Assembly (NCBI GenBank): GCA_036867785.1
Contig: CP145424.1
Location: 620,001 to 684,000, forward strand
Source of the DNA: Plasmodiophora brassicae
Lineage: Eukaryota
DNA length: 64,000 bases
Reading direction: 5' to 3'
Within the stretch, counting starts at the first letter, position 1. Each line of letters opens with the position of its first letter. The translations under genes and the position numbers were made by a program. The notes under the pieces are model-generated. The model was not told where the DNA came from. It saw only the letters and a program-made list of their open reading frames with translations, and did no database searches. This document shows, piece after piece, positions 1 to 64,000 of the stretch.

Positions 1-583
1 CGAACGCCTCGCCGTCATCTGCAACGAGATGCAGGTGGAGATTCTTCAAGGGTGCTGAACGGGTTCACACACACTGTGCGTTCTCCTGCAGGCGGCTGAT
101 CGTTCGCTAGGTCCGACAAGTGCGATCAACAGCGCCTCCTCCACTACCTTGCGCAGGTCAAGCAAGTGAAAGACGTTCTACTTGGGACCCTTCCTTCCGA
201 CGCCATCCTGTCCAGAGCGTCCTCCCAGGAAGGCACGCAGCACCCGCTCGCCTAAATACAATGTTTCATTCAGCAACGTGCATCGGCGATCAGCTACTCG
301 GGGCAGTCCGGTTGATGGGTGGTGTGCGTCGCCTACAGACGATTGCTGCTGCCTGTCTCCCGTTTGATCCGCGTGGGGGCCAGATCCCTGACGCACGAGG
401 CACGCGCTATGACAGGAAACCGTTGCGGTGACTCACACTTGAACGGAACGATCGGAACGCGATAATGGATTCGGCGAACGATCCCCGGCCGTGTGACTCA
501 ACGGGATCCCGTCCATGAGTCACCAGCGGTTCCGACGATTCGTCCCCTTTCGGGGGCATAGTCTGAACACTCGTGGAACGTCC

Positions 584-1326
584 ATGTCGACGAATGAGAC
601 GGCAGCGCCTGATAACGCTGCCCTAGATGCTGCCGCCCCTACGACGGATGGCAAGGCCGTCATCGTGTGCCCGCACCCGTCGTGCGACGAAACCTTCAAC
701 AAGCAGAGCCGCCTGACGTCGCACCTGCGGAAGCACACGGGCGAGAAGCCGTTCGAGTGCGACGTCTGCGGCAAGGCGTTCAGCCAGAAGGGCAACCTGA
801 AGACGCACATGGTCTGCCACACGGGCGAGAAACGCTTCGAGTGCGACGTCTGCCGGAAGCGGTTCGCACGCAAGTGCACGCTGGAGAGCCACGTCCTGAC
901 GCACACGCAGGAGCGCCCGTTCACCTGCAACGTCTGCTTGAAAACGTTCCGGCACTCGTCCAACCTCATTGCACAGTGCGTCGCATGCATCGCTGCCTTG
1001 CGTCGGCCTCGTCTGACCTACCTCCGTTTAGTAAGAGAACGCACACGGGCGACCGCCCGTTCGAGTGCACCGTCTGTCGGAAGGCGTTCGCGAAGAAGGA
1101 CACGCTGACGGTGCACATGCGGGTACATACGGGCGAACGCCCGCTGCAGTGCAAGATGTGCGACAAGTCGTTCGCGGCGCCGTCGTCGCTGGCCGTCCAC
1201 GAGGCCAGCCACACGGGCGTGAAATCGCACCACTGCGCCGTCTGCGGCAAGGCGTTCTACCAGAAGTCGAAACTCCAGCGGCACGTCAACGCGGCACATC
1301 CGGACCACGACGACGCCAACGAATGA
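584..1326 (+). CDS. C2H2 zinc-finger protein (about 7 fingers), one intron 976-1031
   Basis: Repeated CxxC...HxxxH fingers with HTGEKPF linkers in ORFs 515..1108 and 667..1326. A GT...AG intron (gtgcg...tttag) joins SNLIAH to [10 protein letters not shown]. Confidence 0.9.
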
Positions 1327-1488
1327 CGGCGGCCGCCCGTCTCTCCTTGTATAAAGTATGCGCCCCCTATAGCCCAGGGAGATCAATGCGGCGACTCGTT
1401 GTATTTGAGGGGGATGGGTTTTGTATGGGACGTCTGGGCGGGATCTGCGGTCGGTACGCGAATACTGTATAGCAGGGCCGAATACAAT

Positions 1489-2181
1489 TTACAAGATGGT
1501 GCACATCTTCTTCCGCTGCGTGGTCGGCGGCGCCGTCTTCTTCTCCATCTTCCGGATCTCGCGCACGACCTGGAAGAAGCACTCCTCGTTGTTGATCTTC
1601 TCCTTCGCGCTCGTCTCGAAGAACGGGCACCCCCACTGCGCCGCTAGTTCCTCGCCTTCGCTCGTCTGCACTTCCCTGTCGTTGACCAGGTCGCATTTGT
1701 TCCCGCACAGCACGATCGGGACCTTCTCCTGGTCCTTCGAACGCAGGATCTTATCGTACAGGCCGGATACTTCATCGAACGTGTTCCTGGACAGTGCGCG
1801 CGTCAGACCGGTTCGAGCGCGCCGCCAATAGGCGGGATCGTACCTAGCGGTGATGTTGTACACGAGGAGGAACCCCTTGCCATCGCGCATCCACTGATCC
1901 TGCATGGAGGAGAACTCCTCCTGGCCGGCCGTGTCGAGGATGTCGAGCAGGGCGGTCTCGTCGTCGACCATGACCTGCTTCCGGTAGCTGTCCTCGATGG
2001 TCGGGTCGTACTCATCCAGGAAATTGTCAGTGACGAGGCGGATCGTCAGTGCGGATTTGCCGACGCCGCCGCCGCCCAACACGACCTGAACGCACCACCG
2101 TCAATGACCCAGTCGGGCGCGTACGAACGGCCGCGCCGCCGCACGTACGATTCGGTACTCGAGGTTCTGTGCGTCGCCCAT
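1489..2181 (-). CDS. RAS: Ras-family small GTPase (spliced)
   Basis: GGGGVGKS P-loop, YDPTIEDSY effector loop, DTAGQE, NKCD, ETSAK and C-terminal CaaX (CTIL). First exon MGDAQNLEYRIV from ATG at 2181. Confidence 0.95.
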
Positions 2182-2430
2182 GGTCGGCCCCGCGGTCTGT
2201 GCGCGCCCAAACGCCGTCGTACCGTCGTCGTCGACGCGACACGCTGTTTGACGGGGCCTGGCTATAAACGGCCCTACGAGGACACACTCCCAATCCAGCA
2301 ATCGGATCTATCTATTTCGAGCACGATCCAGGCGACACGACCCCACCGCGGGACGGGGCCGCGCGGCCTCCCCCGCCCGCCCTCCAGCGGCCGCGCCCCT
2401 CGACCTAAATATACGACGCGCCCGGGCGAC

Positions 2431-2531
2431 AGTCGCGAGCTGCAGCTGTCTGCCTGCAGCTGTCGGACAGACTGACCAGTCGCGAGCTGCAGCTGTCTGC
2501 CTGCAGCTGTCGGACAGACTGACCAGTCGCG
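2431..2531. repeat. 47-bp direct tandem duplication (2 copies plus partial)
   Basis: agtcgcgagctgcagctgtctgcctgcagctgtcggacagactgacc at 2431 and 2478, then agtcgcg. Confidence 0.9.
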
Positions 2532-2592
2532 TGCGCGCGCACGTCGCAGCTGCTCCCGTTAACCGCATCTTCGTGTGTGTGTGTGTGTACCG

Positions 2593-5500
2593 TTATCGCT
2601 GGACGATGACGGGGTGGTTGTGGTGGTCGTCGTCGCGGTCGTTGACGATGGAGATGGTGCGGTCGCCGCAGCCGACGGCGAGGAGCAGGGCGCGCGGGTG
2701 GAACGCGACGCAGTTGACCGGGCCGATGCGCTGCCCGAGGAACCCGTCCTGGTACCGCAGCGAGTTCATGGGCGTCCCCGACAGGGTCCCGATCTGATGG
2801 CAGGCCCCGTTATCAGCACACGCCAGGTGGGCATGCGCGGGTAACGCGTCGACCTACGTTGACGAACTGTTTCACGGAGCCGGCAGCATAGAGCGGCGCG
2901 ACGTCGCTGATGGCGAACGTGTTCAGCGGCTCCGACTTTGACCCGGAATGGTGCGCCTGCGACGGGTTCCTCATTCGGCGCACGAATCGGTCGCCGGGGG
3001 CGATGGCTCACCTGGAAGATCGACACCGGTTCCGTTGGCTTCCGAAGGTCGCTGACGCGTACGTCGCCTCGCACGGAAGCGGAGACAAGCATTGGCGCAA
3101 TCGTGTGCTGTTGTGCCCGTACCGATACAACCCAACCGTCATGCGTGCACAGTTCCTGGGCCTTCGCACAGTCAGAAGAACGCGCGATAGAGCAGGGCAG
3201 GGGGCAGGTCTGAAACGTACCGGCGATGACGGCGCGCGCAGGTCGCACATTCTGACCCGGTTGTCTGAGCCGCCAGTGAACACCAGGTCGTTGTCCGCGC
3301 AAACGCTCGTGATGGCCAATGTCTTCGTGTCCGATACAACCATGTCGGCAGTCAGGAACTCCCGGCTCGTGTCCCAAACCTGCACGGCTATCTCTAAGCA
3401 CGTGTTTCGCAAGCAGCAGGGCGTACCGGTACCTTGATGACGTTGGAATTCCCGGCACAAAGTAGCCGCATCTGCTGCTGTTGCCAGTCGAGAACCAGCC
3501 CGGGGATCGCGCCGCGCTTCATGCCTGGGACCGCAGTCCAGGCGCTTATGATGGCGACCTTGCCAGCAGCGTCGTGGCAGTTTCTCCACACGCGTACGAC
3601 GCCGTCGTCGCTTCCAACAGCGACCAGAGACACGTGCTTCGGATTAAGCCACTGCAGAGATGTGATGGCGGATCCTCGCGTGTTGCCGTTTGTAATCGTG
3701 TTGAGGAGTTGCGACGTCTCGTAGTTGAACACGGCTAGCCTGGTCGGATCGGCACTGACGACCAAGGGCTCATACGGGTGCATGATCAGCTTCGTGGTTT
3801 GCTCGAAAGGCGACGTCAACAGAGCCAACTAGCTTCGGTTAGTGAGCTAGAACTGGCGAGCCAATGCAAAGTCCCCACCTCCCCGGACAACCGTCGTTCA
3901 GCTATATCTTCGTAATTCCGGTGCAGTGCCTCCTGGTCGGTTTGATTCGCCTTCTGATACCGCGCCTCTTGAATCATGATCTGCTGGTCGGCATCCGGCG
4001 GCTGTTCTTGTCTCTCGATCCATCGCTCATCGTCGAACGACGGCCCCAGGCCGCCTTCCGATCCCCGAGAGAACAGGTCACAGGTAAAGTCGTAAAACGT
4101 AGACCTGTGCTCGATAGTCGTGCTTGCAGGCTCGTGCATATGCAGGAACGACGAATCAGACTTGATGCGGGGAATGGAGGCGCCTTGCTCGGAAGCGTCA
4201 TGTGCAGCCGACGCGTTAATGGCCTAACATCATATCATACGCAATCCGTTTACAGCGTTAAAGATGAACGACAAACTGACTTGCCCCGATGCTGAACGAA
4301 CAAGGCGGTACGGGCACAACAGTTTGTGCAACGTAAGAGCGATTTGGGCGACTCGCGGCAATGGATCCCGGCACAGCATCAGGACGATTTTCCATATGAA
4401 CACGCGACTCTCTGGCACAACAATGAGAGGAGCTTGAAATATGAAAATGGGGCAACAATATACCGTTGAGAACGTTTGACGAAACGTTCTCATCAGGAAA
4501 CGGCCGAGTCATATCTGCATATGGAATCATGGCGGCAATATCAGCAAACGCCTCCTGGAAACGTGGTCAGAGGTGCCCAGCAGAGTGAACCCAGATGTGA
4601 CGGACCCGCTGGCCGCCGATTAGTGCCTGAATGGTGTGCACGAGCTCCGCACGAACCAGGCCAGACCCGTCAGTCGCCAACGTGCAGAGTCGCCGGACAA
4701 TGCCAAGGTGCAACAGAGCCGTCTAGACCCACGAATCAACAGCAAGACGGCGACCGTCTAACGACTACGAACCTTATTGCCTTCGGCTGGTGCTCGGGTC
4801 GACGCGTTGGTTTCGGTGGATGCGACGATGAAGGTGCCCAAGGCATAGGCGGCGGCTGCACGAACTTGGGGAACACCATCTTGCTGGGCAATTGATACAA
4901 CGTAATCGACCACGTTGAGTGGAGAATGTGGGGTAACCAGCTGTCGAAGGGCAGCCTCGCGTGCAGGTTCATAACGCTCCCAAAGCTTAGCACAGCACAC
5001 CAGGACAAGAACCCTTGTCAGGGGAGTGGTGTCCGTCATACATCCGGCAAGGGCGCCGAGCCCGCCAGCAGTTAGGATTGCGTGTTGGCCCTGGCTAAAC
5101 CTGTCGCAGATTCCCGAGACGACAAACAGGGACATCAGCCGCTGCAGGAAAACAGGAGACGACGTCGGGGAAATATGTTTCAAGAAGTACAAATGATACT
5201 GATCCTTGACCAGTTCCCTCTGACAGGACTATGGAAACGCGTTTAGGTATTCGCATGATAGATAGGTCGCCTCGTGCCAAACCTGATCAAAAGCGATGAT
5301 CTTGGTCCAGATGAAGATCAGAACGTGTCGAAGCTCTGTAGTTGGGCTCTGCAGCAGCTTCAAGACGTACGGGAATATACCAACGGACAGCGCCTATTAT
5401 TCGCTTACAATGAATACAATTTGGGTCATCCCAAGTTACAGCTGCACAATACCAAATTGACTGCCCAAGGCCCGAGATCGATAAACGTGGCGAGCAGTTG

Positions 5501-7098
5501 CAGTGCCCTCAACCTGTGCGCCTGGCTCAACAGTACCTGTAGGCAATGGTGTGAGACACCGTAACAGATCGTGCAATGTGCAATCCCATGGGACCTGTAG
5601 GACAACGGGAAGCTCCATCGGTCGCTTTGACTCGCTGCCAAACTCGAGCCACACTTCGAAAGCCGTTAACTGCTCTGTAAAGAAGGAGCTAGGCTAAACT
5701 GCAATGAGACCCTCGAACTTCAATCTGGACCTCGCCACTTACTTGGAATGTGACGTTATCCGGGTCTGCAACGTACTTTTCAAGCTGGGCGAGAGCGGCT
5801 TCCGCTGCGAAATCCCATGCATTCCACATCGGATGCAAACATGTTGACGGCAGGGGTGGAAGTGAGACGGGCGTACATCGAAGAGAGCGCATTATGCGTT
5901 CGGCCAACAAGTAGTTTCGAAATAGGCTTGCGACCAGCAGGTCCTGCCGAAACATACGTTGGAATAACGCGCACGGTAGCGTGTTCCATGCTATCGCTGC
6001 ATCGACACTCCATTACTATTCAACAGCAAGGCATGATGCCCCTGATCATCTTACTGTCAGTGACTGCGGTGAATATCCAGTTCAGTTCGCCGCAGGGACT
6101 CTTGCGATCGTTCGGTTTCCCGGGCAGCATGTCAATGTCATCAGGCGTGATGTTCCGCAAGAACGTGCCCGATCTCGTGACAAACCAGCGGAGCGCCATT
6201 CGGATTGGTGTTGTCAAACAGGACGTGAAGACGTCGGCCACACCAAGGCCCGAACCCATGGGGAGAACATCGTTGGCAGAGCCTGCTTGCGTTCGTAAGG
6301 GACAGGTTATAGAAGGTAACAATAGATCAACAGACAGGCCGCGAGAAGAATGATATCGGTAGACGACGGGCCTGATTCATCCCGTTGTTGTGCAGCGATC
6401 TGAGCGAACGCAGACGCTATTATCCCGGCAGCGGAGCAGTCGAAAACGTAGATGGATGGCGAGGAGAGCCACGAATGGAGGTCGAAGATGGACAGCGGTA
6501 TGTACTGCGTATAGTTCTAAACGGCATCATCAGGCAGTCTTCAGAAGTAGCGCAGGCGCGTTGTACCTTGTTGAAGACCCAGATTTCGCCGTTGGTCGTC
6601 GGCCGTGGTACCCCGTGGCCATTATAGTGGAACAGGATTCGCTCATGTTTCGACGAGCGCCTCAACGAGATGCACAGCTTGCGGACGTCCTCCACGGTCT
6701 GGTCTAGACTCTGCACGTACCGTGCACGAGGCTGCCACCGCTCATACTGGTTCTGCAGCCGGTTCCCGATCGTGCTCAGCGCTTTCTGCGCTGGTAACGT
6801 CAACGGATCCACCCAGCATTCCAAGCGGGCGCACGGCTGCGCCCGAATGACATCGGGCGGATCCACGCCAATGTTCAGGCACATCACAAGAGCAACGCTG
6901 ACGGTTCGCATCTGTTGCGAGCGGATCAGGCGGAGACCCACACGTCGCCGAGCAACGTCGTACCCGTCCTCGCATGCGCCATTCCGTGCGATTCGGCGCC
7001 CGCCGGTCGACAATGCCAGCGGCGTACAGATGGCCACGATCGGCGAACACCTCGACCTCCTCGGCGTCATCATCGCGCGCGCCGGCGCCGCCGTCCAT
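2593..7098 (-). CDS. RPTOR: Raptor/KOG1, TORC1 subunit (multi-exon)
   Basis: RNC domain ([69 protein letters not shown]), HEAT repeats ([12 protein letters not shown]), WD40 C-terminus ending [19 protein letters not shown]. Confidence 0.95.
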
Positions 7099-7392
7099 AT
7101 CGGACCCCCAGCGCAGCGCCCGCCCTTCTCCGTGATCGCACTCTGACCCGCCATAACCAGAACACCGCCGCTGACCGCAAACGCACGACGAGCTGCATCG
7201 ACGCCCAATGAACCTACAGCAGCCGTGTAGCACGCGTACCTACGCCCCGCGCTTCCTGCTACTGTACTGGAGTACAAAACAGTAACCCCCCATGTAGCGA
7301 GGGCGACGACGAGGGGTCCGTGCCAGTTTTGCGAATGACGAACTCTGAGGCATCACACACACACACACACTGTGGAACGTGTACAACACGTT

Positions 7393-8983
7393 TCATACGG
7401 ATAAACGATCGTATTCCGAGGCGAGACCCGAAAGGCCAGGCTCGATGCCGGTGACGGGCGTCTGGCCAATGCGGGGGTCGAGGCCCCGGAAGGTCCGCTG
7501 GGCAGGGAGGGTGATCGGGCGCGACCCTTGTGGCACGGACAGGTCCTGGCAGGTGTTCCCGTTGCAGCACGATTCGTCGGATATGAGCTTGCCGGTTATC
7601 AGGGAAAATCGCGGGCCCTGGTCACCGCTGGCGACATTGTCGACGCTCTCGTATTGGAAGATGGAGCTAAAGTCGGTTGTGTACGGCGCGTCTAACGGCC
7701 TCTTCCTGCAAGGGACCGAATTAGTGGACGCCCGCCGAATGAAAAACGCTCGATATAGACGAACGGATTCAGTGCAATGTCGGCCTCGACAGCAGTTACA
7801 ACGTCCCGGTAGTAGTCGGTGCTGTCGATGATCGAGGACAGCGGGCATGCAACATGCACGAAGATATCGATATCCGGGAAGTTCGCCAGTTTAGGTACAT
7901 TAGGCTTGCCAACGGCGAACGTGTACGAGCGACGGCCGCTATCCTTGATAATGCACTTGAGATGCCTCAGCACGTCAAGGTAGCCACCTGCGACGTTGTA
8001 GAAGTGTCATAATAAACAACTATCCACAAGGACCAAACGAGCACGACTCCACATACCAACTGACAGAGTCCCGACGACAATCCCAATTGTTCTCGCGTCC
8101 TTCGCCTTATCGATTAAATAACGTCTACGCCTCAGAAGCGCCTTGCGTCGCGTTGGGCTCATCTCGGAGAGGGTCACAGTCTCAGGGTCATACGACAACA
8201 TCTACGATAAGGTCAGATCCAGACCAGCCACTGGTACAAACGAGAACACACAGCGGCATCGTTGAACTGGAGAGCGAAACACGATCTCATGGCGTCGTCT
8301 TTGCCGACATGTATGAAGGCATCAGGGTCGCCATCGAAATCGAACCCTGCGCATCGCCGGCGACCAGAAGCCACCCGAGCAACAGGGTAGGGCAATTCAG
8401 ATGACGATAAGTTCGCCATATAATCCATGTCAGCAATGATCAGGACGTTCTTGTACGCTCGAGTGGTGCTGCAAGTCTCGATACACCGCACGAAGGCTTC
8501 AACATCCAGGCAACGCTTGCCAAACACGTGGAGGACTGGAAGAGCTGCGTTCTGGAGACGAGACAGGCATGCGTGTGCACCAAAGTGAACAACGCCGTCT
8601 GCGCTGGCGTGTGCGGCAGCGATTTCGTCAACGCAACAGGGAGCGAACGACGAATCCGCAAGAGTGAACACCTGGCACTCGTGGTCAGGAATCGACGACA
8701 GCACCGATGACACACGAGAAGCCGCCCAGAGAAGACTATCCGGGAACTGCAACGCAACTCGCCTGCATCCATTCTGAGACAAAGGTCAGCTGTTGAATTA
8801 TCGCAGATGAATGCGCATACGAACATCGCGAATGAACTGCGATACCGCATCAAGTTCGAAGAACGCGCGGAACTCGTTTGGGTCGCTTGGCCCCGCCCGA
8901 CTAACGCCAATTCGTTGCTCGATGACGTCGCAACCGTCCCTGGATAAGGGCACCGGGCCCTGCACGGGTGCAGCTCCAGTCAT
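7393..8983 (-). CDS. DPH2: Diphthamide biosynthesis protein 2 (multi-exon)
   Basis: RVALQFPD, LADSSFAPCCVDEIAAAH, IGIVVGTL, GKPNVPKLANFPDIDIFVHVACP and C-terminal RTFRGL...GLSGLASEY. Confidence 0.9.
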
Positions 8984-9268
8984 GACTGCACACCGCCCAC
9001 GGAGTTTTCCGCTACGGACTGCGCCCGTGAACATGCGTCGTGATCTCGTATTGGACTTACGCGAGTACCTACCAAGGTAGCATCGGTGTCACTTTGGCCA
9101 CGATGACCGCGGTTTCAAAGAGAGCCGTGGAGGATCCTGTGTAATATCCGCCATGTTCTGGCAATATTTGTTCGCTTTAGGAGATGTCCGGGTCTTCAAG
9201 TTCAACGGAGGGGCTACCCCAGGCGATCGGCCGAATCGGTCCCGGTTAGGTTCCTATCGGACGTTTCA

Positions 9269-9715
9269 ATGGGTACCTCATGGTCGCTGCCTAAGTTGCC
9301 TGCAGTGCCGTCAGACATTGCCGATGCAATCACATGCCCGATCTGCTACGAAGTGATGATGCCGGATAAGATCGAGTCCTGCCGTCACGGGCACCGGTTC
9401 TGCTCGAGATGCATCCGGCGTTGGTTAAGGAACCATACGACGTGTCCGATGGATCGCCGGCCGCTGAACCCGAAAGATCTTGCGCCGAACGAGCATTATC
9501 GGGACCTTATCGCATTCGTTCGTGTTCGATGTGCGCCCAATGGTACATCGCCGTGCACTTGGACCGGAACACTGAGTGAACTCTCGGCACACGCGAAGCA
9601 CCGTACGTACGCGCCTTCACAATGCCCGAACGGGTGCCCGGTGCCTTCCCTCAAGTGGCAACTGGACACATCTGGAAAGATGTCCGCTTCGCCCAAACCT
9701 GCTGCTTCAGCCTGA
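9269..9715 (+). CDS. RING-finger protein with TRAF/SINA-like zinc finger (3' end uncertain)
   Basis: CPIC...CRHGHRFC..C...CPMDR (C3HC4 RING) followed by VRC...CTWTGTLSELSAH...CPNGC. Confidence 0.75.
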   Translation: MGTSWSLPKLPAVPSDIADAITCPICYEVMMPDKIESCRHGHRFCSRCIRRWLRNHTTCPMDRRPLNPKDLAPNEHYRDLIAFVRVRCAPNGTSPCTWTGTLSELSAHAKHRTYAPSQCPNGCPVPSLKWQLDTSGKMSASPKPAASA

Positions 9716-9882
9716 CATTGAAGTGGACGGCTGGCAAGGCGGTCATCAAAGTTTCGCGCCCATCGTCGGCGAGTTGACTCTCGTTCTGGACAGCATAATG
9801 TTCTTGGAGTAGACAAGTACGTGGAACGCAGCAAACAGAATCACGTCGCCCATAGCAATTGCCGATATGCTCGTACAGTATA

Positions 9883-10503
9883 TTATACGACTAGCCGATA
9901 CGTGACATAGCGGCCTGCCGTTTCACTCGGGCGGATGATTTTGACGACCTCGCCAGGCACCAGACCGTAATATCGCGCGATCGGGTCGCTGGTCTGGATA
10001 CGGGGCAGCTGTGTCTCCTTGAGCTTGTACTTGGCAAGCAGCGTTTTCTTCTCCTCAGGCATCAACAAGATGTGCTTCGGTACGAGGACGTGCTGCGTGA
10101 TGTTCACCAGGAGTTCACTCTCGTGGAACTGCTCCATTCGCAGACGCGGTGCAAGGTTAACCAAAACCTGCTTCGCGAACGGCGTAATGCCGGCCTCGAC
10201 GATGACAATCGCACGGAAGATCTTCTCCTGCTCCATGGTCTCAGCGTATCCTCGAATGGTCTTCACGCCGACCTTCGCCTCATCGGCAAAGAACACGAAA
10301 ATCTGGTCGGTCGGGTCATCCCGTTTCTGACACAGCATGGTAAGCTTGTTGCGCTCAGGCGTATCGCTGAAACGCGACTTGAACTGATCCAAGGTCATCT
10401 GCGTGTCATCAGTCCCGACCAGATAGTTCCTGTCGGACAGCATCTGTGCGACGGTCCGACGCACGCGCCATAGGCGAGACACCGTCTCCGAGACGCCTTC
10501 CAT
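9883..10503 (-). CDS. RPB5: RNA polymerase I/II/III shared subunit RPB5
   Basis: Intact ORF with ELLVNITQHVLVPKH, QLPRIQTSDPIARYYGL and IIRPSETAGRYVTYRLV. Confidence 0.97.
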   Translation of the reverse strand: MEGVSETVSRLWRVRRTVAQMLSDRNYLVGTDDTQMTLDQFKSRFSDTPERNKLTMLCQKRDDPTDQIFVFFADEAKVGVKTIRGYAETMEQEKIFRAIVIVEAGITPFAKQVLVNLAPRLRMEQFHESELLVNITQHVLVPKHILLMPEEKKTLLAKYKLKETQLPRIQTSDPIARYYGLVPGEVVKIIRPSETAGRYVTYRLVV

Positions 10504-11016
10504 CGTCGAGCCGAGTACCGGTAGTCTGATCAACGAAACCCCGAGACGGACTCCGTGGCGCAGTCTGAAAAGTCCGAACTTGGAACCCGCTGTCCCAGCT
10601 AAACGTCAGCTTAAGCATTGCTGCCGGCCGATCATCGTACATCCACCGCGACAGCGGCCCGTGCTGTGATGACCTGTCACCCGAACGCGATACTTGGAAT
10701 GCAGGGCTGGCACAAGGACGCCGGCAGCGCTCTGCATTCGGCATCGCGTTCGTTCGCCCTCAACCTTGTCTCACGCTGCCCTGCAGTCCACGACGTCCCT
10801 CTTGGTCCAGTGCTGACTCTTCCATGCTTTCCGCGTTCCTGGCACGTATTGCTCCAGGAAATTGCGGGGTCAGATATCGCGTCCGGACGCCGTCCCTGAA
10901 GCGTCGCTCCTGGCCACGAGAATTGCTGCAGGAGAAAAGTCCGTTGAATTTCATGAACGCAGGGAAGTCCAACGGGGTGCCACTGGGGATTCGAAGCTTC
11001 GGACAGTGAGGCCGGT

Positions 11017-11640
11017 ATGGGGGCCGATCCAGCGGTAACCGGTTCGCCGATCGATCACTGGACAGCATCGACCGGCGAGTTTCTCGACGGCAAACCTCGC
11101 GCTGATGACACGACGGCGTCGACCTCGTTCCTCGGCGACATTTGCGACGGGATCGCGGATGACGACGTCGCCTGGGACTCGTTCGACGACTTACGCCCTG
11201 TCTCGTCGTTCTCCTCAGTGTCGTCATTGTCCATCATGGACGATGCACAGGACGACGTCTTCCGGGCGTACGACATGCTCAACGCCGATTTCCAGCCGAA
11301 TCAGTTCAACTGCAGCCTGGCACCCAGCAGCGGGTTCGTCGCCAACGACCACCGGCATGCTTTCTTCCAGGAGGCGTCGACAACCAGCAACATGTTCGCT
11401 ATGTTGCCCGCGAAGCGCAGTGTGGGCTACGATCACCGCGTCTCTGCGCCTGTGAGGAAGAACCGGGCACCAACGAACTCGCGGTACAACACAAAGGTAG
11501 CCTGCGTCCGCTGCTCGCAGCACAAGCTCGGCTGCGATCAGCAGCGTCCCTGTCAGCGATGTGTCGCAACGAACAACGGCGATTCCTGTGTCGACAGACC
11601 GCACGCGAAACGTCGTCGACGCTCGGCCCAACAGGCGTGA
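11017..11640 (+). CDS. Zn(II)2Cys6 binuclear-cluster transcription factor-like protein
   Basis: ACVRCSQHKLGCDQQRPCQRCVATNNGDSC = CX2CX6CX5CX2CX8C, followed by basic KRRRR; acidic N-terminal region. Confidence 0.8.
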   Translation: MGADPAVTGSPIDHWTASTGEFLDGKPRADDTTASTSFLGDICDGIADDDVAWDSFDDLRPVSSFSSVSSLSIMDDAQDDVFRAYDMLNADFQPNQFNCSLAPSSGFVANDHRHAFFQEASTTSNMFAMLPAKRSVGYDHRVSAPVRKNRAPTNSRYNTKVACVRCSQHKLGCDQQRPCQRCVATNNGDSCVDRPHAKRRRRSAQQA

Positions 11641-11714
11641 CGTTGCACTGCCCGTTCGCGTATTGGAGCAATCGTTATACACTGAGCCTGTTTACTGGGC
11701 AAATCGATTATGGG

Positions 11715-12838
11715 TTAGGCGAACGCGGCAGTGAAGGCCTTAGTGAATCCCAGGGTACCCGCATTCCCGTACGTGTTGCAAAGCGGCGAAGCAGGACCCG
11801 GAGGACAGTCGTTATCGCGGTCGAACGACCAGAAGTGGATGCCACCAAGGCCGTTCAGCTTAGCGAACGTCGCCAAATTCTTTGCGTCTTCCAGCGTGAA
11901 CATCTGATTCGGCGAATCGTTCCCACCGATCATGGGCGTGATCTCGATCTGCGAGTACGGGATCCCGTTCGTGTCGTGCAGGTTGCGAGCGGCCTGGATC
12001 GCGGACAGACCCATCTCACAGCGTCCATCGATGCCAAGGACGCAGTTGCCTGGAGCGGCGTCGCCGTAGTTCATCGTCATCAGATTGACGAAGAACTTGG
12101 TCAGCGCGAACTTCTCCAGGGAACCCATCAGCATGTTACCGATCGTGCCCAGCGTCCCGCCCGACACGACGGTACCACCCAGAGTTGGCACTGTGAAACT
12201 GAACCGCATCGTCGGGTACGTCCTCTGCGCCGCCTTCATGACCTGCACCATATGGTCGATATCGCCCTGCGTCGCCGTGCCTTCGATATCAAGGTCGATT
12301 CCTGTAACACAGGTCAGCGAGGTCATACGAGCATCATGGACGACGACGTACCGATCAGGCTTGGCGTCTTGTACCGGTTGATGAAGGCCAGGAAGTCAGT
12401 CGCATTCGCGCAACGGAACGCGCCAGCGGCGCCGCCCGTAGAGATTATGTACTTGATGCCTGCGCGTGCCCAGGCGGCGATGTTGGCGTTGATCATGTCG
12501 GATGCTTTGATGGCGGCCCAGGTCTCCGATGCGCATGTCCCAGTGGCGAACGCCCACGTGACGGTGTCGACCCCGGTGACCTTCAGCGCGTCCAGCATGG
12601 GCATATACGTTCCCGTGACGTTTGTGCCTATGACGTTCGACGTCCAGTTGAACCACAGGGTCACGTCCTTGTACGGGCTGAACACGAACGACGGGACCGG
12701 CGTCGGGACCGGATACGTCTTCGGCACATGATGTCCGTGAAGCAAGTTCTGGATCAAGCTGAGCGGCGAGCAGGAACCTTTGCCGCCTTCGGCCAGCGCG
12801 AGCAGCGAGACGATAACCACGATCGCGAGACGCGCCAT
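11715..12838 (-). CDS. Secreted GH18 chitinase (PF-ChiA-like/bacterial type), one intron ~12303-12352
   Basis: Signal peptide MARLAIVVIVSLLALAEG, FSPYKDVT, IISTGGAAG, catalytic GIDLDIEG (DxDxE) after splicing, VNLMTMNYG, IHFWSFDRD. Confidence 0.85.
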
Positions 12839-13126
12839 TGCGTTTGTCAAATGACAGTGTTGTGTTACGGGACGCGGGTGAGACTCGCCCCGCCTCCAGT
12901 TCCACGCAGGCCTGTCTCTAGGGGGCGATTTCCCCTGACGCCGCAACCCCTCTCACGTTACGAACCGAACCGGGGCTTGTACCACGGTTTGTATCTCGGA
13001 AGACACTGTTACGGGACGTGGGGTGACCACGCCCGGCCGCGATCGATCCCTGCCAACGCATTTCCCATCGACGGGTTCAGCACTTCGACGCCACAGTAAC
13101 GGTGGGTTTGGAATATGCACGGGCAG

Positions 13127-14307
13127 TCATTCGTCTCGAACTCGAGTTCGTGTTCGTTGGACAGCAACAGCGCCTGAGAGGCCAGCGAGGCCAACCAACA
13201 TCGCACGGCCAAGTACGACCACCAGCTGTCTGGCAATCGTACCGCTAATGCTTAGGCCAACCGCCGCTGAGGCCGTCGCAAGCAACGTCTTGACATGCGT
13301 TAGGAAGGGTCGGACGCATGTTGCAGTAACAGATGACAGACCTGGGACGCGTCTTTGGTGACGAATGAGACGACCCGATTCCAATACGGGTTGTCCTCGG
13401 GCAGCCATGCGTCTCCTACGCTACGAAGCCCAACCATGCTTATGAATCCTGCGACCACCATCGAAACCGCCTTCCGAGAAACAGCTTGGGCGCGAACACC
13501 AGCGACAGCGATCCCAGGAATAATGCCCGCGAGTAAAGAAAACCTACTGGCATCATTATCACAACGCCCAGCACATAACCGATACGCAAGTCACTTCGAG
13601 GACGATTTTGAGTGAACAGCAACGTTATCAGACTTGTTACACCGCCTGTCAACGGACGACTGGAACATTTGCGTTGTGTCATGGATTGAAGTGCCCAAGA
13701 ACATTCCAGACAGTTCAGTACTACAAAGAGCAAACATGAATACACTGGTAATGCTAGAACGTTTGACAGGTGCCCACCTTCTCTTGAAGACGGATTGCGA
13801 AATCTGTGGGTAGATAAGTACTGCGAGGACAGCGCTTACGATGATGGCTGGCAGGTCGAAATGCGAAATATCAAATGAGGGCGATGTCATTGCAGGTACG
13901 AGGGCAGCAGATGCGGTGATAACAGCCATCGATGTACCAATGCTGGTCGTCAGCGGGAACGCTTTCGGTACCATGCGATGGAACTTCATAGCCGCGCAAT
14001 AGAAGACAGCGGGGAAGGCGACACCTGAAACGACGCTCTGGATTGTCAGATCGTCTAACAGCTCACCAGCGGACAGATTCGCCCCCAGGCACACCGTCCC
14101 CAGTCGCAACAGGTGCGACGACGAGAACGTCACGCCGGATCGGGTGCCCCACCCGGCCAGCAACCCGGTCTGGCGCACCGCGAACCCGGACGCGATCGCC
14201 AGCGGCACCGGCGTGATCCCCCCGGCCAGCAGGACGCACGCCTGGCCCAACCCGGCCGACACGGCCACCCCGGGCACCAATCGCCAAACCCGACCCACCA
14301 ACGGCAT
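13127..14307 (-). CDS. YeiH/UPF0324 (putative sulfate exporter) family multi-pass membrane protein, divergent; probably one intron
   Basis: PGVAV...PLAIASG, GVTFSSSHLLRLGTVCLGANLS, GTSM...SA, GMFLGTSIHDTTQ, and C-terminal LLATASAAVGLS...GRAMLVG. Confidence 0.65.
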
Positions 14308-14550
14308 TTGGCGTTTGGCGCAGCTGCATCGCTGTGCCGCAACGTAACGTCGCCACTGCACCTCGGCACTGGTCGACAATGTTCCTAGCCGCTTTTACTA
14401 TATTCGTTATTGGCATATGCACAGCACGGATAGGATGTGAGCTGCGGCGGGATCGCCGTGACCGCGAGCAGACGTCCGCGGTACAGCGTGGCGTGCGGCG
14501 CTGACGCCGCGAGCTGTTGCGATATATATCATGGTGGGCTACCCCGCGGT

Positions 14551-15819
14551 ATGGACGTGTGTGTGTGTTCGACTGGTGACGGCCGTCTGCTAGGATACCT
14601 CGGCACAGTTCTCGTCGCGGCACGCGGCGCATCTGTCCGACCTCGCGTACGACTTCTATGGGCAGCGGATCGCCACGTGCAGTGCCGACCACCTGATCAA
14701 GGTCCTCATTTCTGGCGTTGTCCAAACGGACGTCATTATTCACAGAGCGACAGGTATGGGGGAAATCTGCTCCAGGTCAGCAGTGGACGGTGCGGTCGAC
14801 TATAGAGGTTCGTGCTCGAACCCGTGCTCTGTATGTCTGGGTTGTAAGATTCAGTTCGTTCAGGGCCGCAATACGTTCAATAGGATCACCTGGGCGCATC
14901 CTGAATTCGGGCAGATCCTAGCGGCATGCTCATCTGACTACAACGTCGTGATCTACGAAGAAATCGGTACAATGCTTGGTCGTGCGGTTGCTGCAATGTA
15001 GTGATCGTCTGCGATCAGTGGAAGGTAATGAGGAAGAATCGCAATGGATAGAACGGGCGCGTCTCGTGGATAGCCATGGCGAAGTGCAAGCGCTTGAGTT
15101 TGGCCCTAGGTATGCTATGTAGGAGGATTGCGGACGACTATTATGAACAGGATCGTTTCTGTTAGACATCTCGGATTGCAGTTGGCGACGTTAGGCGAGG
15201 ACGGCATCTGTCGCATCTATGAAGCGGTTCGACGACGGAAACGTTCCGATGACCCTAGATTTACTGTGGTGGTGGTTGTTAGGTTGACATGATGCAGATG
15301 TCGTTGTGGCCAATCCGTGACGAGTTCAATGTGAGCAGCAAAGGCTCCGGACCATCGTCGACATCATCCTTGTCCTGGAACACGTCCCAGTTCCAACAGC
15401 CACAAATCGTTATCGGTTGTCTTGACCTGGCCCAGGTAACCTTGTTGTTGAACGTTACGAACGTCTTCGTAAAGTGCTCGCAGATATGGCAGTACTCGAG
15501 TGAGCATCGTCGATGGCTGCAAATTTGCGAATTATCGTCTGGAGGGTCGTCAGCAATCACTGACGTCTCATGGGCGCCAAGCCTGGCGCGGTCATTCGAC
15601 CTGATCGCCGTTTCATTCACCGGATCCGACACGACGATCTACGAGGTGAAATCGCCAGCGCACGTGACCCAGACGTGGACGATCCCAGCCCAGTGCTGTC
15701 GACTGTCATGGAACCTGACGGGAACGTCACTTGCGACATCGTCTTCAGATGGAACCGTACAAATCTGGCATAAGTCGGCGGATGGCAAGTGGGTCTGCTC
15801 GCAAACTGTCGACTATTAG
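14551..15819 (+). CDS. SEH1: Nucleoporin/GATOR2 WD40 subunit SEH1 (multi-exon)
   Basis: HLSDLAYDFYGQRIATCSADHLIK, ITWAHPEFGQILAACSSD, ITDVSWAPSLARSFDLIA, RLSWNLTGTSLATSSSDGTVQIW. Confidence 0.88.
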
Positions 15820-15866
15820 CTGGACTGGTTCGACAATAAATACATACATTAGTCTGCATGGATCCC

Positions 15867-17244
15867 CTAATCGTCATCGTCGTCCACCATTGCGATTCCT
15901 GTCAGCGCCATTCTGATATCCCGAAGCGACAGCTTCTCCAGAACTTCGTACAGACAGAGGATGATCTCGCAAATCAGCAGAGCGATGATGGCCCATTCCA
16001 GCGAATCACTTTTCTGGGAGTGCATCACTTCGAGGAAGAACTTCGTGTTCTGTTCCACGAGCTGCAGCTTGAAATCTACAGCGGCGAATCGTTCGCTGAT
16101 CTCAAACTCTACCAACCGGTCACACCATGGTCCACCCGGATGACCACAGGTCAGCGTTACCTTCTCGCAGCTTCACCCACAGTATTTGGGCTTGACCACC
16201 ATACCGCCAGGCGATCTCGGATCGGTCGAGGATCTTGAGCGTCGACACGACGTCCGTCAAGATCGAATTGTTTGACGCGATCAGCTTGAACAAGTTCTCC
16301 TTATTCTCCAGGTGAAAATCGCCTTTCTGTTGGGCCCGTGTCAGGTGTCCAGCATTTGAAGACGACGCAAAGATCGGTGCGCCGCACCCTTTCGATGTTC
16401 GCATTCATAGACCGAAACACTTCAAGCATTGTCGCCACGCGCGCCTCGGCATGCTCCAAAGCAACCGTCTGGGCAAGCGTTTGACTGATGACCTATCTGT
16501 CGATAAGAACAACGGTAGTGGGAACGTTCCAGGCAGTCTGACCTTGAACGTGTTTGGAGTCAGCGCGTCCAGCAGAATAGAATCCGAAGTAACGTCGCAG
16601 AAGTCAGCTGGACACCCCCGCTGGAGCAGCAGCGCGTAATCTGCAGATTGACCAATGAGCCAAAGAGCGGATGGAGATGTGCAGCCACGTGTACCTTCAG
16701 AATGTAGAACCGTTGCTGGAGGATGCTCTGGTTCAACGCGAACCGTGTCCAGGAACGCAGTCTGCTTCTCATCCGACACTACGAGATCAAGTCAGAACCT
16801 GACGACTGTAGCAGCCATGAAAACAACGCAACCATTGTACAGGACGGCAGCGCCATATCGATACAGGACAGCATACGACAAGAGCGGATTCAGGACCGTG
16901 TCCTTAGCCGTTTGTTAGCGCGCACAGTTGACACACTAGATTCCAACGTACGGGTTGTGGTACTGAAAATACACTCGGATCTCCACCGTTAATCTGTACG
17001 ATTGCAATGTTCGTCTGCATCGTCACCAGACTGGACGGGAACGCCGTCCTGGCAATATGCGACAGGTCGAGCTTCTGCCTGGGCAACGCAGATTCACCGA
17101 TCCATGAGGCAAACCCCCCTACCAAGGTCCAACATACGGCAACATCATGGCCCGTATCCGCATGCGAGCATCGCCTACGATCGGTGCCGTAGCAGCCGCC
17201 GCTGCGCCAGACAACGGTCTAGCGAAGGACCGGAACGCTCGCAT
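15867..17244 (-). CDS. RMND1/Sif2/Rmd1 (DUF155) family protein, possibly mitochondrial (multi-exon)
   Basis: LKILDRSEIAW and EFEISERFAAVDFKLQLVEQNTKFFLEVMHSQKSDSLEWAIIALL; Arg/Ala-rich N-terminus MRAFRSFARPLS. Confidence 0.8.
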
Positions 17245-17386
17245 GGGCCCACTGTCTGCAGCCTCGCGGACTGCGGGTCCCCGCGTTCTACGCCTGCACG
17301 GCAAACCACCACGGCGTGCACGTTCTGCAGAACGTGAACACTGAAAACTGGGACGTCAACTCGCGCTCACTTTACTTCCTTTTCGG

Positions 17387-17758
17387 TCAGATGACGAAGA
17401 CGGCGACGACGACTAGAGCAATGGCGGTTGGCAAGACGGCCTTGTGGACATCCGGATAGGCGTTCACGCTTGCGGTGGGCGAGCCGCGCGAAGCCGGTGC
17501 GGGTTCGGTCTTCATGGCGCCTGGGTACCCGGGTGCTTTGCTCGGTGTCGGGCATTCAGAGGTCGGCGGCGCGGGCGCTTGGTATACTGGAGCGGGCGCC
17601 TTGCTTGCCATGGTGGTTGGGGCGTATGTTGGTGCCGGCGGGATATACGAAGAACCGGCTGCAGTGTCCGATAGCGGTTGCTGTGGCTGGTCGAAATTGC
17701 CGCCCAGTGCGACGCCGAAGATGGCGATCGTCAGGATGGTGACAATGGAGAACGACAT
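17387..17758 (-). CDS. Small Pro/Ala-rich secreted or GPI-anchored surface protein
   Basis: Signal peptide MSFSIVTILTIAIFGVALG, P/A/T-rich body and hydrophobic C-terminus AIALVVVAVFVI. Confidence 0.65.
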   Translation of the reverse strand: MSFSIVTILTIAIFGVALGGNFDQPQQPLSDTAAGSSYIPPAPTYAPTTMASKAPAPVYQAPAPPTSECPTPSKAPGYPGAMKTEPAPASRGSPTASVNAYPDVHKAVLPTAIALVVVAVFVI

Positions 17759-18092
17759 CAGGGCGCTGAAGCTTGAAGGCACCACGCGGCTTGTGCGACT
17801 TGCGCTTGTTTGTGTAATGCCGGGAACCGATCCGGCCAAACTTGTTGGAACTGGCAACCACCGTGACGCACGAATGGTGACTCATGCATCGGATGGATAA
17901 CGTGTATCGTTTCCAACTACTGTTGCGCCGCCGGAAACACTGGCCTCCATGTCCACATCCGGCAGGGAGTCCATATCAGGTCACAAACGTGAATCAACTC
18001 TGCACCTGGTAGCTTGCCAGTTTCCTACCCAAGCCTCTCTACTTTCGGACGACGAAGGGAAACGCGTTGAGTGTACTCACTGCACGTCGCAG

Positions 18093-18810
18093 TCATTGCG
18101 TCTTGTCGTGAGAGAACCTCGTGCTGTAGGCGTTCCTGGCGTATTTGGCGGCGGCAGGGACGGCGGATTTCAGCCAGCGAAGAGCCACCCGATTGTTCAG
18201 GCCCAGCATCTCCATCACGAGCACGTCTTTCCAGCTGAATACACCCGATAACTGTGAATCGATCAGTGAACCCCGGCATCACGATCCGGTTGCTTTGCGG
18301 TACCAGAGCCATTTCCGCTGCGAACATCATCGCCTGCGCCGCCACTTTGTCTTTGGGCAGTTGATCGGTGGCACGGGAGATAATGCTATCGAGGCCTTCG
18401 TTTGAGGCCTGCATGTCGTCGGACAGACTCTGGATAGACTTTTCGCCATCGTTTACCGGATTCTCTTGTGTCTGCTTGACGTACTTGTCCAGGAAGACGC
18501 GGAATCGATACGACCCGTACATCAAGGCCAACTTGCGGGGACCAACCATGGGTGTTACTGCAAGCAAAGCGGCGTTGGTGGCTAGGGATTTGCGCTGCTT
18601 GTCCGACATCCCGTTAAGATGATCCATAGCGGCCCCATAGGCAGCTCCCAGGTGCTTGCCCGCATCGGCCTTCTTGTTCGGCGCAAGCCCATCCTCGATC
18701 GTCTGCGACTGCACCGCATCCTGTTCGACCGCCACATTCGGAAGTTCCTCGGTTGTGACGGCGCCGATGACCGCAATGCAGAGCGCGACGGTGACAACGA
18801 CAGCCTGCAT
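18093..18810 (-). CDS. Secreted protein of unknown function (one predicted intron)
   Basis: Signal peptide MQAVVVTVALCIAVIGAVT. A GT-AG intron (gtaccg...cacag) gives an open last exon LSGVFSWKDVLVMEMLG...HDKTQ*. Confidence 0.55.
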
Positions 18811-19165
18811 TCGCCACGCGACCATCGGCACCTGACCGAAACCTGAACTTTCGAAATGATAAACACCTCTACGTCACCACGGGGGCCGTAAGCCCGTAGC
18901 GCGCCCGGCGAACCGGCGAGCCCGTCCGACACTGCAGCGCCAAGTGCCAACGTCCAACTGACCTACATAACATACGTCCTACTCTGTACTTCAGAACATG
19001 CCGCCGGGGCTACTTTTGGACTCCTCTCGTGAGTCGAGAAAATGAGTCATCTTCATCAATCGTCCGAAACAAAACAATCATCCCGATCGGCGTCATCGCC
19101 GATTTTTGCCGCTCTACAGTACGGTAGTTCCTTCATCGGAGCTGATCGCAACTCCGTCCGCGTCG

Positions 19166-20452
19166 ATGCGGCATCTGCTCTGCCGGGTCGCACCCGGTTC
19201 TTGGAAGTCGGCTTGGCTAGTCGGGCCTCATCACCGTAGGTTTGCGTCCGCGAAACGTAGGACGAGGGTGGCGGCCAAGAGCAAACCTTCCGATCTGGTG
19301 CATGTTTCACCTGAGTTGCCAACACGTGACGACTGTACTTGGACCGGGCAAACGACGATTGGGTCGGCGTTGCTTCATGCACATGCGTTAGTGATCCCGG
19401 GCTCCGCCGGTCAGGATTACTGCGACGTCGTGTTGGACTTAGCTGGGCATGTCGAAGACAGCCAGCGACGTGCCAAGTTCGCATCATCCGGTATATTCCC
19501 GCCCAGCTTTGTCCCTGACGATTCCTACTGGAACGATGTTGCGTCGCACATTCGTACGCGATTCGGCAAGGTGGCATGGTTTGCTGTCTACGATGGGCAT
19601 GGGACCCACAAGATTGCTCGCCTCGCAGCGCACTACACGCCATACGTCCTGGCGAAATCCATTGCCGAGCACCACGATACTGATCTGCCCGTCATCTTGA
19701 ACAGTCTACCCCGCGAGGTCCACCATATCATCAAGCGACAGGCTATCGAGGGTCATGGGGTGGACGTCCGTGATGCAGGCGGAACGACTGCTACAATGGC
19801 CGTAGTCACTGATCGTCACGTTCACATCGCGGCCATTGGCGATAGCCTCGGCCTGATTCACACGTCAACGGGATACGTTTCCTCGGTACCTCAAAGTATG
19901 GACACGCTGCCGTTGGACGTTGAGGAGGAGTTCAACAAGGCGAACATGCTGTATGGTGATCTGGCCGGGTGTTCATCGTACGAGCGTAAAGCGACTGCAG
20001 GACGAGATAATCGTGTTGGGATCACGGGTCTGAGGATGTACGGGTCCATTGGCGATTATCACTGTGATATGGACGTTGTCAACGCAATGGTGAAGTACCA
20101 CAAGGGGGATTTCGACCCAAACGATCCCGATGTTAAGATGCTGTGCTCGCTGACAAAGGATCATCGAGCGATCTGGCGGGTGTTCGTGCCTTTCCCGGGA
20201 CCATTTCGCTTAATGACATCAGATCCGTTCCGTCGAGAACCGGACTCGAGCGTATCGGCGCCGGTTGACGGCACCCTGAGTTTCATATTGGCAACGGACG
20301 GCGTGCCATTATGGAAATCGGTCCACCTCGTGGAATCTGCTGACCCGTCCGAGAAGGTTGCAAGCTTGAGGCACCTGACCAGAGGGTCGGTCGACGATGC
20401 CGCCCTCGTCTACGTGGAGTTGAAGCCACAAACTAATCGCAGTGAGCAATGA
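19166..20452 (+). CDS. PP2C/PPM-type phosphatase-like protein, copy 1 (intronless, transit-peptide-like N-terminus)
   Basis: FAVYDGHG, GGTTATMAVV, IAAIGDS, GSIGD, FILATDG, SVDDAALVYV. Confidence 0.8.
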   Translation: MRHLLCRVAPGSWKSAWLVGPHHRRFASAKRRTRVAAKSKPSDLVHVSPELPTRDDCTWTGQTTIGSALLHAHALVIPGSAGQDYCDVVLDLAGHVEDSQRRAKFASSGIFPPSFVPDDSYWNDVASHIRTRFGKVAWFAVYDGHGTHKIARLAAHYTPYVLAKSIAEHHDTDLPVILNSLPREVHHIIKRQAIEGHGVDVRDAGGTTATMAVVTDRHVHIAAIGDSLGLIHTSTGYVSSVPQSMDTLPLDVEEEFNKANMLYGDLAGCSSYERKATAGRDNRVGITGLRMYGSIGDYHCDMDVVNAMVKYHKGDFDPNDPDVKMLCSLTKDHRAIWRVFVPFPGPFRLMTSDPFRREPDSSVSAPVDGTLSFILATDGVPLWKSVHLVESADPSEKVASLRHLTRGSVDDAALVYVELKPQTNRSEQ

Positions 20453-20650
20453 TGACCTAAACCCGATAAATCGCCAGGTTATGCACGATCACCGTTGTGA
20501 ACGTAACGGCGAGTTTCGCGACGACGACGACGTCTGCGACGCTGGGCTGACCAGCCGCGCGCTTCAAGCGATTGGTGTGTTCGGGAATGAAGAACTCGAT
20601 GGTATTGTGTTAGCGATTTGGTTCCTCGCTCGAAATGCCGGTGCGATAGT

Positions 20651-21213
20651 TCATGATACGAGGAACTCCTTGACAGCTTCAGCTACGCGGGCGGCGTCGA
20701 CTGAGAACGACGTATCCTCGGAGCCTCCGCCAATGATGGCACGGTACCGAATCCCAAGACGATGGGCCGATATGGCGAAGCACTCGTTGACGGCATGCGG
20801 GCCGTGGTTCGTCCATCCATTCCCGTGCGGCGGATGCAATTCGTCAATGGCGGTTCCCGGGTTCATGAACAGATGTGCAATGGGTTGTACTCAACAATGG
20901 CGCCCGTGTCCGCATCGACCCGAGGGCGGACGGGCGCCCCGACACCGGTCAGCGATATCGGCGGCGAACTCCTGATGTATTCGGCAGCGGGGAAGCCGAT
21001 CGGCGTCGCCTGTTGCCAAGGGCACCCGCCTGCCGACGCACCACGTCGCCTGCTCGACCAGTCCAGCCGGACGACATCGGGCGCAGGTGTCGCGCCAGGT
21101 ACGTGAGGTGGCACCTGTCGCAGGACGATGACATTGCAGACCAGAACGAACCCGACAGCGAGCGACTCGCCAAGCATTGACGGACGCGTTGAAGCCCTCT
21201 GCAGCGCGGACAC
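20651..21213 (-). pseudogene. Probable internally deleted/frameshifted GT61 (DUF563)-like glycosyltransferase
   Basis: N-terminal TM (LAVGFVLVCNVIVL) and stem, then a frame change at ~20866 into LFMNPGTAIDELHP...FAISAHRLGIRY...FSVD...VKEFL, which resembles the GT61 C-terminus. Confidence 0.4.
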
Positions 21214-21295
21214 CTACCCAGCAAAGAAGGGCTTGGTCCTTAAAGACCAGGTGTTCAAACGTAAACGAAGCGGTAGGCTACCGGTAGGAGGTAGT

Positions 21296-22288
21296 TTACC
21301 CAAAAGCGTATTCCGGTCGTAGTCGGCATCGAAGTGGGGCTTCCCGACCCCTCATCTCCTTGGCGCCGTTCCTGTAGTACAGGCTGTCCTGGTTGTGTCC
21401 CTCGGACAGGACGTTGCCGACAAAGTCAGCGTGATATGAACGAGGCAGCGGGAACGGACGCGAAGGGCCATAGGCATTGCACAGGAACGAGTCGTGAAGT
21501 AGGATGCGATCCTTGATAACAGGGTATACGTCTTGCGCTAACCAGGCCTGGTCGGTCTGCTTCCCGATGTTCTTCGAGGTTGCGTACTGAGCGATTCTGG
21601 CGATCGGGTCGGGGAACACCTCCCGGAAACTGCTGGAATGCGCTCCGAACATGCCGCCGAGGATCGGCACTGTATGCTCGTAGTGACTGTTGTTACGGGT
21701 TAGCGAGCACTTCCAGTGAGGATAACCACGTCAGTGCCGTTACTCGTGCATGGCGTGAAATGGGTACTGGTCCAGGACCTGCAACCATTCGCTAATGGCA
21801 GCCATCTCCCGGATGGAGACGCGCGAGTCCACGTCCCGGAAGAGGGCAAGGCCGACGGATTCATCAGCGAGGGCCGCGTATCGCCACATGCGCCTTGCTT
21901 CGTCCCAGTTCATCCACGAGTCTGGAACGACGACGACTTCGGCTCCAGCGTCGTGCAGACGCTGCCGAGTGCCGCCGTCGACTGTGTTGTCGATGTAGAA
22001 CCGGGCGCGCCACCCGCGGAACAACTTCGGGATCATGATGGCGTTCAGCGCAGCGCCCTCGACGATCATCGGCACGGATCCGTACAGGACGAACGCGAAG
22101 ACGTTGACCAATGGTCGTCTTGTCGTGTTCGTTGGGACCGACGAATCAGAAAGCGTGATGACAGGTGACGATGTCACGACTGTTGGACGGTGCAAGAGTT
22201 CGGTGTGTATCTGCCCCGACAGAAACGCCATGCAGGTCAAGATCAAGACGACAACGACCTCGGTCACCTTGGACCGCCGCACCGCCAT
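21296..22288 (-). CDS. Type II membrane glycosyltransferase-like protein (uncharacterised GT-A-like family), one intron
   Basis: N-terminal anchor VVVVLILTCMAFLSG; FAFVLYG, WRARFYID, MWRYAAL, FRDVDSR (DxD), PILGGMFG, TDQAWL...VYP, HDSFLC. Confidence 0.65.
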
Positions 22289-22699
22289 CGGAACAGTCAC
22301 ACAAGTTGGGCCACTCGTCCTTCTCTTGTCCTCGCCCCTTTCGGCCGCACCATGAACACGGCATTGATGAAGTCGTTAGGCGAGACGTCCGATTACAACG
22401 TAAGCTGCAGAAGTCGACATGACAGAGCCATCGTACGCCGGAGGTGCCCAACTGGTGGGCGATGGCTTCAAACGAGCCGTTCAAAGACAAGGTGCGTTCG
22501 TGACATCGCTTAGGGACAACTGGGTGATTGCTGACTGGGGAGTTGGCCGCGCCGTTCGCCCTGGCCGAAAGGTTGGGTTTCGACGTCTACTTTCTCGGTC
22601 GACTCAGCAATTTCAGACATTGTTCGAACTATGTTCATGACCCTATGCATGCAGTATGCGCGTTGTTCGCCCACTGTTTCTGGTACTAAGGAACACGAG

Positions 22700-23300
22700 T
22701 AGTGGGCATCATGCTGCCTCCTTTGATTGTCTTCAAGGGGAAGGAGACTGGCCGGATAGCGCGAACTCTGGGTGAAAGTCCTTCGTCAAGCAAGTACGCT
22801 TGCCAGGAACGCGCCTGGATGGACTCCCGAGTGATGGCCCAGTGGGTGGAGCAGGTACTCGCACCGTGCGTGGCCTCCACGCCGCCGTATTTCGCCCTTT
22901 GCTACTCCCCCTTCACTCGGGAGTCCATCCAGGCGCGTTCTTGGCAAGCGTACTTGCTTGACGAAGGACTTTCACCCAGAGTTCGCGCTATCCGGTCAGT
23001 TTCCTTCCCCTTGAAGACGATCAAAGGGGATGCCCGAGCTGGTAATCGTCACGGCGACCGTTACTCGCATTGTGAACGACGACGATGACCTGACACTCAC
23101 CGTGCGAACCGCTTTCTGAACCATTGATGTCAGCAGGCTCAAACAGCAGTCGCCAGAGGTAGTTTACCCGGTTAGTTGTGGTTCTCGGTGCCATAAAGAA
23201 GAAGATCGGTGTTTGGTCCATGTCCAGGATACGCTCCTCCACCGATCTATACCGATTAATGGCGGCGAGGACATCGGCCTTCAGCAAGAGCGTTGACGGC
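22700..23300. mobile_element. Degenerate pogo/Tc1-mariner DDE transposase fragments in head-to-head arrangement
   Basis: MLPPLIVFKG...YACQERAWMDSRVMAQWVEQVL on +; ILDMDQTPIFF on -; 115-bp inverted repeat 22720-22834 / 22913-23027. Confidence 0.75.
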
Positions 23301-23571
23301 CTCAACCTGGGATGCCTGCAGCTGATGACGTTTCGTGCGGGGACGGCGCCGATCGCGTTGCCGTGCCATGGCGAAGGCGTGCGAATCACCGGTCGGAGGG
23401 CCGGCTCGAGCGACAGCCCGAGGGTTCCTAATCCGCGAGACCGCGACGCACTCCATGGGGTTGGGCGGCCCACGCTCGGCTATGAATACCTACGGGTGTT
23501 GTTTACAAACCTAAACCAATCCGATCCGGCCCCAGCACCAGTTTGCCCTGAGCAAATTCATTGAACCGCTT

Positions 23572-25130
23572 CTATTCCAACCTCAGCACTGCCGCAGTCC
23601 CGGCGTTATGCGACTTCTGCGATTTCGTGACGTTTGCAACAATGCTGGGCGTCGTTGATGGTACCAGGGTGAACCGGGGCTTAAACATGGCAACTCGGAA
23701 CGCGCTGTCCAGAGAGCGGCCAATGTAGGCCAACGAGAAACTGACCGTCCGGCCCGAAGTCGTGAGTAGAAACACGGGAGACACTGCCATCAGCGCGGTT
23801 CCACTGCACACCATTATTGTCGACAGGGACATGCCCAGAGCGCAGCGACTCAATCGCCCCAGGATTTGGTCCGTACCAGTGCTTCGCCCAGCGGCCTGCG
23901 CTGTCTGCTCCTGGACGTTACGTACAATCCAGTAGTACCGAAGGACACCTGCCAGGACGTGCAGACTGACCGTCAGCTGAACCAGGAACATTATGCCGGA
24001 CGCGAGCTTCGAGAGCAGCGCCATATCGTAGTAAATCGCGAAGACGATGCTGATCGCTGTGTCCATCGCGACAGGGATGACTAAAAGCGCTGCGAAGGTG
24101 ATAGGGTAGTCTCCTCGCAGGATCCGATTAAGCAGCGATTTCGAGTCGACGATCTGCTTAGCGTGCCGGACCCAAACCGACGCCGATAACAACGAGGACG
24201 CGGATCCCCACCCACCAAGCAGGCTCAGAAAGAACTCGCCGACCGGATATGACAGGTACGGTGTGCTGTGAAACCCTCCGATAGCAAGCGCGATCCCTGA
24301 TACCGTCGCCGTGATCATCTCGACGACCAGGACTGTGTGTGCCCGAGTGAACGACCCGCTGGTATGCGTGGCCCACCTTGATAATGACCGACGTGAGACC
24401 GGGACGGCGCTCCTATATTGACGGTCGATGATGCGCATGTGGAAAGCAAAGAACACAGCAGCAGTCACTCCCGATGCAATCATGATGGCACTGGGCAGGA
24501 TCCGGATGAAGATTTGATAACGCCATGATGCGAATGTGGCCTGCCAAACATTGACATCGGGGGAGACGGTGGCATTCTGCCCAGGCCCATCTGTTATCAG
24601 TGCGTTGTACAGGTCAATGCTCGGTCCGATCTGCAGGAATAGCATTGGAAGGTCGCGAGTGTGGGCTCCTTTGGACCCATCGTTGCTGTACAGGTCGTAG
24701 GAAGGAATCCCGCCCACAAACGGCACTGTATATATAGCAGTCAGAACAATAGGGTGACAAGCTGCTGGTACTTACAAATGACAGCAGAGGCTCCGGTGGC
24801 GTAGAGCGTCAGGTACCGGTCCTCGAAAGAGCATCCGGCGCCTGACGCGGCCGCAGTCGTGGCAAACAGAACGCATCCTGGCGCACGCATTACCATTGGC
24901 TTGCACATGTCGCCGTCGAAGAGCACGATCGGTCCGCTTCGGGCGCTGTTGACGACCCCAGGCTGCGGTCCCACGAACGAGGTCAGTGGCGTTGCGTACA
25001 AATCCAGGGCGAAGAGTGGGCTGCCAGGGGGCACTGTGAGGAACGTCACCGAGCTGCGTACGCCTGCAATGTTGAATGCCAAGTGGGCCACCGCTACCAG
25101 CGAGGCCAGCGACCAGGTCCCGCACAGCAT
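23572..25130 (-). CDS. Signal peptide + PA-like ectodomain + 7TM receptor-like protein, copy 1 (one intron ~24728-24775)
   Basis: Hydrophobic N-terminus, C...GCVLF...GCSFEDRY...GASAVI PA-like segment and seven hydrophobic stretches; clearly homologous to 62522-63997. Confidence 0.7.
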
Positions 25131-25191
25131 TGTGTGCCAAGAGTAATGCCCATGCGATCAAACACGGGTACTATATTTTGGCGGATTATTA

Positions 25192-25330
25192 GAGCATCTC
25201 CAACGGGACCCGCTATCGCTATTATAGCGAGCTGCCCGGCACAAAAGATGCCCCAACGGGGCTCGCTATCGCTAATCTAAACGCTGCCCGTCTCAAAGGC
25301 TCGCTATTCTGGCGCGAATAGCGAGTCGCT
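25192..25330 (+). mobile_element. Possible PIF/Harbinger (Tourist-like) terminus with subterminal cgctat repeats
   Basis: tta|GAGCATCTCCAAC at 25189-25204, then repeated cgctat/atagcg motifs; partner TIR not found. Confidence 0.4.
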
Positions 25331-26594
25331 CGGCCTAGGACGGGCTGGACCGTTTGGCTGGAACATCCTATGGGCTGCCAGCGCAATCTCGCGAATAGTG
25401 TTCAACGTGGCGGCGTAATCGGGCCGCGTTCGATCAACGGCAAGTTGACGACGCGCCGGGACGTCAAACTCCCCAATGGACATATAGGATGCCTCCTATT
25501 TCTTAGCATACTCTATTACCGAAGACATTCCCGCGATCATCCTCGTCGACGTGCAGCTCGAGCTTCTCGATCTCTTCAGCAACGCGTCGCGCAGCCAGAG
25601 ATTCTTGAGTAGCCGCGATAAAAGCTTAAGGCGCTCTGAGAAGCTGCTTCGTTTCAAACGAGCGAGGCGAATGCATGGGGTCATGCACATAATTCGGACA
25701 ATGTCTGAAATTGCTGAGCAGACCAACTGAGTAGTGTAGACGTCGAAACCCGGGGGGCACGGAAGCCACATCATCGTCCTTGAGACACAGGTCGGCACGC
25801 AGCTCGTGACGTGAATGCACGTCAGCTAGCCGACAATGCGTCGAGAGACTTCACCATTTCGTCATAGTCCCCAAAACTGTAATAAACGAACGCTCGTCAG
25901 TGCATTCAGTCATTTCGTTAGCGCACTCACGATCCGTTGGGCGCCTGACGACGACAACATTGATGCCCTTTCGGCCCATCACTGCGTAATTGTCACCGTC
26001 TTGTACCGGGTGCCAGGCCACGGTCCGCTTCAGATAATTGTTCAGGTCGGGGACGTCGCACTTTACGGGCCCTCTGTCGATCTGGACAACTACTTGACTC
26101 AAATCGCTGCATCGTTCCATCGCGCTCACCTACCACCCTATCGGATCGTCTGGCGTTTATGGAAGCGGACGGTCAGTACTTCGACTCCAAACCGCGTCTC
26201 CAGCCGTCATCGTATTCATGGTCCGGGGCGCTTCTCGTTGGCCACATTCGTCGAAGCTAGTTCGTACTGTCACGCTGGTCGATGCGGAACGTTATCGTGC
26301 AGTGTTGTCCTCACTCCTCACAGAAGTGAATGTCCGTGCACGTCTGGGAGTGACACTGAGGAACCTATTTCGGGAGCCCGCGCTTGACGGGGGGGGGGGG
26401 GGGGGGGGGTGTCTGATTCAGAAGGGTGAAAAAATCGATGGCGTCCGGTAATATGTGATGCTTTGGATGAGTCATTTGGCAAGTGGGTGTGTGGGGTGTG
26501 TGTCAGGGGGCGCGTGCCTGCTGGAATCATCACGACCTGGGTGGAGCGTGCGGCCTGGCGAGCACATTGATTGAGGTTCGCTGCACCAACGACC

Positions 26595-29002
26595 ATGGCT
26601 GCCGTGACGTTTACGCCCGCCGAGCTCGAGCACTTCCAGGACGAGTTCTCGTCGTTCGACCTGAACGGCGATGGGACCATTGACGTTCGTGAACTGGAGG
26701 ATATTCTGCGGAACCTGAATGAGTTCAAGGACGCGGCGCAGCTCAAGGCCCTCATTGCTGAGGTACACTGTTTGCCCGTCGCCACCGCTGTACCGTTCAA
26801 CATCGCCTCATAGGTCGACTCTGATCGATCGGGGTCGATTGAATTCAACGAGTTCCTGGCGGTGATCTCGTCGATTCGCACGGGAACAACGAACAACGCC
26901 GCCGGCTTCGCCAAGGTCTACGAGAAACAGAAAGAGCTGATTCAGATCAAGGGCAAGGCAGGCGGTGTACACTCGTTCTCGCAGGAGGAGATGACCGCCT
27001 TTTCGATCCACATCAACACCCTTCTCGGTGACGATGCCGATCTGAAGTCAGTGGCAGCTATGGGTCTTAGTGCCTGCAGCGGTGTCACATTGCGTTTCCC
27101 AGGTACCTGCTTCCGATCGACCCGACCGGGCTGGAGCTGGCGAAGAAGGTCAGCGATGGTGTCCTTCTGTCTAAGGTCATCAACAAGGCCGTTCCGGATA
27201 CGATTGACGAGCGCGCGCTGAACAAGCAGAAGGGCGGCAAGCCTTTGTCTTTGTTCCAGGTCGGATCCCACGCCGTCTAACTCACGACGGATGTTCTGAA
27301 CAAAATCGGCAGATCAACGAGAACTTGAACCTTGTGATTGCGTCCGCCAAGGCGATCGGTATACAGACGATCAACTTGGGTTCCAGCGAGCTCGTCCAAG
27401 GCTCCGAGCACCCTCACCTGGTTCTTGGTCTCGTATGGCAGCTCGGTATGGGGCACACATCGATCTGTTGGCATCCTCTAATCTCTTGAAACGCCAGTCA
27501 AGTTGCAACTTCTGAACACGATCAACCTGAAGAACCACCCAGAGCTGGTTCGCCTGTTGGCTGAGGGCGAGGAGCTTGCCGACCTTCTCAAGTTGCCTCC
27601 GGACCAACTGCTACTTCGTTGGTTCAACTACCACCTGAAGCGTGCAGGCCACCCGAAAACCATCACAAATTTCGGCATGGACGTCAAGGACTCCGAGGCG
27701 TACACGATTCTGCTCAACCAGATCGCTCCTCAGAAGTGTGACAAGTCGGCGCTGAACGAGAAGGACTTGACCAAGCGTGCTGAGAAGGTGTTGCGCAACG
27801 CCGGACTGCTCAATGTCAGCACTTTCATTCAGGTATGTGGTGATATCGTCGGGTTTGCCATCGTGTGTATTGAAGGCTCGTACAACAGCCTCGTGACATT
27901 GTCAAGGCCAACATGCGGTTGAACCTTGCGTTCACTGCGTCGATTTTCAACACCTGTCCAGGGTTGGACCCGTTGACCGAGGAAGAGGCGATGGAACTCG
28001 CTGGCATGATGGACGACGACTTCGGCGACAGCCGGGAAGAGAGAGGTTTGGCCGCGCTTGCGAGGCTCTGGAACGTCCTAAATGACATGTGGACGCAGCG
28101 TACCGCATGTGGATCAACACCCTCGGATTGCACGAAGTATATGTCAACGGTCTCTATGAGGACTGCAAGGACGGTCTTGTCCTTCTCAAAGGTCGCAGCG
28201 TGAAGCGTACAATCTCCCTCGTTTGACTCACGATTCTGTGCGCCCTCAGTCATTGACCACATCGAGCCCGGTACCGTTGACTGGAACAAGGTGGAAAAGA
28301 AGCCGACGAACAAGTTCAAGCGCATCTCGAACGCGAACTATGTTATCGTGCTCGGCAAACAACTCAAGTTCAGCTTGGTTGGTATCGGCGGCACTGATAT
28401 CGTCGATGGCAACAAGAAGCTTGTCCTAGCGTTCACCTGGTCGGGTGCCTACCCCCCGTTTTACCTATTGCTTACCTTTAACGGTCGAAATGCTAGGCAA
28501 CTCATGCGTCATCACATTATCAAGTTCTTGACAACATTGGGTGGTGGCGTTGTGATGTCGGATGAAAAGATCATCCAGTGGGCGAACGAGAAGGTTGACA
28601 TTCGACGTTCGTCATTGTTCATGCTTTTAAAGTCTATGGAAACTGTAGGTTGAGAAGGCTGGTCGGTCGACGCGAATGGCGACCTTCAAGGACTCAGCAC
28701 TGAAGACCTCAGAATTCTTCTTTGACCTGCTGTACGCTATTGAGAACCGTATCATCAACTGGGAGGTAATCCTGAGCTTGTTCACGGAAAGTATGGAGTC
28801 GTTTTGACTTGAGGGATAGCTCGTGACGCCGGCTCAGACCAAAGAAGACCAGTTGCTGAACGCGCGCTACGCCATTTCAGTGGCGCGTAAGCTCGGATCG
28901 ATCATCTTCCTTCTGCCCGAAGACATTGTCGAGGTCAAGCAGAAGATGATGTTGACGTTCGTCGCCGGCATCATGGCCGCCGCCCTGACGGCCAAGAAAT
29001 AG
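26595..29002 (+). CDS. Fimbrin/plastin actin-bundling protein (multi-exon)
   Basis: EF hands ([23 protein letters not shown]) and four CH domains ([85 protein letters not shown]). Confidence 0.95.
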
Positions 29003-29153
29003 ACCGGCGTTGATTGCAGCGTTCAGCAAAGGGCCTACCTGTCCACCAATACACACCCGATCCTGGTTATCTGAAGATTAATCGTCAAGTGATTAATCCC
29101 GCCTAGAACGGGCACACAGGTTCGGGAGTCAACGTCGAGACCTCACAACTGAC

Positions 29154-29576
29154 ATGCAGCTCTATGTAATCATGCTCACCGCCTGCGGTGCCGCTTTCGC
29201 GCTCGCAGCGCCTTCTCCACCATTCCAGCTGTCCACAGAATGTCTCTCCGATTTACGGCAGCTGAACAATGACTTTGTGGAATTGAACCGCGATCGGAAG
29301 TTCAAGAAGCTTATTGGGTTCGAGATGCCGATGTCGTTCCACGATATCGCGAGGCGTCCAGGCTGGGTGGCGCGATGCGATCCGAGCCAAAAGTACCGAA
29401 ATTTCATCAAGGAACAGTATCACTTCCATATCTTCCGGTCGACGGAAGCTGTTGAGTTCGTGGCCCTCCTGGCAGCGAATGCCACATCGCCTCACCAACA
29501 GCGTCCTAATAGCGCTCGGGCACCCGCACCGCTAGGTGTCACAATTGGCGTTCTGCTTGCAGCATTATCTTTGTAA
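29154..29576 (+). CDS. Small secreted, possibly GPI-anchored protein
   Basis: Signal peptide MQLYVIMLTACGAAFALA, two Cys in the mature part, hydrophobic tail LGVTIGVLLAALSL. Confidence 0.6.
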   Translation: MQLYVIMLTACGAAFALAAPSPPFQLSTECLSDLRQLNNDFVELNRDRKFKKLIGFEMPMSFHDIARRPGWVARCDPSQKYRNFIKEQYHFHIFRSTEAVEFVALLAANATSPHQQRPNSARAPAPLGVTIGVLLAALSL

Positions 29577-29592
29577 ACCACATTACACTTGT

Positions 29593-30300
29593 TTATGACG
29601 ATGCAACGTATGGTGCGTCGGGGACATCGGGAAGCCGCTCGATGGCGTACTTGTGCGCCCGAATGAACATAATGGGCACGCCTGGAACCTTCCGAAGACG
29701 ACGCTTCAGGTCCTTGTCGCATGTCGCGACTATATAACATTTGTGTTGCTCGGCACGTGCCACGAGGCAGTCGTCAGCGTACGTGCCTTTGTGTTGGCAG
29801 GGTAGCCTCTTGAACCGCGGGTCCTTCGCTATCCTGAAAACGAATGGGAATATAAGAACAAGTAATTGGCAGTGCCTCTTCAGCGTACCTGAGCGCGAGT
29901 CGGTACTTCGGGCCGAGTTTTTCCAGTTCCCCCATGACGCAATCCGTTATGCACGGCGTGCACTTCGCCAGAAGGCAATCCATCATTCCTCGTACGATTT
30001 CAAGGCGGTTCTGAATCGACGCGTTGATGAAGTTTGTATCGATGAGGATGTGATACGGTGGGCCTAGCAACAATAACAGGTCAGACGCACACTCAGGTGG
30101 GAACGTACGCTCCGGATACCGAGGGCGGTGTTGTACTTAAAGAACAGCGCAGGCGATATCTGTTGAACGCGTCGCACAGCCTTTTCCGTCTTCGACTTAT
30201 CGTTTGCCCCTTTGTCAGCATTGGCCTTCAACCGGGAGTCCTTCGGGTTCAGCAGACGCTTCACTTGAGCAAATTTCCTCGTGCGCCTGGCCTTCCCCAT
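29593..30300 (-). CDS. FCF1: rRNA-processing PIN-domain protein FCF1/UTP24 (spliced)
   Basis: MGKARRTRKFAQVKR, LGPPYHILIDTNFIN, CITDCVMGELEKLG, KGTYADDCL, RKVPGVPIMFI. Confidence 0.95.
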
Positions 30301-30523
30301 TGTGACAATACTTTCGGAGTCCGCCACGGACTCCGTGGCAGGTACAACCACTTAAACATCGTTACCTTTCGCAGTGTGGCACCCATATGCCAACGGGACC
30401 TACATACATACCGTACAGGCGGGCAAGAGCCGGGACCTAAACGGGATTCGGAATAGGGGGAAGCGTTGCACAAAACGTGTTCTGTACCGATGGATACAGT
30501 CTGCCGCACCTGGTTGTATATTG

Positions 30524-31762
30524 TTAGATTTCAGGTTCCTGCGCTGGGTTGAACTCGACGTACACGACGGCGGCGTCGCTGTCACTGGCTCCGCTACACA
30601 GGCGTCGCAGTTCATCGATTTTCCGTTGCCGAGTTTCTGCTTGTTCAACATCTTTAAAAGAGAGCCACAGGACCCGATCTGTCGCGAGTAGCATGCTGAC
30701 GCTCCCGTCTATAGGTGTAGATGCGACCTTATCCGGCTCCCGACGGAACGGATCCGAGGTCATCGAGCGGAACGGTTCGTTGCGAGGCACGTAAATCTGC
30801 CAGATCGCACGATGATCGTTTGTCAACGAGGACAGCAGCCGGATGTCGTCATCGTTCGGGTCGAATTTGCCTCTGTGGTGTCTCACCATCGCGTTGACAA
30901 CATCCATGTCGCAGTGGTAATCGCCAATGGACCCGTACATCCTCAGACCAGTGATGCCGACCCGGCTGTTGTGGTGCCCTTCAGATTCCACACGACGATA
31001 CGACCGCCCTGCCAGGTCGGCATACAGCATGTTCGCCTTGCTGAACTCCGCCTCGATGCTCTTGGGCAGCAGATCCATGCTTTGCGGCAACGCGTCCACC
31101 ACCTCGTCATCTTCTTTGCGAATCATCCCCACGCTGTCGCCAACCGTCCCGACATGGACTTGACCGTCGGCAACAACCGCCATTGTAGCAGTCGTCCCTC
31201 CTGCGTCGCGAACATCGATCCCTATGCCTTCCAGAGCCTGCCGCTTGATGATCTGGTGCACCTCACGGGGCATCCCCTTCATGATAACGGGAAGGGCATT
31301 GTCATCCTGCTCGGCGATGGACTTCGCCAGAACGTAAGGCAGGTAATGCGCTGCGAGTTGAGCGATCTTCCCGGTCCCGTGCCCGTCGTAGACAGCGAAC
31401 CACGCCACATTCCCAAACCGGTCACGAACTCTCGACGCGACCTCGTTCCAGTAGGAATCGTCCGATGCGAAGCTGGCAGGAAACTGGTCCGAGGACGTCA
31501 ACGCGGCACGGCGCTCGCCGTCTTCGACAAGCCCGGCTACGTCGAAAACGACGTCAGCGTAATCCTGACGAGCACCGCCAGGACGAACCATCGCATACGT
31601 GGACAAGGTCGTCGATCCGATCGCGGCCTCGCCTGTCCAGGTGCAGTCGTCACATGTTGGGAACGCCAGCGGACCACGCGCCGGCACGGGTGCCCCGCCC
31701 ATCGCTGACGTGCTGAACAGGTACGGACCAGCGGCCGCGCGCGATACCGCTCGAGGCAACAT
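30524..31762 (-). CDS. PP2C-like phosphatase, copy 2 (intronless)
   Basis: Paralogue of 19166-20452: FAVYDGHG, GGTTATM, VGDS, LATDRV (DG replaced by DR), SDAAVVYV. Confidence 0.8.
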   Translation of the reverse strand: MLPRAVSRAAAGPYLFSTSAMGGAPVPARGPLAFPTCDDCTWTGEAAIGSTTLSTYAMVRPGGARQDYADVVFDVAGLVEDGERRAALTSSDQFPASFASDDSYWNEVASRVRDRFGNVAWFAVYDGHGTGKIAQLAAHYLPYVLAKSIAEQDDNALPVIMKGMPREVHQIIKRQALEGIGIDVRDAGGTTATMAVVADGQVHVGTVGDSVGMIRKEDDEVVDALPQSMDLLPKSIEAEFSKANMLYADLAGRSYRRVESEGHHNSRVGITGLRMYGSIGDYHCDMDVVNAMVRHHRGKFDPNDDDIRLLSSLTNDHRAIWQIYVPRNEPFRSMTSDPFRREPDKVASTPIDGSVSMLLATDRVLWLSFKDVEQAETRQRKIDELRRLCSGASDSDAAVVYVEFNPAQEPEI

Positions 31763-31859
31763 GACAACGCCGACCGTCACCAACGCCACCTCGCCTCCGC
31801 CAGCTGTTTATAGTGTTTGCAACCAGTCGCTTATGGAACGTATGTATTCTACCTACCAA

Positions 31860-34236
31860 TCACATCGCTAATCGCGTGTCGGCAGCAGCTGGGTCTGTTG
31901 GGGCAGTCGGACGGCACGACGTCGCCCGCAGACGTGCGACCTGCTGTAAGGCGGCGCGCACAGCGGCCTCCAAGGCGTCCAGGCGCTCGATGGACGTCGT
32001 TCCACTGCGCGTGCTGGACGCTGACGCGTCATCACGACCCGATTCACGACTGTCTCGTCCGCTTCGACCGAGGTCCCATTTCTCGCTGCGTCGTTGGGCA
32101 GGGTCGCGCGAAGGCTACGGTGCGGGGTTAGCACTGACGGCGCCCTGTGAGGTGCGGGTACGCCCACGCACCCTAGCTGGCATCCGAACGAAGGACTGAT
32201 CCTGGCCCTGGTGCGACCGTTTCACATGAACCAGGTTGGACAGGTCGGCTTCCGCCTTCTCCAGGAGGGTGTTCGTGATGCCTTCATACGTCCCGATGAT
32301 CCTGCAACGCAGCGTATGAGATGCTGCCCCCCACCTGGCGACACGACGCGCGCCATACAACCTCAACATCGTCTCGATGGGGACCTTGAGCAGTGTGGAT
32401 TCGCCCAGGCTGCGAAGGCTATAGACCCAGGAGTTGGTCAGGAACATGCCAATCTCGCCGACGCTGGCCCCCGTCAGGAACTTCTGGTACACAATGCTCG
32501 AATTGCCGGACGACACGGCCGCGACCTGGCCCTTCACGACCAGGTACCTGCATGCAAACGTCAGCGGTTGCGGGCCTCGCCCAGCCGAAACCAAGACGTA
32601 CCAGGCATCACACGGGTACCCGTACGTGGCAATGTACTGGCCTGGGCGAACACGAACGGTTTCGCCCACTGACAGCACATCCGTTTCGAGGTTCGGGTTA
32701 CCCACCAATTTGAAGAATTCCGACTTTGCGATCAGCTGAACATACGCGAATGAATACGGGGGAGCCAAACGATAGATATGGATGGACCAACCTCCGCGTA
32801 TAAGTGCTCGATGACTTCACGTCGCAGATCGGGCGTCATATCGGCCAAGACGAGGCTTTGGTCAACGGGTTCTCGATGGTCGCGCTTGTACAGCAAGCCC
32901 AGCTCGCGAACGACGCGAGTCTGGAGACTCCTCGGCAAGGATTTGTGGCTCAGGAACTGGCTGACCAGGTGCATCCGCTCCCGGTATGCGGCGCTGTGCT
33001 TGTCAGCCGTCTCCAATATGGAACTGCGGCCGAACCCTTTTAGATACAAACGTGGCACTGGGGACATCTCGTGCAACCAACCTGACCGTCGCAGTGACGT
33101 ACGATATGATGATGGCGCCCGTCGTGAACGCAACCACGGCGACCACTAACTCGCCAGTGGAATGCCCAGACACATCTCCATAGCCGAGCGTGCACAGCGT
33201 CTGCCACGCCCAGTCTGCGAGACCATGGTCAGCGCAGGCGCGGCAGACGACGTAAGCGCAACCTTACACAAGGAGACCAGGTACTGATACGTCTGCGGTT
33301 GCGACAGGATCTCGCCGTTGAACGACCGGTCCAGCCACGACTGGTCTGGGTCCGCTTCGTAGCCGACCCGGTACCAGATGCAGGCGGATAGGTGTGCAGC
33401 GCCCAGCAGCATGATGAAGAGCTTGAGCCCGCGTACGACGCCCTGGTGTACGAGCGGGTTGTACTCGAGGTCGTAGAACATCCTCTGGGCGCGACGCGCT
33501 CGTAGCGTTTTCGCCATGCGAAGAACGCGCAGGGTCAGCCTGGGAAACTTGAGCCCCTGGCTAATGGCGCCGATCGCCGAGAAGGCGCCGTTCGGGGGCA
33601 GTATAAGCGAATACGGCAACGACGCCAGCAGGTCGATCAGGAACCATCCTGTCAGGTACCTCGTCGCGATCCGCTTCAGGGATACGATGAGGTCGCCGTC
33701 GGCGCCTTCATAAGCGGTGAAGAAGGTCAGGAGAAGGTCGGCGAGGTAGAGAAAGTCAATAACGATGTCCAGCGTCGATTCCGGGTCGTCCGGGTGGAAC
33801 GCCACCCGAATGGGCAACACGATGACCGTGTTCAGGAGCAGGCCGATCAGACACAAGTCCCAGGCCCGTTTCACCGGGTGGTCCGGCATTAGAATGTACC
33901 AAGGCGCGACGACCTGTCGGCACGACATCTCAGAACCAGTATGCTGCCGAGGTGGACAACGTGGACCTCTCGGTGCCGATCTTCGACCGCGGATCGCAGT
34001 GCTTCGGCGAAGGTGCCGATGATGGCATCGGACGACAGCAATTCGTCGGAGCGTTGCTGCTCGATCCGCTTCTTGCCTTCCGCCAATGCCAGAGCCTTGA
34101 ACCGTCCGAGGTTCGAGGACGACGACGCTTTCGCGGGATCCAGCGGCTCCGACCGTTGACCGGTCTGGTCAACGATGCGTTGTCGCTCGTCACGGCCGGC
34201 CGACGAACTGCCAGGCGTGATTGACGTGCCCGACAT
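31860..34236 (-). CDS. Voltage-gated K+/cyclic-nucleotide-binding-domain channel, copy A (multi-exon)
   Basis: S1-S4 (LRVLRMAKTLR), pore TLCTLGYGDV, C-linker (LPRSLQTRV...DMTPDLRREV), CNBD (GEIG) and C-terminal coiled coil. Confidence 0.88.
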
Positions 34237-34377
34237 CGTCGTATTACGGAACGTGTGCGCCCCCCCAGTCAGCAACAGTATCGATCGAGCAAAGCGTACC
34301 ATAGATCCCATCGCCTACCAGCAATTGCAGAGGAAGACGCAAGGTCTACCTCGATGGGCGACGTTTGTTTATGATAT

Positions 34378-36789
34378 CTAGGTAGCAGGTAAGGATGCAC
34401 GCTGGAGCGAGCCGGCCTTCAGACGGTTTATCTGCTGTAGGGCGACGCGTACAGCGCTCTCCATGGCCTCCAAGCGTTCGCCGATCGTGGCGACACCGAA
34501 CCCTGATATCGAAGCGTCGCGGCTTGATTCCCGACTGTGAGAGCCGGCGCCGAGGTTCCACTTGCCGCTCTGACGTGGTGTCGCCGGGCTAGGTTCGTGC
34601 AGAGCCTACGTGCGACTTAGGGCATGTAGCCTGCCCCGGCAATGTATACAGACGTACCGCAGCTGGCGACCGGACGGCGGCCTGAATCCCATCCTGACGG
34701 GTCCGCTTCACACGAATCAAGTTGGATAGGTCGCGCTCCGCCTTCTCCAACATTTTGTTCGTGACGCCTTCGTACGTCCCGAAGATCCTGAGGCAGCAAC
34801 AAACAGCATCAGACGCCGCTTCGCTATTTACAACGTGCGCAAATCGACGGCCACCTGAACATTGTCTGAAGCGGGACCTTGAGCAGTGTGGATTCGCCCA
34901 GGCTGCGCAGGCTGTAGACCCAGGTATTGGTCAGGAACATACCGACCTCGCCGACACTCGCCCCCATTGGAAACTTTTGATACACGATGCTCGAATTGCC
35001 GGACGATACGGCGGCGACGTGGCCCTTCACAACAAGGTACCTGGATCCATCGATAAGGTGCAATGCCATCCCATCACCCAAATGCAACATACCAGAAATC
35101 GCAAGGGAACCCATATGTTGCAATGTACTGCCCCGGACGAACACGAATGGTTTCTCCCGTTGATAGCACATCCGTCTCGAGACTAGGATTGCTCACCAAC
35201 TTGAAGAACTCCGACTTCTTCAGCAACTGGAAACGACAATGAGTTCAGGGCTGCAGAAGTTCGGAAGGTGGAAGACGAAACCTCTTGGTACAAGTTCCCG
35301 ATTATGTCGTGCCGAAGTTCGGGCGTCATATCAGCCAACAGCACGCCGTAGTCGGCCGGCGCCTTATGCTCGCGCCTGTAGAATGCTCCTAGCTCGCGAA
35401 CGACACGAGTCTGAAGACTCGGAGGTAGACGCTTGTGTGCCAGGAATTGGCTCACCAGGTGCATGCGCTCCCTGTACGTGGCGCTGCTCTTGTCAGCCGC
35501 CTGCAATATAGAGCTGGAATGGTACTGTTTAACGGAGATGCAATGCATGGTTAAGCGAAAGCGGCTGACCTGATCGTTGCAGTGATGTACGAGAAAACTG
35601 TGGCGCCCAGAGTAATGACCACGATGGACGTCAGCAATTCCTCTGTGGAATCCCCTGTGACATCTCCATACCCAACCGTACACAACGTCTGCCAGGCCCA
35701 GTCTGCGATATGGTTGTCAGAATACAGCATTTCTGCGTCCGAAGCAACCTTACACAGGGCGACCAGGTACTGGTAGGTTTGTGGTTGGTCTAGGATCCCA
35801 GTGTGGAAGGAACGATCGAACCAGGACTGGTCCGGGTCTGCGTCGAGCCCGATCCGTATCCAAAGGCACGCGGCGAAGTGCCCGACGACCAGCATCACGA
35901 GAAGGAGCTTGGCGGCGCGTATGATACCCTGGTGCACGTGCGGGTTGTACTCGAGGTCGTAAAAGAGTTTCTGGAAACGGCGCGCGCGTAACATTTTAAC
36001 CATGCGAAGCAAGCGCAGGGTGATCCTGGGAATCTTCAGCCCCCGGCCTATGGCACCGACGGTCGAGAACACGCCGTTATGGGGCAATACCAGCGAATAC
36101 GGGAACGATGCTACCAAATCGACAAGGAACCACCCCTTGACATAGCTCAAGGCGATCTGTTTCGGCGAAACGACCAGTTCACCATCGGCGTCCTCGTAGG
36201 CGGTGACGAAGGTCAAAACAAGGTCGAAGAAGAACACGAAGTCAATGACAGTGTCCATCGTCGAATCGGACGTGTCCGGATGGAATGCGACGCGGATCGG
36301 CAGAACGCTGATTGTGTAGGCGAGTAGACCGATTAGGCAGACCTCCCAACACCGCTTCACGGGGTGGTCGGGCATCAGGACGTACCAAGGCACGACGACC
36401 TGTAGCATGCAACGTCAGAGACAGACGGCCAACGGTACGGATGCGTCGACCTCTCGATGCCGATCCTCGACAGCAGAACGCAACGCCTCGGCGAAGGTGT
36501 TCACGATGGCGTCAGAAGATAGGATTTGCGCAACGCGTTTCTCCTCGACCTTCTTCTTGCCTTCAGCTAGTGCCAGGGCCTTGAACCGGTCAACCTTGGA
36601 CAATGACGCCTCCGAGGCAGCCGACCGATCCAGCGCATTGGTTCGAGCCGACGTTGTTATCGCATCTTGTGCAGTTGCAGGATGGTCTGCTGCCCCAGGC
36701 GCTTCGGAGCCGGGCTGTTGAGGACGTTCGGCACCGTCTCCGGCATCTGGCGAGGCAGTACGCGTAGCCTGCGCCACTCGTGCCAGCAT
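34378..36789 (-). CDS. Voltage-gated K+/cyclic-nucleotide-binding-domain channel, copy B (tandem paralogue)
   Basis: Same architecture and matching intron positions as copy A; pore TLCTVGYGDV; GEVGMFLTNTW. Confidence 0.88.
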
Positions 36790-37064
36790 CGACGATGGCA
36801 GCGAGTAAAAATGCCACCTGGGCAACAATGGAGATCGAATGAAGTGTACCTATGCCGATCTGCTTAACAGCAGGGGACAGAGAAGGCACCTGATCATGAA
36901 ACCGAGAGTGCGGGAGAGCTGTTGTCTGGAAAGGCGCAGCGTGCACCATCGTACACCTGTCGAACAGCCCTCTCGAGTAGGTGCCCATCTATGCCTTAGC
37001 GCCGCACCACCGATCATTTCGCGGTTGGGATCGACTGTGCCTCACATGACGTACCTAAGCGAGT

Positions 37065-37821
37065 TTATGTTTCAGGCTCTGCTGTCCTCATTGATATTGC
37101 TGTTTGTCCCGTTTCCGTTGATGTTGTTGTTGCTGCTGTTTTTCGTTTCTTCCTCTCCCGAAGCATGGCCTTTCTTTGCTCGATGTCATGCTGCCGCTTC
37201 GCCTGCATGTCCTCGAATCGTTTTCTAGCGGTATCCGTCTCCGCCTCGATCTCCCGCACCATCTGCTTCTCCACATGCGTCAGCGTCTTCCTGAACTGGT
37301 CCAAGACCGACGGTGCCGAATGGGATGCCTCCGGTTCGTTAGGTTCTTGTCCGGCAGGGACGAACCCGGCATCCGCAATCCACGATTTCCTTTCGAAATC
37401 GACGAGCAACCCGTTGTCGTCATTGCCGTCTGGCTGGCCTGCAGCAGCTAGCCTTTGGTACAGTGCCACCTTGTCGTGCATTTTCTTGACACGTTCTTCT
37501 GCCTCTAGCGCTTCCTAGCGGGTTATTTAGGAAAACGACCGGAACGATACGCGCGTGTACCCCATTCACCTGCTGTGCTGCCTTCGAATCGCGTTCGGCG
37601 GTTTTAGCGCTGACGACGGACACCGGTTTGGCTTTGCGACGATGGTCGGCGGTGCCGCCAACCTTCAACTCCTCCTCGGCGGCGTACAGCGTCGCCTTCA
37701 GATTGACGACCGATGCCTGGTCGACCTTGATGGAACGCGCCTGCCGGGGCTGGACGGCCGACTCCGTCAGCCATCCCATCGACCCAACCGACCGCGGTGC
37801 TTCGCCGCCCGAGCTCGCCAT
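37065..37821 (-). CDS. CCDC174/DUF4078-like coiled-coil protein (one intron)
   Basis: SMGWLTESAVQPR...ASVVNLKATLYAAEE, KVALYQRL...LLVDFERK and a charged coiled-coil C-terminus. Confidence 0.65.
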
Positions 37822-39084
37822 CGCGCCGTCGGAATGACGCTGTCCCAACGGAGAGCCGCGCAACGGAACGTCCGTAGGCAGGCGAATGACATCACCGCTG
37901 CCTGCATTCCGTTCACACTGCGTTTCAGCGGTGTACTGTCCTAGCAGTGGTGACCTGATTGCACACCGGGCAGGCACTTGCTCAAGGTAAGGTACTGGAC
38001 GTATCAATTTGGCCATACTTTGCCTGGATGATTCTTCCACCGTCACTGGCGGATGCGTTGTCAACACGTGTCTGCTCTCGGATGTGATACTATTCAACCT
38101 GCTGTCGATAGTCGTGCTCGGGAGGATGGAGTCCTGTCAGACATATATCAAGTTCCCGACGGACGTTCCCGCGACCTGGAGCGTTGGGGTTACGGCCGAG
38201 ATAAACTATTGCTCCGTCGGTCCTGGATTGGATTTGAAAGCGTGCAACGGTCTCCCGGTGCTTTACTATGGACTCTTCCGACGACTGCGACGGGTGGCAC
38301 CCAAATGGTGTCATGCAGTAGTCATGTGGCATCGACCTTTGGCGGAGCGAGCCATGACGCCCGGAACTGCCCAGTTCTGCAGTCGTAATCACAGACCCTT
38401 GACACACATGGCATGACGTGACGAGCGGTTACCACCTGCCCTGCGTCTCGTGTACGATACTCTAGCCGACATTGGTGAGGTCGGGCAGCGCGCTGTACCA
38501 AAACTCTAGCTCCTCGCTTGGCTCCGTTGATGATCACCAGCGGACGTCGTACACGATAAGCCCACGGGTTGGTATTGTAAACATGCGGACTGAGAGGTGG
38601 CAGCCCATAGATGGACGAAGACAATCATCAACACGCCAGATCAGCGTCATTGGCGGTATCAGGCAGTGAATTTGCGACGATATTCGCCAGGTTCTGCACT
38701 TCGTTTCATTCTGAGAGCTTGTCGTCCAGAGTGTCAGGGTTCTTGGAGCAAGGCCAGTCAAATTCGCCACCCATTCTGGCCTACGTTGTTCCGATGGCAC
38801 ACTGCGTTCTGCACCAAGTTTCTTCAGTTCCTTTGTATCTCTCGTAACTACTGGTTTCGCGCGCGTCAGTCATCGACCGTAGTCGAATGGAAGTGCTGCG
38901 GTTTTACCGGGACGCTGCTGATGATGACCAATAGGCAATAGAGCATGATTCTTTGGCGCGACGTGGATGATCCCAAACAGCCCATTTGGCACCATTGGTG
39001 ATATCTGCCTGTGTGTTTCCGTTTGCACAGCCGAGGCTGGGACCAGTTTCCCCGTCTTCCGGCCAGCGTCAGTCGTATCGCACG

Positions 39085-39723
39085 TATAGATCTGTTAGTT
39101 ATTTTGGCGTTATATAACGGGCGTTATATAACGCGTTATATAACGTTATGTCACAGAGGCGTTATATAACGCGTTATATTCCATTTATAACGAATAACAG
39201 TGTACCGGTCATGTTTCACACCCATCCTGATTCTACGACCACTTCCTCGGTATCAGAGTCGCTGTAGATCACGTGGTCGTCAATTTCGTTTGGATTCACT
39301 ACGCGGTCGACCTCGCGATCACAGGCATCTACAAATTCGAAGTCGTCGACAGGATCAATCACGTCGTCATCTTCGCATCCACCGGCAGCAGATTCCACAG
39401 AGATTCTGTCCAGGAGTGGAAACTGATGAGGTGCTTGAGGAGTCCGTCTATCGGGCGTGCGTCCGGGACCTTTCGCTTCAGTTGGGACGAATTGAAACAC
39501 ACTGCAGTCTGGCGTTCAATATTCGCGTCTCCAGGTCTGTTTCGAGATGTCAATGCGAGTCCGCCGGATTTCCACGGCCTCTCCGCGCAGACCGGGCTGT
39601 CCGGGGCGGTCTCCAAGCGTCTCCAAAAAGGGCGTTATATAACCGTTATATAACCGTTATATAACGTTACATAACGTTATATAACGCCCACCCCCCCGCC
39701 AAGCGTTATATAACAGATCTATA
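39085..39723. mobile_element. Non-autonomous hAT-like DNA transposon (639 bp)
   Basis: Perfect 13-bp TIRs tatagatctgtta / taacagatctata; 8-bp TSD atcgcacg (39077-39084, 39724-39731); clustered palindromic cgttatataacg subterminal repeats at both ends. Confidence 0.9.
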
Positions 39724-39775
39724 ATCGCACGTCGTGCTGATGACATAATCCGTGTCGACAAACCCTGTCCTTCTC

Positions 39776-40033
39776 TGGAGCTGGAAGGCGCGTAAAGCGC
39801 GCGCAAGCGCACGCTCGACGGCGACGTCAACGACTGGCAAAGTCGGTGGGGTCGATGAAAGCAGGAGGAGGTCGCATTGGAGTTGGGCACTTGGCTTCGT
39901 CATCAACCGAGCCCGTCGAGCTGGAGCGCGCGCGTGCGTGCCATCAGATACGATCGGAAATAATTCACACAAACAGGGACGAAACAGACCGCCGGCCGGA
40001 ACAAGAACAATGAAGCGGAACGAGACAAGCAGA
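39776..40033 (-). repeat. Dispersed repeat, diverged inverted copy of 53432-53695
   Basis: Both copies read ELFPIVSD..HA...RLMTKP.AQLQC...LPVVD.AERALA.ALRAFQL. Confidence 0.75.
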
Positions 40034-40891
40034 CGATGCGGCGATGAGACGGTTAAAATGTCAGGAGAGGAACCGACGAGAGGCGACGACTATCTCCACA
40101 ACACGGATTAACCGTCTGGCGAGGCCGACCGTTGCCGTGAACGTGGATTCCAAACTGCGCGACCCACTTAACAACCGTGTCAGAACACCGCCGTATCTGT
40201 TCGCTAACTGTCATGCACCTCTAACATTGGATCGGACGCGTAACCATTTTTCAACGATCGCATTGGGCGCTATCGAAGGACTGTCGTCGCATCCATTGCT
40301 CTACGGGTCGTTCGAGTTTGAGCGGCAGTACTGAGGGCGTGGCAACATAGGGTTGTGGGGGGGCTGCTTTATGGGATTGCCGACTTCGATGCAGGAGCCA
40401 TACGTAGATTCGGCCGCTGCCTACCTGCGATACCACTCTCTACGCCCAACAAATTCAAGATGCCATCAGATCTCCGCTCTCGTGAATGGCGCCTTCGCGG
40501 GGAGGTCATCGCTGCGAGGATTGCATGCAACGTTAAATGAAAACGATATCGGTTATCAGATCGTATCTCTCGAGAGTGCACATTCCGGGGTTGTCCTGCT
40601 GGTGAGCATGTTATGTGTCCTTGTGCCCTGCGGCACAGGAGCCGTGTTTCAAAGCACCGCCCAACAGACCAAGTTGGAATCCACTATCCGGCCCGACATC
40701 TATCGCACCGGCATTTCGAGCGTGGAACCAAATCGCGAACCCAATACCATCGGGTTTCGCATTCCTAAACACACCAATCGCCGCGGGCTGGTCAGCCCAG
40801 CGTCGCAGACGTCGTCGTCGTCGCGAAACTCGCCGTTTTATTCACAACGGTCATAGATCATAATCTGGCGATTATCGGGCGAGAAAGGTCA

Positions 40892-41828
40892 TCATTGCTC
40901 ACTGCGAGTAGTTTGTGGCTTCAACTCCACGTAGACGAGGGCGGCATCGTCGACCGATCCACCGGTCATGTTCCTCAGGATTGCAACCTTCTCGGACGGG
41001 TCAGCGGATTCCACGTGCTGGACCGATTTCCATAATGGCACGCCGTCCGTTGCCAATATGAAACTCAGGGTGCCGTCAACCAGCGCCGATACGATCGAGT
41101 CCGGTTCTCGACGGAACAGATCTGATGTCATTAAGCGAAACGGTCCCGGGAAAGGCACGAAGTCTCGCCAGGTATCTCGATGATCCTTCGTCAGCGAGCA
41201 CAGCATCTTAACATCGGGATCGTTTGGGTCGAAATCCCCCTTGTGGTACTTCACCATTGCGTTGACAACATCCATATCACAGTGATAATCGCCAATGGAC
41301 CCGTACATCCTCAGACCCGTGATCCCAACACGATTATCTCGTCCTGCAGTCGCTTTACGCTCGTATGATGAACACCCGGCCAGATCACCATACAGCATGT
41401 TCGCCTTGTTGAACTCCTCCTCAACGTCCCACGGCAGCGTGTCCATACTTTGAGGTACCGAGGAAACGTATCCCGTTGACGTGTGAATCAGGCCCAGGCT
41501 ATCGCCAATGGCCGCGATGTGAACGTGACGATCAGTGACTACGGCCATTGTAGCAGTCGTTCCTCCTGCATCGCGGACGTCCATCCCATGACCCTCGATA
41601 GCCTGTCGCTTGACGATATGGTGGACCTCGCGGGGTAGACCTTTCAAGATGACGGGCAGATCAGTATCGTGGTGCTCGGCAATGGATTTCGCCAGGACGT
41701 ATGGCGTGTAGTGCGCTGCGAGCCGAGCAATCTTGTGGGTCACATGCCCATCGTAGACAGCAAACCAGGTCACCTTGCCGAATCGCGTACGAATCTGCGA
41801 TGCAACATCGTTCCAGTAGGAATCATCA
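40892..41828 (-). pseudogene. 5'-truncated near-identical duplicate of PP2C-like copy 1 (copy 3)
   Basis: Matches copy 1 from DDSYWNDVAS to the stop; DGHG changed to DGHV; lacks the N-terminus; ~200 bp of 3' flank is also shared (40700-40891 vs 20453-20649). Confidence 0.8.
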
Positions 41829-42969
41829 GCGGGCGCCCGCAAAGGCATCGGTGCTCCGGCCAAGGCAGCTAGGTAGTGATGCCAAGGGCGTTGCGCAACG
41901 GGCTCGACGACTGCAAAAGCATGAAGCTTTTCCAGCCACAGGAATAGGAGCGAATTTCCGGACGCTGATCTGCGTCTGACCCACTGATCAGTTCTAATAG
42001 CACTCCTCCGAGCCCTTTCCCTGCAGATATCGATATCGCGGTGACGGGCTCGCTTGCGCTGCCTGTCTGTGCCTGCTTGCAGAGTGTATGCACTGCGTCT
42101 TCATCTGTAAGCTGCGTATTGTTACTGACGACGCTGGTGTTTGTTCATGTTTACCCAGGGTCACGTACAGAATGCCAACGAACAGCTGCGGCAGGCTATC
42201 GACGAGGTATTGGATATGACGAATGAGGCCGCTTTCCGACATATAGGTACCGATGCTGCTGACTCCACGCGGAATGATTCAACAGGCGATGAGGCCGACG
42301 CCGACAACGACGGTGAATTTAATGACAATGAAGACGCTGCCGAGATGGGCGGAGAGCGTTTTGATGCCGGTTGTGCACATGTCGGAGCTAAGGCGTGGGT
42401 CGGTCAGACTGAGATAAAAGATTCGCATGGCAATACAGTTGCGCAATTGACAGTCGACCGCTGCCGAGAGGAGTACCTGTGCATTCGTGATGGTCGTATC
42501 AGAAGGTCTCCACCCGGTTTCCGTGTCTGCCCTGCGTAATAACGGCCTTGGAAAGAGCAGGACGGCAGCTAACGGACTGTCCGAAGTCCTGGAAGGACCG
42601 TCGTATCAACAGGTGTACTCTCCGCCAGGTGCTGTTGCTCCCTGTGTTCCTTGTATCCCAAGAGCGATAATCGTTGATTCCGCTGGACATGCATGTGGAT
42701 GTGTAAGTAACGCGATTGCCTCCGCTATGGTCATCGAGCATGTTAACCGTGTTTCCGCAGACAGTAACTCTGTGGCAGCGGTTGCTTTGGTACGATGCTG
42801 TCCAAATATGACCAATCGCGTTTGTTAACGTGCTAATTGATTTGATATGCTTTTAGGCTACCCACCTTTGCTTGTTCACCCAGCCCTAGCACGGCGTGTC
42901 GAGGCACCTTCGATCCAGGACGCCGGGTCAGCCGATCGGGATGTTTGTTTTTTGGCTGATTGATGAGCG

Positions 42970-44532
42970 ATGGCATCGGCGCATGACGAGCTGGCGCGAT
43001 GTCAGCGGGTCCAGCAGGCTCTCTGCGACATGTTCCCGGCCGTCGATGTAGGGTAGGTGGTCTCGTTGTCTGCTGGTATTAACTCAAAGGCGTCTGTCAG
43101 GTGTCTGTGATCCGTGATCATATCGCTCAGCACGGCCCGGATATTGGCGTCATTACCGATGCGCTCCTCGGACGCATCGATGACGGCAGCCCGACGGATA
43201 ACGCTGACGGGGTGGCGGAGCACAAGGACGTTGAAACGAACGCTGTCGATGTTGACACGGGCCCGGACCATGCTGAGCGCACGTCGGCAGTGTTGATCGA
43301 TATGTTCCCCGACTTCGATGCGAACCGCCTGTGTCGAATCAGTGAATGCGTCAATGGCGATCTGGAGCAGGCCGTCGAGTTCGCGCTGGAAGTGTCCCAG
43401 GACGATTATGCATCGTGCACGGTTCGTGTAGGCGGTTCATCACGCCGTGTTTGCTGAGAGGAGTTACAGGAAGACGTACTTCTGCTGTCGTCGATGTTCC
43501 CTTTGCATCCTCTGGTCGTGCTTCGCGAGGCGTTGAACGAGCGCGATGGGTCAATTGATGCGACAAGTCAGTGAGACCACAATCATTTCGTCGTTGGTCC
43601 ATCCCGTCATTGGGCGTTGTGACAGTTGCAGATTTGATCGCCGATTATGCTGATGCGGATGCAATCCAACTCTCGAAACTCAGCATGGTACGGCGTCGCG
43701 CTTCGCTGCCCAGCGTGGCTTATTCTGACGAGTTTTCGCAAGGCCGGCCACTTGAAGCTTCAAGCGCTGAAGAGACTCTTCCCTGGCGCCGACGAAGGAA
43801 CGATTCGTCTGACGTTGCAGGTGAAGGACTTCAAGTGGGATGCAACGCGTGCTGCCCTTGCCGAGGTCTTCCCGATCGTACTTCAACCGGAGGCCCGCCC
43901 GCCTGCTCGGGTGTCAACCAGCGATGTCCACCCCGAGGACAGCGAGGGCCCCAGGATGTTTCCGTCGGCTACTAGTGCCCTTCTGGACAAAATGTACGAA
44001 GGCATTGAGATCAAGTTTGACGTGTCTGCGGATGAGCGCGCGATTGGTACTCTGGTCACGCAACGAGACAACATTCGGCATCGCGCTCGCGATTCGTACC
44101 ACAAGGGTCAGCGCGTGCATGGGCAGATGCTGTCGGAGCGGGCAAAGGATATTGATAACGAGGTCAGGATCATCCAGGATCGACTCATGTTGGCGACTTT
44201 CCAGGTACGCATCTTTGTGATTATCGAACCGGCTTCGAGTCTGACGTGGCTCATCCCAGTCGAATAATTCTGAGCTGTCCACTATGACGAAGGTCGACAT
44301 GCACGGGATCCGAGTAGCAGACGCTCGGCGACTGATTGGGGATTGCATTCGCCGGATCAAGAGAGCATACCCGAACGAGCGACGTTGCCTGAAAGTGATT
44401 GTCGGCAGGGGGCGGCACAGTGCAACCACGTTCGAACCCGTGCTGCGTCCTGCGATTGTGTCCTACCTGAACTATCTCCGGGTCAAGCACCAGACTGACG
44501 ACGCATCAATACTTGTGTTTATTTACCACTGA
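42970..44532 (+). CDS. CUE-domain + Smr endonuclease (Cue2/N4BP2-like), multi-exon
   Basis: Several CUE-like motifs (LCDMFP, LIDMFPD...GDLEQAVE, LKRLFP), DUF1771-like helix (ARDSYHKG) and Smr domain VDMHG...LKVIVGRGRHS...LRPAIVSYL. Confidence 0.8.
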
Positions 44533-44761
44533 CCCGTCCGCCTGCGTTTACGGGACGGGGAGCCCCCACAGTTGAGTCAGATATCGGTGGCTCAGTGTGA
44601 GTCAGCAGGAGGCGAGTCGACACCCGGGTCGGCGTGATTCAACAGCGACTCAGCTTTCACCACTAGCCCCGTCGTCGTGCGTCCCACGTCACACATAATT
44701 TCGTCGAACTGTTATTACCACATCCCGGGTCGTGTCCTAACCTAGTGTCCCAGCTATCATC

Positions 44762-45661
44762 ATGCTCGCCCGCCTGTCCATCGTCGTCATGCTCCTGGCC
44801 GTCGCCACCGCCGAAACCGACATCTACATCTGCGTGAACGGCGTCACCCTCCTGATCGACGTTAACAACATTGAAGCGTTCCCCGGGTACACCATAGGGC
44901 AGTGCCCCACCACCGCTCCGGTGACGACGGCTCCCATGGAGACTGCAGCTCCCACTCCCGCACCGTCCACGCCGGCCGCTGCTCCCATGATGACGGCTCC
45001 GGCGGTTGCGAACGCCACCTCGTCCGCGTCGGCGGCTCCCTCGACAATGGCTTCTACCGGTACGAACGCCACAACGACGGCGGCTCCCATGACGACAGCT
45101 CCGATGGGCGTGAATGCCACGACAGCACCGACGGCGAACGTCACGACAGCACCGACGGCGAACGCCACGACTTCGCCAGCGGCGTCGATTGCGACCATGG
45201 CGCCGTCCGCTCCTGCTGCGATAACCGTTGCGCCGATGAGTGCGAGCACCAACAGTGGTGCGCCGACGAGTGCACCGAGAAAGCGCTGGGAGCACCAGCA
45301 GCACGCGTGGAAGGGGACGGGAACGTTCAACAGGGGAGCGATGAAGGCTGTTGAGCGGAACGGCACAATGACGCCGCCGCCAGACGCGGCGATGAACCCG
45401 GCGTCGCGCGTCCTCATGTTCCTCCAATGGTTCTCGCCGGTCTCCGTCTATGAAAACCCGCAGACCGTCATCATGTTCTTCCCGATGAAGCGCCACAATG
45501 GTGGCAGGCACGCGAACCACCACGATGTGAAGATGGGCAGGACCGCGCGTCGTATTGCCGACATGATGATGTCGGACGGCAACATGACGGTCGGCAATGG
45601 CCTCCTCGGCAACAGCAGCGCCAACCTGCCGGACGAGACACCCACCATGCGTATCAACTAA
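44762..45661 (+). CDS. Secreted Thr/Ala/Pro-rich mucin-like protein
   Basis: Signal peptide MLARLSIVVMLLAVATA, short two-Cys domain (ICVNGVT...GYTIGQC), TTAP/NATT repeats with N-glycosylation sequons. Confidence 0.75.
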   Translation: MLARLSIVVMLLAVATAETDIYICVNGVTLLIDVNNIEAFPGYTIGQCPTTAPVTTAPMETAAPTPAPSTPAAAPMMTAPAVANATSSASAAPSTMASTGTNATTTAAPMTTAPMGVNATTAPTANVTTAPTANATTSPAASIATMAPSAPAAITVAPMSASTNSGAPTSAPRKRWEHQQHAWKGTGTFNRGAMKAVERNGTMTPPPDAAMNPASRVLMFLQWFSPVSVYENPQTVIMFFPMKRHNGGRHANHHDVKMGRTARRIADMMMSDGNMTVGNGLLGNSSANLPDETPTMRIN

Positions 45662-45793
45662 ACCTAGTCATCGTTGCCAGTCGCCCGTCGCGCGCAAGCG
45701 GTCATATGGCCAGCGTGTTCAATACAGACTAGGATCGACCCGGAGGGTACCCGCTTGGCGAATTGGGACGCGGAAGCGGCGCGCTCGCCTCGC

Positions 45794-47724
45794 ATGGGGT
45801 GCTGCTCCTCCAAGAAGCCCAATAGGAACGCCGTCGACATCAGCCATTTCGTGAAGCTGCGGGCAATCGGCAAAGGTACCTGCGGTGCTATCGTGTCGTC
45901 ATCATCACTGGGACCGACCTCGTCCGCAGGCGGGTTCGGCTTGGTACATGTCGTCAAGGTTGGCCGTACACCGTCGCCCAGCAATTGCACCTGACCCGCG
46001 TTCGTCAGAAACTGACACCACCGCAAGCGGAGAACGACCTGTTTGCGATGAAGACCATGGCCAAACAGACGCTGCTCCAGTCCGAATGGCACCTGAGCGT
46101 CGCCTGGCTGGAGCGGAACGTCCTACGAATCGTACAGTCGCCGTTCTTACCAAAACTGCACTGGGCGTTCCAGGACAGAGCGCGTTTGTACCTGGTCATG
46201 GACTTCCTGCCAGGCGGAGACCTTGGTCGGTGCTGGTCCTCCTCGACTGGAGACTCTGCCGCTGACGCACATGATCAGGGTTCTATGTCGACAAGCATCA
46301 TGGGCTGCCCGAGGAGAGCATCGTGTTCTACATTGCGGAGATCGCGTTGGGAATTCAGGTACGCCGATGCTGACTGGTAGCGCATGCTCGTCGCGAAGTG
46401 ACCTGAACCATGCAGGCGTTGCACGACCAGTACATAGTCCATCACGTCAGAAGCCCCGAATCGCGCGCGACTCGCTAATTTGACTAAGTCGCTTTCTGCT
46501 CCGGTCAGGATATCAAACCCAGCAACATCCTGCTTGACTCCAGCGGCCACGCCCGCATTACGTAAGCGATCTGCGTTGAGCGTTGCTGCCACCAGTCGCC
46601 ACCTGATGCCGTCGACAGCGACTTTGGACTAGCGACAATACTGGACGCTGAATCCGGCTTCAGAAGTAGGTGGGCAGCTGGCCCGTGTGGAACGATTGCC
46701 CTGAACGTCCCCGTAGCTCGGCTGGCAGGAGGGACGCCTGGGTTCATGCCGCCTGAATCCATCATGGGCAAGTTCCATGGTAACCAGCAGGCATGACGTT
46801 CGTTGCGTTACAGGGGCTGACGCATACGCGTTCGTGTTCAGTGTTCGAACCGGACTTCTTCGCGCTGGGCTCCACAATCTACTACTGTTACAAGCAGCGC
46901 GCCCCGTTCGTCTCCAACGAACAGATGATGGAGCAGAAAGCCATACCGCACTCGTGGCGCCTGATCCCGGACGTCGCCAGGAACCTCATCGAGAGGCTCC
47001 TCAAGTTCGACATGAACGAACGCCTGACGGACTGGGACGAGGTACGTCCGCACCCCGCGCCCCGTCCCGATGTGCGATTGAGACCGGCGGCCAGTTCGAG
47101 CGCCACGAGTTCTTCCGGACGATCGACTGGGACCAGATGAGAAAGGTCGCACAGCGGCCCGTTTGCCAGCGCACTGTACCGACTGAACCGGTTGCTGGCA
47201 GTGCTCCGGGAAAGGGCCGATCAACATCGAGACCACCGCTAGAAACTTCCCGGTACGAACCGTGGTTACCGGGGGTCACCTCTCTGTGAACTTATACCTG
47301 TTTTGGGTGCAGATGGAAGTCTGCGCCGTAGGGGGGGCCCATCTGCAGAATCGCTGATTGCTGAAGGCTGACGCTTGCTGGGTTGCAGCTGGACGCGCTG
47401 GTACCGGACGAGGCGAAACCGATCAAGGACCAGACCGTGTTCGACGGGTTCGAGTACGACGAGGACAAAGGGGACGCCTCGGCCATGAGGGAGGCCCCAG
47501 GCAGGATCGCCGAGTTCGCTGCGCGCCTGTCGGTGGAGAGGTCGGGCGGCGGCGCCAGCAAGTCGGTCGGGCCGATCAGCGCGTCGCGTTCGCTACCGCC
47601 AAGGAGGCCTCGGGCCGCCCAGACGGTCGGCTTTGATCGGGTAGCCGTCACCGTCCTGCCCGCGCCGACGGCAGGCGACAACGACACCCAGATCCATCCC
47701 GTTTTAGTCCAGCCAAAGGCATAA
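45794..47724 (+). CDS. AGC/STK32(YANK)-like Ser/Thr kinase A, N-myristoylation motif, non-RD (multi-exon)
   Basis: MGCCSS, HFVKLRAIGKG(GFG), FAMKTM, LYLVMDFLPGGDL, IVHH|DIKPSN, DFGL, GTPGFMPPE. Confidence 0.85.
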
Positions 47725-47743
47725 CAATTAACCACACAGATGT

Positions 47744-49761
47744 TTACGCAACCGGCCCCTTCTTCATCGCAACGTCGTCGTCCAGCGCCTTCGACGGTTC
47801 CACGACAAGGACCTCGACGGCGTTCGGCGATGCCGACGGGTCGGCATCGCCGGGCCTGCCTATTATCGACGATGTCGCAGATTCCGACGAGACGCCCGGC
47901 GATGATCTCGTCGTCTGGTTCGTCGGCGAGGACGCCGGCTTGGCAGGTACTAGCGGCGCCTCCTGTGGAACGGCCCCAGGCACAGCGAGCTTCGAGCTTC
48001 TCCGCTTGGCGGGGTCCGCAACCGCAACGCCGACGCCGTTGTTCTGCTTCGCATTCTTAGTCGCATCCGGGTCGGTGCGGTCGGCCCTCTGGGCCGGCTG
48101 CGATTTGGACGGGTCCAGGGCGGCGGGCGGGACGGACGAGCGCGGCGGCGGGATGGACCGGCTCCGGTTCTCGATGGCCAACGGGTTCAGAGGCGCGCGG
48201 GACCTCGCAGCGGACCGGCGCGGCGCCTTGAGGTTCTCGGCAGCGGCGGCCAACACCTTGGCCTCGTCGTATTCGAACCCGATGAACAGCGTCTGGTCCT
48301 TGACCTCGATGACGTCGTCAGGCGCCAGGACGTCCATCTGTCAACCAGACGTCGTTCAAACAGCACCCCCGACCGATCCTGAATTGGGCGGCTGACCGCG
48401 CAAACGTCCATCGGGAAGTTCTTCGCCGCGTCATGTTCGATCTCGATCGGCCCCTTGCCTTGGCACTAACAAACCTTCATCAGCCGCGTGCCCCGCTTCC
48501 GTCAACGTAACGAACCTTCCGCATCTCCGCCCAGCTGACATTCTTGAAGAACGGGTGCGCTTCAACTGACAGGACACAAGGTCGGTACCGGTGGGATAGC
48601 ATTGCCCCCCAACGACGCCAGACCTTGGGTCCAGTCCGTCAATCGTTGGGTCATGTCGTATTTCAGGAGACTCTCGATGAGGTCCTGGGCAACGGGAGAG
48701 ATCCCGCGCCAGGAGTTCGGCACGGCTCTCTGCTCCATCATCTGCTCGTTGCTGTGGAACGGCGCCCGGCCCTTGAACATGTAGTATATGGTCGCACCGA
48801 ACGCGAAGAAATCGGGCTCGAAACCTGGCACACCCGACGGTAAGCCCGGTATAATGCACATGGGGTCGTCTGCTTACTGTGCGATCGGCCTTTGATGCAT
48901 TCAGGCGGCATGAAGCCTGGCGTTCCGCCTCCGGTTGATGCTGAATGTACACACGATCAGCATTGTCGGGGGACAACGGCGGCCGCCCCCCCCTGGGCAC
49001 ACACTTTTGTAACCGTTGTCTTCCTCTAGAATGGTGGCCAGGCCAAAGTCCATGACGCGGGCGTGGCCGTTCTTGTCCAAGATCGTGTTGCTGGGCTTGA
49101 TATCCTACGAAGAGCAGTCGGACGCGGTTCTGCAAGGCGGACACGCGCCCTACATGATGGACGATGTACTTGTCGTGCAGCGCCTGACGAGAGAGGGTCA
49201 TGCAACGATCAGATGGGACGTTTGCGCAGAGCGAACCTGAATCCCTAGAGCGACCTCAGCGGCGTAGAAGACGGCAACGTCTTCAGTGAGGCCTATCCGT
49301 TTGTCGATATAGAAGCCCAGGTCGCCGCCAGGCAGGAAATCCATGACCAGGTACAGGCTGGCCCTGTCCTGGAACGCCCAGTGCAGGTTCGGGATGAACG
49401 GCGACTTGACGATGCGCAGCACGTTCCGCTCCAGCCAGGCGACCGACAGGTGCCACGACGACTGCTGCAGCGTGATCTTCGCCATCGTCTTCATCGCGAA
49501 CAGCTCATCGGGCTTCTGCGGCGGCGTCGTCTTCTGTTGAAACGCGGACGCGCGTCAGCGAACCTGGCATTGCCCGAGCGTCGCTGGTGGCCACCTAACC
49601 GTGACGACATGGACCAGACCGAATCCGCCTGCACAACGCGTCAGGTCGATTGCCAACGGGACGCGGCCGTCTGGCAGACCTTTGCCGATGGCGCGAATTT
49701 TCGTGAAATGGGTGATGTCGACATGGTCCAGGTTCGGCACCAGCGACGAGCCGCAGCCCAT
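47744..49761 (-). CDS. AGC/STK32(YANK)-like Ser/Thr kinase B, inverted paralogue of kinase A
   Basis: MGCGSS, HFTKIRAIGKG, FAMKTM, IVHH|DIKPSN, MDFGLA, GTPGFMPPE, EPDFFAFG. Confidence 0.85.
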
Positions 49762-49854
49762 GGCGACGATCGACCTCTACCGTCCACGGCCAGGCGATCG
49801 TACTCGGAGATTTCGCCATAGACCGATCCTACCAAGGACAGCACGCGCGATCGT

Positions 49855-52029
49855 TTATGCAGACGAAGGCGACGCGGACGCCTGTTTCGGCCTCGGCTTG
49901 CCGTTCTCGTCCACGTACGGGTTGTCGGGCGCCCGGCAGTGGATTCGAACAGGGACGCCGTCCAGGTCGAACTCCTGCTGGATGGCGTACGCCATCTCGC
50001 GCAGGAACGCCTCCGCCTTCTCCAGGCCGCGCGTCCCGAACACGCAGAACTGTGCCAGGCGACGTGTTGTGTCAGCCCCGAATGGTGTATGCAGCGCAGT
50101 TACATACGGTAGGCGGGCGTGTCTTCACTTGCGTGATGTACCGAATGCGCATGCGCTTGCCGCCCTTGCCGAGCGGCAACGTGGAGCCGCGTAGGAACTC
50201 GGACAGCCACCTGGGTGAGCCGTCAGAACGTCTGGGGGACCCGCACGGGACATGCCAAGGGTACCGATTGAGGAGACCGGTCCCGGTGCGGCTGTTCCAC
50301 CGGTCGAACGAGTGGACGGCGGTGGACAGGACCGAGTCGATGTGGTCCCGGTTCAGCGCCGAGATGGGCACGATCTGGACGCCGGCCGCTTGCGGGACCT
50401 CGGCGCCGAACGACGCGCGGATGTCCCTCAGGAAACGTTTGCGTTCGCCCGCCGGGATCTGGTCCCATTTGTTGGCGACAACGGTCAGGCACCGGCCGTT
50501 TTCGGTGACCTGCACGTAAAGCACAAGGTCGGTACCGCTTTCGGATCATCGTGAATGGGGCAGTCCTGACGTGTCGGGCGATGGCGACCTCTTTGCGAGG
50601 GAATTTGATGCCTTCGTCTGATGCCAGAGAAGTGGCATCCAGTAACAGGGCGACGACGTTGGCGAACCGGACCGCCCGTAGTGACTGGTTCATCCCGCGC
50701 GCGTCCTACAGCGTTGTCAGATCAGACCGCCAGTCGGAAGACGATAGCGACAACCTGCTTGGAGTGCTTGGAGAAGGACATGGGTGTCACGCCCGTTATT
50801 CCAGCCGTGTCGACTAAATCAATTTCACGTCCTGGATGAAGGGAATCAGAAGCGGAATTACAAGACGCGAGGGATCGGGGACCTTGGAAGGAGATCTGCG
50901 TAACGATCGAGTCGCGAGTGATTCCAGCCGTAGGCCCTGATAACCATAAGATCAGAAGCGAGGGTCGAAGCCGATGACGTCTCAAGTTGACCTGTCAGGC
51001 ATCGAGTCGGATCTCCCACCAGGGCATTCACCAATGTAGATTTGCCAACGTTCGGTCGGCCAACGATCTGCAAAGTACATGCTGAGCATTACAGTTGTAT
51101 GGCGACCGATCCAGGGCCACGTACAGCAAGTCGCAGCCGGTCACCTTCCTGGGCGGCTTGTTCAGCATCGACCGCAGGGATTTCTGCAACAAGCATCAGA
51201 CGGACCACCACCCCGGACAGATACGGGGCGTACCAATGCCCTCCAGCGCATCCTTCATGGCATTGAACAGCCCAATGCGACCTTCGCCGTGCATGGCCGA
51301 GAACGGGACAGGTTCACCGAATCCTCTACGGGCAACGATGAAATCAAATGACCGGAGGCAGACCGTTCAGCAACTGACAGGCGGGATGCCTCGACCAGGT
51401 TCTCCTCCGGAAGGTGACCTTCACATTTGTTTGCAACGCAAATGACCTGATCGAAACATCACACGCGTGCCTCGTCGATGGTTCCCCATAGGCCTACCCT
51501 GGTCGTATGGCCATGATGGTTTTTCAAGTGCCGACGAAGCCACCTGGCAAAGTGTTCGTCCACGGATGTAATCCCTGAACATGGTGGGCGTTCTGGAACT
51601 AGGAGCGTAAAACCGATGGGGTACCTTCTCGCCCGTCGACGAGGAAGATGACGACATCGGCCTGTTCGGCGGCGAGCTGACTCTGCACCATCATATCGCG
51701 CTCGAGCGACGCAGGCGAGGCATCCTCGAGACCGGGCGTGTCGATCAGCGTGAAGCGCAGGTCGAACAGCGACACCGGATACTCCAGTCGGTCCCGCGTC
51801 ATACCAGGTGCCTCATCGGTGAGCGCTACACCAGCCCATCCCAGTCCCGTCAACGACGGCATCGATTCGCGCACAGGTATTACCTACCTAGCCTCCTGTT
51901 CGTTAAACGATTGAAGAACGTTGATTTGCCGGTATTGGGTCGGCCGATGATAGCGACCCGAGGCAGGGCGGTTGCCGTTGCGAACCATCGCAGGGGCTGG
52001 GAGGTGCACCACGCCACCACGCGCAACAT
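49855..52029 (-). CDS. der: EngA/Der double-GTPase, probably organelle-targeted (multi-exon)
   Basis: Two G domains (GRPNTGKSTFFNRL, PGMTRD, DTPG; GRPNVGKSTLVNAL, GITRD, DTAG, NKWD) and KH-like C-terminus IRYITQVKTRPPT...FDLDGVPVRI. Confidence 0.88.
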
Positions 52030-52267
52030 CCGTTTGATGGTGCAGTCCCGGAGTTCGACAACGGTCGCCAAACGGCCTACCGTATAACGTATCTACCTAC
52101 ATACGATATAGTCCTATGATTTGGGCCACCATCACCGCCGGGGCAGCCGCTGATGCAGTAGAATTGTGGGACCACGTTCCAAGACGTGCGAATCCGGTCA
52201 CACGCAACCTGCCCGTCTTCGGTCACTAACCGTGATCTGCCCGACGGGCGCACTATCGAAAAGTGCG

Positions 52268-52298
<31 letters not shown>

Positions 52299-52435
52299 GA
52301 CATGTGCGACTTTTGGGCCCTCGCCACGCCGTATGTTATGGCACGGCCGCGACGGGGGTCGCGCAGCCGCGCAGTTTGAATAAACGTCCACGGCAACCGA
52401 CGGCTTCGGCAGTCCAAATACACGATAGATTTGAC

Positions 52436-52835
52436 CTAATTGTCACAGCGCACGTTCCCCTAATTGTCACAGCGCACGTTCCCCTAATTGTCACAGCGCA
52501 CGTTCCCCTAATTGTCACAGCGCACGTTCCCCTAATTGTCACAGCGCACGTCCCCCTAATTGTCACAGCGCACGTTCCCCTAATTGTCACAGCGCACGTC
52601 CCCCTAATTGTCACAGCGCACGTTCCCCTAATTGTCACAGCGCACGTTCCCCTAATTGTCACAGCGCACGTTCCCCTAATTGTCACAGCGCACGTTCCCC
52701 TAATTGTCACAGCGCACGTTCCCCTAATTGTCACAGCGCACGTTCCCCTAATTGTCACAGCGCACGTTCCCCTAATTGTCACAGCGCACGTTCCCCTAAT
52801 TGTCACAGCGCACGTTCCCCTAATTGTCACAGCGC
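52436..52835. repeat. 24-bp minisatellite, 16 full copies plus a partial
   Basis: Unit ctaattgtcacagcgcacgttccc, near-perfect; two copies carry a t>c variant. Confidence 0.97.
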
Positions 52836-53216
52836 CAGTGTCTGTTGGGCAGTTACGGACTGCGCCAGTCGGGCAGTTCTGGGGCAGCTGCGGGGCGGCT
52901 GATCGGTTATATACCAATATCTCTCCCGTGTTTCAATGGGCATTTCAGTAATTCCCCTTTTTAAGATTCCTTCTAATAAGCCCTGGATGCCTGCGTCGGG
53001 TTCGAAATGACGGCCTAAGCAAGATCCGTATCTTGGTTAATTCAAGCCGAGGATTGCCCATGACGGTCAGAGACCGCCAATTTGTTGCAACTTGTAACTG
53101 CTCGCCGTACCGCGTAAAAGTTTGTGGAAGGTGCATTGCACACGATTGCCAATCCGGACAGGTATGGGTGACGGAGGGTCGGCAGCGCTAACAGCAAGCG
53201 ATTCTCTGGAGCCGAA

Positions 53217-53425
53217 TTGCGATGGTCAACACCTGAGAAGCTGGCAGCCTCCATAATCAAAGCGACTGAGCGTGGTGACTTCCTTCTACAGACGTCAGTA
53301 GTACCCGAATTCCTCGTGTACTGCGACCACCGCAACCTCACATTAATCTTTGCGAAGGACGCTGAGATGAAGAAGCACACGGCGCAGAAGATCGGGCGCT
53401 GGGCGCTTCATCTGCAAGGAACCGA
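53217..53425 (+). mobile_element. Ty3/Gypsy RNase H fragment
   Basis: RWSTPEK...FLVYCDHRNL..IF...AQKIGRWALHLQG. Confidence 0.8.
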
Positions 53426-53431
53426 ATGTCG

Positions 53432-53695
53432 CGTCTGCTTGTCTCGTTCCGCTTCGTTGTTCTTGTTACGACCGGCGGTCTCTTCCGTCCCTTTTGTTTG
53501 TGTGAATTGTTTCCGATTGTATCTGATGACACGCACGCGCTCCGGCTCGACGGGCTCGATCGGTTGATGACGAAGCCAAATGCCCAACTCCAGTGCCATC
53601 TCCTCCATCTTCCATCGACCCACCAACATTGATTGCCTGTCGTGGACGCCGCCGAGCGCGCGCTTGCGGGCGCTTTACGGGCCTTCCAGCTCGAG
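53432..53695 (+). repeat. Dispersed repeat (partner of 39776-40033)
   Basis: Direct sequence similarity to the reverse complement of 39776-40033. Confidence 0.75.
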
Positions 53696-54249
53696 CAGGA
53701 GGCATTCTTCATTGAGATGCGAGCTCGCCCCGAGGAGTAGCTGAGGACCTTCAGCACGGCGCTCGCCGGGCATAGCCGCTCCTTCGCTGCCCAAGGGAAA
53801 CCGATGCCGCCAACGCCCATATTGCAGGACACCAATCCCTCTGAGACACCTGCTGCTGAAGAGTCGCCGCATCGATCTCGCATTAACCGATCCAGTTGTA
53901 ACTACGACAAAGGTTTCTCTGAGTGCATTTTCCGGCGACCCTGATGATCTGCCGGCGAGCGATTGACTCGATCTGTTTGCTAGCATTGCCCGCGTCGACC
54001 TCACGTCAACCCTGCCACTGTCCGATGGCGTTCGCGCGCTCCTGGCCAGCTGTTTGAAGGGCGAAGCGCGCTACGTGTCTCGTCAGCTTGGTGCGACCGC
54101 TTCTGATTTAGCGTCGTTCGCCGCGCTGTTACGTTTCCATTTCCCAGAACCGGCCGTCGAGGACTTGGAACCCTAGTTCGATACGCTTCGGCAAACGGGA
54201 CCTTTCGATGCACATCTACGTCGTTTTATGTACAAGTTGTATAGAGCTC

Positions 54250-54776
54250 GTCATTGTCATCGCTGTCGGGACGTGGATCTGTTGTGTCCTTGACGGGAGG
54301 TAGCACCGCGAGAAGACCCTCGTTCTCCGCGAGGAGATCCTCGTTCGCCGCGAGGAAATTGTGAACCGCCGGCTGATGCAACTGCTAGCGGTGTCCGGTG
54401 CAGCCTTGCCCGAGGACGCGAGGGCGCAGTTGGCCATCCAGGTGGCAAAGTCGACAACGATGACAATGACTGTGAACAGAATAATGAACACCGCCCAAAG
54501 ATACGGTTCGGCCATTATGCAGGCGCATCATTCAACTAAAGGCGCTGTCAGTTGCCACCTGGATGGCCGGCTGCGCCCTCGCGTCCTCGGGCAGGCTGCG
54601 CCGGACACCGACAGGAGTTGCATCAGCCGGCAGCAATTTCCTCGCGGTGAACGAGGATCTCCTCGCGGCGCTGCCTCCTGCCAAGGACACAGTAGATCCA
54701 CGTACCGGCAGCGATGACAATGACTGTGCACAGAAGGATGAACACCGCCCAAAGATACGGTTCGGCCATTATGCAG
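54250..54776. repeat. Rearranged duplicate of a small single-TM gene: inverted repeat 54250-54448/54552-54724 and direct repeat 54458-54522/54712-54776
   Basis: Two MAEPYLWAVFI starts on the - strand; the 3' part of one copy is inverted; both copies carry a stop or frameshift. Confidence 0.75.
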
Positions 54777-55088
54777 TGATTATTGAAGCTGCAATCGCGG
54801 CGTCCATCTCCATAACAAGGCAATATGCGAATGCCGTTTCCATCCCCATCCCATCCTTGACGACGACGACGCGTCCGCCTCGCCCCGGTTCAGCCCCCCC
54901 TTTTCACACAGAGTCCCAGAGCGTGGCACGGACTCCACGGACTGCAGCGGACTGCACGGCATCGTACCGTACGGCGCCGTGCAGTCGTACATAGCACGAA
55001 CGACTGGCGAACTCTAAAAAATCGCGCGAAAATGTAACGGTTAGCGAACTTCTAAAATTAATGTATTCATATCAAACGAGCTGAAGCG

Positions 55089-56038
55089 TCAAGATATCGG
55101 CGAGACGGACGTAGGCGCAATCAACTTCTGTGCAGGTCTGGGGACGGGCTTCGCGTTCAAGACGTAGTCGCCCGGGATGAACGACTCGCGGATGACGAGC
55201 TCGTTGCCGCACATTGGACTCGTCCTCCGCACCCTGGCTTCATCGACGACCTTATGAAGTTCATCCATGGCCGACTGGGGTGCTGACAGGTACGTCGTCA
55301 CCCATTTCGGAGAGATCGGCCGGAAGTGATTGCATGTCGAATCCCAGATATTGTCCAGAGGAGGTTCAGCTTTCAACTTGGCGACAACTGTAAATCGTGT
55401 GAAGCCGTCGAGACGTGTACTCGGAGCATGGTTGATGGCGTGTTGCACCAGAGGGCATAGTAGGGCCAGTTGTAGGAGCTGATATGGCGCCCCTCGTTGA
55501 GAACGTTTCGCAGGATGTCAACTATTGTGCGGTTGGCGCGTTCCAGTACAGTACCGTTTGCCCATGGGCGGTACGCCAGCGTTATCATGTGATGCTCCAC
55601 GTATCGCAGCCGGGTCATGAGCTCGTTGATGAACTCGGCGGTAAATTGGGGTCCACCGCTTACCATCGGTGACAAGATATTGTGGGGGTTTAAAGTCGGC
55701 AATCAATTGGGATAATGCCTCTGCCGCAGCACGACTGGTCGCTTCAGCGCATGGAATCAAGCGGACCAGACCACTGAAGTCGTCCTTCATCACGAGGATG
55801 TACTTGTACGAGCGATCTGTTCCTCGAACTGGTTCCACGTTCAAGTAATCCATGTGCAGGACCTGGAACGGCATCTGACCATGTAGTGCTTGATCGCCAA
55901 GGGGACTTGGGACCTTCGCGCCTCCTCGCGTTGGGACGCATTGAAAGACACTACTGGCACATCTGCTGAATGTCCATGTCCATGCCCGGCAAAGCAAAGC
56001 GCGTTGTGGTTGCCTCTTTGGTAACGTCGCAAGCACGA
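55089..56038 (-). mobile_element. Degenerate older Gypsy integrase (downstream part), interrupted by the intact element
   Basis: PFQVLHMDYL, YKYILVMKDDFSG, AYRPWANGT..ERANR, FIPGDYVL; frameshifted. Confidence 0.85.
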
Positions 56039-56235
56039 TGTGCTAACGCCGCCGCTGCCCACTACGGGGGCGGTCGGTCGCAAGAGTCGGCGCCTGGTGA
56101 TATAACGAACTGATGTATTTGGACAGGATCGTCACAGCAAGGGCCGCTGCGGGGTCGAGTACGGTCATGATCATGTGACCGGGTGGCAGCAGCATCTGAG
56201 CAGCATCATCTGAGTACTGGTACTCTGGATGAACA
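56039..56235 (-). repeat. 3' LTR
   Basis: 197 bp, identical by eye to 61178-61374. Confidence 0.95.
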
Positions 56236-56244
56236 CTCCCCGTG

Positions 56245-59200
56245 TTAGAAATCTGCTAACAGTCGTGAGCAGAGCGGGTCTCCTTCGGCTTGTCGTTCGA
56301 GGAAGGCCCTGACGATATCAGGAACATCGGCCGCCATGACCGAGTAAGGTTCCCATGAATTGTCGGTGGCATCGAATCCGATCCAGTTGATCAGTAGTTC
56401 AGTGTCACCTGACGTAGAGTTGACTCGAATGTCCTCGACTGCGTTGACTTGGTAAGCCACGCCGGTGAGCGCGATGTTGTGCTTCAGGGAAGAGGTGACA
56501 TTCAAGTGCGCATCTGCATAGAACATTAAGCGCTGGGCGTGTACATCTGAGATACGATCAGTCAAGAGATCTCGAACTCGATACACCCAGTCGTTGATGG
56601 TGTCGATAATCTGGGCAGGTCCAGTCCAGTTGTACTCGGACTTGGAGTGCTTGCCATGGTTGGCCACGAGAACATAGTCGCCCGTCGTGAAGTTGATCTC
56701 GCGAACATTGCGTCGGCGACGCCGGGCGCGTTGCTTGAGATCACGTAGATGGGTGCGTGTACGTGCCACTGCTTTGTGCATGTCCTCGAGAGAATCGATA
56801 AGTTCCGTCGTCATTTCCTTGAGACGGTCAGGGGTCAACGGTACGTCGATAACCGCGTCGATGCGTTTGTTGAAGATAATCGAGATAGGTGTCGAGGGTG
56901 GCAAACCCGTAAACATCGTGACAGGCGCGTAGCCCACACTTGATCGAACAGTGTGATTTACCGTCATGTTGATCAGCGGAAGGACATACGGCCAATCCTG
57001 GAATGGAAGATTTAGCTCGGAGAGGAGGGACTTCAGCAGAAAGAGAAGCCGCTTGTTGACAACCTCAACCGTGCCGTTCGCCCAAGGTGTGTAGGCAGTT
57101 GTGAAATGATGGTTGCAGTGTAACCGGCTATTAAGCTCGGCGATAACCGCGTTTTTGAAGTGTGTGCCGCGGTCAGAGACATGTTGGAAAACAATGCCGA
57201 AACGTTTGAACCAATCCAGAAGAGATTCGGCGACAACGCTGTGATCCGCGAATTGACAAGGAATTAACTCGACGAATGCCGTGGCGTCGTCCTTCAGAAC
57301 CAGAACATAACGAAGTTGATGAGAATCGCCTGGACGAGGTTTGGATAAGAACAGAAAGTCATAGTGGATGACCTTATTGGGCTTGTCCGCATGCATAGCC
57401 GTGCCAAAAGGTCGGGGAATCATCGAATCTTTGTTGCGTAGGCAGTGTAAGCATTTGTCCACAAATGCACGAACAAAGGAATCCAGATCAGGCCACCAGA
57501 AGAGTTGTGCGATGCTCGAAATAGTCGATGCAGCAGGTTGATGACCAGACAGTCCCATATGTGAAATCACTGCGATGCGTAGCTGCAGTGCATGTGATGG
57601 TACCCAGAGTTGATTGTCTGGAGTACGCCAGCCAGATTCCGGGCTAAGGTGGAGAGACATGTCCCCTTCGAGTTGGAGAATATCGGAAACGGCAGATAGG
57701 TCGTGTTGGCGAATGTAGTCGGTCTGAGCGTTACTAATCTCGTCGACAGACGGCCAGATAAACTCATCGGTCATCTTGTAATCGTCGAAGTCAAGATTAA
57801 TTGCCATATGACGAATAGAACGGAACGATGGAGGGGAAAATGAGGAGAGTGGTTGCAGGGCGACGCCCCACCGCGTGGCGAGGTCGGCCCAAACGTTGTC
57901 CTCCCCAGCAATGTGCTCAATGTGAAAATCTAGGTCGATAATCTGAAGTCGCCAGCGCTCCAAGCGATCGCCGGTCGTCCGACTAATTCGTGCAACCGAG
58001 GCTGGGTTCAGAATGAAAACCAAATTACGGTGGTCTGTGAAGATTCGAAGTGCCAGCTTTGACATAGAGATGAAGTGTCTGAGGCGATAGCAGCCTTCAA
58101 TGATGGCGTAGGCCTCCTTCTCAATGGTCGCCCACTTCAATTGAGAACCACGGAATGTCCCCGAGATGAACGACAAAGGTTCGTGGTGTTGCTCACCGTA
58201 CGGGAGATCAATATCTTCCGGAGGGATCTGCGACAGGAAAACAGACCAGAAACGGTCACTCGCATCCGGAAAGAGACACATGATCCATTCGTCCTTGGTG
58301 TGCGCCAGCGTCATGGCCTCCGATAGTCGATGCTTCAGAGAATTGAAACTGGTGAGATGGTCAGTGGTCCAGCCGATGTCGGCTAAACGAACTCGACGTA
58401 GGTGTGATTTCTTCAGACTGCTGACAGAACGAGAAGCGGACAGAAGTAGATCCTGTAGCGGATGAACATGTGCCGCGAATTGAGGGATAACAGAACGGAC
58501 CCAATTGAGGCCCGAGAGGAACTGTTGGAGATCAGCAGCCGTGATAGGAGTTGATAGATCGTGCAAGGCGTTGAGATACGAGCGATCGAACGACACTCCA
58601 TCAGCGGATATAACGCGACCGCACCATGTCACTGAAGTGAGATATAACTGGCAGCGATCAGGGTTGAGTTTAACTCCAAACTCGTCGAAAGCGTTGAGAA
58701 GAGATTCGAGTGTGTCCATGTAGGCTCCGAATCCAGATACGTAGCCGAGGATATCGTCGATCCAGAGTAGGGCGCAGATATATAGAAGTTTCCCCAACAC
58801 CTGTTGCATTCCCGCCTGGAACGCAAACACGCAATCAGCGATTCCCTGGATGATGCGCCTGGGTGTAAACGTGGCGATGTGCGTCATGAACGAGCAGGCC
58901 TCCTGCGAATCAGGGTGCAACGGAAATTGCCAATAGCCTTTAAAGGCATCGAACAGCATGAAGATGGTCGCGGAACGTAGGTAGGTCAGGATGATGTCGA
59001 TGTGAGGCATCGGCCATGCAATGCGTTCGGTCTGTTTGTTGACGGCTTCATTGATGTCGACGGTCAGCCGATGGCCGCGAACCTCCGTGTCCTTCTTGTC
59101 GACGACCAGACACGGCGACGCGTACCTGCTGTGCGGATTGCGGTACACAAAATCGTTTTCCGCCAAGGTTCCTACGTGATCATCCATGAATTTTTGATGT

Positions 59201-61134
59201 TCGAGGGTATACCTTCGTGTTCGGCAACGAACAGGACGAGCATCTGCTTTGAAGTGTAGTTTCAGTGGACTTACTTTCGCAGGTGGATCACGGCCAAGCT
59301 TCGTTCGCCATATGTCTTTGTGTCGATTGACAGTTGTGCGTAGACGCGGGACTTGATCGTTAGGGAAACCGGAGTCAGTTGCACGTTGTATCATCCGGTC
59401 TATTGCCCTGTCCACGTCTGTATCGGAGTGTTCTCCGATTTCGACATCATAGTCGTCACCCGGATCATTGGTGTCCAATTGGGGCTCATGATCGCGAGTT
59501 GTTCCACTTACCTCCGGGTGTCTTACCGCTCTCATCGTGATCCCTTGACCACCTGGGGCGTGACGTTCCGGGGTCGGATCCGCTTCGATGATGATAGGAC
59601 CATTTGCCTCGATTAACATCTCCTTCAGTTGTGTAGCTGGATTGATACCCAACGCGTCCAGTTCCGGGGCTCCTAAAAGGACAATGTCATCAGATAGGTC
59701 TTCGCGACATACGTTGATTTCCCGCCCGCGTAGATGTGCAGGTTTGCCATGCGAAGGTGGGACAATGGTGATGTCCACGATCGCTGTGGCGACAATTGTT
59801 GTCGTAGCCCCGATCGTTGCAAGTTTCGCCTCCGTTGGATGGTCGAACACTTTGACTGGGACATGCTGGATGGCTTGAATCCGTAGCAGTTGCGATTGCG
59901 AAATGACGGTCTTCGTCGCACCACTATCGGCTTCGAATGGAAGGTCGAGCGAGTTCTGGAAGCGAAGTCTCATAGGGGACGGTGTTGACGGCGACGGCGG
60001 GCCCATGCGCTTTGCCGTGTCTGCGTTGCCCTTACTCTCCTCCTTCTCTTTGCGCTCTTTCTGGAACTTTTCAATGGCAGCTTTGCGTTCTCCTTGAGTT
60101 GCCTTCGGGCACACTTGGACCCAGTGCTGCTCCTTGCAGATTAGGCAACCTGCCTTTGGAGGATCCTTACCTTCGAAACGTTTTCGGATGTGCTCGGGGA
60201 TGTCCCTCGATTCGTCTTTCGTTTGCGATGTGGACGATTGAGCTGTCTTCAGTCCGATCGGATTTGTCGGATGCTTGCCGCCATTCCTATTCGGAGCAAC
60301 AACGTCCTTACCTTTCTTACCTGCAGGTGGGGACATGGTCTGCGCTGGAGACTTCTTCTTCTCAGCTTGCAGCCGGAAGTGTTTGTCCTGCTCTTTGGCA
60401 AGACGGTCGACGAGGTCGAAGAATTTGAGCTCGTCCTTCTCAGCGTCCCTGCACCCTCCGAACTCGATCGCGCGTTCGACTAGAACCGCAAGGTCAGTGG
60501 GACGGATACCTCCGCGTAATACCTTGATCTTGCGCTTGGTTCCTTTCGTTCCTTTGGCGTATGTGTCTTGTAGCCCATAGTCGTCGATTAGCTCATCGAA
60601 CTTGGCGAAGAAAGACGTGACACGTTCCTCAATACTCTTGATTGACAGGTTCATGACCACTGTCTTCGTGAGAAGCGCCTTGATGTCTGTCGAACTCTCG
60701 ACATCAGCCTCCCTGCGTTGGACTGACCTCAAGTAGCTCATGATGTCGCCATCCGTGATCGTGCTGGCGGGTTGACGTAGGCGATATTTCGACATCCCTC
60801 TGAGGACGTCCTCGGTAATGCATGACTTCACCGTTGGCGGATGAATATCCTCCTTGTAGATCAGTCGGCGCTCGTTAACGATCTCGACGTGTTTCCTATA
60901 TTTCTTGAGGAAATCGTTAATTCCGTCCTTGGCCGTAAGGCTCAGGGTACGTAGGATGGGCGGTTTCAAAGGCATAAAGATCGGGCTCTTACCGTGCAGG
61001 TTTGTTGACTGAAGCCCTCGATCGATTTCGTCATCTGTCGACGATTCATGCTCCTTGGCCTCGGCGTCGGAGTTGGTCCTGGCGTCGTCCTCCATCTGTA
61101 GACGAACGGGCGCTCTGCGGCCACCTCCTGCCAT
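56245..61134 (-). CDS. Gag-Pol polyprotein (Gag with CCHC, protease, RT, RNase H, integrase, chromodomain), 1629 aa
   Basis: CLICKEQHWVQVC; ADSGA; FDAFKGYWQ and LWIDDIL; DASD, EKEAYAI, TDHRNL; HHCC and DDE integrase; LLINWIGFDATDNSWEP. Confidence 0.97.
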   Translation of the reverse strand: MAGGGRRAPVRLQMEDDARTNSDAEAKEHESSTDDEIDRGLQSTNLHGKSPIFMPLKPPILRTLSLTAKDGINDFLKKYRKHVEIVNERRLIYKEDIHPPTVKSCITEDVLRGMSKYRLRQPASTITDGDIMSYLRSVQRREADVESSTDIKALLTKTVVMNLSIKSIEERVTSFFAKFDELIDDYGLQDTYAKGTKGTKRKIKVLRGGIRPTDLAVLVERAIEFGGCRDAEKDELKFFDLVDRLAKEQDKHFRLQAEKKKSPAQTMSPPAGKKGKDVVAPNRNGGKHPTNPIGLKTAQSSTSQTKDESRDIPEHIRKRFEGKDPPKAGCLICKEQHWVQVCPKATQGERKAAIEKFQKERKEKEESKGNADTAKRMGPPSPSTPSPMRLRFQNSLDLPFEADSGATKTVISQSQLLRIQAIQHVPVKVFDHPTEAKLATIGATTTIVATAIVDITIVPPSHGKPAHLRGREINVCREDLSDDIVLLGAPELDALGINPATQLKEMLIEANGPIIIEADPTPERHAPGGQGITMRAVRHPEVSGTTRDHEPQLDTNDPGDDYDVEIGEHSDTDVDRAIDRMIQRATDSGFPNDQVPRLRTTVNRHKDIWRTKLGRDPPAKVSPLKLHFKADARPVRCRTRRYTLEHQKFMDDHVGTLAENDFVYRNPHSRYASPCLVVDKKDTEVRGHRLTVDINEAVNKQTERIAWPMPHIDIILTYLRSATIFMLFDAFKGYWQFPLHPDSQEACSFMTHIATFTPRRIIQGIADCVFAFQAGMQQVLGKLLYICALLWIDDILGYVSGFGAYMDTLESLLNAFDEFGVKLNPDRCQLYLTSVTWCGRVISADGVSFDRSYLNALHDLSTPITAADLQQFLSGLNWVRSVIPQFAAHVHPLQDLLLSASRSVSSLKKSHLRRVRLADIGWTTDHLTSFNSLKHRLSEAMTLAHTKDEWIMCLFPDASDRFWSVFLSQIPPEDIDLPYGEQHHEPLSFISGTFRGSQLKWATIEKEAYAIIEGCYRLRHFISMSKLALRIFTDHRNLVFILNPASVARISRTTGDRLERWRLQIIDLDFHIEHIAGEDNVWADLATRWGVALQPLSSFSPPSFRSIRHMAINLDFDDYKMTDEFIWPSVDEISNAQTDYIRQHDLSAVSDILQLEGDMSLHLSPESGWRTPDNQLWVPSHALQLRIAVISHMGLSGHQPAASTISSIAQLFWWPDLDSFVRAFVDKCLHCLRNKDSMIPRPFGTAMHADKPNKVIHYDFLFLSKPRPGDSHQLRYVLVLKDDATAFVELIPCQFADHSVVAESLLDWFKRFGIVFQHVSDRGTHFKNAVIAELNSRLHCNHHFTTAYTPWANGTVEVVNKRLLFLLKSLLSELNLPFQDWPYVLPLINMTVNHTVRSSVGYAPVTMFTGLPPSTPISIIFNKRIDAVIDVPLTPDRLKEMTTELIDSLEDMHKAVARTRTHLRDLKQRARRRRRNVREINFTTGDYVLVANHGKHSKSEYNWTGPAQIIDTINDWVYRVRDLLTDRISDVHAQRLMFYADAHLNVTSSLKHNIALTGVAYQVNAVEDIRVNSTSGDTELLINWIGFDATDNSWEPYSVMAADVPDIVRAFLERQAEGDPLCSRLLADF

Positions 61135-61177
61135 TAAGTGAGTTCGTTTGCTTGGGGCTCTTTGCGCAAGAAGCTTC

Positions 61178-61374
61178 TGTGCTAACGCCGCCGCTGCCCA
61201 CTACGGGGGCGGTCGGTCGCAAGAGTCGGCGCCTGGTGATATAACGAACTGATGTATTTGGACAGGATCGTCACAGCAAGGGCCGCTGCGGGGTCGAGTA
61301 CGGTCATGATCATGTGACCGGGTGGCAGCAGCATCTGAGCAGCATCATCTGAGTACTGGTACTCTGGATGAACA
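61178..61374 (-). repeat. 5' LTR
   Basis: 197 bp, identical by eye to 56039-56235. Confidence 0.95.
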
Positions 61375-61379
61375 CACGA

Positions 61380-61790
61380 TGTGGATCAATGGCACAATGG
61401 CCAATGATCGTGATGCGAAGGCGCAAGCTGGTGCAGTCGTTTGTGATCCGGGATCAGAACGGCGTTCGTTTTCGACTTCCACAAACGGGTGTCATCATCG
61501 AAGAACACGTCGTCGTCGATCATCTCCTCGCGCGATAACCGCCTCTGTCATTCTCGGATCTCGGTCCCGGTCGGCCATTATATTGGAAGTGGGGATGCTT
61601 CATCGGCGTTACTGGAAGATCGTCCACCTGCAAGGTGCGCGTCGACCGACACCCCAGTGCAATGCGGCCTGCGCCCTAACGAGACACCAGGTCGGCCCAG
61701 AAATCGAATCCTTGCAGGTGAAGCGCCCAACGCTCGATCTTCTGCGCCGTATGCTTCTTCATCTCAGCGTCCTCGCAACCAGTACCGGCT
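61380..61790 (-). mobile_element. Degenerate older Gypsy RNase H / integrase N-terminus (upstream part)
   Basis: DAEMKKHTAQKIERWALHLQG..WADLVS; LRLRITIIGHCAIDPHR runs up to the TSD and continues at 56038. Confidence 0.75.
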
Positions 61791-62521
61791 GTGTTTGCGC
61801 TGGGTCAGTTTAGAAAGACTATCCGAGCCAAGGCTGCCGATGGTGAAGGTGCGACCAGAAAGTCGATCTACATTCAACGATGTACATTCAACCGGTTCTG
61901 GTTGAATTCTCTTGGTAAACTCAGGGAGCGGGTTGCTCGGGATGTACGACAACTTCGGCGACAAGGTTTTCATTGCGTCTCCAACTAGCTTGCAACCCTG
62001 GGGCTTGCCCTTATATATGTAAGGACAAGAAGTGCCGGATATAATTCTCCAGGCCAGAAGGTTCGCAACATGCCTGGTGTTGTTGACCATGGCATGCCAC
62101 CAGCATGAAGCGTCTTAAACCTGCTACTGCTCATCAGGGTTCATCAAAGGGCACGGATACTCGATCAAGTGGACGAACAACCGCAAGAAGTGTGATGCGA
62201 GCGCGCAAACGCCTCTCCTCCAGATCTTGAAGTCTAAATTGGCTACACCTGCAGTGAGGGGTTGTTGGACATGCGGGTCCACGATGACGAGTTTCGTCCC
62301 CTGTTTACAGGGACTGTCGAAGCTCCTCGTGCAACGTCCTTACATGGAAATCCTGTTCCTGATCTCTAAAGCCTGGTGATCATCAACAAGGACGTATTAC
62401 ATGTAGACCGACCGCGAGCCATGAGAGCATTCATCTTTAGCAGAATGGGAATCCGGCTAAGGCAGGGTTCCCTTCCAGACCCGCAACCTCATTGCCGAGC
62501 GCCCATCAGCACGCGTGGACT

Positions 62522-63997
62522 TTAATGTAGCACATTGCGATCGACAGGCGCCTGCACAGGTAAGATACGGCGTTCGTCGCGTGCAGGTGACGGTTGTGCC
62601 AGCATCACGCGGCACAGGCTTGTCAGCGCACGCATAGTCCCGCCTCCTGCCCAGAAGAGCATCCAGCCGACGTGCGTGTACACGAATGTACCAATGCCGA
62701 CGGACAGGAAGCACACGAATGCAATCATGGACACGGACAGGTACAGGGTCCACCGGGACAGCCTGATCAGGAGCCTGTGCATGGCGTCCGGGCGCTTGCT
62801 CCTTTGGACAGAGTGGTTGAGAATCCTCTGGAACCTCAGCGACTGCACCAGGAACTGGATGCCGACGACCCGTTGCAGGATCATGATCAGAGCGGCTGTG
62901 AGCAGGTAGTCGTAGGGTACGTTGACGTACAAGACGTTGAGCAGGCACGCAACCGTGTCGAGCGTAACGGGAAGGACACAGAACGCGACCTTGATCATGT
63001 AGTGGCGGTCCAGAAGCCGACCGAACCACGAACCGCGTCCGGACCCAGGGATCTCCTTGATGATGCTCGTCCAGAAGACCGCGCTGAGCACGTCGCAGGT
63101 GAATCCCCACCCGGACAGGCCCGTTAGGAAGAATAGGGTCATCTCGTGAGGAAGGATGTCGTTGCTCCCCCAGCCGCCGATGCCAATGAACGCGCACAAG
63201 GCGGGAGTCGTCACCAGCTCAATGACGAGGATCAGGTGTACGATGGAGAGGCGACTAGCGATGAACTTGATGCGACGTCTCCTCGTTCGCATCGACGGCG
63301 CTGGCAACGTGCCATCGAATTCGGCATTGATAAACGTGAGGTGCTTACCGAGGAACCTAGCGGCAAGGACGCAGGCGAACCCGAACACGACGGTCGGAAT
63401 CCATCGCAGCAGAACCTGGATGTACCATCGAGGGTAGAAGTCGTCCCAGTCGTTAACGTCGGGTCGCACGCTGATGACGATTGGGTCCTTCTTCTGCCAG
63501 CTGTCCATAAGGTAGTCGACAAGAGAGGTACCCGGCTGTGCGGGTTCCTCCACCTCCACAAACAGCATCGCGTTCCTGCCGGGCCCGAGCATGCCACTGT
63601 TGCGGTGATAGAATTCAATTGGATCTGTCACATCCTGCCCGTTCGGGAATATGATGATCCAGGCCGCAACGCCTTTCTCGTCCAGGCGGCTGTACACCAC
63701 CGACACCGGGCATCCGACAAGAGGGGCACCGGCACCCGATACCAGAAAGACGATGCGACCTCGAGCCTCGTCTGGGACGTCACGGTTCGTGACGCACAGG
63801 GTGTCGCTGTTCACGACCATGAATTCGGCGGTGACGTTGACGATGACGGCATCGGTGCCCTGCGGGCCGAGGTACCTGTTCTGGGGGACGCTGCGCGTCC
63901 GAATGCCTGCGAACGGCGACAGGGCCGGTTGTATGATGACCAGCGCGCTGTGCATGCCCGGGAGCAGGCACGCCGTTACGACGACGAATCGCAGCAT
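62522..63997 (-). CDS. Signal peptide + PA-like ectodomain + 7TM receptor-like protein, copy 2 (intronless)
   Basis: MLRFVVVTACLLPGMHSA signal; LC...ARGRIVFLV...GCPV...EKGVAAWIII PA-like motif; PDVNDW; seven TM segments; homologous to 23572-25130. Confidence 0.75.
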   Translation of the reverse strand: MLRFVVVTACLLPGMHSALVIIQPALSPFAGIRTRSVPQNRYLGPQGTDAVIVNVTAEFMVVNSDTLCVTNRDVPDEARGRIVFLVSGAGAPLVGCPVSVVYSRLDEKGVAAWIIIFPNGQDVTDPIEFYHRNSGMLGPGRNAMLFVEVEEPAQPGTSLVDYLMDSWQKKDPIVISVRPDVNDWDDFYPRWYIQVLLRWIPTVVFGFACVLAARFLGKHLTFINAEFDGTLPAPSMRTRRRRIKFIASRLSIVHLILVIELVTTPALCAFIGIGGWGSNDILPHEMTLFFLTGLSGWGFTCDVLSAVFWTSIIKEIPGSGRGSWFGRLLDRHYMIKVAFCVLPVTLDTVACLLNVLYVNVPYDYLLTAALIMILQRVVGIQFLVQSLRFQRILNHSVQRSKRPDAMHRLLIRLSRWTLYLSVSMIAFVCFLSVGIGTFVYTHVGWMLFWAGGGTMRALTSLCRVMLAQPSPARDERRILPVQAPVDRNVLH

Positions 63998-64000
63998 TCC

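Follow-up and report, generated by a model that had tools for sequence, protein, structure and literature searches.

Near one end of the 64,000-nucleotide stretch of Plasmodiophora brassicae DNA analysed here (contig CP145424.1, positions 620,001 to 684,000; defined as “the window”), a long open reading frame (ORF) on the minus strand raises two questions: what kind of membrane protein does it encode, and how did this copy come to lie there? A reading made from the letters alone (the sequence-only reading) had described it as the second member of a receptor-like family with a protease-associated (PA) ectodomain and seven transmembrane (7TM) segments. On sequence grounds, “member 2” is best read as an intact and presumably functional gene for a multi-pass membrane protein without characterised function.

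The gene and its relatives

The ORF list contains the single 491-amino-acid frame that had been described; it lies at 62,522..63,997 on the minus strand, which the description had left unnamed. It is intronless, ends in a stop codon at 62,522-62,524, and agrees with the relatives and the AlphaFold2 model discussed below. The start codon is an ATG, with a single codon between it and the end of the window, and a start further upstream, beyond the window, is possible; in an alignment with member 2, paralogs P0001, P0002 and P0004 have their start methionine in the same column. The motifs quoted previously are all found in the translation: the PA-like stretch at residues ~78-116, RTRRRRIK at 237-244 and RSKRPD at 399-404. 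A public model, PBRA_009353, is 97-99% identical to member 2 over the first ~388 residues. Given the continuous 491-codon ORF, we argue that a wrongly called splice cuts short the public 402-amino-acid model of this gene.

The closest public relatives are P. brassicae proteins labelled uncharacterised, hypothetical or “transmembrane protein.” Searching a set of 5.8 billion proteins with member 2 returned eight relatives (E 7e-148 to 2e-289), six of them named P. brassicae, and the member 2 query also matched 51 cluster representatives at E<=1e-3 (37 at E<=1e-10). These relatives indicate that the ORF did not arise by chance. The nearest named relative, PBTT_09246, shares 89% protein identity. 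The best explanation is that member 2 belongs to a group of close paralogs, at least nine in number, within a far larger, deeply diverged family with one architecture common to all.

Searches at greater distance returned little. A 41-row alignment run against the 5.8-billion-protein set recovered the same eight proteins as the single query and added none, and a distant representative, P0053, returned only itself from that set. Scanning 185,579 prokaryotic species genomes with alignment A1 gave 40 pattern stretches, none of which was confirmed by tblastn. Profile searches of PDB sequences (alignments A1 and A2) gave chance-level matches only (XPD, IMP-1 and PsbZ; E 0.12-1.4). No Pfam model exceeded its cut-off on member 2, and the sole match, iSTAND, was set aside as chance level (E 0.16). 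Among the 44 family members scanned, 7tm_7, 7tm_6 and Srh each matched one member, also at chance level (E 0.02-0.08).

The window contains a second, more distant paralog, member 1, found by tblastn and a spliced reading frame on the minus strand at 23,572..25,130. It encodes 502 amino acids in two exons (25,130..24,776 and 24,725..23,572), separated by a 50-nucleotide, phase 1, GT-AG intron (24,726..24,775; GTAAGT...CTGAC...ACAG), and the spliced frame has no internal stop. The two proteins are only 25% identical by blastp (E 8.5e-30). The homology that the sequence-only reading had proposed checking by profile alignment extends over the whole length, as hhalign of the two subfamilies gave a probability of 100 and an E-value of 1.2e-63 over 452 columns. 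Also as described, member 2 lacks the member 1 intron, and its ORF reads on without a break across the region where that intron would lie. According to a passage of the genome literature (PMC4471660), the average P. brassicae gene has 4 introns, of 60 bp, and thus both genes are intron-poor.

Architecture of the predicted protein

AlphaFold2 modelled the whole protein with a pLDDT of 88.8 and a pTM of 0.86, with a beginning that resembles a signal peptide, then a beta/alpha ectodomain, then seven transmembrane helices. The hydrophobic N-terminus, residues 1-17 (63,947..63,997, minus strand), is probably a cleavable signal peptide. It coincides with a hydropathy peak over residues 1-25, and in the model a low-confidence helix at 2-11 is followed by the first strand from residue 18. 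We infer the cleavage site here rather than take it from a prediction tool.

The ectodomain (residues 18-178; 63,464..63,946, minus strand) carries Cys68, Cys96 and an N-glycosylation sequon at N54. Both the AlphaFold2 model and the Foldseek matches indicate a PA-type beta/alpha fold. The top 37 ranks listed by Foldseek are all PA-bearing chains, aligned over ~130-225 columns with probabilities of 0.92-1.00, and they include M28 aminopeptidase, ZNRF3/RNF43, VSR1, transferrin-receptor apical and C5a-peptidase chains. Normalised by target, TM-scores were 0.61 for the VSR1 PA domain (4tjv), 0.58-0.61 for the ZNRF3/RNF43 ectodomains and 0.5-0.61 for PA-only chains. The best E-value was 1.2e-3 (none <=0.001), and sequence identity to the matched structures was 9-17%. 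The Pfam PA model, PF02225, has no match in member 2 at E<=1. It is found below threshold in 7 of 44 family members (best E 4e-4), and the best-scoring of these, P0032, reaches 20.9 bits against a gathering cut-off of 23.9, so that no scanned member attains the cut-off.

A short juxtamembrane motif, PDxNxW (residues 179-184; 63,446..63,463, minus strand), joins the ectodomain to the membrane. It is the best-conserved stretch outside the membrane, with D180 in 39/40, N182 in 35/40 and W184 in 36/40 of the filled rows of alignment A2.

The seven-helix bundle follows at residues 191-466 (62,600..63,427, minus strand), with a GPCR-like fold by AlphaFold2, Foldseek and Atlas. AlphaFold2 places the helices at 191-230, 252-274, 295-315, 333-355, 363-399, 405-435 and 442-466, mostly with pLDDT >90; modelled alone, the helix part scored a pLDDT of 93.0 and a pTM of 0.90. 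In a plain hydropathy plot, helices 3 (295-315) and 7 (442-466) fall below threshold, and for this reason the count of seven, which had also been put forward as a check, derives from the model and the charge pattern. In detail, the predicted cytosolic loops hold 7, 3, 2 and 4 lysines and arginines (16 in total) and the three outer loops 0, 0 and 0, which agrees with the basic intracellular loops described from the sequence. At 40, 37 and 31 residues in the model, helices 1, 5 and 6 are long enough to project past the membrane thickness. Polar residues conserved across the family lie within the helices: R198 (TM1), E260 (TM2), D347 (TM4), R412 (TM6) and R456 (TM7). The cytosolic tail (residues 467-491; 62,525..62,599, minus strand) is short, with low pLDDT, and varies among paralogs; residues 475-491 have pLDDT <50 and are disordered in the model. 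In combination, the models and fold matches bear out the pairing of a PA-fold ectodomain with a seven-helix bundle. Of the two outcomes that would have spoken against the sequence-only reading, a lack of homology to member 1 and a protein that is not 7TM, neither was observed.

The helix bundle alone found its best PDB matches among class A GPCRs, led by the EP1 receptor (9m1h_A; TM 0.57/0.58, rmsd 6.6, E 0.036). The matches to the EP1, chemerin, succinate, P2Y1 and FFAR2 receptors are weak (TM 0.45-0.58, none at E<=0.001) and such values suggest a similar bundle and not membership of the class. Most matches listed for the bundle scored TM 0.40-0.53, and microbial rhodopsins were also present (0.32-0.37). 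In the Atlas structure search, the helices reached TM 0.68 to a P2Y14 (7tm_1) cluster.

Function, origin and the alternatives

Judging from the models, we give a probability of roughly one half to the reading that member 2 is an orphan PA-ectodomain, 7TM receptor-like surface protein, a glycoprotein with its N-terminus outside and its C-terminus inside; we infer its surface location, ligand binding and signalling. The reading is supported by the intact ORF, the close relatives, the confident models and the PA-bearing fold matches. It also draws on class A GPCRs as the best matches of the bundle, the lysine and arginine pattern, the N54 sequon, the conservation of the linker and of the intramembrane polar residues, and the projection of helices 1, 5 and 6 beyond the membrane. 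Against it, no Pfam cut-off was passed, no Foldseek match had E<=0.001, and the DRY motif, the NPxxY motif and helix 8 are absent. Moreover, variability in the ectodomain does not clearly exceed that in the helices, unlike in many fast-diversifying chemoreceptor families.

Such a receptor would consist of the signal peptide, the PA-fold ectodomain, the PDxNxW linker, the GPCR-like bundle and the short tail. Outside the cell, the PA domain may bind a ligand, either a peptide or a protein, just as the PA domains of VSR, RMR, ZNRF3/RNF43 and SPPL2 proteins bind theirs. The conserved linker would relay this occupancy to the bundle of helices, in which E260, D347, R412 and R456 may form a buried conserved polar set, and helices 1, 5 and 6, with their long extensions into the cytosol, could engage an intracellular transducer.

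The chemosensory or host-sensing, G-protein-coupled role proposed from the sequence is possible, the evidence for it being fold resemblance in the model. According to a passage in a review, a GPCR pathway inhibitor lowered clubroot symptoms in a study that it cites (PMC9180986), which establishes no more than that signalling of this kind is believed to be important in P. brassicae. We also entertain, tentatively, a wider idea: the family may be an undescribed eukaryotic class of seven-helix receptors with a PA ligand-binding ectodomain, expanded in plasmodiophorids and present in other eukaryotes, by which P. brassicae, when its spores germinate, its zoospores home or it grows inside cells, would sense peptides or proteins from the host or the environment. 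If so, PA-7TM receptors would supply the layer of receptors that is missing upstream of the GPCR-type signalling implicated by the inhibitor work.

Host perception by the clubroot parasite is not understood, and almost none of its membrane proteins has an assigned function. A large, parasite-expanded family that combines a protein-binding module with a GPCR-shaped bundle thus offers a concrete candidate set of sensors. In the literature searched, the locus tags PBRA_009353, PBRA_002531 and PBTT_09246 do not occur, an architecture of PA domain plus seven-transmembrane or GPCR module is not described, and P. brassicae together with GPCR or 7TM appears only in citations of Bi et al. 2019. The passages of a P. 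brassicae pangenome preprint that concern transmembrane proteins, gene families and receptors do not mention the family.

The architecture could also serve within the cell. It is rather unlikely, though well worth weighing, that member 2 is an endomembrane cargo or sorting receptor, in which the lumenal PA domain would bind cargo as in the VSR and RMR sorting receptors of plants and the seven helices would form a trafficking platform as in Golgi/TGN 7TM proteins. Lumenal or PA domains of VSR1 (9b1r, 4tjv, 8r4y and 4tjx) are among the best ectodomain matches, the topology signals fit a lumenal N-terminus as well as an extracellular one, and the class A signalling motifs are missing. There is a precedent in Arabidopsis, where, according to part of one report, a GPCR-like 7TM module regulates endomembrane secretion (10.1101/2020.10.20.345868). 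However, no conserved sorting motif is present in the cytosolic tail, which is short, disordered and not conserved, and no GOLD-domain 7TM or Wntless-type structure occurs among the 46 helix matches listed. A large family of diverged paralogs would also be more usual for sensors. If member 2 does sort cargo, it would represent a novel, non-plant type of PA-domain sorting receptor; if it is a receptor, as we prefer, it would add a new type of ectodomain to the seven-helix receptor architectures.

A further alternative concerns origin. The sequence-only reading had placed member 2 beside Gypsy debris and suggested that the family spreads in regions rich in transposable elements, possibly by retroposition, and diverges fast. 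The debris is there: an old Gypsy relic begins ~750 bp downstream of the member 2 stop codon. The adjacent material also includes a fully intact element, which has LTRs identical at 198/198 positions and a 5-bp target duplication. The identical LTRs mark a very recent insertion, far younger than the member 2 copy, and this element arrived long after member 2 split from its 89%-identical nearest relative. The rest of the window consists of ordinary genes (a zinc finger, Ras, Raptor, Rpb5, GH18, WD40, three PP2C and an ion channel), and tblastn of the Gypsy polyprotein found nothing near member 1; a spread through TE-rich DNA is not supported here.

We therefore consider it improbable that member 2 is a retrocopy from a family spreading in this way and diversifying quickly, as chemosensory genes do. 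The intron of member 1 that member 2 lacks and the nearby relic would fit such an origin, although the intron comparison is between two proteins only 25% identical. On the 3′ side, we found no poly(A) remnant over the 1,146 bases that follow the stop codon (61,376-62,521; longest A-run, 4), and the intact Gypsy is younger than the gene copy by far. Two pairs of paralogs share the length of their longest contig (5,785 bp for P0005 and P0006; 1,127,679 bp for P0003 and P0004), which hints at local duplication. As for fast divergence, PBTT_09246, whether ortholog or paralog, is only 89% identical to member 2, as compared with a genome-wide similarity of 98.67% between two sequenced strains, a figure given in a passage of (PMC11191646). 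However, the differences between the two proteins are evenly spread (21/173 in the ectodomain and 22/200 in the helices), and conservation in the ectodomain is only a little below that in the helices (54 vs 60% within the subfamily and 23 vs 27% family-wide). Overall, the evolutionary account of retroposition, TE spread and fast divergence is not supported.

Quite improbable, too, is that member 2 is a transporter, channel or intramembrane enzyme whose PA domain gates or recruits substrate. The charges conserved within the helices (E260, D347, R412 and R456) would suit such a function, and a SPPL2A cluster appears in the Atlas structure list, at a TM of only 0.33. SPPL2 proteins supply the precedent, as their PA domains affect substrate cleavage, according to part of one publication (PMC12043953). 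Against this, member 2 has seven helices rather than nine and its sequence contains no GxGD; a PAL tripeptide in TM2 is not kept in the nearest paralog, P0001. Of two aspartates invariant in the subfamily, D302 and D347, only D347 is conserved family-wide. Among the fold matches listed for the whole protein and for the helices there is no presenilin/SPP, SWEET or PQ-loop structure.

That the ORF arose by chance, or that member 2 is a nonfunctional pseudogene, is extremely improbable: spurious long frames do arise in the high-GC DNA of this region (one of 285 amino acids lies on the opposite strand at 63,146..64,000), but 491 stop-free codons, conservation over the full length with paralogs of 475-503 amino acids, motifs kept across 41 aligned relatives and a fold predicted with very high confidence by AlphaFold2 all speak against it.

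Comparison with known families

Like class A GPCRs (PF00001), member 2 has seven helices and a predicted outside N-terminus, and its helices 5 and 6 extend into the cytosol in the model. The hallmarks of the class are a D/ERY motif ending helix 3, NPxxY in helix 7, and helix 8. None of these was seen in the member 2 sequence or AlphaFold2 model, where helix 3 ends in ...SIIKE and helix 7 reads ...RALTSLCRVML before the disordered tail. The two groups have no sequence similarity: PF00001 does not match member 2, nor any of the 44 family members at E<=1, and the residues conserved in the member 2 family are different ones. 

An Atlas feature search with residues 186-475 pointed to PRRT3 (PF25987), THH1/TOM1/TOM3 (PF06454) and GPR137_N (PF27607), all eukaryotic 7TM proteins of poorly known function. 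Their scores of 0.80-0.85 are leads, since 0.9 is the level above which a match counts as more, and an identity with any of them was uncorroborated, as 0 of 44 family members match those Pfam models at E<=1.

To our knowledge, SPPL2a/b/c are alone among the well-known multi-pass membrane families in carrying a PA domain, lumenal or extracellular, at the N-terminus, a feature that member 2 has in common with them. SPP/SPPL proteases have nine helices with YD, GxGD and PAL motifs. Member 2, with seven helices, lacks the catalytic YD and GxGD, and its fold matches are GPCRs and not presenilins; we thus rejected an SPPL-like protease identity. In the PA-TM-RING ligases (RNF13, RMR and ZNRF3/RNF43) and the VSRs, a single TM helix accompanies a RING domain or follows EGF repeats, whereas member 2 has seven helices, a 25-residue tail and no Pfam match to RING or EGF.

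The N-terminal 160 residues of member 2 are predicted to fold like the PA domains of VSR1, ZNRF3/RNF43 and the M28 aminopeptidases (PF02225), with a probability of ~1.00. The PA consensus consists of a glycine followed by a hydrophobic strand, a cysteine, K-G-(V/A)-A-A and a further hydrophobic strand, and this pattern is present in the member 2 sequence. What sets member 2 apart is the partner of this domain, which is joined to seven helices rather than to a peptidase, to a single helix with a RING domain, or to EGF repeats.

Gene structure and genomic setting of member 2

Member 2, the gene under study, is a single uninterrupted ORF of 491 codons, as the sequence-only reading had described it, and lies on the minus strand (63997 to 62522). 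The strings quoted in that reading are all present: a stretch resembling the protease-associated (PA) domain (residues ~78-116), RTRRRRIK (237-244) and RSKRPD (399-404). A single codon separates the ATG from the window end, so that the promoter and any upstream exon fall beyond the window. The methionine start column is common to three paralogs in the alignment, and residues 1 to 17-25 are hydrophobic and signal-peptide-like by hydropathy. Over residues 1-388 the public model PBRA_009353 (402 aa; P0002) agrees with the ORF at 99%, and beyond them it has an unrelated short tail; homology of the ORF to all other paralogs persists as far as residue ~483. A mis-called splice has probably truncated the public model.

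Only two family members occur in the window. Member 1, the paralog, has two exons on the minus strand (25130..24776 and 24725..23572) defined by sequence and spliced frame. Its 50-nt intron starts with GTAAGT, holds CTGAC and ends with ACAG, and the spliced frame has 502 codons without an internal stop. Blastp aligned residues 12-469 of member 2 to residues 21-468 of member 1 (25% identity, E 8.5e-30), and profile-profile comparison of the two subfamilies gave a probability of 100 and an E of 1.2e-63 over 452 columns that include the ectodomain, which confirms the proposed homology. Member 2 was rightly called intronless, because the region matching the intron site of member 1 is uninterrupted. 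According to PMC4471660, a P. brassicae gene has on average 4 introns of 60 bp, thus both members are intron-poor.

The sequence-only reading had also proposed that the family spreads in TE-rich DNA, possibly by retroposition. We found no poly(A) remnant downstream of member 2 (the longest A-run is 4 in 1,146 bases), which leaves retroposition unsupported; the 5′ flank is beyond the window. Given the 25% identity of the two members, any hallmark of retroposition would have decayed long ago.

The “Gypsy debris” reported beside the gene does include an older, degraded Gypsy-type pol relic (55149-55913 and 61410-61768, minus strand), but the element at 56039-61375 (minus strand) is apparently intact. 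It is a Ty3/Gypsy chromovirus-type LTR retrotransposon. One 1629-codon ORF encodes RT, RNase H, integrase and a chromodomain, and the 198-nt LTRs (198/198 identical), TG...CA ends and 5-bp CACGA target duplication look like those of a very recent insertion. The relic pieces are colinear across this element and comprise an integrase core (55913..55149, E 4e-13), an RNase H end (61768..61667, E 0.003) and a further weak pre-integrase piece (E 2.4); the relic ends ~750 bp from the member 2 stop codon. Apparently the young element landed within the older relic. Its identical LTRs and this position indicate that it is much younger than the member 2 copy. Ordinary proteins are encoded in the remainder of the window, which speaks against TE-driven spread.

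Elsewhere in the window, three PP2C phosphatase ORFs (19166-20452, plus strand; 30524-31762 and 40892-41848, minus strand; E 5e-9 to 3e-7) make up another local multigene family, all three lying within 22 kb. Two Ion_trans ORFs on the same strand (33146-33928 and 35551-36408, minus; E 2e-15 and 2e-17) are probably exons of a single multi-repeat cation-channel gene. We also noted an array of tandem repeats with a period of 24 nt (52339-52914; 17 overlapping 192-nt copies spaced 24 nt, 97-100% identical at the centre) and a 71-nt direct repeat (54452-54522 and 54706-54776; 93% identical, copy starts 254 nt apart).

Relatives of member 2

A search of 5.8 billion proteins, with 8000 candidates scored, returned eight matches to member 2 at E ≤ 0.001. 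Six are named Plasmodiophora brassicae and labelled uncharacterised, hypothetical or “transmembrane protein”; PBRA_009353 shares 97% identity with member 2, PBTT_09246 89% and the other four 51-58%. An exhaustive phmmer search of 1.84 billion cluster representatives found 51 matches at E ≤ 1e-3, 37 at E ≤ 1e-10 and 12 at E ≤ 1e-30. The amino-acid composition of the distant relatives is strongly unlike that of P. brassicae proteins, and a look-alike cluster listed in the Atlas (score 0.94) has Zoopagomycota as its commonest phylum. For these reasons the family probably extends past P. brassicae, which we treat as a lead only. No prokaryotic relative was confirmed in a scan of prokaryotic species genomes.

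In a quick tree of 47 rows (12 of 57 collected proteins were excluded as <330 aa), member 2 belongs to a 9-row clade with support 100; the 24-row clade of member 1 is distinct from it (support 95). Two pairs of close paralogs have identical longest contigs, which hints at local duplication: P0003 and P0004 (1,127,679 bp), and P0005 and P0006 (5,785 bp). The latter two would then be near neighbours, suggesting tandem duplication within the family.

Ectodomain, helix bundle and topology

AlphaFold2 modelled the whole of member 2 from a 41-row family alignment (pLDDT 88.8, pTM 0.86), with a beta/alpha domain at residues 18-178. Foldseek against PDB gave zero matches to the whole model at E ≤ 0.001 (best E 1.2e-3). 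Among the matches listed, the first 37 ranks span ~130-225 alignment columns and are M28 aminopeptidases, ZNRF3/RNF43 ectodomains, VSR1, a PNGase, transferrin-receptor apical domains and C5a peptidases; among them, isolated PA domains reach a TM by target of at most 0.61. The claim of a PA-like ectodomain therefore holds at the level of fold. The Pfam PA model (PF02225) matched 7 of 44 family members, each below cut-off (best E 4e-4), 6 of 21 in a smaller scan, and not member 2 itself. Accordingly, we describe the modelled ectodomain as PA-fold, with PF02225 membership unsupported at the sequence level.

Seven long helices follow (191-230, 252-274, 295-315, 333-355, 363-399, 405-435 and 442-466), in agreement with the seven TM segments first proposed. 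Modelled alone (pLDDT 93.0, pTM 0.90), they had zero Foldseek matches in PDB at E ≤ 0.001. Class A GPCRs ranked best, led by EP1 (TM 0.57/0.58, E 0.036) and otherwise mostly at TM 0.40-0.53, and microbial rhodopsins scored lower (0.32-0.37). With the Atlas's own model, a P2Y14 cluster was matched at TM 0.68 and a fungal rhodopsin-domain cluster at 0.62. Each 7TM Pfam family matched at most one of 44 family members, and inspection of sequence and model revealed no DRY, NPxxY or helix 8, the class A hallmarks. In combination, the weak fold matches, Pfam negatives and absent motifs indicate that the predicted bundle is GPCR-shaped and outside every described family tested.

Loops on the predicted cytosolic side carry 7, 3, 2 and 4 K+R and the three outer loops none, the ectodomain has an NVT sequon at N54, and its Cys 68 and Cys 96 are invariant across the subfamily. 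This fits an N-terminus that is outside or lumenal and a cytosolic C-terminus; the sequence is compatible with a position at the cell surface as well as in an organelle lumen.

Over 41 aligned relatives, the best-conserved positions include a juxtamembrane PDxNxW (D180 in 39/40, N182 in 35/40 and W184 in 36/40 rows) and residues in helices 1 (Q194, R198, P201, H219), 2 (L257, E260), 3 (G296, W309), 4 (D347), 6 (R412) and 7 (G444, W449, R456, S460). Mean pairwise identity is only slightly lower in the ectodomain than in the helices (54 vs 60% in 8 subfamily rows; 23 vs 27% in 27 full-length rows). A conserved linker and polar core would be expected if ectodomain and bundle cooperate, a pattern that is silent on function.

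Candidate function and comparison with known systems

Peptides or proteins are the ligands of the PA domains in VSR, RMR, ZNRF3/RNF43 and SPPL2. In the best-supported reading, to which we give roughly even odds (about 0.5), member 2 is a candidate receptor: the PA-fold ectodomain would bind ligand and the helix bundle would relay its occupancy across the membrane. A lumenal cargo receptor, with which a lumenal N-terminus would be compatible, is a distinctly less probable alternative, and a transporter or enzyme is improbable.

Public databases already contain these proteins, under no names other than the labels given above. Word matching in open-access text found no mention of the locus tags and no description of a PA domain with a seven-transmembrane or GPCR architecture. 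We rate as new that a seven-helix receptor-like protein carries a type of ectodomain that is not known from receptors of this kind. As a candidate receptor, member 2 has helices that resemble class A GPCRs best in fold but lack their DRY, NPxxY and helix 8, and that resemble microbial rhodopsins less well; its ectodomain is similar in fold to the PA domains of VSR1, ZNRF3/RNF43 and M28 aminopeptidases.
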